Positions 1 to 64,000 of a stretch of DNA of 64,000 bases are shown piece by piece. The stretch's first letter is position 1. Each line of letters starts with the position of its first letter. The notes under the pieces were generated by a model, which was given only the letters and a program-made list of their open reading frames with translations, made no database searches and was not told the DNA's origin. The position numbers and the translations under genes are program-made. Source of the DNA: Patescibacteria group bacterium (GTDB lineage Bacteria; Patescibacteriota; UBA1384; 2-12-FULL-50-11); NCBI GenBank assembly GCA_016861245.1, contig BOKZ01000001.1, forward strand, positions 188,347 to 252,346, written 5' to 3'.

Positions 1-90
1 AAACTTGTCATCGCATACTCCTAAGGGGCGATTTGATAGAAGTATCTTAGCTTACCCTAGATTAAAAATCACTATCCAGACCTTGCGCTA

Positions 91-501
91 CTATGACTCG
101 CTAGAAGGGACTTTCTTATAAGCAATAGTTAGAAGGATTGACGTAATAATCGCAAATGGAATCGGTAGGGTAGCCTCTAAGAATAAGACCCAATTAGGTG
201 GTGCACCGAGCGGAGGCCCACCGTCAAAAGCACCGTATAAAAACATAAACGATACCGGGAATGCCAGCGGTATAGTCAAAAACCAAGCCCAAAGTGACAA
301 CTTCCTTCTAAACCAAAACCCTCGCCCCAATAGATACAAACCAAAGGCGGTGATTATTCCCCCAATCATTACACTAATCCCGCCTACTTCGTAGTGGTTA
401 TAGAAAGATTGATATGAATAATACAGCACACAGAATCCGGCTAAGACACAAACTCCTGCCCAAATTCTCAGGAAAATTTGCCAGGGGTTCATATTATTCA
501 T
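91..501 (-). CDS. hypothetical polytopic membrane protein
   Basis: 136-aa ORF with several hydrophobic helices; no recognisable catalytic motif. Confidence 0.35.
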   Translation of the reverse strand: MNNMNPWQIFLRIWAGVCVLAGFCVLYYSYQSFYNHYEVGGISVMIGGIITAFGLYLLGRGFWFRRKLSLWAWFLTIPLAFPVSFMFLYGAFDGGPPLGAPPNWVLFLEATLPIPFAIITSILLTIAYKKVPSSES

Positions 502-556
502 AGTAACTCTTTTTTAACTGGCCTTAAATTGCTTAGCTAAGCGGTATTTAGAGATT

Positions 557-1012
557 TTATTTTTTACTTACATCCGGCAAGTAAATAATCTTTAACTCTT
601 CGGTATTGTTCCCAAAACCGTTGTCTGTGGTTACAAAATACTCACAATTTCTCTCAATCGCTGTAGCTAGATGGATGGCATCTGGCGGCTTTAGTCCATA
701 TTTAGCTCTGAGTTGAGCAGCTTTAAGGGCTATCGATCTATCAACGTTTACAACCGAAATAAGACCGCCGCCGTGGATAAAGTTTAGGTAGTCAGGCACT
801 CTACTCTGTGCTCCTACCTCATAGATTTTATTCAGCATTTCTGTAATTACGATCACCGATGCGTAAACAGTTGTTTTTGATTTTGGTATCTGGCGAAATA
901 GTTCCTGAGAAAGAGGAAAGTCATCATTCCCTTCCAAAGCGTAAATAAAAATTGGCGTATCAATCGAGATACGCCTGTTGTAAATTAGATCCGTGAGTTC
1001 TTTTGCGTCCAT
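557..1012 (-). CDS. vapC: PIN-domain ribonuclease toxin (VapC-like)
   Basis: Conserved acidic PIN positions (SIDT..., ITEML, DAIHLATA, FVTTDNGF); 28-nt overlap with upstream antitoxin ORF. Confidence 0.7.
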   Translation of the reverse strand: MDAKELTDLIYNRRISIDTPIFIYALEGNDDFPLSQELFRQIPKSKTTVYASVIVITEMLNKIYEVGAQSRVPDYLNFIHGGGLISVVNVDRSIALKAAQLRAKYGLKPPDAIHLATAIERNCEYFVTTDNGFGNNTEELKIIYLPDVSKK

Positions 1013-1236
1013 TGACCGCGTTCAGACCGTAAGTATCTAGCAACATTTATCTTCCCCCAGATGTCTTTCTGGGTTCCCAGATAAGAATCTGGCCACATTT
1101 TTTCTGGTGTTAGCAATATTGAACCATCTTCTATTTCCAGAACTTGTAATGTCTGACCTCTCTTAAGGTTTACGGCATCTCTAATACTCTTTGGAATTAC
1201 CACCTGGTATTTATCTGACACTTTTGTTTTATCCAT
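985..1236 (-). CDS. vapB: AbrB/SpoVT (MazE-like) antitoxin (VapB-like)
   Basis: N-terminal swapped-hairpin motif YQVVIPKSIRDAVNLKRGQTLQVLEIEDGSILLTP; overlaps the PIN gene. Confidence 0.7.
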   Translation of the reverse strand: MDKTKVSDKYQVVIPKSIRDAVNLKRGQTLQVLEIEDGSILLTPEKMWPDSYLGTQKDIWGKINVARYLRSERGQWTQKNSRI

Positions 1237-1283
1237 TTCTTACATTTTGAATAAACGTAAGAAATTGTCAATGTGCTTACATA

Positions 1284-1312
1284 TAAAAAAACGGTCTCGC
1301 GACCGCTTTTCT
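1284..1312 (-). terminator. rho-independent terminator downstream of groEL
   Basis: Hairpin cggtc-tcgc-gaccg flanked by A-run (1284-1290) and T-rich tract; reads as hairpin+U-run on minus strand. Confidence 0.5.
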
Positions 1313-1330
1313 ATTTTACTGAAATGTGGG

Positions 1331-2968
<1,638 letters not shown>

Positions 2969-3262
2969 TTATTTTTCGATAATGCCGATAATCTCGTCTT
3001 CACGAAGAATTTTGTATTCAAATCCGTCGGCTTTATAGTCTTTGCCACCCCAATTTTCAAACAAAACTCGGTCGCCCTTCTTAAGCTCGATAGCGACGCG
3101 TTTGCTAGTGGTAACATCGAGACGGCCTGGACCCACAGCCACAACTTCGCCTTCTTGCGGTTTCTCCTTGGCGGTATCTGGAATAATAATTCCAGATTTC
3201 AGCGTCTGCTCGGCGCTGACTAACTTAACAACAACTCTATCTGCTAGCGGACGTATATTCAT
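2969..3262 (-). CDS. groS: co-chaperonin GroES
   Basis: 97 aa; immediately upstream of groEL in the same orientation; mobile-loop and GroES core motifs. Confidence 0.95.
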   Translation of the reverse strand: MNIRPLADRVVVKLVSAEQTLKSGIIIPDTAKEKPQEGEVVAVGPGRLDVTTSKRVAIELKKGDRVLFENWGGKDYKADGFEYKILREDEIIGIIEK

Positions 3263-3301
3263 CGTTTACTCCTTTCGAATTGTTATTTATTTTCTAGGTT
3301 G

Positions 3302-3330
3302 ATTGTAAAGTGTACTTTACATAGAGTCAA
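3302..3330 (-). promoter_or_regulatory. sigma70-like promoter of groES-groEL (TTGACT-17-TACAAT on minus strand)
   Basis: rc of 3325-3330 = TTGACT, rc of 3302-3307 = TACAAT, 17-nt spacer; no CIRCE inverted repeat found. Confidence 0.5.
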
Positions 3331-3367
3331 TATTCGCATTAATAATGGCCCCAAACGGGGCCAGGAG

Positions 3368-3997
3368 TTACTTGAGAGCAACCTTGGTTGTGGCCAACGC
3401 ATCACGGAATACGAGCGCGTACGACGGGTGAAGAATTCGCGGAGCCAACGACGAGCCGCCGTCCATGTGCACCATCGCCTCAAAGCCCCACTGCTTAGCC
3501 AGTCGTAAACAGTCCCAACGATTCCCGCGCATCTTGACTCGAAAGTAGTAATTTCCTTTCGTCGCCCAGAATTGCCGCCAGAGCTTTTGCTCGGGAGCAG
3601 GCGGGATCGTCATGCCAGCTAACGCCCAATCCGGTGTGCCAGCAGCGAGACAGCTCGCGGCGTTTGGGTAGATCACAACTCTGCCGTTGCTGTAACCGGC
3701 CAGGACTTTGCGAGTTCCGCAATACGGACCGATCTTGCGGACACCGTTTTCGATCGTCAGGTCGACGCCGCAACGAAGCTTTCTGCCGTCGATCGTTCGT
3801 TCGCCGTAGAAACCGGCCACCGTCACGAAATCCGCGCCAGTTGCGGTTTGTACCCAGTTGGGGTACTTGCCACCGCGATAGTGGCGGACTTCGAGTCGGT
3901 CTTTAGTCATGTCGAATCGCTCTACCTCTAACGCGAAGCTAGCGGGGGAGACGAAAACCAGAAGCTGAATCAGCACGAGTTTGGATATTTGTTTCAT
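3368..3997 (-). CDS. secreted protein, phosphodiester-glycosidase-like (DUF2233/NAGPA-like)
   Basis: Start moved to MKQISKLVLIQLLVFVSPASFA (signal peptide) at 3997. HMDGGSS motif resembles the DGGGSS signature of phosphodiester glycosidases. Gene is visibly GC-richer than its flanks. GGCCCC-gttt-GGGGCC hairpin at 3347-3362 just downstream. Confidence 0.45.
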   Translation of the reverse strand: MKQISKLVLIQLLVFVSPASFALEVERFDMTKDRLEVRHYRGGKYPNWVQTATGADFVTVAGFYGERTIDGRKLRCGVDLTIENGVRKIGPYCGTRKVLAGYSNGRVVIYPNAASCLAAGTPDWALAGMTIPPAPEQKLWRQFWATKGNYYFRVKMRGNRWDCLRLAKQWGFEAMVHMDGGSSLAPRILHPSYALVFRDALATTKVALK

Positions 3998-4081
3998 GAG
4001 ATACGTCCTTGTATGTAGGGTGCGTATTGTTAACGCTACTGCATTTAAACCAAGGAGGAAAATTGTCAATACCTCTTTTGC

Positions 4082-4124
4082 GAGGGTAGGGGGACCTACT
4101 ATCGTAAGCGCTCCCCCTACCCTC
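4082..4124. repeat. perfect 13-bp inverted repeat (GAGGGTAGGGGGA / TCCCCCTACCCTC) with 17-nt loop
   Basis: Read directly; lies in the 316-bp spacer between the 3368..3997 gene and trpS. Confidence 0.8.
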
Positions 4125-4154
4125 AACCTCCCACCCCCTTGCACTCTTAGAGAC

Positions 4155-4191
4155 AAGAAACTTCGAGCCATGGGACAGCGAGAAGTTTCTT
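4155..4191. repeat. perfect 10-bp inverted repeat (AAGAAACTTC / GAAGTTTCTT) with 17-nt loop containing AUGG
   Basis: Read directly. Confidence 0.8.
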
Positions 4192-4230
4192 ACCACATCT
4201 CGCTAGAGAGCGTGCGGGGTATAGGGGTGT

Positions 4231-4271
4231 GGGGATCTAGGGACTGCTTCGCAATTAAGTCCCTGATCCCC
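4231..4271. repeat. 14-bp interrupted inverted repeat (GGGGATCtAGGGACT / AGTCCCTGATCCCC) with 12-nt loop
   Basis: Read directly; followed by acaatttt. Confidence 0.75.
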
Positions 4272-4313
4272 ACAATTTTAAATAAGTAGCTTAAACAGCT
4301 AGAATAGCTTCAA

Positions 4314-5285
4314 ATGAAACGACTGGTTAGCGGCTTACAACCAACGGGCTCACTGCACTTAGGCAACTACATCGGCGCGATCGCGCAATTTGTTGAGCTA
4401 CAACATCAATACGATTCGTTTTTTTTCGTCGCTGATTATCACTCGCTCACCGGCCGCCCAACTAAGAAAGAGTTAACTGCGAGTACTTACCACGTTCTAG
4501 CGATGTTAATTGCTTGCGGCGTTGACCCGCGCTCAGCGACGGTGTTTGTTCAGTCCCAGGTTCCAGAGCACACCGAGTTAAGTTGGATTTTTAGCAACTT
4601 CTGCTCGGTCGGGCAGCTGAAACGGATGACCCAATACAAAGAAAAGTCCGATCAGTACGGCCAGAACGTCGGCCTTTTCACCTATCCCGTCTTAATGGCC
4701 GCCGACGTGGCGCTCTATCAAGCTGAAGTGGTACCGGTCGGTGACGATCAAATTCAGCACCTAGAGCTCGCTCGTGAGATTATCCGCAGCGTCAACGCCC
4801 ACGCCGGCAACGTCTTTACCGAGCCGAAGCCGCTACTAACAAAAGGTTCACGAATTATGTCGCTCTCAGACCCAACCAAAAAGATGAGTAAAAGTCTTGC
4901 CGGTAGCGCTATCGGACTGCTCGACGACGAAGCGACGATTATTAGAAATATCAAGCGCGCCGTTACCGACTCCGATCCGAACTCCGCTAAGCCAAGTAAA
5001 GCACTGCAAAATTTATTCACGATTCTGGAAGTTGTCGCAGGACCCGAAGCCGTGAAAGATATGGAGGCGATGCGCAAAGACGGTAAACTGCGCTACAGCG
5101 AACTAAAGGAGCTACTTATCGAGGAGACACTGCACTTCTTAGAGCCGATTCAAAAGACCTACAGCTCGTTAATCAAAGATCCTAAAGCACTCGAATTAAT
5201 GGCGCTCAACGGCTCTAGGCGCGCCCGAACAATCGCCCAAGAAAACTTATCGATCGCCAAAAAAGCACTCGGTTTAGTTGGATAA
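4314..5285 (+). CDS. trpS: tryptophan--tRNA ligase
   Basis: Class I aaRS HIGH-type motif (GSLHLGNYIG) and KMSKS motif; TrpRS length and layout. Confidence 0.93.
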   Translation: MKRLVSGLQPTGSLHLGNYIGAIAQFVELQHQYDSFFFVADYHSLTGRPTKKELTASTYHVLAMLIACGVDPRSATVFVQSQVPEHTELSWIFSNFCSVGQLKRMTQYKEKSDQYGQNVGLFTYPVLMAADVALYQAEVVPVGDDQIQHLELAREIIRSVNAHAGNVFTEPKPLLTKGSRIMSLSDPTKKMSKSLAGSAIGLLDDEATIIRNIKRAVTDSDPNSAKPSKALQNLFTILEVVAGPEAVKDMEAMRKDGKLRYSELKELLIEETLHFLEPIQKTYSSLIKDPKALELMALNGSRRARTIAQENLSIAKKALGLVG

Positions 5286-5354
5286 TTAGCCGTTGATTTT
5301 CAGCCGGGATCGGATCAGGCTTTAAGCATCTAATGCGCCTGCTGGCGCAAGGAG

Positions 5355-5576
5355 GTGAAACATTTGGAAGCCAAACCATCACGAGTTCAGGGCGGCGATC
5401 AGTCAATAGAGCCTAGCCGCCTACTTTGCTTTTTTTGTAGGCGACAACAAAAATTGACGCCACTACGCGGAGCCTTGCAGCTTCGCAACTACACCGTAAC
5501 AGTAGACGGTACGACGTACGGAGTGTGCCCCGAGCATGAGAACGACTATCTGGCCTTGCAGAAACGACTATGTTAG
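5355..5576 (+). CDS. small zinc-ribbon-like protein (CxxC...CxxH)
   Basis: 73 aa; CFFC...GVCPEH. Start is GTG at 5355 directly abutting AAGGAGG, or more likely TTG at 5364 (9-nt spacing). Paralogous to the next ORF. Confidence 0.4.
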   Translation: MKHLEAKPSRVQGGDQSIEPSRLLCFFCRRQQKLTPLRGALQLRNYTVTVDGTTYGVCPEHENDYLALQKRLC

Positions 5577-5616
5577 GCCGCACCGCTAGCCGGGTTGGTA
5601 AGACCTGGCTAGATTA

Positions 5617-5645
5617 TTGAAATTTGGGCGATATTTTTTTATACT
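5617..5645 (+). promoter_or_regulatory. sigma70-like promoter TTGAAA-17-TATACT
   Basis: -35 at 5617-5622, -10 at 5640-5645; upstream of the second Zn-ribbon ORF (TTG start 5667 with GGAGGA RBS at 5656-5661). Confidence 0.45.
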
Positions 5646-5666
5646 ATTTGTTCTTGGAGGATTTTT

Positions 5667-5906
5667 TTGAACCTAGAAAGCCCAATCAGAATGAGTCACG
5701 CCCTGCCGACGGAGAAGCGACTGCCGGACGTCAGGATACCGGAAGGGGTAACTTTCATTCCCTTCTGCCGAGGGTGCGAACAACACAAGAATATGAGAGT
5801 GCGCGTCAACCAGCGAACCTGGAGTGAGGGGCGACGCGTCCGCCTAAGCGACGGCGTCTATCAAGGCGTCTGCACTCCATGCTGGAACTGCGGCGTTCGA
5901 TCCTAA
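5667..5906 (+). CDS. small zinc-ribbon-like protein (CxxC...CxxCxxC)
   Basis: 79 aa; FCRGC...GVCTPCWNC; same layout as the 5355 ORF (CxxC, about 30 aa, GVCxxC/H); TTG start. Confidence 0.4.
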   Translation: MNLESPIRMSHALPTEKRLPDVRIPEGVTFIPFCRGCEQHKNMRVRVNQRTWSEGRRVRLSDGVYQGVCTPCWNCGVRS

Positions 5907-5913
5907 CACCACA

Positions 5914-5938
5914 ACGGGCCTTCGGGCCTATTTTTTTT
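5914..5938. terminator. bidirectional rho-independent terminator
   Basis: GGCC-ttcg-GGCC hairpin (5917-5928) followed by T8 run; sits between convergent genes. Confidence 0.55.
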
Positions 5939-7283
5939 ATACGAGAAATTTCTTCAGCTCTTCCGTTTTAACGCGACAGAGTTCTTCGCTTCGTGCTTCA
6001 ACATTTAGACGAAGTAGCGGCTCGGTGTTGCTGGCACGCAAGTTAAAACGCCAGTCGTCAAAGCTAACAGATAGTCCGTCTGTTTTATCGAGCTCGCCTT
6101 TAGAATACGTTTTCTCAATCTCTTCGAGTTTTGCGCTGATATCGGTAACGGTGAAGTTAATCTCACCAGAAACAAAATACTTACTCCTAAGCGGTTCCAC
6201 GATTTGACTCATCGTTTTATTTGGATTTTCGGCAATGATATTTAACAGAATTAAAAAGGTTATTAGGCCGCTGTCGGCGTAGTAAAAATCTCGGTAATAA
6301 AAGTGTCCGCTCATCTCACCGGCAAACAGGGCATCTTCGCTTCGCATGCGGTTTTTAATAAACGTGTGACCGGCTTTATTAAGAATCGCTACACCGCCCG
6401 CCGCTTCGACAGTTTCGATCTGGGCCCAAATGTTGCGCGGGTCGTACAGTATTTTTTCGCCCGGATGTTTTTTCAACAAGTACTCTGCGATTAGCGCCGT
6501 CAGATGGCAACCCTCCACAAACACGCCGTTCTCGTCAGCCACATAAAAACGATCGCCGTCAGCGTCCCAAGCAATACCGATGTGCGATTTCGTCTCTCGG
6601 ATTAGCTCACTCGTTTCTTCTCTATTTTCTGGGACGAGCGGGTCCGGCCTGCCTTTGGGGAAAGTACCGTTTGGTTCGAAGTTAAGCTTAACGAATTCGA
6701 CTGTATCTAGACCTAGTCTCTCAAGTAGTTTTTCGGCGACAACGCCGCTCATGCCGAAGTTTGCGTTAGCAACAACCGTTAATTCTGGGATACTTTCGCA
6801 CTCGGCGAATTTACTTAAGAAATCCAAGAAATCTTCGGTAGTATCTTTTTCGTGGACGCTGCCCCTCTGTTCAGACGTAAAATCTTCGTCGCTGAACGCT
6901 AACTTTTTAATTTCTGGTAAGCCGTTCTCCGAAGATAGCGCCTCAACACCGGCCTTTATCATTTTCAAGCCGTTATATTCGGCAGGATTATGCGAAGCAG
7001 AAACCTGAATTCCGCCGTCGTAATGATAGTAACCAACGGCAAAGTAAAGCATTTCCGTTGGGACGACACCGATATCGACAACTTCGACTCCAGCCTCTGT
7101 TAGCCCTTCGATTACGGCCTTCTGCAGACTCTCGCCACTGACTCGAACGTCTCGACCAACCGCTACAACTTTTGGTTTGACGAATTCTGCGTATGCCTTA
7201 GCAATTCTCTTCACAGTTTTTTCGTCGATTTGATCTGGATAAGTGCCGCGGACGTCGTAGGCTTTGAAAATTGTTTCGTTCAT
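5937..7283 (-). CDS. phosphomannomutase/phosphoglucomutase (alpha-D-phosphohexomutase family)
   Basis: Active-site serine loop SASHNPAEYNGLK, GEMSGH sugar-binding motif, 448 aa. Confidence 0.88.
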   Translation of the reverse strand: MNETIFKAYDVRGTYPDQIDEKTVKRIAKAYAEFVKPKVVAVGRDVRVSGESLQKAVIEGLTEAGVEVVDIGVVPTEMLYFAVGYYHYDGGIQVSASHNPAEYNGLKMIKAGVEALSSENGLPEIKKLAFSDEDFTSEQRGSVHEKDTTEDFLDFLSKFAECESIPELTVVANANFGMSGVVAEKLLERLGLDTVEFVKLNFEPNGTFPKGRPDPLVPENREETSELIRETKSHIGIAWDADGDRFYVADENGVFVEGCHLTALIAEYLLKKHPGEKILYDPRNIWAQIETVEAAGGVAILNKAGHTFIKNRMRSEDALFAGEMSGHFYYRDFYYADSGLITFLILLNIIAENPNKTMSQIVEPLRSKYFVSGEINFTVTDISAKLEEIEKTYSKGELDKTDGLSVSFDDWRFNLRASNTEPLLRLNVEARSEELCRVKTEELKKFLV

Positions 7284-7319
7284 TGATCCGATGGTAGTAA
7301 TTTTTAGGGTAAAAGAAAA

Positions 7320-7356
7320 GCCGCCAACTCGCGAGGGTATGCGAGCGGCGGCCGGG
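7320..7356 (-). terminator. GC-rich hairpin terminator downstream of the 7374..7691 gene
   Basis: GCCGCCaaCTCGC-gagggtat-GCGAGcGGCGGC; on minus strand followed by ttttctttt. Confidence 0.45.
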
Positions 7357-7373
7357 GGAGGGAGGAGAGAAGA

Positions 7374-7691
7374 CTAGTTGTCGTAGGTCCACCAGGGGGT
7401 TCTGTCGGAAGAGGTTTGCGCTTGTTGCGGTTTTCGCGGCTGTTCGGCCGCTACCCTTGCCTGAACCTTTGGTCGGCCAGAATCGTACGAGCGCTTTGCG
7501 GCGCGGTAGCCTTCGTCTTGATTACGAATCTGCCCGCCGACGAGCTGTGTCGCCACCCTGTTCAGCACCACTGGGATGCTGGGGTTGTCGTAAGCGTAAA
7601 GTACTCTTAGTACCTTCCACTCCGTCTTGTTGAGCCATTCTGGCCGTTCGGTCAGACCGGCAAAGAACTCTTTTTCTTCCTGAAATGTCAT
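7374..7691 (-). CDS. hypothetical protein
   Basis: 105-aa ORF, no recognisable motif; flanked by its own terminator. Confidence 0.35.
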   Translation of the reverse strand: MTFQEEKEFFAGLTERPEWLNKTEWKVLRVLYAYDNPSIPVVLNRVATQLVGGQIRNQDEGYRAAKRSYDSGRPKVQARVAAEQPRKPQQAQTSSDRTPWWTYDN

Positions 7692-7765
7692 AGGTGCCTC
7701 CGTGCAGGATTGTGCACCCAGCCTATCAGAAATGCTCTAAAAAATCAACGGATTTATGACTAGTT

Positions 7766-9595
7766 TTACGGGGTTGGTGGCGGCGCTGGAAGCTCTTTAG
7801 TCCCAACTAAGAACCTGGCCGGCCAAGCTTTGTAGATAGATTTAAAAACTTGCTTATTGATCACCGCTCCAGCTCTTGAAACTGTATACGTTACAGTTGT
7901 TACCGCACCGTCGTGTGGCTTCTCGATCTGCTTTGTCTCACCGCGAAACAGAGTGTCGGTGTCGGCGTAAATCGGCTCGCCGGCCGGTGTAGTGCTCAGG
8001 ATTTGAGTATCGCTAATCGCTGAGCTCCGTCCGTCGCTCGTTCCCCAAAGCTCAAAGATTACTTTATTGCCTTCAACGCGTCCCTGAACCAAGATGTGTC
8101 CGGGCGTGTCGTTAAGAAATTTAAAGTCGGGTTTCGGTAAGTAAATCGTGGCATCGAGCCCGAGCGGCGGCTCGTAGTAACTAACGCGATACGAGTGGTT
8201 ACGTCGTTCGGTTACTTTGAGCCCAGCGTTTAATACCGACCTAAAGAGCGTCGTTGAGACTTGGCAAAGTCCGCCGCCGTACTCAGGGATCGTCCGGTTT
8301 TCTTTAATCACCAGCTCCGGCAAGAAGCCAGTTGAGGCGTCAACGGCGCCGAGCGAGTTCACAGTTGAAAACCCTGCCCCGGGCTTAATAAGCGCGCTTT
8401 GTAGTAGTTTAACGCCGTTAACGATGTTAAGTCGGCGATTCGTCGGCGAACCGGTGAAATCGGTAATACCCAAGCCGATTCGCTCCTTTATGCCAAGCGT
8501 AGCCAGATTTGCTTCGTTAATAATCGGCTGCTGCGGACCGGTAACCAACTCAGCGGTCGGTTTTTCCTCGGCTGAGTCGAGCGCCGAGAGGACACGTGCT
8601 GTTGACTCGGTAATATTAATAACGACTCCTTCTTTCGAAGCTTGAGCGATCGCTAGAACGCCGTTTCGGATAACTAGTTTTGGCTCCTGCGCCGGCTGAT
8701 CGACTTTAGCGGCAAGTTCTTCCAAGAACTTTTTTACTTGGTCTTGAGTGAAATCAGCAACCAGCGGATAGCGACCGTCAATTGATTCTGAGGCACCGAC
8801 AAATCCGATCATCTGGCGGATCTCTTTTGGCTGAAGTGTTTTCTTGGTCCCAAAATACGACAAGACTAATTGCTGTTTGGAGAGCTCCTCAACTTGAGCG
8901 TTAATCGTTGCTTCGTCTAATAGTACGACTCTCGGTGAGTCGACGACGGTGGTAACAGCGATCGTTGCGCCTTTAAACGACGTTAACGAACTAATTACTT
9001 CTTGCTTGAGAAGAAGTTTATCAACAACACTACCGACCTTCTCTTTTGTGTAAGTAACTTTTTCTCCATCGATCAGGCCGCTTGCGTTAACTGCCGGCTG
9101 ATCAACAGATTGCGCAACGATTTCAATAAACGACTCAAGCGCCTGCTCGTCGTAGCGTACAACCGGCTCAATTTGGTGGGTAATAAACGGCGCGCTAAGA
9201 TGCTGAACGAAACTTTGCCAGACGTCCTCGCCTCGACCGAAGCTATGGATTTTGTCAGTAGTCCCTTCAACGTCGACGTTCCAGTCTACTTCTTTTGGTA
9301 GTAATTCGTTAGCTGTCTCGCCGTGCGTTAAAACAATCTTTTGTTGATTTAAACTCTCACTTAGTTGTGAGACTTTTTGGTGAACTTGCTCGTAGGTTAG
9401 TCCGGCGAATTTCTGATCGCCGATCATTACTTTTGGATACACCTGTCCTAGAAACAGTAAGCTATAACCGAGGTATAGTAAGCCGATGGCAGCAGTGAAA
9501 AGTAACACTACCAACGAGCCTCTCTGAGGTTGGGGAAGCTTCTGTATATACGAACCTAGGCTCACGAGAGCTTTCGGCAATGGTGGTCGAGTCAT
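7766..9595 (-). CDS. VanW-family protein (N-terminal TM anchor plus VanW domain)
   Basis: Signature GGGLCQVSTTLFRSV (VanW GGG(V/L)CQVSTTL motif); N-terminal hydrophobic anchor. Confidence 0.8.
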   Translation of the reverse strand: MTRPPLPKALVSLGSYIQKLPQPQRGSLVVLLFTAAIGLLYLGYSLLFLGQVYPKVMIGDQKFAGLTYEQVHQKVSQLSESLNQQKIVLTHGETANELLPKEVDWNVDVEGTTDKIHSFGRGEDVWQSFVQHLSAPFITHQIEPVVRYDEQALESFIEIVAQSVDQPAVNASGLIDGEKVTYTKEKVGSVVDKLLLKQEVISSLTSFKGATIAVTTVVDSPRVVLLDEATINAQVEELSKQQLVLSYFGTKKTLQPKEIRQMIGFVGASESIDGRYPLVADFTQDQVKKFLEELAAKVDQPAQEPKLVIRNGVLAIAQASKEGVVINITESTARVLSALDSAEEKPTAELVTGPQQPIINEANLATLGIKERIGLGITDFTGSPTNRRLNIVNGVKLLQSALIKPGAGFSTVNSLGAVDASTGFLPELVIKENRTIPEYGGGLCQVSTTLFRSVLNAGLKVTERRNHSYRVSYYEPPLGLDATIYLPKPDFKFLNDTPGHILVQGRVEGNKVIFELWGTSDGRSSAISDTQILSTTPAGEPIYADTDTLFRGETKQIEKPHDGAVTTVTYTVSRAGAVINKQVFKSIYKAWPARFLVGTKELPAPPPTP

Positions 9596-9612
9596 CTCTT
9601 TTGCCCACCCTA

Positions 9613-9834
9613 CTACGTGCCAATTATTTCTTCAAGCAACGCTCGAGCTAAATTCTCTCGACGGACCTTCTCGTCTTTAGCAAAGTAAAACTCAGCCGTT
9701 AGAACATCTCCTTCTTTCGCATTCTCTGGCAGCTGGATTCTGGGAATCCGCAGCTCTTCGTCGTTATGTTTTAGCACGCCGGAACCGTTCTCAAAACGGT
9801 CGATCACCCAATGGATTGGCTTAAGCGGCGTCAT
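9613..9834 (-). CDS. small DUF3006-like protein
   Basis: 73 aa; VIDRFENGSGVLKHNDE...LPENAKEGDVL resembles the DUF3006 pattern. Confidence 0.35.
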   Translation of the reverse strand: MTPLKPIHWVIDRFENGSGVLKHNDEELRIPRIQLPENAKEGDVLTAEFYFAKDEKVRRENLARALLEEIIGT

Positions 9835-9894
9835 TGATCGCGGTGTTAGCCTGGCAGTCGTTGTGGTTTCTGACAGCCAGGCGATACATCGTAG

Positions 9895-11907
9895 TTAGCG
9901 GATAATAAGCGCAATAATTAAGATGGCGACGATATTCACGATCTTAATCATTGGGTTGATGGCTGGACCAGCCGTATCTTTGTACGGATCGCCAACTGTG
10001 TCGCCGGTGACCGAAGCTTTATGCGCTTCTGAGCCCTTACCGCCGTGGTTGCCTTCTTCGATGTACTTTTTGGCATTATCCCAAGCTGCGCCGCCGTTGG
10101 TCATTGAGAGCGCGACGAATAAGCCTGTAACAATGGTGCCGATTAGTAACCCGCCAAGCGCTGCTGGGCCAAGCAACCATCCAACTAGGATCGGGGCGAC
10201 GATCGGTAGAAGTGCTGGGATAATCATTTCCTTAAGCGCGGAACCAGTTACGATCGAGACTGCTCGGGCGTAGTCTGGCTTAACTTTACCTTCAAGAATA
10301 CCGCGTCGCTCTTTAAACTGACGACGAACCTCCGAGACTACGGCACCGGCTGCTCGACCGACTGCTTCCATCGACATAGCGGCAAAGAGGTACGGCAATA
10401 GACCGCCGATAAACAGCCCAACGATCACATACGGATCCGAAAGGCTGTACGCTACTTCCAATCCCTTAATCATGATCTCCTCGGTGTAGGAGGCAAACAA
10501 CACCAAGGCCGCTAAACCAGCTGAAGCGATGGCGTAACCTTTAGTTACGGCTTTTGTCGTATTACCGACAGCGTCGAGCTCGTCGGTCACAACTCGGACT
10601 TCGCTTGGCAAACCAGACATCTCGGCGATTCCGCCAGCGTTGTCGGTAATCGGACCGAACGCGTCGATCGCGACGATCACAGCAGTCAACGAGAGCATCG
10701 AGAAAGCAGCGATCGCAACACCGTAGAGGCCCGCTAATTCGTAAGCGCCGAGCGAGCCGGCAGCGATAACAAGAACGGGGAACATCGTGGAACGCATCGA
10801 AAGCGCAAGACCGGCGATAATATTAGTAGCGTGTCCAGTCTCGGACGAACGAGCGATGTGCTTAACTGGATTGAACTTCGTTGAAGTGTAGTACTCAGTA
10901 ATAACCATCATTAGCGCTGTGACAGCGATACCGATCACCGCTGTAGCGAACAATTTTAGCGTGTTTAAATCGGTCTGACCTTCGATTAACCACTTAGTAA
11001 TCGGGTAGAAACCGAGGATCGCCAATACGGCTGAGACCGCCAGACCGCGATACATCGCGCCCATAATTGTTGAACCTTCTTTATTACCAACGCGAACAAA
11101 CAGCATACCGATAATCGAGGCTAAGACCGAAGCCGCACCGAGCGCTAGCGGGAATAAGACGATATTAGCAACGTTCGGGAATAAAATAGAACCAAGCAGC
11201 ATCGCTGAAACAGCGGTAACAACGTATGTTTCAAATAGATCTGCAGCCATACCGGCACAGTCACCGACGTTATCACCGACGTTATCGGCGATAACGGCCG
11301 GGTTACGTGGGTCGTCTTCTGGAATACCGGCTTCAACTTTACCGACTAAATCGGCACCGACGTCAGCTGCCTTGGTATAGATACCGCCGCCGAGTCGAGC
11401 AAAAATCGAGATTAACGAGCCACCGAACGCTAAACCGACTAGCGCTGGGATATCTTTAGTAACCCAATAGAACACTGTGGTACCGAGCAGTCCGAGACCA
11501 GCAACCAATAGGCCAGTAACGGCGCCGCCGCGAAACGAGATATCCATCGCCGGGTGCAGCCCTTTTTTAGCAGCTTCAGCAGTTCGGACGTTGGCACGAA
11601 CAGAAATATTCATACCGATATAACCGGCAAAGGCCGAGAGTATCGCACCGATGAGAAAACCTGCCGCTAAAATCCAGTTAAGAAAGAGTCCGAGAGTAAT
11701 AAAAACAAAAAGCGCAACGATACCGATAGTTTTATACTGACGGTTAAGATATGCCTGTGCTCCCTGTTGAATTGCTTTGGCGATCTGAACCATTTTATCT
11801 GAGCCCTTCGGCTGCTTAGCGATCCATTTAGCTAACGCAAAACCGTATAAAACGGCAAGCAACCCAGAACCGGTCGCACTGTATAAGACGTACTGTTCGA
11901 TAGTCAT
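9895..11907 (-). CDS. hppA: membrane-bound proton/sodium-translocating pyrophosphatase
   Basis: [11 protein letters not shown] and [19 protein letters not shown] motifs; about 16 TM helices; GNTTKA (Lys) variant typical of K+-independent enzymes. Confidence 0.95.
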
Positions 11908-11983
11908 TCGTTTACACTCCTCTTCTCGTTTTTATCTGTGTTAGGCGTATTGTAACTGGTTTGGCTTCGAGAGACAAGATGCG

Positions 11984-13111
11984 TCAGTCCTGATGCAAGA
12001 CTTGCCTGTACACATCCTGCGTCATTTTTGCCATCTTTGCCCAAGAGAATTGTTTGAGCCGTTCTAATCCGCGACGCCTCAGCTCTTCGGCAAGTTTCGG
12101 CTGTAACAGTATTCGCTCGATCGCGTTAGCGATCTCCTGTGGTTTATGCGGGTTAATTAGTAAGCCGGCGGTGTCTACTACTTCCGGTAAGCTCGAGATG
12201 TTACTGGTAACGACCGGTACCCCTGAAGCAAACGCTTCGAGAATCATAATACCGAATCCCTCGTACCAACTCGGGTGAACGTACACAGAAGCGGCGCTGT
12301 ACATCGCAGCCAAATCTTCGTCGCTGATAAATCCGGGAGTAATAATATTAAGCCCAGCCGCTTGCTTGTCGTACACAAGCTGCGCCACCTCGGGGCTCTG
12401 ATGCGCCGGCTTACCGCAAATTACTAACGCCAGATTAGGGAACTTCGGTAACAGCGACTCGTAAGCCTCAATTAACGAGACAAGACCTTTATACTTCTCC
12501 CAACGACTCACGAATAACGCGTATCGATCAGGTAGATTATATTTTTGTTTAATCGCCTCGATCTCTTTCTGGGAGTGCAGTCTAAATTTCTTCTCACTAC
12601 CTTCTGGAGTGACAACAATATTTTCCGGCGAAAATTGGAGCATAGAAATAAGGTCTTGTTTGGTCGATTCGCTCGGAACGATAACCTTTTTAGCTCGTTT
12701 TGTATCGTTCATCACCAGTTTGTAGGCAGCCTTACGAATCGTCGAGCGCGTCTGAGCACCAGTTGGGAAGAGGTGCATAATCAGATCATGAATAGTAACG
12801 ACAAACGGTTTCCGGTAGAGAATCGGGTGGTTAAAGTGAGTGAAGTGTACTAAGTCAAAACGTTGCTCGTTAAGAATCTTTGGTAGCGCTTTTTGTTCGG
12901 CAACTGAGTAATGGGGGATATCAACCACCAGCGAACGGCAATTCGGCGCATCAAGCGTAAACTCTTTTTCATCGGCCGGCGTAATAATAACTGTGTACTC
13001 GTTTTCTTGATCGATCTTTAACAGCTCTGTTACCAAATTGCGTGCGTACCGACCGAGCCCGCCAGTTTCAGAGCGCCAAATTCGCGCGTCGATTCCGATT
13101 CTTTTACTCAT
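11984..13111 (-). CDS. glycosyltransferase family 4 (GT-B)
   Basis: EGFGIMILEAFASGVPVVTS nucleotide-sugar binding motif (E-x7-E). Confidence 0.85.
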   Translation of the reverse strand: MSKRIGIDARIWRSETGGLGRYARNLVTELLKIDQENEYTVIITPADEKEFTLDAPNCRSLVVDIPHYSVAEQKALPKILNEQRFDLVHFTHFNHPILYRKPFVVTIHDLIMHLFPTGAQTRSTIRKAAYKLVMNDTKRAKKVIVPSESTKQDLISMLQFSPENIVVTPEGSEKKFRLHSQKEIEAIKQKYNLPDRYALFVSRWEKYKGLVSLIEAYESLLPKFPNLALVICGKPAHQSPEVAQLVYDKQAAGLNIITPGFISDEDLAAMYSAASVYVHPSWYEGFGIMILEAFASGVPVVTSNISSLPEVVDTAGLLINPHKPQEIANAIERILLQPKLAEELRRRGLERLKQFSWAKMAKMTQDVYRQVLHQD

Positions 13112-14304
13112 TAGGTCGAATCATAGCGTCTGCCGCTGCTTTCGCAAATCTGCCACAGAGCTAACGCTAAAAAGAAGATAATCGAGAGATCGTTTTTAAA
13201 ATAGGTACTATCAAATAACCCATGGACCGCTATCGCTGCGACTGCCGCCAAAATCCCAACTCGTATTCGTGAGATATGCGACTCGACAATACCGGTAAAT
13301 AAAACGTGGAGCAGTAATAATACTAATCCGAGTAAGCCCAAAACGCCGGCGGAGAGCCACATCGACAAGTAAAGGTTGTGCGGGTGCAGGGCGTAGGCGC
13401 GAACGTCGCTTTGGTAATAGCTATCTGCGGCCAACTTTTTGTCTAGCTCGGTTTGAAATTGTCCCGGGCCGATCCCAGTTAGTGGTTCGTCAATCACTAC
13501 TTTTGTTGCTTCGCGCCAGATAAAAAGCCGTGCCTGATCACTAGTATTCTGTCGTGGTGCTGAGAGCGAAACAACCGCAACTGCCGCCAACAGGACTGCA
13601 GCCGTTACTAGCACTGCCTTAACACTACGACGCCATAATAAGCTGACTAAGCCAACTGTTAGTAGCGCAACCAAACCCGCTCGAGAGCCCGACAGGTAAA
13701 TCGCTGTTACAGCCGGCGCCGCCAATAAGACCACGACGATGATACTGCGAGTTCGGCTCCAAATATACGCAACACCTATGGCTAAAAGTGGAACAAGATA
13801 CATCGATACGTAGTTTGGCGATTCGAAGAAACCGAGCGCCCTACCCTGCTCGACGTACTGGTTTAAATCGCCCCCACTATTTTGGTGCGCGATCAGCGGC
13901 AGGTAGCCTGCCCACTGTAAAATAGTGTAAAGCGAGACTAGAAATACCGAAAAGATTATCGCCTGGAATAACCAGTGAGCAGACTTTTGGTCGAAAAGTT
14001 TCCAAGCACTCCAGCAAAACATCGCCGGGACGACAAACCAGCCTTTCAAAATTCCTAAGGCTGTGCGCGTATCGTCGGCGACCAGCGTGCCGATCGCGGC
14101 GCCGGATAATAACAACAAAGTGCCGATCACTAGTTGCGTTTTTAACGGCTTTGGCTGCTGCTCGCTAAACAGCGCGGCGACAAATCCTAGCACTATCAAG
14201 AGCTCAACGACATTAGTCGGCAACTCAAGAATCGAAAAACGGACGTAGTACAACGGTAATAGCGCGATCGCAACAACTAGTAGTAATCTTCCAAGCTTAG
14301 TCAT
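13111..14304 (-). CDS. O-antigen ligase/polymerase family membrane protein (Wzy_C)
   Basis: Polytopic; periplasmic-loop motif YALHPHNLYLSMWLSAGVLGLLG; 1-nt overlap with the upstream GT4. Confidence 0.6.
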   Translation of the reverse strand: MTKLGRLLLVVAIALLPLYYVRFSILELPTNVVELLIVLGFVAALFSEQQPKPLKTQLVIGTLLLLSGAAIGTLVADDTRTALGILKGWFVVPAMFCWSAWKLFDQKSAHWLFQAIIFSVFLVSLYTILQWAGYLPLIAHQNSGGDLNQYVEQGRALGFFESPNYVSMYLVPLLAIGVAYIWSRTRSIIVVVLLAAPAVTAIYLSGSRAGLVALLTVGLVSLLWRRSVKAVLVTAAVLLAAVAVVSLSAPRQNTSDQARLFIWREATKVVIDEPLTGIGPGQFQTELDKKLAADSYYQSDVRAYALHPHNLYLSMWLSAGVLGLLGLVLLLLHVLFTGIVESHISRIRVGILAAVAAIAVHGLFDSTYFKNDLSIIFFLALALWQICESSGRRYDST

Positions 14305-15492
14305 TTATTCCAGCATACGCTTTCGTTCTTGAGCGTTCACAGCCGAGGCTAAGAGCGCGAATAGGGTGATGGCGGTCGTTGGGTTATCGGCTAGCGGATG
14401 TAGAAAAAGCGAATTAACGGCAATCGCCACAAATACACTAAGAAGCGCGGTCGAGCCGCTTTGCGACAAGAGTCGAAGCGCCCCAACGATCGCAGCCAAT
14501 AAAGCAAACAGTCCAATTAAACCGATCTCGTGTAATACTTGAAAAAACCAGTTCTCAGGCACGAAGACTTGCTCGGTAACGAACGTCGACGGTCCAGCGG
14601 TCGTGACGCCGTGACCGAATAGTTTTACCGGCACACTGGCGCTAGCAAACTCGTTTATACTTCTTTGAAAAGCGCTAACGCGTTGATCGGTGTGACGACT
14701 ACTAACGAACGTTTGCTGCAGATCATCGGAGTAGCGAAACACTAACGGCAAGACTAACACTAAGCCGACAACCAGCGCCGCGCCAACCATTTTCCATCGA
14801 ATAAGGCTTCGACTCTGGTAAATAAGTACTACAAAACCAGCCAATAGACCGAGTAGGGCGCTTCTCGAAAACGTTCCGATCACCACCAGAGTGGCTGCCG
14901 CTAACCACCAACTGCCGATCTGGCGCTTGGCGTACAGCCAGAGACCCAAGCAGGCAACATACGTTCCTAGCTGGTTTGGCCCGATAAACGAGCCGTACAG
15001 CCGCGGCAAATCGCCGGCTAAATCTCGTTTCGCCAGTACCCAAAAATTGCTTTCAGCCCCAGCAAGCCAGAATACGCCTTGTGCTAGAGCGATAATCACG
15101 ACCAAATAAAATACTGTTTTTAATAGTTTCTTATTCACTTGCCACTGTGCGATCGAGCGAGCGATAAAATAAAAGACAATAAAACCAACGCCGTAACGCA
15201 AACCAATAACGTCGGTCCACCCTGTTGCCGGCGACCAGTACGAGCTGATTGCCGAGAGCGCTAACACCCCGAGCAGGAGCCAGTCAAACCAAAATAACTT
15301 ACGCTTGAGAAACAGTACTACTATGGCCAGTAGCGCTACTATTATTAGCAACTCGTACCAGTTCGTGAGTAAAAACACCGAGCGAGCCGAGGTCTCAAGC
15401 AACTCAAATGGTCGGATCCACAGGTACTGAAACGGTAAAATGAATAACGCTGCGCTAAGGATTAACCCGATAAAGCTGTAGTACCGATTCAT
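14305..15492 (-). CDS. O-antigen ligase/polymerase-like membrane protein (paralog)
   Basis: Polytopic; loop motif FQVLHEIGLIGLFALL; abuts the previous gene. Confidence 0.55.
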   Translation of the reverse strand: MNRYYSFIGLILSAALFILPFQYLWIRPFELLETSARSVFLLTNWYELLIIVALLAIVVLFLKRKLFWFDWLLLGVLALSAISSYWSPATGWTDVIGLRYGVGFIVFYFIARSIAQWQVNKKLLKTVFYLVVIIALAQGVFWLAGAESNFWVLAKRDLAGDLPRLYGSFIGPNQLGTYVACLGLWLYAKRQIGSWWLAAATLVVIGTFSRSALLGLLAGFVVLIYQSRSLIRWKMVGAALVVGLVLVLPLVFRYSDDLQQTFVSSRHTDQRVSAFQRSINEFASASVPVKLFGHGVTTAGPSTFVTEQVFVPENWFFQVLHEIGLIGLFALLAAIVGALRLLSQSGSTALLSVFVAIAVNSLFLHPLADNPTTAITLFALLASAVNAQERKRMLE

Positions 15493-16976
15493 TTAACACT
15501 AAAGATCTGGAAAACTCGCTGGAACGAACCTTTGAATGTTACTAGCAGTGCTAGGAAGAACACTCCGGCCACGGCTGTGAACGCGCCCAAGAGCCAACCG
15601 GCTTGCATCAGCTTGCCAGCGTCGGCGAACGTCTGCGGTTCGATTAACCCAAGCGGCAAGAAGTAAAGAATAATCCAGGTGGCCAGCGCCGCTAGTACCA
15701 CACGGCCGAGTACCGGCCAGTGGATAAAATCTTGGAAGTGTCGGCGACTGGCGCGAAGCGTATAAGCGAGTAGCACGACTTCCGTGATCACTGTTACGGT
15801 CGCCGCGCCGATGTACGAATATCTCGGAATGGCGTACAGGTTTAGGAGCACGTTCACGACAACCGCTAGTAAGTATCCGCGTACTAACACCCCTTGATCG
15901 CGACTTGCGATGATCGCTTGACTCAGAAGTGTTGTAATAAAGACAAAAACGATCGAGAGCATTAGTATTCGTAGCGGTGCGACCGAGAGTAAGAAGTCCG
16001 GCTGCGTTATGAAAACGATCGCCAGCGGCGCGAACGCCACTAGTGCAACAACGAGAAAGGCCGCAATAACAAACAGTATCGAACTAGATCGCTTTAAGAT
16101 CTGGCTAGCATCCTCACGTCGCCCCTCTAACATCACCGCGCTTAGTACTGGCAATAAGTTAGTAGCAAAAATCGACGGGATAACTAACACAACCTCAAGT
16201 AGTTTATAGGCGACGCCGTAGATACCGACGTCGGACTCGCTTTTGAAAAAAGTGAGCAGTAGCATATCGGTCTTGAAATGAACGAGTGCAAGCAAATTAA
16301 TTATCGCGATCGTGCCAAACTGCGGCAGTAGCCGACGCCAGAGCGAGAAGTCTAGTCGGAGCTTAATAGTTACTAAGCGCCGAACCAACAGGAAACTGAC
16401 ACCGAAAATTAAAATCTGGCCGAGCAGGTTTACGATTACCACCGACATCAGCCCGTAGCCCATTTTTAGCACCACGATCGTACCGATAGCGGTAAAAAGT
16501 TTGCCGATAGTTTCCGAGATAACAATTCGGTCTGCCAGTAGATTCGCCTGGAAAACGGTGGCGATAATCTGCGAGCAAAGCATCGAGAACGCGATAAAAA
16601 CGCCGATAATAATGCCTTGTTTGACGATCGCCAAGTACGGCAAGAACTGGTAGAGGATAAGAAAGAGAATTAAGGTAACCGCAAACAAAAGCAACCGAAA
16701 CGCTAAGGCGTTTCCGGCCAACTCGCCGGCCTCACGATGAGTTTTGCCGCTGATTTCTCTAACCAATAATGTGAACAAACCGAAATCCGCGGCCGAACCG
16801 ATAATCGAAACGTAGGTAAAGATAATCGTGTACTGTCCGTACCCGCGTAGCGCCGATCCTTCGACCAATAAGTGGTTAGCGATAAAGTTAACCGTTACCA
16901 GCGTGATCGCCAGACCAAGTAAGCGCCCAGCGATTTGAACGACGGTATTGTACGCGACTTTTGTGGCCAAACTCAT
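15489..16976 (-). CDS. polysaccharide biosynthesis flippase (MOP/Wzx-like)
   Basis: 495 aa, 12-14 TM helices, typical Wzx N-terminus; 4-nt overlap with the downstream ligase-like gene. Confidence 0.7.
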   Translation of the reverse strand: MSLATKVAYNTVVQIAGRLLGLAITLVTVNFIANHLLVEGSALRGYGQYTIIFTYVSIIGSAADFGLFTLLVREISGKTHREAGELAGNALAFRLLLFAVTLILFLILYQFLPYLAIVKQGIIIGVFIAFSMLCSQIIATVFQANLLADRIVISETIGKLFTAIGTIVVLKMGYGLMSVVIVNLLGQILIFGVSFLLVRRLVTIKLRLDFSLWRRLLPQFGTIAIINLLALVHFKTDMLLLTFFKSESDVGIYGVAYKLLEVVLVIPSIFATNLLPVLSAVMLEGRREDASQILKRSSSILFVIAAFLVVALVAFAPLAIVFITQPDFLLSVAPLRILMLSIVFVFITTLLSQAIIASRDQGVLVRGYLLAVVVNVLLNLYAIPRYSYIGAATVTVITEVVLLAYTLRASRRHFQDFIHWPVLGRVVLAALATWIILYFLPLGLIEPQTFADAGKLMQAGWLLGAFTAVAGVFFLALLVTFKGSFQRVFQIFSVK

Positions 16977-17021
16977 AATCTAGGCTAATTCTACCTATTT
17001 TGTCTGATATGCCAAAGAAAC

Positions 17022-17050
17022 CTTGATTAAGCTGCTATACTGTAATCAAG
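17022..17050. promoter_or_regulatory. 8-bp perfect inverted repeat CTTGATTA-N13-TAATCAAG in divergent promoter region
   Basis: Read directly; spacer contains TATACT; lies between the flippase operon (-) and the dockerin gene (+). Confidence 0.3.
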
Positions 17051-17136
17051 TAGGGGGATAACTGTCAGATACGATAAGGCTCCAAACAGAGAATAATAAC
17101 GGCTTTCGAAAGCTATTTTTCGTCGTTGTTGCAGCG

Positions 17137-18276
17137 ATGATGGTAACAGGACTCGGGCCGATTCCGAGCGCCAGGGCGATCGATACCAGTCTAACCAGCT
17201 ATCTCAACAATCAATATTACAACCAGCTAGCCCCTGACGGCGATTTTATTAACGTCAACGCGATGTCGGTTGCCGACATCCAAGGTTTCTTAGCTGGAAA
17301 AGGTAGCTACTTAGCAGTCGCGCCTTCGAGCCAGCTCGGTGACGGCGCCGCTGGCCGCTCAGCAGCCCAGATTATCTACGACGCTGCAAAGGGGTTGTAC
17401 GACGCTGCTGTTGGTTGCTCCGGTAGTATCTGTATCAACAGCACCACCGGCACTGTAAGTCCGAAAGCTATTCTTATTACCTTACAAAAAGAGCAGTCGC
17501 TCGTAACCAACGGCGCGCCGAGTCAGCGCGATCTCGACTGCGCGATGGGCTACGAGGGCGGCAACGGTTGTACTTGGATGTTTGAGAACCGACCGCAGTG
17601 GAAAGGCTTCTCAAATCAGGTCGGTTGGGCGGCGTGGAACCTTCGCTTGCACTACGAACGATCGGTTCGTCAGATCGAGCCGTACTACATGGGTAAGGTT
17701 GTAACGGTCACCGACTACGACGGCGCTCGTTCGGTTTATCTTTCTAATCACACGACCGCAGCGTTAATGCGTTACACCCCACACACGTACTACGGTAACT
17801 GGAATTTCTGGAAACTAGGCGTTGAGTGGTTCGGATTCGGCACCGGCGGGAGTTTTGGTGGTGGCGTTAACGATCTGTCCTCAGCTAGCGGACGAATGTA
17901 CGCATCGGGCAAGTACACCGTAAAAAGCTACAAGCAGACCGACGCTCGAGTGTATTTTGGTGATACGATTGTCGCCGAGTTAGGCTCCGGCTCTTGGGAA
18001 TATCAATTCGACCCGGGGATCGGGACTAACACTTACAATTTTACGTACAAACTCGCCGATGGCAGTACGCTCGGGGTTAAATCGATCACGATCGAAAAAC
18101 GCAAGAACGGCGACATCAACGGCGACGGCGGCGTTAACATCTTGGACTTGTCGCTGATCGGTGGGGCGTGGGGATATAAAACCAAAGACGACGACTGGAT
18201 GAATCTTAACCCCGAGGTTGATAACGAAGTAAATCTCTTGGATATCTCCATTTTCGCCAATTCCTGGGAAGGATAA
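17137..18276 (+). CDS. secreted protein with C-terminal dockerin-like tandem Ca-binding repeats
   Basis: C-terminus KNGDINGDGGVNILDLSLIGG ... NPEVDNEVNLLDISIFANSW is two type-I dockerin-like repeats. N-terminus uncertain: upstream in-frame codons encode a hydrophobic signal-like stretch but no ATG. Confidence 0.6.
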   Translation: MMVTGLGPIPSARAIDTSLTSYLNNQYYNQLAPDGDFINVNAMSVADIQGFLAGKGSYLAVAPSSQLGDGAAGRSAAQIIYDAAKGLYDAAVGCSGSICINSTTGTVSPKAILITLQKEQSLVTNGAPSQRDLDCAMGYEGGNGCTWMFENRPQWKGFSNQVGWAAWNLRLHYERSVRQIEPYYMGKVVTVTDYDGARSVYLSNHTTAALMRYTPHTYYGNWNFWKLGVEWFGFGTGGSFGGGVNDLSSASGRMYASGKYTVKSYKQTDARVYFGDTIVAELGSGSWEYQFDPGIGTNTYNFTYKLADGSTLGVKSITIEKRKNGDINGDGGVNILDLSLIGGAWGYKTKDDDWMNLNPEVDNEVNLLDISIFANSWEG

Positions 18277-18293
18277 TGAGGTAAGATAGAAGT

Positions 18294-19550
18294 ATGCTAC
18301 GTCGTTTTTTCCTTTCGCTTTCTATCGTTGTTGGAGTAATTCTTAACCTATTACCGCAAACAGCGCTCGCGGCCGGTAGTATCACGCCGAGCGGCGGCAC
18401 CAGTGTTCAGAACGGGCAGACGTTTACAATTACCGTGCGAGCGAGCGGCGCCACCTTCGATAGTTTGCAAGGCACAATCTCAGTGTCCGGGCCGGTCTCG
18501 ATCGTCTCGTTCTCAGCCGGCGGCGCCACCTGGCTACCAGGTAAGGCTCCAGCCAACAACACGCAGTTTGTTGGGATTGTCTCGCCAACTAGCAACCTAA
18601 CGGTGGCGACGATTAGACTTAAGGGAACCAAAGAAGGCTCGGGCTCGGTTTCTGTTAGCGGCGTCCGGTTAGCTAGATCTGGTGCGGAAGTCGGTAACTC
18701 GGGCGGCAGCACCAAATTTACAATTACACGGGCGCTGGTTGTACCGGGCGCGATCACCGTCAGCTCAGCAACCCACCCAGATCAAGCAATCGCTTACGAG
18801 GCAACTACGATTGATTTGAGTTGGGATAAACCTGCCGGCGTAACTGGTTTCTCTTACCTCTACGATGATATCGCCGATACGACACCGCCAACAACTGTAA
18901 CCTCAGCTGATACAACGAAGCGCTACGAGGGGGCCGCGATCGGTACACATTACTTTCACATTCGAGCACTAAACGCCGACGGCTGGGGACCGACGACCCA
19001 CTTTAAAATAACTATTAAGGAGCCGGACCCGAAAGTCGATGAGACGCTCGCTAAAACCACTCTTAGCTCAGTTCGCTTGGCAGATGTATACACAAATGAT
19101 GTCGAGAACGGCACTGTTGCTGGTGTGGTATTCGAAGGCACGACGGTTGCAGGATTTGCCGCCAACGTCACACTACTACCAATGCCACCGCTGCCAGCTG
19201 AGACGAAGCTAACGAGCGAAATCAGCACGGACGGTGCCTGGCGATTACAGGTTGACGCACCGATTCCAGCTGGGTTTTATACCGTTACCGCTCAGGGACA
19301 GAAAGAAAAAGTATTAACACCAGTGAGCGACAAGATGCGCATTCAAATTAGTGTTGCGGAAGGCGGCGCGATTCGTCTTATTACCAATGCCGATAAAGAA
19401 AAGCCGCCGAAAAATGACACCATCAAAGTTCTCGGCCTAACAGTTAAAAAGAAGACTCTACTTTGGACTGGTCTGGCGCTCGGAAATGTACTACTACTTG
19501 CTGGTGTCGCCTTCGGGACCTACTACTATCTGCGACGTAGGCTTCGCTAA
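18294..19550 (+). CDS. cell-surface protein: signal peptide, cohesin-like beta-sandwich, FN3-like domain, C-terminal TM anchor
   Basis: Signal peptide MLRRFFLSLSIVVGVILNLLPQTALA. N-terminal domain GQTFTITVRASGATFDSLQGTISVSGPVSIVSF resembles a cohesin. FN3-like segment (TIDLSWDKPAG...HYFHIRALNADGWGP). C-terminal hydrophobic helix plus RRRLR. Confidence 0.5.
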   Translation: MLRRFFLSLSIVVGVILNLLPQTALAAGSITPSGGTSVQNGQTFTITVRASGATFDSLQGTISVSGPVSIVSFSAGGATWLPGKAPANNTQFVGIVSPTSNLTVATIRLKGTKEGSGSVSVSGVRLARSGAEVGNSGGSTKFTITRALVVPGAITVSSATHPDQAIAYEATTIDLSWDKPAGVTGFSYLYDDIADTTPPTTVTSADTTKRYEGAAIGTHYFHIRALNADGWGPTTHFKITIKEPDPKVDETLAKTTLSSVRLADVYTNDVENGTVAGVVFEGTTVAGFAANVTLLPMPPLPAETKLTSEISTDGAWRLQVDAPIPAGFYTVTAQGQKEKVLTPVSDKMRIQISVAEGGAIRLITNADKEKPPKNDTIKVLGLTVKKKTLLWTGLALGNVLLLAGVAFGTYYYLRRRLR

Positions 19551-20566
19551 GCAACTTCTTTAGCGTACACGTTCTCGATAAACTTGATCGAGTTGATCGC
19601 GTCTTCCAGCTTTATTCCGTTTCCAGCACCTATCTCCTGATAAAGCGTTGGGTGGTTTGGGCACGAACCGGCGTGAGTTCCGTAAGAGTTCGGCTCGAGT
19701 GACTCGCCGTGGTTTGCAACGAGCTTCTCCCATTTTCTCGTAACTAGATCATTAGAGAACATTACCCTCTCAACTTGGTCAAGCGCTCGGCCACCTATCT
19801 TAATAAAACCCTCTGAGCCTAGCACGGCGATCGAGCACTCTAGGTTTGATGGCTCAGAAGCGATCGTTACTTCCAACGACCCCGACGCACCGTTTGGAAA
19901 TTGTAAAATCCCAAAAACGGTATCTTCAAATGTAACGTGCTTATGTTTGTTGTTAAAACTTGCCGAAGCTTTGACTGTTGGGACGCCGAATAGTAGCTGT
20001 ACGATGTCAAGATAATGAATACCCACTTCATAAAGAGTTCTACCACCAACATTAATATCGGCTCTCCATGACTCGAAGTAGCTCAACGGCCGCTGCCAGC
20101 GCTGGATCAGACTAACCGAACGAATATCACCAAATAACTTTTGGTCTAGTGCTTCCCTAACCATACTGACAGTTGGATTGTAGCGGACCTGTAGCACAGC
20201 ATACGCGTTACGTTGTAGCTTTTTAGCAACATTAGCTATCTCTTGTACTCGGGATTCTATAAAGTCGATCGGTTTTTCCACTAAGATATCGTAGCCAGCC
20301 TGAAGCGAGTCGATTGCCTGTTGATAGTGAAGGCTGTTTGGAGTCGCAATCGTAACCATAGTCATCTTCCCCTTCATCTTTTGCAACATTTCTTTGTAGT
20401 CGGTAAAGCCGGGAACTTGGTACTCTTTCGACCTATGCTCAGTCTTTTTTGGATCAATGTCGCATAGTGCCACTAGTTCAAAATGGTCGCTATTGGCATG
20501 AATGGCCTCAAGGTGACGATCAAATATCATTCCGCAACCGATAATGCCAACTTTGTATTTAGCCAT
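19547..20566 (-). CDS. Gfo/Idh/MocA-family NAD-dependent oxidoreductase (WbpB-like sugar 3-dehydrogenase candidate)
   Basis: N-terminal Rossmann MAKYKVGIIGCGMIFDRHLEAI; family-typical length. Confidence 0.85.
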   Translation of the reverse strand: MAKYKVGIIGCGMIFDRHLEAIHANSDHFELVALCDIDPKKTEHRSKEYQVPGFTDYKEMLQKMKGKMTMVTIATPNSLHYQQAIDSLQAGYDILVEKPIDFIESRVQEIANVAKKLQRNAYAVLQVRYNPTVSMVREALDQKLFGDIRSVSLIQRWQRPLSYFESWRADINVGGRTLYEVGIHYLDIVQLLFGVPTVKASASFNNKHKHVTFEDTVFGILQFPNGASGSLEVTIASEPSNLECSIAVLGSEGFIKIGGRALDQVERVMFSNDLVTRKWEKLVANHGESLEPNSYGTHAGSCPNHPTLYQEIGAGNGIKLEDAINSIKFIENVYAKEVA

Positions 20567-20568
20567 AG

Positions 20569-21675
20569 CTACTCCTTTGATAAATTAATAATTTCTTCTA
20601 CAACTTTTTGCCTATCTGTCTCTGACAGCAGAGGGTGAACCGGCAGCGACACAACTTCCTTGCAGAGCTTCTCCGCAACCGGAAAGTCACCTTCTCGGTG
20701 TCCCAAGCTCTTGAATTGTGGGAAGAGGTGAAGCGGCTTCGGATAGTATACGCCTACCATTATCTCTTTTGCCTTTAGTCGTTCGACAAACTGGTCTCGA
20801 TCTATCGGGAAGTCTTCGGTAATACGCAACGTGTATTGATGAAAAACATGAGTTCTATTTGGTGCAACCCTAGGGGTAATCAACCCTGGGATATTATTGA
20901 ATGATTTGGTATAGTAGGCGGCGTTTTCTTGTCTAGCTTTTGTGAACCGCTCTAGCTTCTTAAGTTGAGCGTTACCGATCGCAGACGCAAAATCTGTTGT
21001 CCGATAGTTATAGCCTAAATCTAAATACTCATAACGCTGACTCTCGGATTGCCCGTGATGTCTGAATTGTTTAGCCAGCTCAAATATTTTCTCACTATTA
21101 GTGGTAATCATCCCACCCTCACCAGTTGTGATGTTTTTCGTTGCGTACAAAGAAAAGCAACTAGCGTCACCAAATGAGCCAACTGGTCTGTCGTTATACG
21201 TTGCACCAATGGCCTGACAGGAGTCGAAAATCAATTTAAGAGAATGTTTTTTTGCGATTGATTCTAATTCTTGAACCTCAGATGGTTGACCGTATAGATC
21301 AACTGGCAGAAGCGCTTTTGTGTCTTCTCTAATTGCTTTATTAATTAGTTTTGTGTTGATACAGAAGGTTTCCTCGTCAACGTCAACAAATATTGGTTTT
21401 GCGCCTTGCATCAAAATTGCGTTTGCAGTGGCAACAAACGTAAATGGTGTCGTAATGACGCTGTCACCAGCGCTAACCCCAGCGGCATAGAGCGCCGCGT
21501 GTAGCGCTGTCGTACCGTTACTGGTTGCAACTGCGAACTTAGACCCGCACTGCTTGGCGAAGTTCTCTTCAAACTCTTTCGTAACTGGCCCTTGAGCAAT
21601 TATTCCGGATTTGAGTACAGCGACAACACCGTCAACCTCCTCGGCTTCGATAATTGGTTGAACAATTTTTATCAT
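20569..21675 (-). CDS. DegT/DnrJ/EryC1/StrS PLP-dependent sugar aminotransferase (WbpE-like)
   Basis: PLP-lysine region SFGDASCFSLYATKNITTGEGGMI; 2-nt gap to the oxidoreductase gene. Confidence 0.9.
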   Translation of the reverse strand: MIKIVQPIIEAEEVDGVVAVLKSGIIAQGPVTKEFEENFAKQCGSKFAVATSNGTTALHAALYAAGVSAGDSVITTPFTFVATANAILMQGAKPIFVDVDEETFCINTKLINKAIREDTKALLPVDLYGQPSEVQELESIAKKHSLKLIFDSCQAIGATYNDRPVGSFGDASCFSLYATKNITTGEGGMITTNSEKIFELAKQFRHHGQSESQRYEYLDLGYNYRTTDFASAIGNAQLKKLERFTKARQENAAYYTKSFNNIPGLITPRVAPNRTHVFHQYTLRITEDFPIDRDQFVERLKAKEIMVGVYYPKPLHLFPQFKSLGHREGDFPVAEKLCKEVVSLPVHPLLSETDRQKVVEEIINLSKE

Positions 21676-21766
21676 CCAATACGTTCATACCAATCATCCA
21701 CGCGCGAGTCAAAGCTTGAAAAAAATGTTTACAGGTTTATACTGCCACTGTTTGTACCTAGAAATT

Positions 21767-22858
21767 ATGAAAACTTACGACTTCATCGTCATTGGCGCAG
21801 GTGTAGTTGGTTGCGCTATCGCAAGAGAGCTCTCGAGTCACGGATCAGTACTGGTTCTAGAACGACGAGAGCGCCCGGGGATGGAAACGAGTCGGTATAA
21901 TAGCGGCGTCATCCACTCAGGCATCCATTTACCACCGAGCTTTCTCAAGGCACGGTTAGCGCGTGAGGGGAGCGCGCTAGTTCGAGAATTTTGTCAGCAA
22001 TTCAACGTCCCAAATCGAGAGGTTGGAATGCATATCGTCGTCACTGCGCAAGATTGCTTCACACAGGTAGGGCAGCTCAAACAATTCACCAAGCTACTAC
22101 AGCGCGCACGTGAACAAGACATTCGCATAGAAGTAAAAAGTGGCCGAGCGATACGTACCGTTGAACCATCTGTACGCTGCTTGCTCGGTGTCCACGTGCC
22201 AGGTGTTCGCATCATCGACCAGTGCGCCTTCCTGGCCGCCTTAATCGATGACATGGGAAATAGCAGCACAACTATAGACTGCTGTATGGAGGTAACTGCG
22301 ATCGAGCCGGTTAATTCAGGCTTAGTAGTTACTGCTGGCTCCTCGCGGTTCCGGGCGAGTCTCGTTATCAACGCCGCAGGTTTATACGCCGACCAAGTCG
22401 CTCGACTCGCTGATGTGCAATTCCAGCACTACTACTATCGTGGCGAATACTACGAAATCGAGCCATCGGCAGGAATTACGGCAAACGGTCTCGTCTATCC
22501 GCTCCCACCCAGGCACAGTAAGGGGCTTGGCATTCATCTCACACCCACAACCGATGGTCGAATCTTACTCGGGCCGAACACAAAACGCGTCTCAGGCCCC
22601 GACGACTACAGGTCGGACAAAACACCTCCAGAAAAGTTCCTTAGCGCGGTTCGGGCTTTCCTTCCGAGCCTAACAACTGCGGATATTTCTTGGGCGTTTT
22701 CAGGAATCCGACCGAAGACCACCGACGAATCGATCGAGAGCGATTTTGTCATCGAAAAACACCCGGAATTACCGCTAATAAACCTGATCGGGATCGAGTC
22801 CCCGGGTCTCACCGCGTCGCTGGCAGTTGGGAATTACGTTAGTCAACAACTTTCCTAG
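21767..22858 (+). CDS. FAD-dependent oxidoreductase (DAO family)
   Basis: Dinucleotide-binding motif at the N-terminus (MKTYDFIVIGAGVVGCAIA). Listed ORF starts at 21716, but the Rossmann motif favours ATG 21767. Confidence 0.75.
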   Translation: MKTYDFIVIGAGVVGCAIARELSSHGSVLVLERRERPGMETSRYNSGVIHSGIHLPPSFLKARLAREGSALVREFCQQFNVPNREVGMHIVVTAQDCFTQVGQLKQFTKLLQRAREQDIRIEVKSGRAIRTVEPSVRCLLGVHVPGVRIIDQCAFLAALIDDMGNSSTTIDCCMEVTAIEPVNSGLVVTAGSSRFRASLVINAAGLYADQVARLADVQFQHYYYRGEYYEIEPSAGITANGLVYPLPPRHSKGLGIHLTPTTDGRILLGPNTKRVSGPDDYRSDKTPPEKFLSAVRAFLPSLTTADISWAFSGIRPKTTDESIESDFVIEKHPELPLINLIGIESPGLTASLAVGNYVSQQLS

Positions 22859-24989
22859 GAGAAATCCTAGGACTTTTTAATAAACCGAATAATAGCAACG
22901 CGAGCGCTAAAGCCGAGAGAAGCATTCCGACTAAGTAGTAGTTTTGTGGTTGATAATAAATAGACAAGCTAACTGTTATAGTTCCATCTGGATTGCTGCG
23001 CACAGACCCCGGGGAACGACTCCGTATAAGCTCAGGATCAACTTCCCAGCGATTGCCAAAATCCTTGTAGATTGTGTGTGACTGCTCAAAAAAGCTTGGC
23101 TGCTTGAATTCCGGCCATGTTATTAGTCGATTACTGCTAGCACATTCAGTTATCTCCTGATTTACGCTAACAACTTCGCACGAAATTGCCGTACCCGAAC
23201 CAATCTTCCAACCATAGTGGAACGACTCTAAGAAATTTAGACTAAACTTTGTATAGTCACGGATAGTAACATCGACTCGATACAGTGTTTCGCTCTCCTT
23301 TACGAACATTAAAGTCGGCCCCGTTATCCTACTCTCCGCGCCAACGACTCTATAAATATTTGGAGAAACTTGGGCTAACCCATCAGGGTTAGCTTTAACA
23401 ACTTTAGCTATAAAGTCTTTATCGGTGTGAATTAGACTAACATCATTTCCATAAACCGCCGGGTCAGAAAATTTATCAAAGTTTGAGGCGTAAACACTTG
23501 ATAAATCAAGAATATAGCCAACATTCTTTTGTCGTAGTAGCTCAAGATCGTAGCGCTCCAAGAACTTTCGCTGCAACGAGTCTTGAAAGTCTATTGGAGA
23601 GACAGAATTCTGAATATAACCACTGCCAGAAAATATACTAAAACTATCCCAGCCACTATTGGAAAGCGGGGTGTTATTAATTACTCGTACTGGTTGATCA
23701 ATAAGTGAATATTGATTAAAAAACGGGTAAACCAAAACACGGCTACTATCCTCCTTTTGTTGCAGAAAATCTTCGTAGCTCTGGAGACTTGCTCTAGCGT
23801 CTGAAAAACTCACTTTCGGCAACCCCCGTAGGAATAGCGGGTAGCTAAGTGCTAGATAACTGAATAGTAGAATTGTTACAAGTGTACGACGGGTAGCCCA
23901 AAGTCCTACTATTGCTAATAGTAGGAATACGACTAGCAGCGGTGCTGCGTGACCAGCTTCTCGAAGCATTGGGTAGAAGTAGGAGATAACAGGTATAGGG
24001 ATTGAAGCGTAGTAACCGCTAGTAAGTATGACAAATGAGAAAAGGCCAATTAAAAAGTAAAGTACTATTTTTCTTTCAGTGTAAGTTCTCTTGAATACTC
24101 CCCAAATAACTAAAGTGAAGAATAAAATACCAAAGAGCGCTGATGGAGCACCAAAGAATTTATCGATAAAAGTAGCTGGAGAGAACCATAGAGTAAAAAT
24201 TCTTAAAAAATTCGTCCGACCTAAATCAGTGAATGAGTTTACGGCTGCATTTGACCGCAACGAATCAACGGAATTCGCCCCAAAGAGTATTGGGAGCAAC
24301 CAATAACAGTTAAGTAACAGCATTGCTCCGAAAGCAGATAGGATGATCTTTAAACGATCTCGGGTGTAGTTTAAAAACAACCAGATCAATAAAGTAAGTG
24401 GTGTAAAAATAAAAAATTGTATTTGTACTGTTGTCAGCCAAGCCAGAAGCATCAAACCAACTACTGTTCTCGTTGAGAAGACTTTTGTACTCAAGAGAAG
24501 ACTTACTAGCCATAAATAAGCTGAGTAGGAGAAGATATAACCCCAATGCCCTGCTAAAAACTTATAAAAAATTGCGGGATTAAAGATAAAGAGCAGGCTT
24601 ACAAGCACTGCAATCAAGCGCTGAGCCGGGAATAGTTTTGAAATTATTAGTCTCCCAGCAAGATAGATTGAAATAAAGAATAAAAGATGGATTACTATTT
24701 GCGTTAGCTCGGGGGTAACTGTTAATCGACTAATAAGATAGGTAAGTAATGGAAAAGGTGTAGAGCTGGCGTAACCAAGTGGCGCGCCCAGGCCAGCGTA
24801 CTGCCAGGCTGAGAGTTCCAGCTTTGGGAAAGTGGAGAAATGCCTAGAGAAATACGGAAAAGTTCCGTCCCAATTATTACCGATGCCACCCCAGGCAACT
24901 AATACGTATCCAATTAGTAAACTTGCGACGAAAATTAACTCAAGTACATTGTGGCGGACAGACAACCAGTTTTTAAGCTTAGTTATCAT
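22839..24989 (-). CDS. large polytopic membrane protein with C-terminal soluble domain (GT-C-like glycosyltransferase candidate)
   Basis: 716 aa; about 12 N-terminal TM helices then a roughly 300-aa hydrophilic domain; layout like ArnT/PMT/YfhO-type enzymes; no firm motif. Confidence 0.4.
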   Translation of the reverse strand: MITKLKNWLSVRHNVLELIFVASLLIGYVLVAWGGIGNNWDGTFPYFSRHFSTFPKLELSAWQYAGLGAPLGYASSTPFPLLTYLISRLTVTPELTQIVIHLLFFISIYLAGRLIISKLFPAQRLIAVLVSLLFIFNPAIFYKFLAGHWGYIFSYSAYLWLVSLLLSTKVFSTRTVVGLMLLAWLTTVQIQFFIFTPLTLLIWLFLNYTRDRLKIILSAFGAMLLLNCYWLLPILFGANSVDSLRSNAAVNSFTDLGRTNFLRIFTLWFSPATFIDKFFGAPSALFGILFFTLVIWGVFKRTYTERKIVLYFLIGLFSFVILTSGYYASIPIPVISYFYPMLREAGHAAPLLVVFLLLAIVGLWATRRTLVTILLFSYLALSYPLFLRGLPKVSFSDARASLQSYEDFLQQKEDSSRVLVYPFFNQYSLIDQPVRVINNTPLSNSGWDSFSIFSGSGYIQNSVSPIDFQDSLQRKFLERYDLELLRQKNVGYILDLSSVYASNFDKFSDPAVYGNDVSLIHTDKDFIAKVVKANPDGLAQVSPNIYRVVGAESRITGPTLMFVKESETLYRVDVTIRDYTKFSLNFLESFHYGWKIGSGTAISCEVVSVNQEITECASSNRLITWPEFKQPSFFEQSHTIYKDFGNRWEVDPELIRSRSPGSVRSNPDGTITVSLSIYYQPQNYYLVGMLLSALALALLLFGLLKSPRISPRKVVD

Positions 24990-25326
24990 CCGTTAAGCTG
25001 GATTCTGTTGTCATCTTAAACGAGTGATAGACATGCAGAACGATAGTAACTGCAAATAGAATGAATACAATTTTTGCTGCTTGTTCAGCTCGATCGGTCC
25101 TATTAATTGCCAGTAGCAGCGCTACACCGATTAAGCCCCAAACAGTCCCTAACGCAAACAATTTGGGCTGTGGCACTTCAACAACTAGCCAAACCAGGAA
25201 GACTAGCGCTACTACATCGCGTACTCTCCAGTTAAGATACATCGCCAAAAAGCCGAAAGCCCCGACAATAATATACGAACGATATCGAATAATATATGAA
25301 GTTATGTTTTTATATAAATCCGTCAT
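24979..25326 (-). CDS. small membrane protein
   Basis: 115 aa, three hydrophobic helices; overlaps both neighbours by a few nt (operon coupling). Confidence 0.35.
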   Translation of the reverse strand: MTDLYKNITSYIIRYRSYIIVGAFGFLAMYLNWRVRDVVALVFLVWLVVEVPQPKLFALGTVWGLIGVALLLAINRTDRAEQAAKIVFILFAVTIVLHVYHSFKMTTESSLTDDN

Positions 25327-26702
25327 TTCTTCAGTAGCTGTCCAGAGACCTTTAAAGACCGGAGACCAAAGTAAGGATAAGCTGTGTAACCCAACTCCTT
25401 GTTTGACACCCTAATATAAACGGTGTGAGAGTCATTATTATTGTCGGCTGAGCCAGAATACTGACCAGCGCCCAACTGCGAGTTCTCGTTAATGACGAAC
25501 CATTCTTGACCATCAAAGGACATCTCAAGCAGAACATCGTTGTACTCAGAGTAGAGACGACTAGCTTGCATCGAAGCTGATAGCACTGGCGACGACAATT
25601 CGCAAACAAAGGTAAAGGAAGCACCAATTGACTTGTTCATGATTAGCGACTTTTCTGAGTAGCTATACCTGGCAACAGCATCACCAGAAGTATCCAAGAT
25701 CATTAGACGATCCGTTGGCTCTCCGGAGGTGCTGCACGAGTATTGTTCTCGTGTTAAACTAATTTGATCAAGATATGTGCCTATAGAAATTAGTGACTGT
25801 TTAGGTCGGGATAGTCGCAACGAAACGCCCTCAATTGAATTCACAGTAGTACCATCGACTTTCACTCTAGAAGCCGCCAAGATACCGTTTATAAAAATGT
25901 GACTCATTCTGGTGGGACGAGACTGGGCTGGGGTAATAACAACGATATACTCCTGAGCGTTTTTAACTCTGCTAGCAAGTGGTAGATATATCCAACCATC
26001 TTTAATAGCACTCACACCAGTGAATTCGACTGTAGAAATGGCTTTCTCTGACGATAGTACCTCTAGTTTTTTTTCATAGAGACTTGCCTCATACCTCCCA
26101 CCGCCATTACCAATGTAGCCGCCTTTAACTGAGATAGATTGAAGCTTGTCAGTCTTGGGGGTAATAGAGAAAAAAACGGGAGAAAATATCGATACTTCTC
26201 TATCAACTTTTGGATCATTTTCAAGATAAACTTCTTGACTGTAAGGGCTGGCATAATCCGAGCTACCACCAGGAACATCTAGCCCAATCAGCCTGACTTG
26301 ATCGATAAATACTTTTGCACGGAGCTGGGGGTTTTTTTTGGCGACTACTATTGAGTCAACCGTTTTCCCATTTAGTTCGAAGTTCTTATAGAAGTATTGA
26401 GGTTCACCGGGGTGGACCGTAAAACTACCGATTAGCAGCGAGTCCGATCCAACAGTGTGAGTAATTAATTGCATCTCAACTAACTCAGTGCTCTCTGTTT
26501 TTGCAATAAAAGCAACTCGATATGAGCCATCACCAAGATTTGTATGGCTAATGATCTCAAGTGATGCGTTCGATTCTCCAAGTTCATAACTAAAGCTATT
26601 CTCTTTTATTTCTTCAAATGCGTTCGGACGTGCACCGAAAACGAGTAACAAAATGAAAAGCAGGGAAAGAAACCAGTACCGATTAGGTGTTAGTTGAAGC
26701 AT
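25323..26702 (-). CDS. secreted/anchored hypothetical protein
   Basis: Start reassigned to MLQLTPNRYWFLSLLFILLLVFGARP (ATG 26702) with a perfect AAGGAG RBS 6-7 nt upstream; beta-rich, no catalytic motif. Confidence 0.45.
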   Translation of the reverse strand: MLQLTPNRYWFLSLLFILLLVFGARPNAFEEIKENSFSYELGESNASLEIISHTNLGDGSYRVAFIAKTESTELVEMQLITHTVGSDSLLIGSFTVHPGEPQYFYKNFELNGKTVDSIVVAKKNPQLRAKVFIDQVRLIGLDVPGGSSDYASPYSQEVYLENDPKVDREVSIFSPVFFSITPKTDKLQSISVKGGYIGNGGGRYEASLYEKKLEVLSSEKAISTVEFTGVSAIKDGWIYLPLASRVKNAQEYIVVITPAQSRPTRMSHIFINGILAASRVKVDGTTVNSIEGVSLRLSRPKQSLISIGTYLDQISLTREQYSCSTSGEPTDRLMILDTSGDAVARYSYSEKSLIMNKSIGASFTFVCELSSPVLSASMQASRLYSEYNDVLLEMSFDGQEWFVINENSQLGAGQYSGSADNNNDSHTVYIRVSNKELGYTAYPYFGLRSLKVSGQLLKK

Positions 26703-28923
26703 AGCGACTCCTTCGATTATATCCGATCCACCAGATAACCATAAGCACGAATAGGAACCCAAACGAGATTATCTGACTGATTGCTGTCAGGATTTGTGGG
26801 TAAAAAGTAATCATAAATGAGTACTGTTCACCTGGTTTAAGACTGGGTTGGCTTATTAGCCAAGCACTTTCCTGTTTTCCCTCGACGGATGAGTTCAGCG
26901 AGCGAAGGCGAAGGCTAGAAGAAATACTTGTTGGGTTATAAAAACAATTTGAATTTCCAAATGAATCGGCACAATTCCCTGGCCTGATGAATAATCGATA
27001 GTTTTCTGAGACGGGTTCGTTCAGGGTAATACTAAGCGGTTGCTCTGTAGCAATAAACTCTCCACTCAATCGCCCTGGCGCGACTTCCCTAAAGGTGACA
27101 GAGTCACTCTCCGCACCGGTAATTTGTAAATAGTTTTGCTGCCAACCAGGTACTTCATAGACACTAATATCCCCAAACTCTTTAACTAACTTATAACCTT
27201 TACGTAATTCTTTATCTAAGCTTGTAACACTAGCTTCAGAAGCCGAAAAATAAACATCACTCAATTGAGTAAGCGGCCAGTTAATATCTTTGTGTAGCAA
27301 CACATATCGTACATTCGATCGTTTCAACTGTTCCATATTAAGGCTGGTAAACGGTTTGCCCGAGCTATCACTAGATTGTCCGGTAATAAAACGTTTGTCG
27401 GTCATTAGCATCAACGGATAAGTCCCCCAGTAACCGTCACTGCCAGATTGCCAGCGTAAAGAGGCTAGGCTTGTGTTTATAATCGGTAACGGTAAGACAA
27501 AAAAATGATCTGGCTGTTCGTTCAGCCAGGCGGCAAGCTGGGTATAGGAATCAGGTACTTTAACTTTTCTGGAGGGAATAACGTCGTTCCTGGCCGGAAA
27601 CACCTGATCCTTCCAAAATGGGGACGAATAAGTGAAAAGGTAAATGATGACTATTACCAGGACACCGCCAGTCTTAGCATATTTGGGCAACGTCGAGCTT
27701 GGGATTAATGAAACAACATAACCAAACAAAACTCCTACGGAGAGTAAGGTTAAAGGCATAAATCTTTGCCAAATTGACCTAAACACCTCACCGATCGCTG
27801 GAAGAGAATAGAAGTAGTTATTAATACTTTTCATTGGCGAGTAATCACCTAGAGTTAGCTGACCAAAAACCAGCAAAAGCACAAAGAAGAAGATTATATT
27901 TGGCGTGAGACGACGGCGTAGCATTAGCCAGCAAACCGTCGCAAATACGCTGACCCCGATAATTGAGGTGGCTGTGGCAGCGTATGTGCTAAACCATAAG
28001 TGATAGGGCTGACCACCAACTTTATCTCCCAAGAAATCTGGCCCAAGTAATTTAAAGTATTCAAGTGGGCGAGTAGAGTTAAACTTTAATAACGCTTCTG
28101 TAGTAATATCGCTGACAGCGCGACGCGACAACTCCCCGCCCACAAACAGTAGCTGTGGTAGTAGCCAAAAAAGATTAACAACAAGCCAAAAAACGCCCGT
28201 TAATCCGGTAAGAAGAAGAGCCCGATATCTTCGCTGTCTTGACTTCGTCCCAATTATCAAAAAGATGGCCAGATAAATGAATAAAACTCCCCAGGTAATT
28301 AGCATGAACGGCGGCGTAACATAGCTTGGAGTTAAAAGCAGTGACCAGGCTAGCGTAATAGTTACTGCGGACATAATAATTGGTTTGGTAGAGTGCAAGC
28401 GATTAATAAATAAGCCTAAAATTAATGGGAAGAAAGCGAAAAAAAACAGTATCCAAGAGAGCGCACTTAGCGCCACAACAGCGTAGACGTTTGTTGAATA
28501 GAGTAACCCAGAAACTACCGCTCCTGCTTTGGCCTTCTCCGGAAAGCACTGCCTAAATAAATAGTAAGTCGACAAACCGGCTCCGACGATAATCGTGTAG
28601 AGAAGGCACTTTTGGACAGCGGCAACCGACAAAACTAAGCCAATTTTTTGTAGAGCTAATAATAACAATCCAAACGGCAATAAAAAGGGGAACTTACTTG
28701 CATCCGGTGTACTCAACGCAATCTTCCCAGAAACTAGATGAAAATAGTCTGCCAAATAAACCTGTTGGTTAATGCCGAAAGAGGCGTCGTCACCCCAAAT
28801 GAATCCGTTAGCGGGGAACCAGGAAAATGCCACTAAACCTAATACTAGAAACACCAACCATGGCCTGGGAGAGATAAACGAGATTAAGCGACGAAATATA
28901 TTCCTACCAGCGCTTACCAGCAT
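26683..28923 (-). CDS. large polytopic membrane protein with C-terminal soluble domain (GT-C-like glycosyltransferase candidate)
   Basis: 746 aa; first extracytoplasmic loop carries WGDD (GT-C DD/DE-like motif); more than 12 TM helices then a roughly 330-aa domain. Confidence 0.45.
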   Translation of the reverse strand: MLVSAGRNIFRRLISFISPRPWLVFLVLGLVAFSWFPANGFIWGDDASFGINQQVYLADYFHLVSGKIALSTPDASKFPFLLPFGLLLLALQKIGLVLSVAAVQKCLLYTIIVGAGLSTYYLFRQCFPEKAKAGAVVSGLLYSTNVYAVVALSALSWILFFFAFFPLILGLFINRLHSTKPIIMSAVTITLAWSLLLTPSYVTPPFMLITWGVLFIYLAIFLIIGTKSRQRRYRALLLTGLTGVFWLVVNLFWLLPQLLFVGGELSRRAVSDITTEALLKFNSTRPLEYFKLLGPDFLGDKVGGQPYHLWFSTYAATATSIIGVSVFATVCWLMLRRRLTPNIIFFFVLLLVFGQLTLGDYSPMKSINNYFYSLPAIGEVFRSIWQRFMPLTLLSVGVLFGYVVSLIPSSTLPKYAKTGGVLVIVIIYLFTYSSPFWKDQVFPARNDVIPSRKVKVPDSYTQLAAWLNEQPDHFFVLPLPIINTSLASLRWQSGSDGYWGTYPLMLMTDKRFITGQSSDSSGKPFTSLNMEQLKRSNVRYVLLHKDINWPLTQLSDVYFSASEASVTSLDKELRKGYKLVKEFGDISVYEVPGWQQNYLQITGAESDSVTFREVAPGRLSGEFIATEQPLSITLNEPVSENYRLFIRPGNCADSFGNSNCFYNPTSISSSLRLRSLNSSVEGKQESAWLISQPSLKPGEQYSFMITFYPQILTAISQIISFGFLFVLMVIWWIGYNRRSRYASTNT

Positions 28924-30016
28924 ATGCCTTCATTTCACGAATAATATTCTGGCTTATGTCGGGTGCGTCGTAAGGGTTGCCAACTTCTACATATTTCTTC
29001 TGAAGCTCGTCGTAGTTATCCATAATATAATTCAGCTTGTCCTTAATTTCAGATTCATCACATTTTGCTAGAAAACTAACACCGTATTCAATTGGCTCTA
29101 GCCAAGCGGTATGGTCACGTAGAATTACACACGGCTTCTTGCTCCAGAATGCCTCTTTTTGTAGTCCACCTGAATCAGTAACAACGAGCTTAGAGTGCTC
29201 AACAAGCGCTACAATCTCTCGGTAGCTGAGTGAACGAATAAACTTAATATTTGAGCCGTCTTTTATAACATTTAGCTCGTCCATCCTTGCTTTCGTGCGC
29301 GGGTGGACTGGGAAGACAAATTGTAGATCCGGATAGTGCCCCACCGCACTAACTAGGGCTTGAAGTGACTCCTTAGTATCGACGTTCTTAGCGCGATGAG
29401 CCGTTAAAACAGCATACTCTCCCTCTTTAACATCAAACTCCTCTAAGATTTTCTTTTCCTCCGTCATATTTTTCGTACACCACTCATAAACTTCAAACAG
29501 TGGGTCGCCGACAAACTTAATATCACCAGCAACATGTTCTTTCTCAAGGTTCTTTGAAGAAATATCCGAAACCGTTAGCATTACATTTGAACAATGGTCT
29601 AGTAGCCGACGATTTATCTCTTCCGGCATATCCATCTCCCACTCGCGACAACCTGCCTCAATATGAGCCAACGGAATATTCATCTTTACAGCGGTAATAC
29701 CGGCTGCGAGTGAGGAGTTTGTATCTCCAAAGACTCCGACCATATCTGGTTTAAACTCTTCAAAATACTTCTCGAGCCTTAAGATAATATTAGCCGTCTG
29801 TTCGCCATGAGTTCCAGATCCAACGTTAAGATTAATGTCTGGCTCTGGCAAACCAAGGTCTTCAAAGAATATTTTATTCATTTCGTAATCGTAATGTTGG
29901 CCGGTATGAACTAACTTAAAATCGATATCGGGATCAGATTTAAAGGCAGGTATTAGCGTTGCCGAACGGATGATTTCTGGCCTTGTACCGATTATGTAGA
30001 CAATTTTTTTCTTCAT
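28904..30016 (-). CDS. wecB: UDP-N-acetylglucosamine 2-epimerase (non-hydrolysing)
   Basis: N-terminal KIVYIIGTRPEIIR (GTRPE motif); 370 aa. Confidence 0.9.
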   Translation of the reverse strand: MKKKIVYIIGTRPEIIRSATLIPAFKSDPDIDFKLVHTGQHYDYEMNKIFFEDLGLPEPDINLNVGSGTHGEQTANIILRLEKYFEEFKPDMVGVFGDTNSSLAAGITAVKMNIPLAHIEAGCREWEMDMPEEINRRLLDHCSNVMLTVSDISSKNLEKEHVAGDIKFVGDPLFEVYEWCTKNMTEEKKILEEFDVKEGEYAVLTAHRAKNVDTKESLQALVSAVGHYPDLQFVFPVHPRTKARMDELNVIKDGSNIKFIRSLSYREIVALVEHSKLVVTDSGGLQKEAFWSKKPCVILRDHTAWLEPIEYGVSFLAKCDESEIKDKLNYIMDNYDELQKKYVEVGNPYDAPDISQNIIREMKAYAGKRW

Positions 30017-31140
30017 TTATTTAATTTCTCCTTGATCCTAATCACGGTCTGCCGTAAATTTGCCTCACTGTAACGACTCCGTGCGTATTCTCTTGATGTA
30101 CTCCTCATACTATTTAACTGTTTTTCTTCTAGTGTGCAAAGGAACGAGGCGACTTCTTCAGGATTAAATGGATCTATAATCCACCCAATCTCTTTCGGTA
30201 CAAGATCTGAATCTATGGTAATCTTCTGCTTGATTTTTTCGGTTAACGCTGCGTATTTCGGAATAATAATTGGCGTACCACTCGCTAACGCCTCAACAGC
30301 TGGTAGGGTAAGGTAAGTCTCATCGGCGTATGACCATACCACATCAGCCTCACTAATTAAGGCGCTAATTTTCTCGCGATCACTTACGTAGCCGAAATAT
30401 TCGACCTGTTCATACATATCGGCTATTTTACTTAGTTGGTCTTGGAATTCCCCAACTCCAATAAATCTAAACTGTAAATCCGGGCGCTGCGTATCTGCCG
30501 CTATTCTTTCTGCCGCTTCAATGAGCGGTAAGCACATCTTATCGGAATCAAGTCGACCTACAAACTGGATAATAATCTTGCCGTCCGGTTTCGCTAGATC
30601 TTTCTCAAAAAAACGGTTTTCTGCGAAGTGCTCGTTGGTGACAATCCGCTCCCTGGGGATAAAGTCTAGCACATTCTCAACACTCCCTCGGGAGTTTACA
30701 ACCACCAAATCGACACCAGCACACCAAAATCTTAAGAAGGATGATTGCCACGCTACTTTCTTGGCAATATATCCGTGATACATAACAACCATTTTTCCCC
30801 CAAACAACCACCTAAACGGCAGGAGCATCAGCGCAATAGCAAAACCATTTGTAATCACCGCTTTGTTTCTTGAGAAGATACCAAATATGATGGCCAGCAA
30901 GAGCAGTGGCAAGTTCCAAAGCATTGAGATGAGAGCGCCAAGATTAGTGAGATAGCCCCATTTATCGTACCTAGGGAAAGGAATAGAGTAATACTTTATT
31001 TCTGGTTGGCGGTGGAATACCCCACCTAATCCAGCGCAAACAATTCGGTAGTCAGTTTGAAGTTGCTGCAGAATGCGCTCGATACAAATCCAACTACCAC
31101 CAGAGAATGCAGGCGTTACTACTAACAACTTACCCTTCAT
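30013..31140 (-). CDS. membrane-associated glycosyltransferase family 4
   Basis: C-terminal GT-B domain (FVGRLDSDKMCLPLIEAAERI); start moved to MKGKLLVV (31140) to avoid a 50-nt overlap with the upstream GT2. Confidence 0.75.
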   Translation of the reverse strand: MKGKLLVVTPAFSGGSWICIERILQQLQTDYRIVCAGLGGVFHRQPEIKYYSIPFPRYDKWGYLTNLGALISMLWNLPLLLLAIIFGIFSRNKAVITNGFAIALMLLPFRWLFGGKMVVMYHGYIAKKVAWQSSFLRFWCAGVDLVVVNSRGSVENVLDFIPRERIVTNEHFAENRFFEKDLAKPDGKIIIQFVGRLDSDKMCLPLIEAAERIAADTQRPDLQFRFIGVGEFQDQLSKIADMYEQVEYFGYVSDREKISALISEADVVWSYADETYLTLPAVEALASGTPIIIPKYAALTEKIKQKITIDSDLVPKEIGWIIDPFNPEEVASFLCTLEEKQLNSMRSTSREYARSRYSEANLRQTVIRIKEKLNK

Positions 31141-31966
31141 TCGTTGATAAATTGGAAAGGACAAGCCCAAGACCGCCAAATAAAAACTCGCAGGTTTTCA
31201 TGAAGAGCATGCCAAGCCCAACGATAGGATTTGCAAATAATTTTCCCGGTTTCGAGAAGAATAGTTTATATCGACCCAGAATTCCCGTTTGTTGGTTCAA
31301 CGAACTACTGCCTTTATTTTTTTGTGCGTATTTTGAGAACTTTTGCGCGTAGTAATACTTCTTTTTAATCGTCTTCCAAAGATTAATTTTACCCTCGTTA
31401 TGAAAAATATAGCTTTTAATACTAGCGATCTTTCCGGTTTTACCAGCGCGCTGAGAAAGGTCCCAATCTTCACCACTTATCAATTTTTCATCGTACCCAC
31501 CAAGTTGCTGATAAAGACTATGTCGAAAGAAGCGGGCGGCCTCCATCCAGCTCACGCCTACATAGAAACTGCGCTCCAGCTTTTTACACTGTGCCCAAAA
31601 GCCCTCGCCAAACGACTCTTCTGGGACTACAACAGCCGCAACATATGGCTTCCCTTCCATTGCTTCAACGCATTCCTGAACGACTGTTGCAGACAATTCC
31701 ATATCACTATCAATAATAAAAACGTATTCACCTCTTGCTTGAGATACGGCGTAGTTTCGTTGAGTGCTGCGCTCTGGACCTTTTTGGAAAAAGGTTACGC
31801 CAAGTTTTCGAGATATCTCAGGAGTCTTATCAGAAGAAAAGTTATCAACTACGATAACTTCAATATTCTTATATGTCTGATTTTTGACCGAAACTATACA
31901 GCGTTCAATGAACTTCTCAGAATTTTTAGTTGGGATAATTACCGATACTAGGACATCTTTCTTCAT
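31130..31966 (-). CDS. glycosyltransferase family 2
   Basis: VSVIIPTKNSEKFIERCIVSVKNQTYKNIEVIVVDNFSSDKT (GT-A motifs), DSD motif. Confidence 0.85.
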   Translation of the reverse strand: MKKDVLVSVIIPTKNSEKFIERCIVSVKNQTYKNIEVIVVDNFSSDKTPEISRKLGVTFFQKGPERSTQRNYAVSQARGEYVFIIDSDMELSATVVQECVEAMEGKPYVAAVVVPEESFGEGFWAQCKKLERSFYVGVSWMEAARFFRHSLYQQLGGYDEKLISGEDWDLSQRAGKTGKIASIKSYIFHNEGKINLWKTIKKKYYYAQKFSKYAQKNKGSSSLNQQTGILGRYKLFFSKPGKLFANPIVGLGMLFMKTCEFLFGGLGLVLSNLSTNEG

Positions 31967-33066
31967 TTGATAAACAGGATTTGCTTAAAACAATTGTAGC
32001 TGTTTTCAAAAGTAATTTCCTTGCTCCACTCCCACGCGGTGTTGCGTAGTCGTGAATATAGCGCCTTATCGTTATATAGAGCGATCACCTGCTCAGCCAG
32101 TGACGTCGGTGTATTGGAAACTGATACTAAACCAGTAACATTATTTTTCGTACTATCGCGTAGGCCATCTACATTATAGACAACAGCTGGCGTTCCTTGG
32201 CTATTTGCCTCAGTTACGATCAGACCCCAGCCTTCCTTGATTGATGTAACTAGAATAGCGTGAGACTGTTGCATAAGTTTTACTTTCTTATCAGAGCTGA
32301 CTCGACCAAGATATGTTACGTCTGAAGAGAATTGACTCTTTTTGATATAAGTCATACAGCGATTAAAATACCCTCCCTCGCCGGCACCAGCGATTATTAG
32401 TTTCAGTTCTGGGATTTTTGATCGCGCGTGCTCAAACGCCTTAATTTGATCAAGCGTACGTTTCATTGGTCTTATGGCGCCAAGAGAGAGTAGGGTGAAG
32501 TCATTAAATTTGGTCACTGACTTTAAACTCGCTACGGGTTCTAGCTCGATGCCGACTGGGACAATTGAAACATTTTCACCTTTAAAACCATATCTACAAA
32601 GATCGTTCTTGGTGCTCTCAGACACTACAATTGCCTTATTACTACTTAGGATCTTTAGGTAAAGAGGCTCTATTAAATAACCCAAAATGTTTAAAGGAAA
32701 AAACATTTGAAAGAACCAAACCTCACGAGCCAATTGATGGAAAAAAAGAGTACGTTTGCTCCTTAAACCATAAAACTGGGAAAAGAACGGGACGGTATTT
32801 ATTTCCTCAATCAGTAAATCTGGACTACCAAATTCCCCACGTTTAGCCGCCCTAAAGGCTTTCAAGTAAACTGAAAGTCTGCCGCCCGATCTAACTACCC
32901 GATATGGGCCTATCTCTCGATTGCCAGCATTTGGGTAAGATGCCGTAAATAGGGTAACATCATGTCCGTCTTTCGCTAACCTAGTTAAAAGCTGGTCCGT
33001 CACCACTTCTGCACCACCGGCCAACGGATGAAACTTGTCTTTCCAGCTCAGCCACAATATCTTCAT
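31963..33066 (-). CDS. glycosyltransferase family 4
   Basis: SIKEGWGLIVTEANSQGTPAVV (E-x7-E motif). Confidence 0.85.
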   Translation of the reverse strand: MKILWLSWKDKFHPLAGGAEVVTDQLLTRLAKDGHDVTLFTASYPNAGNREIGPYRVVRSGGRLSVYLKAFRAAKRGEFGSPDLLIEEINTVPFFSQFYGLRSKRTLFFHQLAREVWFFQMFFPLNILGYLIEPLYLKILSSNKAIVVSESTKNDLCRYGFKGENVSIVPVGIELEPVASLKSVTKFNDFTLLSLGAIRPMKRTLDQIKAFEHARSKIPELKLIIAGAGEGGYFNRCMTYIKKSQFSSDVTYLGRVSSDKKVKLMQQSHAILVTSIKEGWGLIVTEANSQGTPAVVYNVDGLRDSTKNNVTGLVSVSNTPTSLAEQVIALYNDKALYSRLRNTAWEWSKEITFENSYNCFKQILFIK

Positions 33067-33071
33067 GAAGC

Positions 33072-33809
33072 CTATTTAGTCGAACGGTAATAATTTAGGA
33101 TTCTCGCTCGATAAAAAATCGCCAATGTATCTGTTATCATTCGCTTAATGGTTTTGAAATTAATGCTCGATGCAGCGTTATTAAAATTTAACTCTACCGG
33201 CGCCTCAAAGATTCTTCTAAAACCAAATTGCTGAGCAATTACTAATAGTTCCAGATCGATTGCAAATTGCTTTACTAAAGCTTTTGGGAAAATGGTTTTG
33301 GCTACGTTTGCTTTAAAAAACTTAAGCCCGGCTTGGGTATCGGTAATGTTCAGCCCAAAGAGTAATCTAATTAGCAGCTGGTAGCATCGAGAATATATTC
33401 TCCTCAATGGCGGATAATGCACCTTCGAAGCTGGATGTCGTTTTGAGCCGATCACAATATCCGCATCGAATAACTCCATCAAACTAACATATTTATCGAA
33501 TTGCTCTGGGTTAAAGTCCCCGCCCGCATCAGTAAAAGTGATAATTTTCCCAACTGCCTGTTCAACTCCGTATTTAACAGCATATCCCTTGCCCTGATTT
33601 TTTTCGTAGTCAAGAACTCGGACGTGCGGTGAGTTAACCTTTCTTGCTTCTTCAGTAGTTTTGTCGGGTGAACCATCGACAACAACAAGTACTTCGTAGC
33701 TATATGGAAGTAAGTTGTGTACATCAACAATACGCTCAATGGTTTGTCGAACACTTTTTTCCTCTTTGTACGCCGGAATAACTATCGAGAGTTTTATTTG
33801 GTCTTTCAT
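33072..33809 (-). CDS. glycosyltransferase family 2 (polyprenyl-phosphate sugar transferase-like)
   Basis: LSIVIPAYKEEKSVRQTIERIV...VVVDGSPDKT; DAD motif. Confidence 0.85.
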   Translation of the reverse strand: MKDQIKLSIVIPAYKEEKSVRQTIERIVDVHNLLPYSYEVLVVVDGSPDKTTEEARKVNSPHVRVLDYEKNQGKGYAVKYGVEQAVGKIITFTDAGGDFNPEQFDKYVSLMELFDADIVIGSKRHPASKVHYPPLRRIYSRCYQLLIRLLFGLNITDTQAGLKFFKANVAKTIFPKALVKQFAIDLELLVIAQQFGFRRIFEAPVELNFNNAASSINFKTIKRMITDTLAIFYRARILNYYRSTK

Positions 33810-35086
33810 CGTTGAAATAACAAGCTTTTAAGCTGATTGCGTTTTAATATTAGGTAGTCTACAACCATCACACCCAGAAGTGCAATGAATCCCAAGCGTA
33901 ATTGATCTAGCAGTACCGCCACGTTCTGAGGAATTTTAAGACTAGTATAAGTTATGAGAATTAACCCAATTACTAACATCTCGGCAATAAACCAATAGCG
34001 TTGGATAGATAAGAAGTACTGGCTCATCAGGTTCACAAGGGACAATGATATTACTAGCACCGCAGAAATTGAAAGTAAGCTTGCTAGTTCTAGGTAATCG
34101 TTTCCATAAAGTACTCTGACAATCTCCCTATCAAACAACGCGTACAATACCAACAACACTCCCGAACCTATTAGAGTGATCAATATCGCCCCAAAAAGCG
34201 TTTGTACGTGTTTTTCACCGCGGCTTCTCTGTGCAGCAATCAAGGGAAACATGACAGATGTAATCGGTCCTGAGATATAGAATATTATTTTCGCCACTGT
34301 CGATACTGCTACATATTGTCCAGCAATTTCAGGTAGAAAGAATTTCTTTGCTAAAAGCACATCGATATTCATTAATAAGAGTAGGGCGAAGTTACTAGCA
34401 AGTGCGGGTAAGAAATATAGTAATACTTCCCGCTTCTGGGGGAAGTATTCTCCCTTACTTCGTACCGTAGTTTCTCCTTTTAGCATCCTTTTTAGCACTA
34501 CCCAACTCAGGGTAAGTGCACCAAGTGAACCAATAAAGATAGAGAATGTCGCTCCGGACAGACCCATTCCAACTTTAATAAAAATTACGGCGGCAATTAA
34601 CTTCACTAGATACTCAGTAATATTACTAACAGCTAACTGATCAAAACGCTGCGTTCCTTGTAAAACTCCTCGATTGACCGTGAGAACCAACGCAAGAACA
34701 ATTGAGCTAAGCGCTAACCCTAGTGCTTGCTGATTATTTATTGCGAAAAACTTTGAAGCATAAGGAATGGAGAATAGCGCAAGCATGGTAATAAGCACGG
34801 AGCCAAGAACCACCACTTTACTGAACTTCTGGTGAAAATATGAAATACCGGCGATATCTTTTTTAGCGAAGAGATTACTAACGAAATACATAGTCACTGT
34901 CAGTAGTCCACCACTAATAGCAGTGGTGAGCAAAAAATACGAATTAATGGCGCCTAGATCACCAAAATCGGCCGGACCAAGCATCCTCCCCATCACCGAG
35001 CTATAAACGTAGGAGAGTATCCCTCCAATTACTGTTCCAAATGTAATCACAGCGCTACCCTTCAGAAGTGCTGTTATCCTATTCAT
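33806..35086 (-). CDS. polysaccharide flippase (MOP/Wzx-like)
   Basis: Polytopic MOP-type protein; the listed ORF N-terminal extension (79 aa, non-hydrophobic) was trimmed to MNRITALLKG (ATG 35086). Confidence 0.7.
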   Translation of the reverse strand: MNRITALLKGSAVITFGTVIGGILSYVYSSVMGRMLGPADFGDLGAINSYFLLTTAISGGLLTVTMYFVSNLFAKKDIAGISYFHQKFSKVVVLGSVLITMLALFSIPYASKFFAINNQQALGLALSSIVLALVLTVNRGVLQGTQRFDQLAVSNITEYLVKLIAAVIFIKVGMGLSGATFSIFIGSLGALTLSWVVLKRMLKGETTVRSKGEYFPQKREVLLYFLPALASNFALLLLMNIDVLLAKKFFLPEIAGQYVAVSTVAKIIFYISGPITSVMFPLIAAQRSRGEKHVQTLFGAILITLIGSGVLLVLYALFDREIVRVLYGNDYLELASLLSISAVLVISLSLVNLMSQYFLSIQRYWFIAEMLVIGLILITYTSLKIPQNVAVLLDQLRLGFIALLGVMVVDYLILKRNQLKSLLFQR

Positions 35087-35121
35087 TACCTGTATTCTAG
35101 CGCAATAAACCTGATACGGAA

Positions 35122-35148
35122 ATAAAAAATCCCCGCCGAAGCGGGGAG
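35122..35148 (-). terminator. rho-independent terminator downstream of the acetyltransferase gene
   Basis: minus strand reads CTCCCCGC-ttcg-GCGGGG followed by ATTTTTTATTT. Confidence 0.6.
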
Positions 35149-35171
35149 CGATCACGGAGGTACCCCAGTGA

Positions 35172-35687
35172 TCAGGAAGTGAGCATGGGTTCCGCTGGCA
35201 GAGCCTTAGAGACCCAGAGCTCGCCGTCAGGAATATCCTTGACGACAAGTGTTCCAGCGCCAGTTCGCGCGCCTTCACCGATGGTGATGCCGCAACGAAC
35301 GACCGTTCCAGCGCCCAAGGCACAGTTTTTCTTCAGCAGCGTGTGCTCAAGCCACTCTTCCTTGGTTCTGGTGTCGATCGCGGTGGGGTTGCGGTCGTTT
35401 GTGAACGCGCAGTGCGGCCCGATGAACGCGCCGTCTTCGAGAACGATACCCTCGTACAACGAGTTTCCGTTCTGAACTTTGCAGTTGTCTCCGATGACGA
35501 CTCCGGGGCCGATGTAGCAACCCTGACCGATCACGCAATTGCGACCGATCTTAGCGCCAGGGCAGACGTGACTAAAATGCCAGATCTTGGTGCCCTCGCC
35601 AATCACGGATCCCTCGTCGACGTATGCCGACTCGTGGTAGAAATACCCTTCAGGGGTTTGGACGAGTTCTTGTGCTAGTTTTGACAT
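35172..35687 (-). CDS. left-handed beta-helix (hexapeptide) sugar N-acetyltransferase (WbpD/WlbB-like)
   Basis: Multiple [LIV]GxxxxI hexapeptide repeats; start at MSKLAQ (35687) with GGAGG RBS; gene is GC-rich relative to its surroundings. Confidence 0.85.
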   Translation of the reverse strand: MSKLAQELVQTPEGYFYHESAYVDEGSVIGEGTKIWHFSHVCPGAKIGRNCVIGQGCYIGPGVVIGDNCKVQNGNSLYEGIVLEDGAFIGPHCAFTNDRNPTAIDTRTKEEWLEHTLLKKNCALGAGTVVRCGITIGEGARTGAGTLVVKDIPDGELWVSKALPAEPMLTS

Positions 35688-35757
35688 GGTTCCTCCGTTA
35701 AGGTGCTTGGATATAATACGCAATTGTCAGAAATTGTAAAGACAATTGGAGATAATT

Positions 35758-36270
35758 TTATAGCCTAAGCAACCTATTCAATTTATCTGATACCGGCTCG
35801 TTGCGGTGAGGGTGATGGGGGAGGTGGTTAACCAGTAGTGTTACCACCGACTCGATTTTTGAAGCTGGGATCACAAACGAGAGCGTTGGACGGAAACCGA
35901 GCTGGTCTAAGTAAACGTGCGCTTGCCCGTTAATATCCGCTACCCAGAAGTTTTTAATCTGATGAAAGCCGATAAACTTATCGCCCCAGTAAACACCCTT
36001 CGACGTCACTTCAAGATTGCGTGATCCGGGCTTGAGACCGGCAAGCCGAAACACCGCCACGCCGATGGCGACAACGACGGCCGACATTAGGTAATCTTGC
36101 GATTGGATAGTTAAGAAAAGAAAACTAAGTAGTAGTACCCCTACGCCGATGTACCAGTAGTGGTTTTTTTCGTGGTAGACGAACTCTTTCGCCGCGAAAC
36201 TGTGGGCGGTGTGTTTTGAGCTCTTTTTGTGCTCTGAGCGCGGTTTCATCGTACTTTGATCGTACCACAT
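35758..36270 (-). CDS. hypothetical membrane protein (two TM helices then a small soluble domain)
   Basis: Start ambiguous (36270 or 36249); trimmed so it does not overlap the divergent phosphodiesterase start. Confidence 0.3.
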   Translation of the reverse strand: MWYDQSTMKPRSEHKKSSKHTAHSFAAKEFVYHEKNHYWYIGVGVLLLSFLFLTIQSQDYLMSAVVVAIGVAVFRLAGLKPGSRNLEVTSKGVYWGDKFIGFHQIKNFWVADINGQAHVYLDQLGFRPTLSFVIPASKIESVVTLLVNHLPHHPHRNEPVSDKLNRLLRL

Positions 36271-36304
36271 TGCCTTTCCAGGTGAGTTGGTAAACAATAT
36301 ATCT

Positions 36305-37330
36305 ATGCACTCGAACAAATTAAACAGGTTCTTCCTTTGGAGTATCGTCAGCTTAGCGCTTATAGCCCTCGGGCTTGGCAGCTATCTAAGTTGGACAATA
36401 TCGCAGCGGGAACCGGAGAGCGCTCAGACGCCGGTTGAGGAGCGAACGCCGCTACCAACCAAAGCTAGTCGGGTTGTAATTGTAAGCTGGGACGGCGCCA
36501 AACCCGTCGTTATGAAATCCTTAATTGACGAGGGCAAGCTGCCTACCTTTGCCAGCCTACAAGTCGGTAGCTACGTCGATTTCGACGCCCAGACCGTTGT
36601 ACCGAGTGTGACGCTACCGAGCCACACTTCGATGCTAACCGGCAGACCGATCTCGGAACACAAAATTACTTGGAACGACTACCAGCCAGAGCGCGGCTTC
36701 GTTAAAAGCGAAACTGTCTTTGAGCTAGCCAAAAAACAGGGGATCGGAACGGCGATGGTGGCAACCAAGGAAAAGTTTGCTCATTTAAACAAGCCAGAAA
36801 CTATCGACCACTATTTCCATGAGCGAGGAGACGCGGCTACCGCCACCAATCGAGCGCTCGAGATATTGGAAGACACCTCGGTTGGGCTGCTATTTCTTCA
36901 CTTCAAAGAACCGGACGCGGCGGGGCACGCCTACGGTTGGGGCGGCGGGTCGAAAGACGAGGCGTCGTCACAGCAGTACATGGCAGCTCTTCAGGAAGTT
37001 GATCGAGTAACAGGTTTACTACTGGCTCAACTAAAATCGGATGACTTATGGAACCAAACTGTGGTGATTATTACTTCTGATCACGGCGGGAAGGGTAAGA
37101 GTCATGGATCAGACAGCCCGGAAGATACGACCGTTCCTTGGGCAGCAACAGGCGGTGGGATTCAGCAGAAGTATCAATTTGCAAGCTCCGCTCTATCAGG
37201 AAGATCAATCTCGACGATGGACACGGCGGCAACCGCTCTTTCGCTTCTAGAAATACCGGTACCAACAGATTGGAGTGGGAAAAATCTACTTAGCAAAATC
37301 GAAGTACCGCTAGGTACTCCAACACAGTAA
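36305..37330 (+). CDS. alkaline-phosphatase-superfamily nucleotide pyrophosphatase/phosphodiesterase (type I)
   Basis: VIVSWDGAKP...TLPSHTSMLTG metal and nucleophile motifs, DHGG motif; N-terminal TM anchor. Start ATG 36305 preferred over TTG 36287. Confidence 0.75.
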   Translation: MHSNKLNRFFLWSIVSLALIALGLGSYLSWTISQREPESAQTPVEERTPLPTKASRVVIVSWDGAKPVVMKSLIDEGKLPTFASLQVGSYVDFDAQTVVPSVTLPSHTSMLTGRPISEHKITWNDYQPERGFVKSETVFELAKKQGIGTAMVATKEKFAHLNKPETIDHYFHERGDAATATNRALEILEDTSVGLLFLHFKEPDAAGHAYGWGGGSKDEASSQQYMAALQEVDRVTGLLLAQLKSDDLWNQTVVIITSDHGGKGKSHGSDSPEDTTVPWAATGGGIQQKYQFASSALSGRSISTMDTAATALSLLEIPVPTDWSGKNLLSKIEVPLGTPTQ

Positions 37331-37352
37331 GCAGGGAAACCTGCTTTTTTTA
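37331..37352 (+). terminator. rho-independent terminator
   Basis: GCAGG-gaaa-CCTGC followed by T7. Confidence 0.6.
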
Positions 37353-37396
37353 CTTGGTGAACCGAGATATAATACTCAGGTAATTCTTTACAATTT

Positions 37397-37488
37397 GGAG
37401 AGGTGCCAGAGTGGTCGAATGGAGCTCACTGCTAATGAGTTGTCTGTCGAAAGATGGACCCAGGGTTCGAATCCCTGCCTCTCCGCCA
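37397..37488 (+). tRNA. tRNA-Ser (anticodon GCT), type II with long variable arm, CCA encoded
   Basis: Manual fold: acceptor GGAGAGG/CCTCTCC, anticodon stem GCTCA/TGAGT, loop CUGCUAA, T-arm CAGGG-TTCGAAT-CCCTG. Perfect TATAAT at 37368-37373 upstream. Confidence 0.88.
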
Positions 37489-37524
37489 GAACTTATGACG
37501 AGGTAGGGATTTAGGGGACCGTCT

Positions 37525-37542
37525 TCCCTGCCTCTCCGCCAG
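37525..37542 (+). repeat. 18-bp direct repeat of the tRNA-Ser(GCT) 3' end (TCCCTGCCTCTCCGCCAG)
   Basis: Identical to 37471-37488 plus g; 36 bp downstream of the tRNA. Confidence 0.7.
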
Positions 37543-37548
37543 TTCTCT

Positions 37549-37574
37549 ACCTGCTTAGCGCAGGTATTTTTATT
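37549..37574 (+). terminator. rho-independent terminator
   Basis: ACCTGC-ttagc-GCAGGT then ATTTTTATT. Confidence 0.5.
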
Positions 37575-37602
37575 AGCTAGCGACAGAAGTACTATAGAGC
37601 TT

Positions 37603-37965
37603 ATGAATAACGAACGAGTTTATAAAATGGTGGTCGCCAAAGTATATCCGTTCTACGTAACTAAGGCCGAGAGAAAGGGGCGAGCGAAAAAGGAAGTCGA
37701 TCAGATTATCTGCTGGTTAACCGGATACAACCAAAAAGAGCTGGAAGCAAAGCTGGAACAGGGAACCGATTTTGAAAGTTTCTTCACTCAAGCTCCCAGG
37801 CCGAATCCTCTGCGCAGTCTCATAAGGGGCGTTATTTGCGGAGTTCGCGTAGAAGAGATTCAAGACCCAATTATGCGAGAAGTGCGATATCTCGACAAAC
37901 TCGTCGACGAGCTAGCTCATGGTAAGTCGATGGATAAAATCCTGCGAGCAGAACCCCAGAAATAG
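37603..37965 (+). CDS. DUF2200-like protein
   Basis: N-terminal [37 protein letters not shown] matches the DUF2200 consensus pattern. Confidence 0.45.
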
Positions 37966-37977
37966 CCCCTCAATCCC

Positions 37978-38006
37978 TTGACTTTTAACCAGTTATCTGG
38001 TATATT
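37978..38006 (+). promoter_or_regulatory. sigma70-like promoter TTGACT-17-TATATT
   Basis: -35 at 37978-37983, -10 at 38001-38006; AGGAG RBS before ATG 38058. Confidence 0.55.
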
Positions 38007-38057
38007 TCGGGCACAATTTCGCGTCCTAAAAAATGCGAAACGTACACAGGAGTTAAC

Positions 38058-38783
38058 ATGAAGATCGCTACGATTATCGTTCTCGCCATCTTGGCGAGCT
38101 TGGGCTTTGCCCAAAGTATCGACGACCTGGGCGGCGGCAACGCTCGCCCCACGACACCGCAAACGCGCGGGCCTATCAATTGGTCCGCCCCATTCGAACT
38201 CGCCTTGGGCGAAAACGGCTGGGAGATGTCCGGCGGGCCCTATTCCCGAGAAGTCCTCTTCGGCCTTGTGGCCGAGTTGGTGAACCAGGAGTGGGGCGGA
38301 CAAGTTGGTTCGAGTACGCTCGAACTACTCAACGAGGCCTCCCAGCGCGACGCGCTGTGGAACAACCGCTGGATTGCCGACTCTGCCAGACTGCGTGAGC
38401 GAACGCTCGAACCGAGCGAGTACGGCCTGGAGATCGCTACTGGCGGCTCCAACGGCGGCGGATCGCGCGGCATGAACCTCTCCTTAGGAGGAGTAAACAT
38501 CTCGCTCGAGTCGGGATCGGCCGAAGCGATCATCGTCGTCCATCTTAAGGATCTGGTAACAGGTCGGCGAGTGAAGACGTTCGTTGGTCGAGCCAAGTAC
38601 GGCTCCACCAACCTCGAGGGTCTGTCGGTTGATCGACTGTTTGCCGGCTTCAAAATCGGCAACCAGTTCCGGCTGGATCAATGGGATAACAATCCCGAGT
38701 TCCGGCGCGGAATGATCGCCACGGCCAGGGCTCTTGAGGACTTGCGCAAGAAGATGCGCGAGTTCAAATCCACTTCCCGGTAG
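38058..38783 (+). CDS. secreted hypothetical protein (GC-rich gene)
   Basis: Signal peptide MKIATIIVLAILASLGFAQS; about 60% GC by eye versus about 45-50% for neighbours; own promoter and terminator. Confidence 0.5.
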   Translation: MKIATIIVLAILASLGFAQSIDDLGGGNARPTTPQTRGPINWSAPFELALGENGWEMSGGPYSREVLFGLVAELVNQEWGGQVGSSTLELLNEASQRDALWNNRWIADSARLRERTLEPSEYGLEIATGGSNGGGSRGMNLSLGGVNISLESGSAEAIIVVHLKDLVTGRRVKTFVGRAKYGSTNLEGLSVDRLFAGFKIGNQFRLDQWDNNPEFRRGMIATARALEDLRKKMREFKSTSR

Positions 38784-38800
38784 GTTTCCTGCAGAAATGC

Positions 38801-38822
38801 AAAGGCCTACCGGCCTTTTTTT
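38801..38822 (+). terminator. rho-independent terminator
   Basis: GGCC-tacc-GGCC followed by T7. Confidence 0.6.
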
Positions 38823-38906
38823 ACCCTAAAAAATTGTTGACAACGGGGTTAACCTGTTGTTTACTTTACTTAATCTCAGTAGAGATCTGTACATTAGATT
38901 AATAAA

Positions 38907-38941
38907 ACAAAAAAGCCGCTTCTTCGGAGGCGGCTTTTTTG
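38907..38941. terminator. bidirectional terminator (A-run, 8-bp stem, T-run)
   Basis: aaaaaa-GCCGCTTC-ttcg-GAGGCGGC-tttttt. Confidence 0.55.
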
Positions 38942-39019
38942 TAACTGCGGAAGAGGTGAGATTACTCGCTCAGCTCGTACTTCTTACAGCCTGGTGGCTG
39001 TTCGCAGTCGAACTTTTCG

Positions 39020-39106
39020 CGGAAAGGGTGGGATTCGAACCCACGGAAGCCTTGCAGCCTCACCGCATTTCGAGTGCGGCGCACTAGTCCACTATGCGAC
39101 CTTTCC
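39020..39106 (-). tRNA. tRNA-Ser (anticodon CGA), type II
   Basis: Manual fold of the reverse complement: acceptor GGAAAGG/CCTTTCC, anticodon stem CCGCA/TGCGG, loop CUCGAAA, T-arm GTGGG-TTCGAAT-CCCAC; no encoded CCA. Confidence 0.85.
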
Positions 39107-39169
39107 GTACCTGGTTATTTTACCTTAAATTACAGCGTTCGTTGAGGGTATTTAGGCTACAATAAGCTA

Positions 39170-40747
39170 ATGGCGAGGGATTTGCGCTCAGTTGTACGGA
39201 GCTTCGATCGACAGCAAGAAGAAGAGCAGGTTGCGCTCTTTGCGTCGCAGAAGGGCTTGCCGTACGTTAACCTAGTAAATTACCCATTCGTCGGTGATGT
39301 CTTAAATATTATCCCCGAAGAGCAAGCGCTTCAGTATCGACTAGTGGCGTTTATGCGACTCGGTCAAACTGTGCGCGTTGCCACTCCGGATCCGTTCCAA
39401 CAAGGCTTAGCCGAGACGATGAACGAATTGGGCGCTAAAATCGGCATTACATTCGAGCCGTATATCTGCTCAAACACCTCGATCGCTTACGCGTTGTCTC
39501 GATATCCGTTACTGGTACAAAAGCCAAAACCAACTTCGATCCAACAATCGACAAAAGAAGAATTCGCTACTCAGATTACCGGCCTTAAAGATCTCCAGGC
39601 AGCGATCGGTCGGGTATCCACTAGTGAGTTATTAGATACGATCATCTCCGGTGCGGTTGCGCTTGAGGCGTCGGATATCCACTTCGAGCCGATGGAGTCT
39701 TCTGTCCACATCCGATTCCGTATCGACGGCCGATTACTACCGATAATCGAGATCCCTGAAAAGTCGTACCACGCGTTATCGTCCAGAATTAAAACTGCTG
39801 CCCATATTAAATTAGATATTAAGAAAGTCGCTCAGGACGGCCGAATGACGGTCAAGATCGGCGAGACTCCGATCGATATTCGAGTTAACGCCATTCCGAC
39901 AACGTTTGGCCAAACTATCGAGTTACGCCTCCTTGCTAACCACGAAATGCTCTCGATCGACCAGCTCGGTTTTGCGCCAGCAACGCTCCAGGCGATTATG
40001 CAGTCGATCGCCAAACCAGAAGGCCTTATTCTTTTTACTGGCCCAACCGGCTCGGGTAAGAGCACTAGTCTCTACTCCGTCTTACAGATATTAAACAAAC
40101 CCGATCGCAAAATTATCACCTTAGAAGATCCTGTTGAGTACCGGTTGGATGGGATCGAGCAGGTTCAGATCGAACCAGCAGGCGAGACGATTAGCGTTAG
40201 CCATAAAGGGAAGGACGGTCAGACCAACGAGCAGGTTAGCACCGGCGCCTTCGATTTTGCGCAAGCGCTTAGGGCAGCGCTGCGCCAAGATCCGGATATT
40301 ATTATGGTTGGAGAAATTCGCGATAAAGAGACCGCCGAGATCGCTGTGAACGCCGCGCTGACGGGGCACTTGGTCTTAAGCACGCTCCACACCAACAGCG
40401 CACCGGCTGCGTTTGCCCGTCTTATCCAAATGGGCGTGCCGAAATACCTACTTGCTGACGCAATTTCGCTGGTGGTAGCGCAACGACTTGTCCGTAAGCT
40501 CTGCCAGTACTGCAAGGGGACTGGCTGCGAGCAGTGCAACAACACAGGCTTTAAAGGTAGAATCTTGATCGCTGAGCACTATATCCCAGATCAACAGACA
40601 GTTGAGCTGATTAAACGAGAGGCGACGCTTGGCGAATTTGAGCAGCAATTTACTGCCGTAGGCAACAAGACGTTACTTCAAGATGGTTTGGAGAAAGTTT
40701 CTCAGGGGTTAACGACTGAAGCTGAGATTAGATCAGTAACAGAGTAA
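39170..40747 (+). CDS. GspE/PilB-family secretion/pilus assembly ATPase
   Basis: Walker A GPTGSGKST, Asp/His boxes, tetracysteine CQYC...CEQC motif, N-terminal T2SSE_N-like domain. Confidence 0.85.
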   Translation: MARDLRSVVRSFDRQQEEEQVALFASQKGLPYVNLVNYPFVGDVLNIIPEEQALQYRLVAFMRLGQTVRVATPDPFQQGLAETMNELGAKIGITFEPYICSNTSIAYALSRYPLLVQKPKPTSIQQSTKEEFATQITGLKDLQAAIGRVSTSELLDTIISGAVALEASDIHFEPMESSVHIRFRIDGRLLPIIEIPEKSYHALSSRIKTAAHIKLDIKKVAQDGRMTVKIGETPIDIRVNAIPTTFGQTIELRLLANHEMLSIDQLGFAPATLQAIMQSIAKPEGLILFTGPTGSGKSTSLYSVLQILNKPDRKIITLEDPVEYRLDGIEQVQIEPAGETISVSHKGKDGQTNEQVSTGAFDFAQALRAALRQDPDIIMVGEIRDKETAEIAVNAALTGHLVLSTLHTNSAPAAFARLIQMGVPKYLLADAISLVVAQRLVRKLCQYCKGTGCEQCNNTGFKGRILIAEHYIPDQQTVELIKREATLGEFEQQFTAVGNKTLLQDGLEKVSQGLTTEAEIRSVTE

Positions 40748-40758
40748 GTCTGACTACC

Positions 40759-40790
40759 AAAAAAGAGGGCCGAAGCCCTCTTTTCTTTTT
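40759..40790. terminator. bidirectional rho-independent terminator
   Basis: aaaaa-AGAGGGC-cgaa-GCCCTCT-tttctttttat between convergent genes. Confidence 0.65.
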
Positions 40791-40798
40791 ATACAATT

Positions 40799-41176
40799 TT
40801 AGCGTTCGCCCGTGAGGAATGTCCCAACGTAGCGCAGAACCAAGTAAGCAACGAGAATGATGATAATACCGATTAAGGCGTTAATAATCCCTTGGCGCGC
40901 GGTCTGGGCTTTACCGGCGTCACCGCCAGCGGTGATGTATTGGAAACCAGAGATAACTAAGTAAAAGAAGGCGACGATCGCAGCGATCGTTAGTACTAAA
41001 CCGATCACTTGACCGAGCAAGTTATTGAACCTGTTGCCAGCATCAGCTGCACTGGTTGGCTTAAACGGACGCAAAAAGTTAAAGTCTCCGAGCGTAAAGC
41101 CGCTGGTTTTGGCTGGGTCGCTGTTACCACCGAACTGTGCCTGCACCGTTGGTATTATGTATTCAGTTAGTTTCAT
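40799..41176 (-). CDS. VirB2/TrbC-like (T4SS-type) pilin family protein
   Basis: Two-helix hairpin with motif FQYITAGGDAGKAQTARQGIINALIGIIIIL; no type IV (class III) prepilin signal. Confidence 0.55.
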   Translation of the reverse strand: MKLTEYIIPTVQAQFGGNSDPAKTSGFTLGDFNFLRPFKPTSAADAGNRFNNLLGQVIGLVLTIAAIVAFFYLVISGFQYITAGGDAGKAQTARQGIINALIGIIIILVAYLVLRYVGTFLTGER

Positions 41177-41234
41177 TTATCCTCCCGTAATTAATCTACT
41201 CTTATTAAGAAATGAATTGTTCGCCTTGTCAAGG

Positions 41235-41603
41235 TTAGGCGTTTAAAACATTTTTTAGTAACTGCACGAGCAGATAGGAGAGCGTTGCGATAACTACACC
41301 TATCAGCGCGTACGTAATCGACTTCTTACCCTGTTCGACTTTTTTCTCATCCCCGAAAGCGGTCGTGTAAAGAAACGCCCCGTATAGCAAGTAAACAAAC
41401 GAGCCGATCGCTACGCCGAGCAGCAATAGACTCGTAAAATGGGTAATTGAGTCCGTAAGGCAGCTTGCCCCGGCGGTGCGAACCTTCTCTGGATCGGCAA
41501 TACACTCTGGAATAAGCCCGCCGCCAGTTAAAGCCGTGACACCGCTGCCGCTATCTTGCGCTGCCGCCGAACCGATCCCGAGTAGACTAAGAATTATTTT
41601 CAT
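41235..41603 (-). CDS. VirB2/TrbC-like pilin family protein (paralog)
   Basis: Signal peptide, two Cys, then FLYTTAFGDEKKVEQGKKSITYALIGVVIA core. Confidence 0.55.
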   Translation of the reverse strand: MKIILSLLGIGSAAAQDSGSGVTALTGGGLIPECIADPEKVRTAGASCLTDSITHFTSLLLLGVAIGSFVYLLYGAFLYTTAFGDEKKVEQGKKSITYALIGVVIATLSYLLVQLLKNVLNA

Positions 41604-42787
41604 GGCGCCTCCACTCTAATAACATATCTGGCTCCGGTTGAGGTCTTAATAATTACCTCGGCGGCTTCACCGCTTTGACCGTCTCCGGCGTAGCTAATAC
41701 CAAATAGTTGCGATTGTTGCCAGTTCTGGTCGTTGAAAGTAAATGTGTCTGGAGTAACAGTAACCGGTAGCTTGCCAGTTTTGGTAATCGTCACCGTCAC
41801 TTCTCCTGCCGGTGCGCTTAGCTGTAAGGCGAACTGTTCTGAGATCTGTGTGGTTAAGTCTCGAAGTAGAACGGTGCTTGGCGAGAAGTTGCTTGGATCA
41901 AAAACCAATATTGAGACACCGTTAGGATCGGCAGTAGCGCCAGAGGTAGCGGTGTTTTCGTTTGTAGTACTTGTGGAGTTATTATTATTGGCTGAATCAG
42001 GGATCTGAACTAGCGAGCCACGCTCGCCGATACCCGCAACGTAACGAACGGCAGCGAATGCTAGTAATGCAATGAGTATGCCAATAATCGCCCAGGTAAT
42101 ATTCTTTCGGGCTTTAGCCGTAACCGCCATATCGCCGCCAGATGTAATATATTGATAGCCGCTGTACATAATGCTAAAGAACGCACCAAGAGCGATTAGT
42201 ATAAGTAAGAGTTGGATCAACCTGTCAAACAGACCGCTTATTTCTAACTGCGAGAAACCCAGTCCCTTTAAGTCGTCAGTCGTAATGTTCTCAGCCAACT
42301 TTGTGGGATCACCGCCGCCTGAGCCGCCGGTGCCAGAACCGTTGTTATTACCGCTGCCGCCGTTATTTTCAGAACTACCTTCAACAGTAAATAGTATTTC
42401 TCGCGTCGATAAGCCGTTACCGGATATGATAATTCGCCCGCGTGCCCCGGGTTGGGCCGTCCCCTGGTACTCTAAAACAAGTCGACGACGGCGATTCCAG
42501 TCGTCTCGTGTAAAGGTTAAGTCGTTGCTGCCAGACCAGTAAAAAACGGCGGCGCCCTGGTGTCTGACTTCGAGCGTCACTGGGCTGCTCGGCGCCTCAG
42601 AGAGCGCGATATAAACCGGCCAACTCGATTGCCCAGCGTCTTTTGGCACCGTAAAACTACTTACCCCTTCTTCGCCGGTCGCTGCCTTAAAGATCCGGAT
42701 CGACGGCGCTGCCAACGCTTCGTGGGCAGGAAATTGGAGCGTAACTACACCAATAAGCGCAATGAGAGCGATAAGAATTTTTTTCAT
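41600..42787 (-). CDS. pilin-core protein fused to N- and C-terminal beta-rich extracellular domains
   Basis: Signal peptide; Ig-like domain; G/S/N linker; pilin core YQYITSGGDMAVTAKARKNITWAIIGILIA; S/T/N linker; C-terminal beta domain. 4-nt overlaps with both neighbours. Confidence 0.5.
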   Translation of the reverse strand: MKKILIALIALIGVVTLQFPAHEALAAPSIRIFKAATGEEGVSSFTVPKDAGQSSWPVYIALSEAPSSPVTLEVRHQGAAVFYWSGSNDLTFTRDDWNRRRRLVLEYQGTAQPGARGRIIISGNGLSTREILFTVEGSSENNGGSGNNNGSGTGGSGGGDPTKLAENITTDDLKGLGFSQLEISGLFDRLIQLLLILIALGAFFSIMYSGYQYITSGGDMAVTAKARKNITWAIIGILIALLAFAAVRYVAGIGERGSLVQIPDSANNNNSTSTTNENTATSGATADPNGVSILVFDPSNFSPSTVLLRDLTTQISEQFALQLSAPAGEVTVTITKTGKLPVTVTPDTFTFNDQNWQQSQLFGISYAGDGQSGEAAEVIIKTSTGARYVIRVEAP

Positions 42788-43080
42788 TGTAATCCTAGAA
42801 GCGGAATTAAAACTCGTATTAACAATAACAGCCCAAAACCAACAAGCGCTCCGACGATCATATCTTTGCCATCTTTAGCCTTACTCTCGTCACCGCCACT
42901 CGTTGCGTACTTGAATGCGCCGTAGACGATCATCAAAACGGCTAACGCCGCGGCGATATTTACTGCCAATTTAATTAGATCGAGAAAATACTCCTTAAAC
43001 GTAGTATACGTTCGCTTATCACCTGTTAACGGTACGTTGATCTCGTACGCTAGCGCCCGACTTACAAACCAGTCTAACAT
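42784..43080 (-). CDS. VirB2/TrbC-like pilin family protein (paralog)
   Basis: FKYATSGGDESKAKDGKDMIVGALVGFGLLLL core. Confidence 0.55.
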   Translation of the reverse strand: MLDWFVSRALAYEINVPLTGDKRTYTTFKEYFLDLIKLAVNIAAALAVLMIVYGAFKYATSGGDESKAKDGKDMIVGALVGFGLLLLIRVLIPLLGLQ

Positions 43081-44438
43081 TACGGTGTTACAAATATCTT
43101 GAAGCGCTCCGCCGCTGAGTCGGCGCTGTTTTGAGCGGTCTTCCCGAGTATTACAACTTGGCGGATCGCGTCTTGGAAGATCTCATCTGTCTGCTGCCAC
43201 TCAGGTTTTACAAATTGTTTTGCTGTTCTAAATTGAAGACGGACTAACTCCGCCGCTTCACTTGGCAGCTTGAGCGATGGCACAATAATTGTCGGGTTGT
43301 TGTATTTGGTCGCTGGTGGCTTATTAGTTTTTTCTGAGTATTTCTGCTGCACTAACTCGTTAGCCATGTATGATAGATAATTCCATGAGAGTTGCGGCTG
43401 CGTTGTTTCTGAGTTAACAATGAACGACCAAGTGGTGGCGTAATCAACTCGGTCTGTTTTTTCCTGTCGCTGGACCAACGGAACCACTCTAATCTCAAAG
43501 TTCGGATCTCGATTAAGTATGGTCTGTAACGTTGAGTAGTAGCCGATGAGGGCGCCTGTTTTTTGATTAACAAACGTATCGATCGGATTACCCATCGTAT
43601 CGTTCCAGGAGTAATTCGACTTATCGACTCTGGCAAAGCTGGTATAGAAATCTAGTACGTCGGTCGCCGGGAACTCGGCAACGCCGCCCTTAAATCTGGC
43701 CAAGTTAAAACCGACGTTCTTCTTGTCCTCGGTTAGAATAGCTACCTCGGCCTGAGTCATAAACGCTGTTAGCACGTCGCTTGGCGCGAACGTTGTGTCT
43801 ACTGTACCGAGTGCAATCGCGGAGCGCTGAATCGTTGCTTCCTTGCGCTGGCTAACTACTGCGCTCTGGCTTGATAGGTCGCTCCAAGTGGTTGGCGTAA
43901 CCCCGAGAGTCTTTTTTCCAGCCTCGTCAGCGGCGTTGGCGACGTTATTATAAAAATCTAAATTATAAAGCATCATCAGCGAGTCGGCTGTGAGCGGGAT
44001 ACCGTATAACTTATTCTCAAACACGTTTAGGTCCACCAGTGCTGGTTCGATTTTAGTTTTAGCTAGCGCGATCGGATCTTCCTCGGGGTTTGAGACCACT
44101 GCCGCCAAGCTTTTTGGTGCGTGCTTCGGAATCCAATCGTTTCGAACTAACCAAATATCAGGGCCGTCGCCGTCGGCGATGGCGTTAACTACACGCGCCT
44201 CGTACTCCTTGGCATCTTTGGCGTCGATAAACTCAAATTCCAAACCAACACCTGGGTTGGCGTCCGTAAAGTCTCTCGATATCTCCTGGTAAATCTTCTT
44301 TTCGTCAAACGGCGACCAGATTTTGAGCACTTTGTCTTTAGGCGCAGAGTCGCCGGCGCTCCGTACGAGAAAAATAATTAGCGCCGTTATAACAGCGGCT
44401 CCGATAAGACCAAGTAGTAATAAAACCCCTCGCTTCAT
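43080..44438 (-). CDS. extracellular solute-binding protein (ABC-type family 1-like) with N-terminal anchor
   Basis: N-terminal TM/signal, LKIWSPFDEKK...DGDGPDIWLVRNDWIP pattern typical of sugar SBPs; abuts the first pilin gene. Confidence 0.65.
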   Translation of the reverse strand: MKRGVLLLLGLIGAAVITALIIFLVRSAGDSAPKDKVLKIWSPFDEKKIYQEISRDFTDANPGVGLEFEFIDAKDAKEYEARVVNAIADGDGPDIWLVRNDWIPKHAPKSLAAVVSNPEEDPIALAKTKIEPALVDLNVFENKLYGIPLTADSLMMLYNLDFYNNVANAADEAGKKTLGVTPTTWSDLSSQSAVVSQRKEATIQRSAIALGTVDTTFAPSDVLTAFMTQAEVAILTEDKKNVGFNLARFKGGVAEFPATDVLDFYTSFARVDKSNYSWNDTMGNPIDTFVNQKTGALIGYYSTLQTILNRDPNFEIRVVPLVQRQEKTDRVDYATTWSFIVNSETTQPQLSWNYLSYMANELVQQKYSEKTNKPPATKYNNPTIIVPSLKLPSEAAELVRLQFRTAKQFVKPEWQQTDEIFQDAIRQVVILGKTAQNSADSAAERFKIFVTP

Positions 44439-44480
44439 ATACAGCTAGTGTAGAGCGAATACCGCTACTCGGCAACGGGA

Positions 44481-44864
44481 CTACCCAACCTGAACCTTAA
44501 GTACTCGGGTTTTGGTTTTCTCTTGTTTTGGAATCTTAATTGTGAGAATTCCGTTTCGAAGCGACGCCTCGGCTTTAGCTGCGTCTACAGATACTGGAAG
44601 GATGTAAGAGCGCATAAACGAGCCCCAGTAGCACTCTTGGACAAAATAGTTCTGGCGCTCAACGTCTGCCTCGTTACGACGCTGCCCCTTAATTGTTACA
44701 ACCTCATCAGTAATCGAGATCTCAAGATCTTCAATACTAACACCGGCGATTGGTGCCTTTAGTACAACGTTGTCCTCATCTTGATAGGCGTCGATCGCTA
44801 GCTGACCTTCTTCTGATTCGTCTTCGAGCCACTCCTCAGTAATGTGTTCTTCTTTACGTGCCAT
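44481..44864 (-). CDS. Hsp20/alpha-crystallin small heat-shock protein
   Basis: alpha-crystallin domain, GILTIKIPK C-terminal motif; start trimmed to MARKEE (44864). Confidence 0.85.
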   Translation of the reverse strand: MARKEEHITEEWLEDESEEGQLAIDAYQDEDNVVLKAPIAGVSIEDLEISITDEVVTIKGQRRNEADVERQNYFVQECYWGSFMRSYILPVSVDAAKAEASLRNGILTIKIPKQEKTKTRVLKVQVG

Positions 44865-44911
44865 TATAGATATATTATCCACTTGGGCGTACAAGTAAGT
44901 CAAGGAAAAAT

Positions 44912-45595
44912 ATGCTAAGAGCTCGTCAAAGTCGGTCGGTACTCGATTGGTTTAAGCGTTTACTATTTCCTGTTTATTGTCTGGGCTGTGGCTCCGAATC
45001 AGACTGGATCTGCCCACAGCGCCTGAAACAGCTGGAGATTATGAGTGATCGTCGCTGCGCGATATGTAAAAAGGCAGCGATCGGCGGGCTGTGCCCTAAG
45101 TGCCGGAAATTAACCCAACTAGACGGCGTTATCGCGCCGCTCGACTATCAGAACCCGTTAATAAAACAGGTGTTAAGTACTGCTAAGTACGACGGTGGGT
45201 GGGACGCTATTACCTGCCTGTCGGCTGCGCTGCACGAAGAGATAATCCGGCGACTACCAGAAGGTGATTGGTACTACGCTTATATTCCACAAACGAAACA
45301 ACGAAGCGCTAAGCGCGGGTATAACCAGTCGGAAATTTTTACTAAGCTACTTGCCAACGAGAGAATATTTCTGGGAATTAAGAAAATAAGAGAGACCGCT
45401 GCTCAGGCAACATTAACAAAGGCCGAACGCAGAACTAACTTGAAGAATGTGTTTAAGGTTGTTAATAAACCGCCTGAAGAGATCGTGCTTTGCGATGACG
45501 TTATTACCACTGGTAGTACTTTATCAGCCGTAGTAAGGCCGTTAAGAAAGGCGGGCGCAAAACGCATTTGGGCGATCACTCTGGCTCATGATTAA
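44912..45595 (+). CDS. comF: ComF-family phosphoribosyltransferase-domain protein
   Basis: N-terminal Zn-finger CLGCG...CAICKK...CPKC; C-terminal PRTase motif VLCDDVITTGSTL. Confidence 0.8.
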   Translation: MLRARQSRSVLDWFKRLLFPVYCLGCGSESDWICPQRLKQLEIMSDRRCAICKKAAIGGLCPKCRKLTQLDGVIAPLDYQNPLIKQVLSTAKYDGGWDAITCLSAALHEEIIRRLPEGDWYYAYIPQTKQRSAKRGYNQSEIFTKLLANERIFLGIKKIRETAAQATLTKAERRTNLKNVFKVVNKPPEEIVLCDDVITTGSTLSAVVRPLRKAGAKRIWAITLAHD

Positions 45596-45657
45596 CCTAA
45601 AAAGTAGTGACCCCACCCCTGATTTACGGTACAATACTCGAGTACCTTGCTCTTATT

Positions 45658-45744
45658 GGAGGCGTGGCTGAGTGGTTGAAAGCGACGGTCTTGAAAACCG
45701 TTGGGGGTGAAAGCTCCTCGTGGGTTCGAATCCTACCGCCTCCG
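45658..45744 (+). tRNA. tRNA-Ser (anticodon TGA), type II
   Basis: Manual fold: acceptor GGAGGCG/CGCCTCC, anticodon stem ACGGT/ACCGT, loop CUUGAAA, T-arm GTGGG-TTCGAAT-CCTAC; GTGACC-17-TACAAT upstream. Confidence 0.85.
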
Positions 45745-45763
45745 CGACGACAAAGTCATATTA

Positions 45764-45784
45764 GCGCTCGTAGCTCAGCGGATA
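45764..45784 (+). repeat. 21-nt copy of the tRNA-Arg 5' end (GCGCTCGTAGCTCAGCGGATA) without a tRNA body
   Basis: Identical to 45841-45861; what follows does not fold as a tRNA. Confidence 0.7.
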
Positions 45785-45840
45785 CTGCAAGTATTCGTTC
45801 CGCCCAAGCTACTAACGCATTCGTTCATTACTTCACTCAT

Positions 45841-45913
45841 GCGCTCGTAGCTCAGCGGATAGAGCGTCCGGTTGCGGTCCGGGAGGCCACAGGTTCGATT
45901 CCTGTCGAGCGCG
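45841..45913 (+). tRNA. tRNA-Arg, anticodon read as GCG (unusual; needs confirmation)
   Basis: Manual cloverleaf: acceptor GCGCTCG/CGAGCGC, D-stem GCTC/GAGC, anticodon stem TCCGG/CCGGG, loop UUGCGGU (G37), T-arm ACAGG-TTCGATT-CCTGT. Confidence 0.65.
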
Positions 45914-45922
45914 CTAAACAAT

Positions 45923-45947
45923 AAGCCCACTTCTGTGGGTTTTTTGT
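45923..45947 (+). terminator. rho-independent terminator after tRNA-Arg
   Basis: GCCCAC-ttct-GTGGGT followed by TTTTTG. Confidence 0.6.
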
Positions 45948-45980
45948 TTAATGTACTGGGCAGGAACTGAACACCTGGAA

Positions 45981-45998
45981 GATTCCTGTCGAGCGCGC
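45981..45998 (+). repeat. 18-bp direct repeat of the tRNA-Arg 3' end (GATTCCTGTCGAGCGCGC)
   Basis: Identical to 45897-45914; weaker similarity extends about 10 nt further 5'. Confidence 0.7.
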
Positions 45999-46001
45999 AA
46001 A

Positions 46002-46751
46002 TTACTTCTTTTTTGAACGAACTGTCACCGCCACTTTCGGCTTTGGAGCAACGAAGGTTTTCTGGATATAGAGCTGTTGGAGTAATTGGAACAGCGTTGA
46101 TGTTCCCCAATAGAGAGAGACGCCTGCCGGGAAGCTAAGCGCGAAGAAGTATGTCATTAACGGGAAGAGAAAGACAGACTGTTTCGAGATCATCACCATC
46201 GGATCTTTCGGATCGTTCGACACCGGTGGGTTTATCTTTTGCATATGGCGGGCTTGGAAGAATTGTAGGGCAGCGATTATTAATGGGAGGAAAATCCGAT
46301 CTGGTTTAGAGAGATCCAGGCCGAGGAAGTGAGTGTTTATAGTATCGAGATGCGGCGTAAACGAGTAGATAATGTCTGGTCGAATATCCTTCAAGCCGGC
46401 CACAAACACGTTGTAAAGGATAAGGATAACCGGCAATTGAATTAAGAGAGGTAAACAGCCCGCAAGCGGGTTCACGCCGTGCTCTTTGTAGTAGGCCATT
46501 AAAGCTTGGCTTTGCATCGCCCGGTCGTCTTTATACCGCTCTTGAATCTTCTTCAGCTCTGGCTGATGAACCCGCATTTGTAGCGGCGCGCGGATACCCT
46601 TAACTGAGGGTGCCCAAAGTAGAACTTTTACGACAATTGTTAGGAGAATTATCGCCCAACCGATACTGTGCCCCGGCACGAGCCAGGCGAAAAAGATGAG
46701 CAGGTTATATAACGGTTCGTATAGAATCGTCTTGAAGAACTCTTTAACCAT
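46002..46751 (-). CDS. yidC: membrane protein insertase YidC (short, Gram-positive/CPR-type)
   Basis: YidC/Oxa1 core (…LLIQLPVILILYNVF…); 249 aa. Confidence 0.85.
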   Translation of the reverse strand: MVKEFFKTILYEPLYNLLIFFAWLVPGHSIGWAIILLTIVVKVLLWAPSVKGIRAPLQMRVHQPELKKIQERYKDDRAMQSQALMAYYKEHGVNPLAGCLPLLIQLPVILILYNVFVAGLKDIRPDIIYSFTPHLDTINTHFLGLDLSKPDRIFLPLIIAALQFFQARHMQKINPPVSNDPKDPMVMISKQSVFLFPLMTYFFALSFPAGVSLYWGTSTLFQLLQQLYIQKTFVAPKPKVAVTVRSKKK

Positions 46752-46762
46752 ATGGTGGAATA

Positions 46763-47005
46763 TTACTTTTTCTCGGGTACGGGGTCAAATCCGCCCGGAT
46801 TAAACGGGTGACATCGCGACACGCGCTTCAATCCTAGCGCTAATCCTCGGTACGGCCCGTGGCGTTTTACCGCCTCTTTTGTGTACTCAGAGCAAGTTGG
46901 GTGGTGTCGACAAGCTCCTGATGGGAAGAAGATTCTTAATAGGCCATGATCCGGTGAAAGCGTCCGCTGATAAAGTTCGATTAACCAGACTACAGCGATC
47001 GCCAT
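46763..47005 (-). CDS. yidD: membrane protein insertion efficiency factor YidD
   Basis: CRHHPTCSEY...CHPFNPGGFDPVP signature. Confidence 0.85.
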   Translation of the reverse strand: MAIAVVWLIELYQRTLSPDHGLLRIFFPSGACRHHPTCSEYTKEAVKRHGPYRGLALGLKRVSRCHPFNPGGFDPVPEKK

Positions 47006-47319
47006 TGTTTAATAATTGGCTGAAAGTATCGATACGGGCTGGATGGATCGTCTGGTAGTCGAGTAATGGTTATTACAACGTCTTCACTAAGTGGTAGTTG
47101 TTGATAGGGCTCAAGGATCGCCAAAACGCTTCGTCGAATTTTATTACGAACAACCGCCTTTTTACTTACTTTTTTAGAAACAACTACTGCAAACCTAGGA
47201 ACTCCTAAAGAGTTGGTTAGTTGAGTAACACTAATCGATTCGTAGTTACGACGCTTTCCTTCTTTAAAGACGCGTAAAAAATCGGCCTGTTTTTTCAGGC
47301 GGTGCTGGCGTTTAAGCAT
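46990..47319 (-). CDS. rnpA: ribonuclease P protein component
   Basis: Basic RnpA fold motifs; position between rpmH and yidD. Confidence 0.85.
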   Translation of the reverse strand: MLKRQHRLKKQADFLRVFKEGKRRNYESISVTQLTNSLGVPRFAVVVSKKVSKKAVVRNKIRRSVLAILEPYQQLPLSEDVVITITRLPDDPSSPYRYFQPIIKQWRSL

Positions 47320-47329
47320 GGCGACACTA

Positions 47330-47449
47330 TCAAACCGCTAGACGAGCGCGCCCTTTGCGGCGGCGACGCTGGAGTACTACAACAGATCGACCACGAAAAC
47401 CGTGAACCTTATTGCGTTTGCGCTTATTTCCTTGATATGTCCGCTTCAT
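47330..47449 (-). CDS. rpmH: 50S ribosomal protein L34
   Basis: Not in the ORF track (39 aa). Translation [39 protein letters not shown] matches L34. Lies 10 nt upstream of rnpA. Confidence 0.8.
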
Positions 47450-47539
47450 TTAATCTTCGTTTGATTATTATTGTTCTGTAATTGTACTATTTCTCGAGAA
47501 GTAAAGCAACGATTAACTCCTATACTTCTGATTGACCCC

Positions 47540-47567
47540 TGTGGAAAACTCCTGTATTTTACCCACA
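47540..47567. promoter_or_regulatory. two DnaA-box-like 9-mers (TGTGGAAAA, TTACCCACA) just upstream of dnaA
   Basis: Each matches TTATCCACA/TGTGGATAA at 8 of 9 positions; opposite orientations; the second ends 1 nt before the dnaA ATG. Confidence 0.4.
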
Positions 47568-47568
47568 G

Positions 47569-48927
47569 ATGTCGAGTATTTTGTGGAAACAAGTTTTAGA
47601 CACCCTTGAGGCTACCACGAGCCGCCCGAACTTTATTACCTGGATTAAACCAACTGATCTACTTGAGTTAAAAAATAACTTGGCGCGCATCTCAATACCA
47701 AACCACTACGCTAAAAACTGGATCGAGAAGAACGCCACAAAACAACTTCTCTTGGCGCTACAGCAACACCACCCGGAGATCGAGAATATTGAGCTAGTTT
47801 TAGTAGAACCAGAGCCAAAAAAGGACTACGCCGAATTACCACTGCTTTCAAATCAAACAGAGGTGGAGCAATTTGAGACTGAAAACGTAGCTAAAAAAAA
47901 TGTGGAAGTACCTTCTTTCAACTCTCGGTATACATTTGAGAATTTTATTGTGGGCAATAACAATCGCCTCGCCTTCGCTGCCTCCCAAGCTGTGGCTGAG
48001 AAACTTGGTCAGGCGTATAACCCACTGTTTATCTACGGCGGTGTGGGGCTGGGTAAGACACATCTTATGCACGCCATCGGCAATAGGGTATTAGAGAGCT
48101 CCCCAAAAAAGAAAATCATCTACATTTCATGTGAGACTTTCACGGGAGAATTTATTAACGCCCTACAAACAAAGACCATCACCGAATTCAAGCGCAAGTA
48201 CCGGACCGCTGATGTGTTGTTAATCGACGATATTCAGTTTTTAGCCAACAAAGAGGGGACTCAAGAGGAGTTCTTTCACACATTTAATATCCTCCACCAA
48301 GCGAATCGTCAGATTGTCTTAACATCCGACCGCGTGCCAAAAGAAATGACTGAGCTAGAAGACCGCCTAATCTCAAGATTCGGTTGGGGAATGATAGCTG
48401 ATATCCAGTCGCCAAACTTCGAAACCCGTACTGCTATTTTGCAGTCGAAAGCGGAAGAAAAGGGCATTACTATTCCTCAGGAAGTATTAGAGTATATCGC
48501 TAATACTATCACTTCTAATGTCCGCGAACTTGAGGGGTCGTTAATTAAGCTTCATACCGCTTCGTTGGTTGAGGGTGAGGAGATTACAAAAGAGTTTGCC
48601 CAACGTGTTTTAAAAGACTTACTACAACAACCTAGTGGAGTGATTTCGAGTAAAAAGGTTTTGCGAGTTGTGGCTACGTATTTCAACTTAGAGGAGAGCG
48701 ATTTACTTGGTAATAAGAGAATTAAAGAGCTAGTCTACCCAAGACAGCTTATTATGTATTTTTTACGCGATAAACTCCGACAGTCGTTTCCACAAATTGG
48801 AGAAATATTAGGAGGAAAGGATCATACAACAATTATGTATGGGGTGACAAAGATTGAGAACCAAAAAAAGAAGGATCCTACTGTAGAAAAAGATATAAAA
48901 AATATACTAAACCTACTATATGAATAA
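47569..48927 (+). CDS. dnaA: chromosomal replication initiator protein DnaA
   Basis: AAA+ Walker A GGVGLGKTHLMHAIGN; sensor motifs; C-terminal DNA-binding domain. Confidence 0.95.
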   Translation: MSSILWKQVLDTLEATTSRPNFITWIKPTDLLELKNNLARISIPNHYAKNWIEKNATKQLLLALQQHHPEIENIELVLVEPEPKKDYAELPLLSNQTEVEQFETENVAKKNVEVPSFNSRYTFENFIVGNNNRLAFAASQAVAEKLGQAYNPLFIYGGVGLGKTHLMHAIGNRVLESSPKKKIIYISCETFTGEFINALQTKTITEFKRKYRTADVLLIDDIQFLANKEGTQEEFFHTFNILHQANRQIVLTSDRVPKEMTELEDRLISRFGWGMIADIQSPNFETRTAILQSKAEEKGITIPQEVLEYIANTITSNVRELEGSLIKLHTASLVEGEEITKEFAQRVLKDLLQQPSGVISSKKVLRVVATYFNLEESDLLGNKRIKELVYPRQLIMYFLRDKLRQSFPQIGEILGGKDHTTIMYGVTKIENQKKKDPTVEKDIKNILNLLYE

Positions 48928-48928
48928 T

Positions 48929-49168
48929 TGTGGATAAGATGTTAGTAAATATTGCCGAAACCAAACAAACATGGGATAACTGTCTTGAGATAACTGGTTT
49001 AGATTTCTATTCACAGACATTTCACAACTTTTCCACAATAACACCAATGTTTTCCACACTCGACAACCAAATAACTCCACAAACCCACAACACTTATAAT
49101 AATTACTTAGTCTCTTAACTACTTAACTAAAGAAATAAAAATAAACTCTCTCTCACTAAGAAATTAAT
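48929..49168. promoter_or_regulatory. predicted oriC: DnaA-box cluster plus AT-rich unwinding element between dnaA and dnaN
   Basis: Perfect TGTGGATAA at 48929-48937. TTTTCCACA at 49029-49037 and 49050-49058. CTCCACAA and ACCCACAA near 49074-49090. 49100-49168 is about 80% AT. Confidence 0.6.
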
Positions 49169-50251
49169 ATGAAATGTATTTGTGAAAAAGAAATTTTAAA
49201 AGAAGCAATTAATACCACGAGTCGATTAGTGAGTACTCGTTCAACCCTTCCAGTACTACAAGCGATCCTTATTACAACAGGGAAAAACAGCCTCATTCTA
49301 CGAACAACAGATCTTGAGCAAGCGCTGGAAGTGGAGATTCAATCCGAAATACAAGAAGGTGGTGCGGTCGCGGTTCCGGGTAAGATTATTACAGATTTTC
49401 TTCAGAATAATAACGACACTACCATTACTCTTGAGCTTGAAGACACTACTCTCGTAATTTCCTCTGCCAACCATAAAGCGAGGATTAAATCGTTCCCAGC
49501 CGAAGACTACCCAACCCCGCCGGTATTTACAGAAAAAACTTCCTTTAAACTACCGGCAAACTCACTTAAAAACGTTATTGAGCGCTGCGTTTTCGCCACA
49601 AGCCAAGACGATACTCGACCGATATTAACGGGGGTATTATTCCAGTTATCTAAAAATAAAATTACCGCCGTTGCAACAGACGGGTACCGATTAGCGATGC
49701 ATGAGTTGCCGCTCTCCCAAGAAGTTGAATCAGAATATATCTTTCCAAGAAGGGCGTTAGTTGAGTTGGCTAAACTTACTTCTGCTTCTGAGGTCACTTT
49801 TATTATTGGAGAAAACCAAGCTAGATTAGTAACGGGTAATACTGTATTAACAACACGTCTCCTAGATGGCGCTTTCCCGAACTATAAGGGGATATTACCT
49901 AAGAATCAGCGCGTTAAACTCCAACTTCGGTCGTCGGCTTTATTGCAAAATCTTCGGCTCGCCAGTATTTTTTCTCGGGACTCTGCCTATAGTACGAAAA
50001 TTGAGCTTCAAAAAGGAAGATTAATTATTAGCGCGGTTTCGGCCCAGGTAGGTGAAAGTAGTAACGAACTAACTATTAAGAGTACGGATGAGTTCTCTTT
50101 GTCTGTTAATGCACAGTATCTAATTGACGCACTCCAAGTAATTAATCAGGACATCACTCTTGGAGTAATCGATCAGAAGAGTCCAGTTGTTATTACGATT
50201 CCCGATGAGCCGTCGTATCTATATCTTGTGATGCCACTCAGGAATGAATAG
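49169..50251 (+). CDS. dnaN: DNA polymerase III beta sliding clamp
   Basis: 360 aa, three-domain beta-clamp pattern; position after dnaA. Confidence 0.88.
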   Translation: MKCICEKEILKEAINTTSRLVSTRSTLPVLQAILITTGKNSLILRTTDLEQALEVEIQSEIQEGGAVAVPGKIITDFLQNNNDTTITLELEDTTLVISSANHKARIKSFPAEDYPTPPVFTEKTSFKLPANSLKNVIERCVFATSQDDTRPILTGVLFQLSKNKITAVATDGYRLAMHELPLSQEVESEYIFPRRALVELAKLTSASEVTFIIGENQARLVTGNTVLTTRLLDGAFPNYKGILPKNQRVKLQLRSSALLQNLRLASIFSRDSAYSTKIELQKGRLIISAVSAQVGESSNELTIKSTDEFSLSVNAQYLIDALQVINQDITLGVIDQKSPVVITIPDEPSYLYLVMPLRNE

Positions 50252-51286
50252 ATGCTCACAACCCTATCGGTTAAAGATTTTCGAAGTTACGATAGCGCCA
50301 CTTTTTCTATCAAACCGCTAGTTATTATTACGGGACGTAACGGATCGGGAAAAACCACTTTAATTGAGGCGATTAGGGTATTATCGGTTGGGAAAAGCTT
50401 CCGTTCGAACCGGCTTGATGAAGTAATCCGGTTTAACCAGCCGTATCTACAAGTGACGGCAAATTGGAACGACGCCGAGTTAGATTTTTTCTACGGCACC
50501 CAGTTCACAGAGAATCCGATCAAGGAAAGAAGACTCCAAGTTAATAAGAAAGAAGATCAATATATCGATTATATCGGCCGTTTCCCATCGGTATTGTTTA
50601 TTCCAGAGCACCTAGAAATTATTTTAGGAGCGCCGTCAGAGCGCCGAAGATATTTTGACAGCGTTCTCTGGCAAGTTGATCGAGAATTTAGGCAGGCTCA
50701 CCTCGATTTACAACGCGTCTTAAAAGAAAGATCGGCGCTGTTATTTTTAATTAAAACAAAACGAGCCAAGATAGATGAACTCGAGCCATGGAGCGAGTTA
50801 TTAAGAGAAAAAACCGCGATAGTGCGCTCTGGTAGACAAAGATTCTCTGAGTATATCTCGCAAAAAATGGGTACCGATCTTCTCTATAGAGAAGATCTAA
50901 CGGTTACGGTAGTTAGTAAACCTGCTTTCACAGAAACTGAAGACTTAATTTTTCAAGAAATTGAAAGTGCGCAAAATCTGTTTGGGGCACATCGCGATGA
51001 AATCGAGATAGTATTTCAAGATCGTCCGGCGAGAAAATTCGCTTCTCGAGGACAGTCTAGAACGATTATTGCGGCTATTAAAGTAATCGAGGCACAGTTC
51101 TTGAAAGAGAACACAAATATAAAGCCCGTAATCTTATTAGATGATATTCTGTCTGAGCTTGATCAAACCAATACTGAGTTCGTGTTAAATAATTTCTCCA
51201 AAGATTTTCAAGTAATTGCCACGAGCGTCGAGCAAAGTAAGGAATTTAGTAATTATGAGGTTGTTGCAGTACAAAATGACGCTTGA
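50252..51286 (+). CDS. recF: DNA replication/repair protein RecF
   Basis: Walker A ITGRNGSGKTTLIEAI; SMC-like signature and Walker B (ILLDDILSELD). Confidence 0.9.
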   Translation: MLTTLSVKDFRSYDSATFSIKPLVIITGRNGSGKTTLIEAIRVLSVGKSFRSNRLDEVIRFNQPYLQVTANWNDAELDFFYGTQFTENPIKERRLQVNKKEDQYIDYIGRFPSVLFIPEHLEIILGAPSERRRYFDSVLWQVDREFRQAHLDLQRVLKERSALLFLIKTKRAKIDELEPWSELLREKTAIVRSGRQRFSEYISQKMGTDLLYREDLTVTVVSKPAFTETEDLIFQEIESAQNLFGAHRDEIEIVFQDRPARKFASRGQSRTIIAAIKVIEAQFLKENTNIKPVILLDDILSELDQTNTEFVLNNFSKDFQVIATSVEQSKEFSNYEVVAVQNDA

Positions 51287-51575
51287 ACGACTAAGTAATT
51301 TTTTAGGAAACGACTACCAAAAGAATTACCTGCAAAAAATATATCTAGCTCAAAAACTGCAAGAGCAGATTCAAAAAATCGTACCTGGTGAGTGCACGGT
51401 GATAATTAAGAGCCAGACGCTCGTAATAGAAGGGACGTCGTCAGTGTATTTACAGGCGCTAAAACTTCACCAGCGGGCTATATACGCTCAAATTAAGCGC
51501 ATTACGCCCGAACTCTACCGGACAGAGCGTCCAAAGTTACAGCTCCGACTAAAGCGATCTAATTATTCGTCGTGA
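51276..51575 (+). CDS. DUF721/DciA-like protein (putative helicase-loading factor)
   Basis: About 100 aa; overlaps the recF 3' end by 11 nt; pattern TVIIKSQTLVIEGTSSVYLQALKLHQRAIYAQIKRI resembles DUF721; start chosen at ATG 51276. Confidence 0.4.
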   Translation: MTLERLSNFLGNDYQKNYLQKIYLAQKLQEQIQKIVPGECTVIIKSQTLVIEGTSSVYLQALKLHQRAIYAQIKRITPELYRTERPKLQLRLKRSNYSS

Positions 51576-52161
51576 AATCAATAATAGTTGCTGGTATGGA
51601 ACTCGGGACTCCTCGCTCCTTTAACCAGTTCTTGGCGGCAGCCGCGACTATATCTCGCTCTTCTATATAGCTTTTTCCGTCTTTCGGGGTGGTAAAGCGA
51701 TGTTTCACTGAAACAGTAATCGCAGTAATTGACTCGTTATTATGGGTAGCTGAGATCAAGTAATCGATTGTTTCGTGCGGAAACAGCTCTAAATAGGGAA
51801 CTTTTTTAGAAGGGTCTCCTTGGTAGAGTTTAATAAAATCGTCTCCTGAGACCGGACGGAAGTAGAGCAATAACTTATTATCTTTCCCTCTTTCAACACT
51901 GTAGCTCACCGAAACAGGGGCTGAGCCGTTGCCCCAAGCTGTTACCGAGTAGCTTCCCGGTCTCACCCTAGTGCTATACGGTAACGAGCGACTATTTTTA
52001 TGAGAGTCTTTGCTAGTAGTTGCTACTAAACCGGTTTTTATTTGGCTACTTGGGTCTATGCCAATACTAAACGGTACTGTCCGGCTGTACCAAGTAATAA
52101 GCCAAACAAGTAGCCCAAGTGTCGCGATGCCCAAGACAATAATCACTTTTTTACTAATCAT
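51559..52161 (-). CDS. membrane-anchored hypothetical protein (T4SS-cluster associated)
   Basis: Start MISKKVIIVLGIATLGLLVWLI at 52161 with GGAGG RBS; ATGA overlap with the upstream gene stop. Confidence 0.4.
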   Translation of the reverse strand: MISKKVIIVLGIATLGLLVWLITWYSRTVPFSIGIDPSSQIKTGLVATTSKDSHKNSRSLPYSTRVRPGSYSVTAWGNGSAPVSVSYSVERGKDNKLLLYFRPVSGDDFIKLYQGDPSKKVPYLELFPHETIDYLISATHNNESITAITVSVKHRFTTPKDGKSYIEERDIVAAAAKNWLKERGVPSSIPATIIDFTTNN

Positions 52162-53423
52162 GGGTAGTTTACCTCCGTAGCGGCTGGCGGCTGTAAGCAA
52201 GGAATATGGCGCAAGAATTCGTACGGGTAATACCACGCGTCCCAATTGTACGTACCGCCGAGCGTTGGCCTATTATCGAGTCGTTTTGAGATACCAACAT
52301 GAAGGTGGTGAGCCTGCTCGCCGTTCGAGTTGCGTACGTAAACACCAACTTCCGCCAACTTATCACCCTTCTTTACCTGTTGTCCCTCTCTGACCGACGG
52401 CCGTTGCAAGTGGGTGTAGTACCAAAAGATATTATTTGTTTCTCTCACAGTTACTGACGTTGAGCTCTCCCCGTCACCGTCGTTATCGACCGAGACTTTT
52501 ACAACTTCGCCATCGCTGGCGCTAAAGACTCTAGTTCCAACAGGAGCCATTAAGTCGTAACCTTCGTGGCCGGCGTAGGTACCAGTTTTATAGGTACGCT
52601 TGCTAATTACATCACCCCAACCGCCGCGACCAGCGTTTCGGGCAGCCGATTCTTCCGCTACACAGGCATAATTACCCGTAGCCACACCAGCACCACCAGA
52701 AGACTCGCACTGTACCTGATTTTCGACTAACAACCTCACAATATTTAGCCTTTTGTAGTAAGGGTTGCCGTAAGAAGGATGTTTATACGACTCCTCCCAC
52801 CGTTTGCCGCTCTCGTCGTACTGCGTCCTCATAGCTGTAGCATAATTGTAAAACAGTCGAGTATTAATATTAGTTCCAGCTGGGCTGGCGTACATATCTT
52901 CGCCCTGCATCGCCCTTCGAACAGTTTTGTAAACACCCTCTAACTGCTTTTGCCAGCGCTCTTCAGTTGAGCCGCTCAAAACATCAGAACTAGCACCGCT
53001 GTCGTAATGCTTATAGCCAAAGGCTTTTTCTGGGTGCTTGAACTCCTGCTCACCCCACCAAATAGCGATTACGATAGCGGGGTTAATCCCCTCACTCTTA
53101 CCGCGCTCTAATATACTATTAATGTAATAGTCAAACTCTTTTGCGTCCGGCGTTTCCGAACGCATTTTGTTAATCTGGCTTAATCTGTAAGAATCTTTTT
53201 TTAAGATGGCGATCACTTCGCTAGGGTTAGCGCTAATCGAGGTGTCGCTAAAAGCGCTATCGGTTAGGAAACAACCATTACCCCCGAATGAGCCAGTCGG
53301 CTTATCAATCTTTGGTCCCAAGAATGTTGCTAAGAGGATAAACGGCATAATACTACCGACGATCAAGAGAATTGCGGCAAGCGCTACTATAACAATAACA
53401 ACGGCGTTGCCCCGGCGTTGCAT
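52158..53423 (-). CDS. secreted cell-wall hydrolase with C-terminal M23 (LytM) peptidase domain
   Basis: M23 motifs GYDLMAPVGTRVFSASDGEVVKV and AHHLHVGI (HxH); N-terminal TM anchor; start at 53423 forms a TAATG overlap with the giant gene. Confidence 0.65.
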   Translation of the reverse strand: MQRRGNAVVIVIVALAAILLIVGSIMPFILLATFLGPKIDKPTGSFGGNGCFLTDSAFSDTSISANPSEVIAILKKDSYRLSQINKMRSETPDAKEFDYYINSILERGKSEGINPAIVIAIWWGEQEFKHPEKAFGYKHYDSGASSDVLSGSTEERWQKQLEGVYKTVRRAMQGEDMYASPAGTNINTRLFYNYATAMRTQYDESGKRWEESYKHPSYGNPYYKRLNIVRLLVENQVQCESSGGAGVATGNYACVAEESAARNAGRGGWGDVISKRTYKTGTYAGHEGYDLMAPVGTRVFSASDGEVVKVSVDNDGDGESSTSVTVRETNNIFWYYTHLQRPSVREGQQVKKGDKLAEVGVYVRNSNGEQAHHLHVGISKRLDNRPTLGGTYNWDAWYYPYEFLRHIPCLQPPAATEVNYP

Positions 53424-56400
53424 TAGAAGAATCCCCCGAATGCGGCGTGAACCCAATCGGTGGTTTTTGTTGAACGCTGAGTGAAGCCAAGGCCGACGCG
53501 CGGGTTATTAGCTTCGCCTGGGCCAAAAACCTCAAGTGAGCGCGGGTAGAAGTACTCCGCGTTAGCTTGCCGGAAGGTAATAACCTGTACTGGCTTATTC
53601 GCACCTTGCTGTGATGCGCCGTAGTCCATGGTGGCTTCCAGAAGCTTCCCAGTAAAGTAGCGAGACCATGCCATCCAAAGTTTCGGGTCGTTCCCGTCTT
53701 TAAACGGTACGCCGTCGTCCCAGTCAAACGGATTCTCGCCCTCAGCCGGCGTGTCTTTAACCGGTTTATTTGGGTCGTTGTAGTAATCGCCGTAGTTGTA
53801 TTCCAGTTTGTCGTAATCTGGATCAAACTGGGCGTTAGCAAATCGATCTGGCGGCGGAATTGGGCAGAGATAGTCAACGCGGTACGTACCGAATAGGTAT
53901 ATCCCAGCAGCGATAATTAACCCTGCTGGTCCGAGTCCGGCTGCCATCGCGATCGCGCCGGCCACAGCGGCGTTTGTAAACCCAGGTGGCGCCTGGATGG
54001 CCTGGTCGATCGAGGCAAAGAACGCCTGGCAGGCTTCACATGCGTTTAAGGCGATGGTGATTGCCAGAACAGTCAGGTTTGCTTGCGCTTTTGCTAGGCT
54101 GGTCCGAGCGCTGTTAACCAGTGCGTCGCCGGTGCCCGTTAAGCCGGTCAGTGCTTGGACGGTTACGTTAATACCCTGAGCTGCGGCGTGAGCAGCGGTG
54201 AGCGCTCTTGAAGCGGTAATAATACCGTTAATTGCTTGATAAAGTTGGTAAACCGAACCAGCTGGTAGTCCGAGCGCTTTATCGGCCCATTGCGTAACTT
54301 TCCCGATAACAAAATCTCTTCCTAAGTCCGTAAGAGACGGGACGACGACGCGGCCGTCAATCACCAGACCCTTATTAAAGTCGAACCCATTTTGAGAGGC
54401 GTAGTAGATAGATTTAACAAATCCGCTCGGCAGTTCTTGGATCCCAAGGGTGTTAGAGAACCAGGAGTCTAGATAGTTCCACATCCCCTGATACTCGCTA
54501 GCAGTAAAGAAGTTGTCTCGGTTACTGTTTCTTACGAATTGGTAGAAAGTCTTTACGAAGTCACTCGTGAACGGACCGAGGCCGATATCAAGCCGGCTAA
54601 TGAAGGCCCCAACTATTCCGTCAACCTCACGTGAAGTTAACTCGCCTTTATATAACTTCTCGAGCATACCTATTTGGTAGCCTGGCACGAGCGCCGCTAA
54701 TTCTGGATCAAGGTAGGCAAAGACAGCGCTTGTTAGCATTGCCGCCCGCTCTTTATCTGAGCCGCTGAACATAACTCTTGAGAAATCAACGGGTACAAGA
54801 ATGCCGGCTTGACGGAGGAACGCGTCAGAGATTTTATATTTTGTGTTATCGCGTGCGGTTTGGGTTAATTCTTTTCGAGCGCTGTCCTGGTAGAGTTTTC
54901 GGGTCGATTCGGAAAGTTGCATAAACTCGTTAACTTCCATATTTGATCCAGTTTGCTCGTTGAAGAGCGCAACCGCCGCGGCGTTAATCGCATCGCTGTC
55001 GGCAAAGTTAAGTGCGCTTCGGAGCTCTTCGTACGAGAGCTTGCCCTCTTCTGGTAGATATTTATTAGCGAACTCGCTCCACATCGCCGAAGACCAGTGC
55101 TCTAAAGCTTGACGGTAATCACCGTCGATAAAGTTCTCGATGTCGTTGACGTACTCTATTGGAATTCCGGTCGCTTTTGCTAACTTCGCGATCAAACTTC
55201 GTTTCTCGAAATCATTTAAATCGCCGCTAAACGCCCGCGTGATCTGGTTGGCTAATGTCTTTAGCGCGTCTTCGTCGAAGCCGTCGAGTTTAAGCCCGAG
55301 CGCGCCGGCGAGCTGCTTTATCCCTTCGGCAATCAACAACTTAGTGCCGGTTTGTGTATCGCCGAGCGCAAACGCTAAGAACGTATCTCTAGTGAAATTA
55401 GCTTGTCGATCGAGAAACCGTCCCACGAGCGTCACACTGAAATTTAAGGCTTTCGCCCTATCTTCCAGGGGTGCGTTCTCCCAGTTACGAATTGTATCAA
55501 GCAGGAACTGCGCTTCCTGAGTTTTGATTCTAAGTGTTTCGTCAAGGTCGAAATAGTTCCAAATTTGGTCAACACCGATATTAATAAGATTCTCACCACC
55601 GGCTTTTTTAATTAGACTCTTAGTGTCGATCGCGCCGTTCACGAACTGCTCGGTCGTACCGATCGGGACACCAAGAATTAAGTCGGTGTACTCCCATTCT
55701 TCGTAATCGCTGCCAAAATACCGCTCCAGATCGTTACCAGAAAAACTGCCGGCGCTTGGCCGATCTTTCAGATAACCAGCAGGTAGCCCAAGGCGCTGCT
55801 CAACAATCGCTTGCCCGTAGTTTCCTTGAAGATCTCCTGTTAGCGGGATAGTGGTGCCCCGGTCTAAACCAAGTAGACTTGTGATCGAGTTGCCAAACAC
55901 CTCTTGCAGCGCGATTTCTAACTTCTTCTCACCCTTAATCACTTGGTAACCGGTACCTATGTTCCAGCCGATAATATTATCAGCTTGGGCGCCGCCGACT
56001 TTTTGCAAGACGCTTAAGCCATCACCCCTAACAACGGCTTGGACATCTTGCGCCGAAAGCTGGTTCTGTGGGTCGAGTTCAAGCTCCTTATTAATAAAGT
56101 TCGTTAGAACGCCGATTGACTTTGAGTTAAACTTGCCTCGAGTTAGATCGCGGGCGCTCGAAAAATCCAATCCTGTTTGTTCGGCGATAACGCTGGCGGC
56201 GATGTTATCCTTCAAATACCCAAGAGTTATCTCCTTGCCGGCTAGCAGGTCACGTACTACGCCGTTACCGATTGCCCGGTACTGACCCGGTATTCCTTTA
56301 ACAGCTGCTTCTCTGAGAAAGTTGTAGCCGTAGTCGCGTAGTTCTGTTAGTGCCGCCTGCTGTTTAGCTTTATCTTCAGCGAAAAGTTTAGCCAAAGAGG

Positions 56401-57712
56401 CGATCGGAACACTCCGATCGATCGGGGCGTTTTCGAGGGTGATAGGCGGCGTAGTTCTGGCTCTAGTTGCAGATTCTAACGCTTGGCGCTGTTGATCAGT
56501 TAGCCGAAAAGCGTCAGCTAAAACGTTGACGCCGGCCCAAATTAGCCCCTCTGTATCGTTTCGCTGGATTTTATCGATCGTACCGGTTATCACTCCGAAA
56601 GCCGCGTCTTTTTTCTCGAGAGCGCTAAAGACGCCTTTAACCGTTTCGATCTTGTTCATATCTTCGAGTGAGTGGGTGTCTAGAAAGAGCGTCGGTAGTC
56701 CGGTAGCGTTTTCGACTGTACGCTTACCGGCACTTTCCAGTATCTGTCGCCACCCACTTCCTCGGAGTGTTCCGGGCGGAACGCCGAGTAGCATCTCGAT
56801 ATTAGCGCGGGCGATCGCGATGCGAGTGTCTTGGTCGTTGTCAGCGATCGAGAAGCCTTCGGGTAGCCCAGGAATAATTTTGTGTAAATAGCTAGCACCG
56901 ATTGAGCGTATAAGTGAATCTGCTAACGGGTCGCTTGTAATCGAGCCACCGCCAAACTCCTTGAGTAGAATATTAGCGCCGACGTACAGTAAAACATCTT
57001 CCAACCGCAAGCCCTTACCGAACTCAGCGAGAAAATCCATCTCGCCAGATTCGTTTAACATCTGCATAATTCCGTCGGTACCGAGCGTACCGGCGATCTC
57101 AGTTAAGCTTGGTCCACGTGGCGTCGGGTTTCGAGCGATACCGTCACGGCTCTGCCAAGCCACTTTTATTGGCTTAGCGCGCTGAAAACGAGTTTTGTTA
57201 CCACCGAGATGCCGTCGCTCAACGAGTTTGCAGGTTATCTTACCGACTTCAGAGATATCGACCGCCTGGCCAGTGCTGTGCGCCGAGACAATTCCGACAT
57301 CTTCTTCGATCGCGTCGAGCGATTCTCGATCGTACTTACCACGTCCGTCGGTATCGTAATTTTTGAGTATCCGTTGGGCCTTAATGTACGGTAGCCCGGC
57401 ACCGCCGAACTCCTTTGGCTTAACGAGATAAATCAAGTAGTCGGTAACCCGAACGTCAACTCGACCCTCCTCGATCGCCGCTCGATCTTGTGGCGAGAGC
57501 TGAATCTTGTCTTCCGTATCGAAGATCCACTCAAGATCGAGAACTGAGTCGGCGTCGGCGGTAACCCCGGTTGGGGCGACGTCTTCTAGTGAGTCAAGTT
57601 CCTCTTCGCTTGGTTGCGCTTGTGCTAGTGCCGTGCTTGTAACAAGAATCGGCTGGAACCCAAGCGTTAAAGTAAGAATAGCGCCAATTAATAGTTTATA
57701 AGCCCCTACCAT
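53423..57712 (-). CDS. giant secreted protein (1429 aa), T4SS-associated; function unknown
   Basis: N-terminal signal peptide (…ALAQAQP); long largely alpha/coil body; hydrophobic helices near the C-terminus (AVAGAIAMAAGLGPAGLIIAAGIYLFG); 1-nt overlaps at both ends. Confidence 0.6.
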   Translation of the reverse strand: MVGAYKLLIGAILTLTLGFQPILVTSTALAQAQPSEEELDSLEDVAPTGVTADADSVLDLEWIFDTEDKIQLSPQDRAAIEEGRVDVRVTDYLIYLVKPKEFGGAGLPYIKAQRILKNYDTDGRGKYDRESLDAIEEDVGIVSAHSTGQAVDISEVGKITCKLVERRHLGGNKTRFQRAKPIKVAWQSRDGIARNPTPRGPSLTEIAGTLGTDGIMQMLNESGEMDFLAEFGKGLRLEDVLLYVGANILLKEFGGGSITSDPLADSLIRSIGASYLHKIIPGLPEGFSIADNDQDTRIAIARANIEMLLGVPPGTLRGSGWRQILESAGKRTVENATGLPTLFLDTHSLEDMNKIETVKGVFSALEKKDAAFGVITGTIDKIQRNDTEGLIWAGVNVLADAFRLTDQQRQALESATRARTTPPITLENAPIDRSVPIASLAKLFAEDKAKQQAALTELRDYGYNFLREAAVKGIPGQYRAIGNGVVRDLLAGKEITLGYLKDNIAASVIAEQTGLDFSSARDLTRGKFNSKSIGVLTNFINKELELDPQNQLSAQDVQAVVRGDGLSVLQKVGGAQADNIIGWNIGTGYQVIKGEKKLEIALQEVFGNSITSLLGLDRGTTIPLTGDLQGNYGQAIVEQRLGLPAGYLKDRPSAGSFSGNDLERYFGSDYEEWEYTDLILGVPIGTTEQFVNGAIDTKSLIKKAGGENLINIGVDQIWNYFDLDETLRIKTQEAQFLLDTIRNWENAPLEDRAKALNFSVTLVGRFLDRQANFTRDTFLAFALGDTQTGTKLLIAEGIKQLAGALGLKLDGFDEDALKTLANQITRAFSGDLNDFEKRSLIAKLAKATGIPIEYVNDIENFIDGDYRQALEHWSSAMWSEFANKYLPEEGKLSYEELRSALNFADSDAINAAAVALFNEQTGSNMEVNEFMQLSESTRKLYQDSARKELTQTARDNTKYKISDAFLRQAGILVPVDFSRVMFSGSDKERAAMLTSAVFAYLDPELAALVPGYQIGMLEKLYKGELTSREVDGIVGAFISRLDIGLGPFTSDFVKTFYQFVRNSNRDNFFTASEYQGMWNYLDSWFSNTLGIQELPSGFVKSIYYASQNGFDFNKGLVIDGRVVVPSLTDLGRDFVIGKVTQWADKALGLPAGSVYQLYQAINGIITASRALTAAHAAAQGINVTVQALTGLTGTGDALVNSARTSLAKAQANLTVLAITIALNACEACQAFFASIDQAIQAPPGFTNAAVAGAIAMAAGLGPAGLIIAAGIYLFGTYRVDYLCPIPPPDRFANAQFDPDYDKLEYNYGDYYNDPNKPVKDTPAEGENPFDWDDGVPFKDGNDPKLWMAWSRYFTGKLLEATMDYGASQQGANKPVQVITFRQANAEYFYPRSLEVFGPGEANNPRVGLGFTQRSTKTTDWVHAAFGGFF

Positions 57713-59025
57713 CAGTCTGCTCCGTACCTCTTGGCGCCGTTAAACTTATGAGTGGTTAGTGGTCGCTCTTTAATCGTTGTGGTCTGAGAGGACGAGTCGA
57801 TAATCTTACCGTTGCCGATATAGATTCCGACGTGGTCAAATAAGGCGCCAGCGTATCGTCGTTGGGCGCGACTACCGTTCCCAAACCAGACGATGTCCCC
57901 TGGCCGCATCACGCCCTCGTTGATCCGCTCGTTACTAGCAGTCTCAGCTCGGTCAATCACAAGTCTTAATACTTTATTGTTCCAAAGAGCGGTAGTGGTC
58001 CCGACAATTGCGTTTGGTACGCCAGATTCCCATAAAGTTGTGGACGAGAACGAGGCACAGGCTAGCTTATCTGGCGCACCAGTTATCCGACAGAAGTTAC
58101 CAGTAGGCTCGCCGACATGGGTTTTGGCGTTAGCTACGATCCATGTTCCAAACGGCAACGTGCCCTCGAACTCCAACATTTTTTTCTGCAAATCGTCGCG
58201 AATCTTCATCCGCTCAACTTTATTAGAGGTTTTAAGGAGAGAGTCTAAGATCGGTGTGAACTCTACGATCTTGGCATCAATTGCGGCGACTTTATTCGCG
58301 GAGTGCTTCTGAGCGTTGCCTTTAATCCGTTGATAGCGATCCTTCTCGTCCTCAACAACCTCTTTTACTGTTTTATCGTTTGCGATCTTATCGCCCGATA
58401 ACGCTGAGAGTAGTGTAGCCTGTTCTTGTTGCGAAACGCTGGTCGGATATCGCGCTGGTCCCTTGCCAGTGTCACCACTAAATGAGAAGAGGGCAACGAT
58501 AATGAGAACTATAATTATCACTAGCAGGATAATCCCAACCGCTAGCCACACATACGGATTTTTAGCGAGAAGCTGAGTTACTAGCTTTTTTATCGCTTGA
58601 CCGATCGCTTTACCTGCTTGTTTGGCGGCCTTTTTCGTTGCTTCGCCAGCGGCTCGAGCCGCTGCTCGGGCGCTTCGCTCACCCGCCTTTACCGGTTGTT
58701 GTTCAACTCTTTTGGCAGCGCTTTGTTCGGCATTTTTAGAGACGGTCTTTTGGGCGACTTGTCGGCCGGACTTTACCTCCTCGGCAATCTGCTGAGAACG
58801 CTCTAGTTCCTTCTGATGCAACTCCTGACGCTTAGTCGCCTCTATCGGGTCCGTTTTAGTTGGCGACTCAGTGCTGCGGCGCTGTCTAATCTCATCCCAG
58901 ACTTGTTGAAGATCAGGCTCGGATTCTTCTTGTTCATTAAGCTGTCCGACGAGCTCCTCTGGGGTATCGTCGAACTCCTCTTCTGGTGTTAGTGGTGGTG
59001 GTGTTTTTGGATCCCCTCCGGCCAT
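57712..59025 (-). CDS. bitopic cell-wall hydrolase with C-terminal NlpC/P60 domain (PrgK/VirB1-like role)
   Basis: Acidic and K/A-rich cytoplasmic N-terminus, one TM helix, C-terminal NlpC/P60 signature (…GAPDKLACASF…GDIVWFGNG…HVGIYIGNGKIID). Confidence 0.6.
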   Translation of the reverse strand: MAGGDPKTPPPLTPEEEFDDTPEELVGQLNEQEESEPDLQQVWDEIRQRRSTESPTKTDPIEATKRQELHQKELERSQQIAEEVKSGRQVAQKTVSKNAEQSAAKRVEQQPVKAGERSARAAARAAGEATKKAAKQAGKAIGQAIKKLVTQLLAKNPYVWLAVGIILLVIIIVLIIVALFSFSGDTGKGPARYPTSVSQQEQATLLSALSGDKIANDKTVKEVVEDEKDRYQRIKGNAQKHSANKVAAIDAKIVEFTPILDSLLKTSNKVERMKIRDDLQKKMLEFEGTLPFGTWIVANAKTHVGEPTGNFCRITGAPDKLACASFSSTTLWESGVPNAIVGTTTALWNNKVLRLVIDRAETASNERINEGVMRPGDIVWFGNGSRAQRRYAGALFDHVGIYIGNGKIIDSSSQTTTIKERPLTTHKFNGAKRYGAD

Positions 59026-59027
59026 TT

Positions 59028-61649
59028 TTACTCACTTATTCCGTAGAGCTCTAATAATTGCTTTGGATCGGTGGTGATAATCTGGTCTTCGGTGTACGAC
59101 GATACGATTTGAATGGCAGCGCGATTATTACCAGCGAAGAACAACCCCTGCCCAACCTCAGCTTCAGTCAAAAAGAACTTTTCGCCATCAGTAAGCTTGA
59201 AGGTCTCCGCAATTTTATCGATGGCGGAGGTAGATTGTCCAAGTAGTAGTTGCGTCGAAGAGTTGTTAACGACCGACCGACCGTAGTTGGAGCTCAAAAA
59301 ATCCTCAACGTCTTGGCTAATAACAGTTAAACCGAGGTAGTATTTACGCGCGCGTTTAGCGATCGCATTAACAAACTTCGCCGAATCTTCGTAGCGCATC
59401 ATAATCCAGCCCTCGTCTAGAATCATCATCCGTTTCTTGAGATCGCTTTTAACGCGGCTCCAGATGTAATTTAACGCCATATACATCGCGATCGGCCGCA
59501 GCTCCTCTTCCATATCCCGAATCGAGAAGACGGTGACTTTATTGTTCATATCGATATTAGTTTGGGCGTTGAAGAGACTGGCAAAGCTCCCGTCGGTGTA
59601 TTTAGCGAGCCGGTTCACGAGCGACTCGGTACCCGTCATATTTTGTAGGACTGTCGTAAGGTCGCTCAGTGTGGGGGGAGTATTTGAGTGGGTGGCGGCG
59701 TCGGTGGTGATGTCGCGAAGGGCGTACGTTTCGTAGAGCGCTTTATCCAGTAGGTTATCTTCCTCTGGGGATAGGCTTCCTGCCATTAGCGCGACCAGTC
59801 CATGAACTGACGTCACTGTGGCACGCAGGAGCTGCTCGCCGGTCTCGTCGCTTCCTTCTCGATACTTTGGCAGATCGAATGGGTTAATTTTTTGCTGCGA
59901 GTTGAGCGAGAGGTTAATGTAGGTGCCGCCGACAGCTTCTGCTAAAGATTTGTACTCATTTTCTGGGTCGATCACGATTACTTCAGAGCCAAGCATCAGC
60001 GATCTAATCGCTTCAAGCTTCACGGCGTACGATTTACCGGCACCGGATTTGGCGAAGACAACCTGATTAGCGTTCTCCATTTTGAAGCGGTCAAATAGTA
60101 CTAACGAGCTGTTATGGAGATTAATGCCGTACAGTACGCCGTCGTGGTGAGACAGCTCAGCTGAGGTAAACGGAAACGTTGTTGAGAGTGAAGCGGTGTC
60201 AAGATTTCGAACAACATCCAATTGGTCGTCGCCGAGCGGTAATGTCGAATTAAAGCCCTGCTCCATCTGTAGGAGCGCTTGTTTGGTGTAAATTAGCTGC
60301 CCACCTAGGATCGCCTCGAATTGCTTAGACATTTTATTTAGTTCGTCGATCGAGGTGGCGTACAAAGTGAAGTAAAGACTCATCTGGAAAAGCCGAGTCT
60401 CACCTTTTTGTAATGTGTCGCGAAGCTCTTCGATATCGCCGACGGCAGTCTCAAGTTCGGGATTTCTCACAAGTCCTTTTTCAGCTTCTATCTGTAAGCT
60501 CGACTGGAGCTGCGTAGTTTTTCGACGAAGTTGTCCGAGCAATACGTTCGTCTCGATCGGGTAAATAAACATACTAATGTCGAGCGTTGCGTCGTAGTTA
60601 ATAATCGGTGAAAGCCAGTTTGCCTGTAAGTATCGCGGGTACGTGTAGACAAACAGCGTTCGAACAAAGAAGCTGCCGAGCTGGATGTAGTTCGGTGTGA
60701 TATTCATACCGCCTGGTGCGATAATGTCTAACACACTAGCTACACCTTGACGTAACACCTCATCGGTACTCGTTGGGTCGCTATGCTTGACGCCCAACTT
60801 GCCGAATATCTCACTGACGGTGGTCTTTTTCATCGCCGACGGGTTGGCTAGTTCGATCTCCTCCTTAGTCGGAGCGTTTGCCGTTTTTTCTGGGTTTGGT
60901 GCCGCTTGCGCTTGTTGTAACTTAACGTCGGATTGCGGTGCGTTTTTGTTTGTCGCCTCTTCGAGCAACTTTTGGCCGTGCTCCAAGATTGGGGCTGTAA
61001 ACTGTTCGGGGTCTTTCAGATGCTGGGTATACGATTCTTCTGGGTTATAGGTGTTATAAAAGAGCTCAATAATCTCTTTAGTATCTAGCTCTTTAGTTGT
61101 AACGCCGAGCGAGTTTAAGCGACCGCTAATTGTGCGCGATCGCTCCTCGAGTATTTCTTTATAACCTTTAAATTCGTCGTCACTAATTGCAGTAACGCCG
61201 ACTTTCTTTCGTTTTAATACTTTGTCGATAAGCGTTTCGTTCTCGACAGCGCCTTTAGCGGTGTGACTGATAACGATGTAGATCGACTTCTCCATAATGT
61301 TAATCTGCTCACTCAGGGTTTTGACGAAATCTAAGTAGTCCTTAGCTTGCCTTTGGAGTAATTCATTAATCTCGCCGGCACTAGCGCGTTCGACTTTATC
61401 GATATACGCCGCTAAGTCGACTCGCCGCGACTGAACGACGATTTCTACGGGAAATTTCAGCGAATTTAAAAAACTTTGATACTGATAGATAGCCACTTCT
61501 TTCTCGTTCTCGCTTTTCAAATCGAAGTTAACTGGCACGGCTTTAATTACTTTTCGTAGGCGTCCGTCTTTGAGGATGATAATACCGTCTCGAATTCGTT
61601 CGATCTGCAAATACTTTTGTGTTGGAGCAACTAGTGGTTTTTTCGCCAT
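59028..61649 (-). CDS. VirB4/TrbE/PrgJ-family type IV secretion ATPase
   Basis: 873 aa; Walker A FAKSGAGKSYAVK, Walker B MMILDEGWIMM, typical VirB4 N-terminal domain. Confidence 0.85.
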   Translation of the reverse strand: MAKKPLVAPTQKYLQIERIRDGIIILKDGRLRKVIKAVPVNFDLKSENEKEVAIYQYQSFLNSLKFPVEIVVQSRRVDLAAYIDKVERASAGEINELLQRQAKDYLDFVKTLSEQINIMEKSIYIVISHTAKGAVENETLIDKVLKRKKVGVTAISDDEFKGYKEILEERSRTISGRLNSLGVTTKELDTKEIIELFYNTYNPEESYTQHLKDPEQFTAPILEHGQKLLEEATNKNAPQSDVKLQQAQAAPNPEKTANAPTKEEIELANPSAMKKTTVSEIFGKLGVKHSDPTSTDEVLRQGVASVLDIIAPGGMNITPNYIQLGSFFVRTLFVYTYPRYLQANWLSPIINYDATLDISMFIYPIETNVLLGQLRRKTTQLQSSLQIEAEKGLVRNPELETAVGDIEELRDTLQKGETRLFQMSLYFTLYATSIDELNKMSKQFEAILGGQLIYTKQALLQMEQGFNSTLPLGDDQLDVVRNLDTASLSTTFPFTSAELSHHDGVLYGINLHNSSLVLFDRFKMENANQVVFAKSGAGKSYAVKLEAIRSLMLGSEVIVIDPENEYKSLAEAVGGTYINLSLNSQQKINPFDLPKYREGSDETGEQLLRATVTSVHGLVALMAGSLSPEEDNLLDKALYETYALRDITTDAATHSNTPPTLSDLTTVLQNMTGTESLVNRLAKYTDGSFASLFNAQTNIDMNNKVTVFSIRDMEEELRPIAMYMALNYIWSRVKSDLKKRMMILDEGWIMMRYEDSAKFVNAIAKRARKYYLGLTVISQDVEDFLSSNYGRSVVNNSSTQLLLGQSTSAIDKIAETFKLTDGEKFFLTEAEVGQGLFFAGNNRAAIQIVSSYTEDQIITTDPKQLLELYGISE

Positions 61650-61651
61650 CG

Positions 61652-62068
61652 TTATTGTTTTGTCTCCGGATTATCTAAAACACTTGCTAGCTCGTTAACC
61701 CGAATCGGATCGAGTGTTTTCTTTGGTTGTTGCTCAGCTTTTTTAGTTTGTTTTAATGGCTGGGATTGTTGCGCCGGAGTGTAATGCTGCCAAACTCGAG
61801 CTCGAGGCTGAGACATGTAGCGAACCATCGCCATAAAGAAAACAGGGAACGGCCGATCTTGTATCTTTATAAACGCCATGCAAAAACTAAACACTCCGAT
61901 TGGGATGGCTAAAATCCAAAAGAGAAAAGAGAAGCCACTTAGAACTAATTTGCTAAATAAAATATAGATAATTAGTCCGCCAAAAAGTAAGTAGAAAAAT
62001 TGGCTCAAGGTTAACGGACCAATAATTCGGTCCTGCATATCTATATTCTGAGGAACTTTAAATTGCAT
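61652..62068 (-). CDS. PrgI/VirB3-like small membrane protein
   Basis: 138 aa, two TM helices, N-terminal VPQNIDMQDRIIGPLTLSQFFYLLFGG pattern; directly upstream of VirB4 with a 2-nt gap. Confidence 0.45.
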   Translation of the reverse strand: MQFKVPQNIDMQDRIIGPLTLSQFFYLLFGGLIIYILFSKLVLSGFSFLFWILAIPIGVFSFCMAFIKIQDRPFPVFFMAMVRYMSQPRARVWQHYTPAQQSQPLKQTKKAEQQPKKTLDPIRVNELASVLDNPETKQ

Positions 62069-62114
62069 TTCCCCCCATAGTTACAATCTACCGTATCAGT
62101 ATACTAGGCGCCAG

Positions 62115-62888
62115 CTAGCTACCGTACTGTTGTAAGTAGAGACCAGTTGCGGTGATTGCGGTTTCCTCGGAGACTTGTTTATTCTCTACCGCATCAAGCG
62201 CTTCAATAATGCGTTTTAGCCGAACTAAAAAGTTTAACTGTTCACCGAACATCTCAAATCGTTCGAGGGAGCCTGCTAAACCTAAGGATTCTAGCATCGC
62301 CACTAAACTATTTGGTATGGTGATATGGTTAAATGGCGGGTTATTGCCGTAGGCTGCTAACCCAGAAAAGAATTGTTCGATTCCACCGTAAAGAGCGAGG
62401 CGCTGCTCCTTTGTTGCCTGCTTTAGAGAGTTGTAGTAGGGAGCAACAAGCTCGAGGCTATTTTTGCGCTGGTAGTAGTTTGCGATGTTATCTTCCACCC
62501 TTTGATATAACGCTAGCTGCTCAAACACATTTTTTGTTATTGTGCTTTGTTTTAATTGACCGCCCGGCGCCACAATATTCGACTCTGTTGTTGGTATCGG
62601 CTGATCAATCCCAGTTCCGTATAAACTTCTAATAAATCCTTCCTGTTGTGTTCGATTAAGTTGTTCGCTGTTAAATAGATATTGTTCGCAAATAAACCTC
62701 CTACGCTCGGCCTGCTCATATCTAACTTGTGACAACGCGGACTCAAACAGCTCTTGTCTGATTTCGTCGCCAACCGAACCCAATAGCGTTTGGACCTGAG
62801 TAAAAATATCTCCGTCGCCGTAGTAAAGCAGCTGTTGGATTTGTAGGATAACCTGATCCTCGGTTTCGTTCCAAATTCGATCAGTCAT
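62115..62888 (-). CDS. hypothetical soluble protein (T4SS-cluster associated)
   Basis: 257 aa, no TM segment, no motif recognised; 8-nt overlap with the upstream ORF. Confidence 0.35.
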   Translation of the reverse strand: MTDRIWNETEDQVILQIQQLLYYGDGDIFTQVQTLLGSVGDEIRQELFESALSQVRYEQAERRRFICEQYLFNSEQLNRTQQEGFIRSLYGTGIDQPIPTTESNIVAPGGQLKQSTITKNVFEQLALYQRVEDNIANYYQRKNSLELVAPYYNSLKQATKEQRLALYGGIEQFFSGLAAYGNNPPFNHITIPNSLVAMLESLGLAGSLERFEMFGEQLNFLVRLKRIIEALDAVENKQVSEETAITATGLYLQQYGS

Positions 62889-63948
62889 CTTTCTTCGGAG
62901 TCTTTCCTAGATGTGAGGCTGGGGTGCCAGAAATTGAGTCGTGGGATAGTACGGCGTTTTTCATATCTTGTGTGGATAGCTTCTTATCCTTATCACCACT
63001 AAATAGTTTCGACTGGAATTCATCAAAATTATCAAACGTGTGTTCTTCGCCAGTTGTTCTGCTCTTAACAACGATTGGTTTCTCGCCATCTTTCATAATC
63101 ATGCTAGCGAGTTCCCGCAGTGCTTCTGGGCTTCGAGTGTCGCGCTGATTTTTGCCGATATCTTTTAGCGCTTGGATGTTTTTAATTAACGTGTTTTGGA
63201 ACTTTGCATCCATTCCAATTGTGTCGCTGTTAAAGAACTTCTTTTTAAGATTGGCGCGTTCAGTCTCGTTAAGATCCTTAAGGCCTTCGTTGATATCCTT
63301 AAGGATACTTTTAACGCTCCCATCGGCGAGCGTGTCCTCGTTCTGAGCTTTAATCCCTTCATTAAAGGCCTTGGCCTGCCGTTTCTCCTCAGCCTTCACC
63401 AGAGTCGAGAAGGTTTTATCGGTTTGATATTTCTGTACCATATCTTCGGCGCTCATGCCAGCCAAGTCGTCGTGACCGACCTTAAGCTTCTCTAGGTCTG
63501 CTAATAACTCGGAGTGGTAAGATTTCCAGAAAGTTAAATCGCCCTTTTCTTCATCGGTTCGTTCGGCCTCTGGTTTCTTCTCGATCTTGTCGATTTCTCC
63601 AGCGATATCGCCAGCCTCTCGAAGTTTACTAATAACGTCCTTGCGCCCCGTTGTGTAGATGCCAGTAACTTCACGCTCAGCGCTCTGTACTGCGTCAGCA
63701 AATGCTTTGTCTTTAGAACTTGCTGCCGCGAATTGCTCCATGAGTTTCTTGTTGTCATCGTTTTTAGTAAAGGCAACTCTTTTTCTATTCATCTCTATCT
63801 TTTCTCGAGCCTCTTCCAAGCCTTTGTTGTAGGCAGAGGATATTTGGCGCTCCGGCAGGGAACCGCCTCGGCGCTGCAGTCGGTCTAGGAAATTGGCAAG
63901 CTTGCCCTCCCCAGCCTTTGTGTTCGCCTTAGCTTGTTCGGCTGCCAA
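62881..63948 (-). CDS. highly charged (K/E/D-rich) hypothetical protein
   Basis: 355 aa, predicted coil-rich, no TM segment; the N-terminus may extend towards the window edge. Confidence 0.35.
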   Translation of the reverse strand: MAAEQAKANTKAGEGKLANFLDRLQRRGGSLPERQISSAYNKGLEEAREKIEMNRKRVAFTKNDDNKKLMEQFAAASSKDKAFADAVQSAEREVTGIYTTGRKDVISKLREAGDIAGEIDKIEKKPEAERTDEEKGDLTFWKSYHSELLADLEKLKVGHDDLAGMSAEDMVQKYQTDKTFSTLVKAEEKRQAKAFNEGIKAQNEDTLADGSVKSILKDINEGLKDLNETERANLKKKFFNSDTIGMDAKFQNTLIKNIQALKDIGKNQRDTRSPEALRELASMIMKDGEKPIVVKSRTTGEEHTFDNFDEFQSKLFSGDKDKKLSTQDMKNAVLSHDSISGTPASHLGKTPKKDD

Positions 63949-64000
63949 GTAGTTAGATAACTCCTCGCCGCGTTTGGTTGTGCGAGCGAATTTCCGATAA

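Follow-up and report, generated by a model that had tools for sequence, protein, structure and literature searches.

The gene string beside recF-dnaN-dnaA

The window, the 64,000-nt stretch of Patescibacteria DNA that was analysed, carries from base 51559 to its end a co-directional string of minus-strand genes in the order VirB6-like protein, PrgI, VirB4, wall enzyme, a 1429-aa giant, M23 peptidase and a small protein, followed by recF-dnaN-dnaA. These are genes of a type IV secretion system (T4SS), and further T4SS genes lie elsewhere in the window:

40799..42787, minus: three genes for VirB2-like pilins of 125, 122 and 395 aa, the last containing a pilin domain, PF18895 T4SS_pilin
51559..52161, minus: single-TM exported protein, 200 aa, last gene of the string, joined to the M23 gene by an ATGA overlap
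52158..53423, minus: membrane-anchored M23 metallopeptidase, 421 aa counted from the ATG of a TAATG overlap, Peptidase_M23
53423..57712, minus: giant, 1429 aa, with Sec-type signal, LAS-like head, helical repeat, hydrophobic hairpin and C-terminal alpha/beta domain
53426..53890, minus: giant residues 1275-1429, small conserved C-terminal alpha/beta domain without known relative
53891..54082, minus: giant residues ~1211-1274, two weakly hydrophobic helices (hairpin), from hydropathy
57068..57517, minus: giant residues ~66-215, degenerate Hedgehog/DD-peptidase (LAS)-like domain
57712..59025, minus: bitopic NlpC/P60 (CHAP-like) cell-wall endopeptidase, 437 aa, NLPC_P60
59028..61649, minus: VirB4 ATPase, 873 aa, with TrsD/TraC-like N-terminal domain, from NCBIfam, Pfam and PDB profile matches
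61652..62068, minus: PrgI/VirB3-like small membrane protein, 138 aa, two TM helices, PF12666
62115..62888, minus: cytoplasmic protein, 257 aa, no TM helix, no family match
62881..64000, minus: 3' part of a putative VirB6-like gene (residues ~586-957 of 957), frame open to base 64000

Eight genes were counted between 51559 and 64000, rather than the ten consecutive genes of an earlier sequence-only reading, and nine in the whole string when a 398-aa gene outside the window is included. The computed junctions (-7, -8, +76, +2, +2, -1 and -1 nt) are of the ATGA/TAATG type, as that reading had described, and the last gene is entered by a 4-nt ATGA overlap.

The encoded translocon comprises an extended VirB6-like protein, PrgI/VirB3, and a VirB4 with intact Walker motifs (Walker A KSGAGKS, Walker B ILDE). 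VirB4 matched the NCBIfam model conju_CD1110 at 5e-116 (388.8 bits; cutoff 325), P-loop_TraG at 1.7e-26, PDB 4AG5 at 1.3e-39 and TrwK at 2e-6, and its residues 22-202 matched TrsD at 6.4e-5; its best plasmid relatives are from Bacillota, and those that align over most of its length are 27-36% identical to it. The PF12666 PrgI match (2.8e-10, 41 bits, cutoff 27) aligns model positions 1-91 with residues 4-93, which favours the 138-aa start over a 128-aa gene call. Both assignments had been proposed from the sequence and were borne out by these profile searches, which also recovered VirB2-like pilin genes that the earlier reading had missed. The three pilin domains matched PF18895 at 5.1e-9, 6.6e-9 and 3.3e-5, each with two hydrophobic helices, and their genes lie about 10 kb from the string, across the origin on the other side of dnaA.

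A longer contig (L001), identical to the window end with 0 mismatches across 11886 shared bases, places the start of the VirB6-like gene about 1.75 kb outside the window (full gene, L001 7135-10008). Its 957-aa product has a signal peptide, a ~270-aa exported domain, five more TM helices between residues 301 and 505, and a hydrophilic tail of 450 aa. The protein is probably VirB6-like, judging from a precomputed PF19590 TrbL_3 match to the full gene on L001, the membrane topology, and one pairwise alignment (E 1e-7) of residues 301-463 with a protein from a Pontibacillus T4SS operon that itself matches TrbL. In the Pfam copy that was searched directly, this protein gave no TrbL match, and among nine orthologs just one did (E = 0.37). 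Two soluble upstream proteins had been claimed at 62115..63948. The first, at 62115..62888, stands and has no TM helix, but the second (62881..63948, a supposed separate protein of 355 aa) was rejected, as it is the cytoplasmic tail, the C-terminal 372 residues, of the 957-aa membrane protein. The 257-aa gene overlaps the VirB6-like gene by 8 nt, and profile searches gave no family match for its product, which evolves fast: an ortholog was detectable only in a 98%-identical genome (L011), and in two other loci (L003 and L005) its slot holds a gene of 283-312 aa.

Both wall hydrolases are membrane-anchored, and the giant, an exported protein, is encoded between them. The 437-aa protein has a single TM helix at 161-179 and NLPC_P60 in its C-terminal part (1.8e-6, above cutoff), in line with the bitopic hydrolase previously described; with its weak conju_CD1108 match (1e-3), we assign it a putative VirB1/PrgK-type role. 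The M23 peptidase was likewise correctly recognised: the protein matches Peptidase_M23 at 3.6e-17 and LytM 2B44 at 3e-8, with HxxxD present as HEGYD and HxH as HLH, and its orthologs in loci L003 and L004 contain SLT plus M23. The last gene encodes the expected small membrane protein (200/228 aa, one TM helix), which is kept in seven related loci. Its fn3_3 and CarboxypepD_reg matches are sub-threshold, and its gene occupies the position of SEML1_0004/0005 in Southlakia (annotated Prealbumin-like and PEGA); it is possibly a PEGA/prealbumin-like beta-sandwich.

The 1429-residue protein

The giant is an uncharacterised envelope protein inserted among cell-wall enzymes, and its family is the sole unexplored part of the locus. 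Its length and N-terminal signal-like segment agree with the sequence-only reading, but the statement that it has no recognisable domains does not hold, since a degenerate LAS-like head was found. No Pfam model reaches its cutoff on this head, and several weak signals, none significant alone, point to a resemblance to LAS domains rather than demonstrated membership. The zinc-site His and Asp are kept, and a Gln is invariant at another position, with the spacing of the third zinc-ligand His of Sonic hedgehog. The head differs from LAS/Hedgehog proteins (VanY, Peptidase_M15, Ply500, MepA, ShhN) in having Gln at a zinc-ligand spacing and in that no conserved catalytic Glu was seen, and it would more likely bind the peptidoglycan stem peptide than cleave it. 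The body consists of about 1000 residues of novel helical repeat. The two hairpin helices have mean Kyte-Doolittle values of 1.11 and 1.78, compared with 2.4-3.7 for genuine anchors in the same operon, and Ala+Gly contents of 25% and 44%, the second being Ala/Gly-rich; the loop between them is highly conserved, and C1225, C1228, D1236, P1242 and G1244 are invariant.

The giant could instead be independent of the T4SS: it might act as an adhesin at the surface or remodel the wall, and be linked to the hydrolases only through their shared operon. A distant relative of 3282 aa (P0140) forms an NlpC/P60-giant pair with no VirB4 within 10 kb, and the head domain is the only part shared across a superfamily of 176 clusters. 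Within the 1400-1500-aa subfamily, however, the giant lies downstream of VirB4 and a wall-enzyme gene in each of the 16 sequence-distinct loci reaching far enough upstream, usually directly adjoining the wall-enzyme gene; in the window its gene overlaps each neighbour by 1 nt, and its positional counterpart in Southlakia lies inside an essential T4SS block. We consider independence from the T4SS unlikely.

Proposed transport at the host interface and chromosomal setting

The preferred reading of the whole, to which we give a probability of about 80%, is a relaxase-less Patescibacteria T4SS for macromolecule transfer at the host interface, with the giant as an accessory envelope component. The apparatus would descend from a monoderm (Firmicutes-type, MPF-FATA/CD1110) mating-pair apparatus. 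VirB4 would power channel and pilus assembly through the cell's own wall, which the hydrolases would open, possibly together with that of the host, and the apparatus would serve not for DNA conjugation but for the passage of proteins or other macromolecules across the interface between epibiont and host. As an accessory component the giant might span the wall with its long helical body, while the conserved hairpin might tie it to the membrane complex.

Transport could also run inward, in a Ced/ComB-like machine that imports nucleic acid (DNA or RNA) or other macromolecules from the attached host and feeds a cell unable to make nucleotides. The system has no coupling protein, which exporters normally need, and a 2026 preprint reports that a cultured relative acquires host RNA and describes tubular interface structures that may be T4SS pili. 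VirB4 also weakly matches the archaeal DNA importers CedB (1.6e-7) and CedD (2.9e-5), but these matches are confined to the P-loop region that the proteins share and score far below the family cutoffs. In Southlakia, ComEC natural transformation is dispensable whereas the T4SS is essential, which lends no support to nutritional DNA uptake, although a route independent of ComEC would be compatible with it. We give an importer low odds.

That the locus is an integrated conjugative element or decayed conjugative plasmid, transferring DNA to other cells, is largely refuted and very improbable: its VirB4, PrgI and NlpC/P60 families and its prgI-virB4-hydrolase order are those of Firmicutes conjugative elements and operons, but a scan of the window's large ORFs and of the 8.9 kb outside it turned up no relaxase, coupling protein, integrase or recombinase (for the first three, over 73 kb), and its G+C (45-51%) is in the range of other chromosomal parts of the window. 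The 8.9 kb on L001 complete the VirB6-like gene and encode a further exported protein before housekeeping genes begin (LeuRS, TsaD, FemAB, Mur ligase), so that core genes flank the locus on both sides, with recF-dnaN-dnaA at the other end. Wherever a fetched related locus is of sufficient length, the gene order is kept; these loci include 15 GTDB species genomes, and in some of them single, weakly conserved genes went undetected. Every locus reaching the flank (>10 species) has the same recF-dnaN-dnaA insertion context. Identity across these loci is 58-80% for VirB4 and 55-64% for DnaA; VirB4 diverges no faster than DnaA, which speaks for vertical inheritance under strong constraint. Elsewhere in this genome there may be a VirD4 homolog, as is common in Patescibacteria.

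The sequence-only reading had proposed a monoderm/CPR-style T4SS without relaxase or coupling protein, probably serving secretion or host contact rather than conjugation, and each of its proposed checks that was run, including profile searches, inspection beyond base 64000, and comparison with Patescibacteria loci, supports this. It is correct but not new, because it is the published view (PMC10633639; PMC12102498; PMC12857230).

Comparison with known systems

The locus is the already described origin-proximal, relaxase-less T4SS cluster of ultrasmall Patescibacteria (CPR), here in a new member from a Berkelbacteria-like lineage. The T4SS of Southlakia epibionticum, the one species tested, is essential for epibiotic growth (Wang 2023, PMC10633639). 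Its genes SEML1_0001-0020, with which the locus agrees in synteny, encode dnaA, dnaN, recF, small exported proteins, a lysozyme/cysteine-protease protein, a 1113-aa Hedgehog/DD-peptidase-domain protein, VirB4, PrgI, VirB6-like proteins, pilins and Hsp20, and by Tn-seq nearly all the T4SS genes are essential, with the exception of SEML1_0012 (PMC10633639). A survey of Patescibacteria likewise described a distinct VirB4 clade related to MPF-FATA, found relaxases to be rare, and noted arrays of VirB2-like pilins and closeness to dnaA (Quinonero-Coronel 2025, PMC12102498). Shared with Southlakia ML1 (SEML1_0004-0019) and the surveyed clade are the site directly after dnaA-dnaN-recF, a core of PrgI, VirB4 and large VirB6-like protein(s), wall hydrolases with a >1000-aa Hedgehog/DD-peptidase-type protein directly downstream of VirB4, a string that ends in small beta-sandwich-like exported proteins, nearby genes for VirB2-like pilins and Hsp20, and a locus without relaxase or coupling protein. 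The differences are several. VirB4 is here a single 873-aa protein with a fused TrsD/TraC-like domain, whereas Southlakia has a separate 293-aa protein and then a 612-aa VirB4. Southlakia also has two VirB6-like genes where this locus has one, and an NTF2-like (VirB8-like) gene, of which none was detected here. NlpC/P60 and M23 are separate genes here, while Southlakia has a lysozyme/lysozyme/cysteine-protease fusion, and the pilin genes, across the origin here, are adjacent there. The LAS-like domain is N-terminal in the 1429-aa giant and C-terminal in the 1113-aa protein, and because it stands at opposite ends the orthology of the two is unproven.

With MPF-FATA systems (pCF10 PrgH-PrgI-PrgJ-PrgK; Clostridioides CTn CD1110-type) the locus shares the VirB4 family (CD1110 equivalog cutoff passed), PrgI/VirB3 directly upstream of VirB4 and a bitopic wall hydrolase directly downstream, and it has no outer-membrane core proteins. 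Unlike them, it has no relaxase, coupling protein, oriT or adhesin, has VirB2-like pilins and an inserted giant helical protein, and is chromosomally fixed and vertically inherited.

The best plasmid VirB4 match (36% identity) is in a T4SS-like module of the Pontibacillus sp. ALD_SL1 megaplasmid (NZ_CP062975.1, 351.8-361.4 kb). In this module too, NlpC/P60 and M23 domains come after VirB4; it also carries a pair of T4SS_pilin genes and genes for a TrbL/VirB6-like, a PrgI/TraL-like and a 274-aa protein, and no relaxase is annotated nearby. It differs in lying on a Bacillota megaplasmid beside flagellar genes, in having no counterpart of the giant, and in combining NlpC/P60 and M23 in a single 1050-aa protein; this fusion after VirB4 suggests that the giant was inserted between two ancestrally adjacent modules.

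Gene string, pilin genes and core components

A tight string of minus-strand genes fills positions 51559-64000 of the window, with junctions of -7, -8, +76, +2, +2, -1 and -1 nt and a final gene that is joined through an ATGA overlap on L001, a longer contig identical to the window end (0 mismatches over 11886 shared bases). The sequence-only reading had placed ten genes in this interval, where we counted eight. HMM searches confirmed all four of its proposed families, VirB4, PrgI, NlpC/P60 and M23. The VirB4 protein matched NCBIfam conju_CD1110 (5e-116, 388.8 bits, cutoff 325), P-loop_TraG (1.7e-26) and the solved VirB4 domain of PDB 4AG5 (1.3e-39), and it carries the Walker motifs KSGAGKS (A) and ILDE (B). 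The VirB3/PrgI-like protein, encoded by a gene ending 2 nt ahead of virB4, has two transmembrane (TM) helices and matched PF12666 at 2.8e-10 (41 bits vs a cutoff of 27). Both wall hydrolases are membrane-anchored; the NLPC_P60 domain (1.8e-6, above cutoff) lies behind a single TM helix, and the Peptidase_M23 domain (3.6e-17, above cutoff) has intact HxxxD and HxH motifs. Sequence matching did not reveal a VirB8-like NTF2-fold bitopic protein, for which the 200-aa, 398-aa and 257-aa proteins of the string are candidates.

An ORF at 62881..63948, previously read as a separate soluble protein, proved to have a frame open to the window edge and to encode the cytoplasmic tail of a larger protein of 957 aa, which has a signal peptide, an exported domain of about 270 aa and then five TM helices. 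Its gene on L001 has a precomputed PF19590 TrbL_3 match, and the TM core aligns (pairwise E 1e-7) to a TrbL-matching protein in the same operon slot of a Pontibacillus megaplasmid. The protein had no match in current Pfam or NCBIfam, only one of nine orthologs had a TrbL match (E = 0.37, Pfam), and a tblastn search of plasmids with the TM core found none; a VirB6-like identity is supported only moderately. L001 reaches 8.9 kb past base 64000 and supplies the rest of this gene. Upstream of it is the coupled gene of an exported protein, overlapping it by 7 nt, and farther out are a divergent gene of 208 aa, one of 117 aa, and genes for LeuRS, TsaD, FemAB and a Mur ligase.

L001 5945-7141 (about 1.75-2.9 kb past the window end), plus strand: 398-aa exported Cys-containing protein, first gene of the string

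The 398-aa protein had no family match, and short tblastn matches of roughly 55-60 residues were found in only two related loci, L011 and L016. Pilin genes, overlooked in the sequence-only reading, were found on the opposite side of the replication origin to the T4SS core.

40799-42787, minus strand: three VirB2-like T4SS_pilin genes of 125 aa, 122 aa and 395 aa (the last with a long N-terminal extension)
43080-44438, minus strand: 452-aa single-TM protein without a family match, after the pilin genes
44481-44903, minus strand: Hsp20, after the 452-aa gene

The locus thus has genes for the translocon components of an inner membrane (VirB6-like, VirB3 and VirB4), for wall hydrolases anchored in the membrane, and for pilins. 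Pilin genes followed by Hsp20 are also the order in the epibiont Southlakia epibionticum (SEML1_0014-0020). A PilB/GspE-type ATPase gene at 39170-40747 (plus strand; T2SSE 2.4e-117, with an MshEN domain) abuts the pilin array, and the related locus L023 likewise has a T2SSE gene close to its origin region.

The giant protein and its possible roles

Between the NlpC/P60 and M23 genes lies a 1429-aa protein (53423..57712, minus strand), here called the giant, in which no recognizable domains had been noted; we see a signal-like N-terminus, a head resembling the LAS fold of Hedgehog/DD-peptidase zinc enzymes, and a two-helix hairpin. The full-length family is narrow: 5.8 billion proteins yielded 36 clusters at 90% identity, and 15 of 185,579 GTDB species genomes have a member. 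Homologs that have a name are labelled Berkelbacteria, Saccharimonadales, Saccharibacteria or Patescibacteria group, and the MAG DTUPAT3 is 98% identical. Residues 1-1200, used in an exhaustive search, gave 176 clusters at 50% identity, mostly of 2000-3300 aa, which have only residues about 65-350 in common; a second search by word index, run with the alignment of the giant, contributed one further protein, and a head-domain alignment search produced a single match.

The head (residues about 66-215) carries the motif S143-x-H145-x-x-G148-x-A150-x-D152, in which S143, H145, G148 and D152 are present in 37/37 homologs and A150 in 36/37; across 34 diverse superfamily members D152 is invariant and the other four positions are at least 90% conserved. 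SxHxxGxAxD is the LAS zinc-enzyme signature that supplies His and Asp zinc ligands, a role predicted for these residues in the giant. When the 34 heads were scanned singly, matches were to VanY (10), Peptidase_M15_4 (5), HH_signal (2), Extensin-like_C (2) and M15_3 (1), all below cutoff, and the best contact of a head-domain profile with Sonic hedgehog among PDB sequences had E about 1.3-1.7. These observations converge in weakly suggesting a LAS-like fold. Gln187, 35 residues past Asp152, is invariant, at a spacing we take to be that of the third zinc-ligand His in Sonic hedgehog. Given this Gln and the lack of a conserved catalytic Glu among the 37 homologs and 34 wider superfamily members, the head is probably a non-catalytic or atypical LAS-like module. 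An alternative ExxH zinc motif, E165/H168, was rejected, as these residues occur in 19/37 and 23/37 homologs, respectively, and are both lost in the wider family.

AlphaFold models of the giant in two halves had mean pLDDT values of 76 and 80. Sequence and models point to a signal-like N-terminus, a small beta-sheet domain and about 1000 residues of helices, and a small alpha/beta domain is confidently predicted at the C-terminal end. The hairpin helices (~1211-1274) are weakly hydrophobic, with a mean hydropathy of 1.11 for the first and 1.78 for the second; Ala and Gly make up 44% of the second, and the loop between them is highly conserved. Outside the head no specific match was found in PDB, Pfam or NCBIfam, the full-length profile had no match to PDB sequences at E <= 10, and four larger superfamily members had no Pfam match. 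When the giant was compared with itself, residues 290-380 and 620-690 were reciprocally similar around an 'LG(L/V)PxG' motif that recurs, but too marginally to define a repeat family, and we rejected one.

In the mechanism we favor, VirB4 would drive the assembly of a channel and a pilus across a wall that the NlpC/P60 and M23 enzymes open, the apparatus would act at the epibiont-host interface, and the giant would be an accessory that binds and spans the wall and is tied to the membrane complex. That the giant instead functions independently of the T4SS seems unlikely. A 3282-aa relative is encoded after an NlpC/P60 gene with no VirB4 within 10 kb. In three of four contexts fetched for distant relatives the gene adjoins VirB4 genes or the dnaA-dnaN origin region; a 2649-aa head-sharing relative from another lineage adjoins both a T4SS and dnaA. 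A 2026 preprint on a cultured relative describes uptake of host RNA, as well as tubular structures at the interface that may be T4SS pili; import of host nucleic acid by the machine is possible, though improbable, and not an exclusive explanation. A more ambitious reading of the wall-spanning accessory, to which we give a probability of roughly 0.1, makes the giant family a host-facing T4SS part that is exported, crosses both walls and inserts in the host membrane as a conduit. The giant would then consist of a peptidoglycan-recognizing pseudo-peptidase head, a helical rod of about 1000 residues and the conserved hairpin, likened to the insertion hairpins by which pore-forming translocators act rather than to a normal membrane anchor, and would be a conduit for macromolecules taken or delivered by the epibiont.

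Chromosomal site, inheritance and mobility

Directly downstream of the string, on the opposite strand, are a DciA-like ORF, recF, dnaN and dnaA (47569-48927), and beyond these yidC, tRNAs, a ComF-like gene and Hsp20. The 119-aa ORF after recF (51216-51575, plus strand) is probably DciA-like, its positional equivalents in the related loci L005 and L023 carrying PF05258. At its 3' end it shares 17 nt with the last T4SS gene, which is convergent, so the two transcription units have no space for terminators between them. Elsewhere in the window, two clusters (11984-16976 and 28904-35323) encode glycosyltransferases, Wzy-like ligase/polymerase, flippase-like proteins and UDP-GlcNAc 2-epimerase, which points to surface-polysaccharide synthesis on a substantial scale. 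G+C falls to 41-43% between window positions 24 and 34 kb, and adjoining the low-G+C polysaccharide cluster are four successive ORFs of 716, 115, 479 and 746 aa (22839-28923, minus strand) with no Pfam match at E <= 1e-4.

The comparison with other patescibacterial T4SS loci that the sequence-only reading had proposed, for which loci were collected via giant homologs, revealed the same gene order. Wherever contigs reach, this is VirB6-like, PrgI, VirB4, wall enzyme, giant, M23, small protein, recF, dnaN and dnaA, with weakly conserved single genes escaping detection in some loci; for the 257-aa protein an ortholog was detected in the closest genome only. The protein encoded next after VirB4 is NlpC/P60 in most loci and YkuD (L,D-transpeptidase fold) in L005 (8191-9339), and the M23 protein has an added SLT domain in L003 (14362-15516) and L004. 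Among these loci VirB4 is 58-80% identical and DnaA 55-64%. The VirB4 of the window is 55-80% identical to that of other Patescibacteria and at most 36% to plasmid VirB4 proteins covering most of the query, values consistent with a place in the published 'Patescibacteria clade' of VirB4; the giant is 37-47% identical among loci and 25% in the most distant. The conserved order, site and identity pattern indicate that the locus is a vertically inherited, constrained chromosomal system, not a mobile element.

Neither a relaxase, a VirD4/TcpA coupling protein nor an integrase was found among the window ORFs scanned with Pfam or the genes called in the adjoining 8.9 kb, and no DNA-processing genes were found within 73 kb; in the other large window ORFs, Pfam scans detected housekeeping, polysaccharide-synthesis and type IV pilus genes only. 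The absence of relaxase and VirD4 reported from the window thus extends past base 64000, where the VirB6-like gene was found and relaxase, VirD4 and integrase were not. With VirB4 homology present and no relaxase or VirD4 upstream, neither of the findings that the sequence-only reading had named as contrary to it was obtained, and its interpretation as a T4SS that may serve secretion or host contact is correct and already described in the literature. We rejected a conjugative element (ICE), for which the chance is very slight, as all fetched loci that reach the flank adjoin recF-dnaN-dnaA and a mobile location was not seen.

Comparison with known systems

The top plasmid VirB4 match (36% identity) is on the Pontibacillus sp. 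ALD_SL1 megaplasmid NZ_CP062975.1 (351.8-361.4 kb), in an operon that begins with two T4SS_pilin genes, continues with genes for TrbL/VirB6-like, PrgI/TraL-like and 274-aa proteins and for VirB4, and ends with one for a 1050-aa NlpC/P60+M23 fusion. The annotation shows no relaxase nearby; flagellar genes adjoin the module. Its pilin genes show that VirB2-like pilins in monoderm T4SSs are not confined to Patescibacteria. The fusion has no similarity to the giant, which suggests that the giant may have been inserted between hydrolase modules that form a single protein in the closest relative from Bacillota.

The T4SS of Southlakia epibionticum (SEML1_0006-0019) is essential, lies directly after dnaA-dnaN-recF, and has essential pilins and no recognizable coupling protein or relaxase; downstream of its VirB4 are a 1113-aa Hedgehog/DD-peptidase-domain protein and a lysozyme/cysteine-protease protein, all scored essential (PMC10633639). 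Essentiality for host-dependent growth is known for strain ML1 only, from Tn-seq (PMC10633639), and the patescibacterial T4SS is the first reported to be essential to its own bacterium. A phylum survey described a distinct VirB4 clade related to MPF-FATA, rare relaxases, proximity to dnaA, VirB2-like pilin arrays and non-VirB1 hydrolases adjoining virB4 (PMC12102498), and a 2025 review considers these systems unique among monoderm T4SSs in their essentiality and pili.

Not spelled out in the published surveys compared here are a conserved superfamily of 1400-3300-aa proteins sharing a degenerate LAS-like head, the placement of the giant between modules fused in the nearest Bacillota system, and the presence on a Bacillota megaplasmid of a pilin/VirB6/VirB3/VirB4/hydrolase module with no relaxase close by; these three observations provide testable candidates for a wall-spanning or host-contacting part. 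The T4SS publications on Patescibacteria compared here contain no gene-by-gene account of a locus from a Berkelbacteria-like lineage, and the only unexplored element is the giant family with its degenerate LAS-like head. The window locus resembles the published patescibacterial T4SSs in its host, its position near dnaA, its lack of a relaxase and its VirB2-like pilin genes; it is a Berkelbacteria-like variant of a kind of T4SS already described, and leaves the current picture of these systems unchanged.
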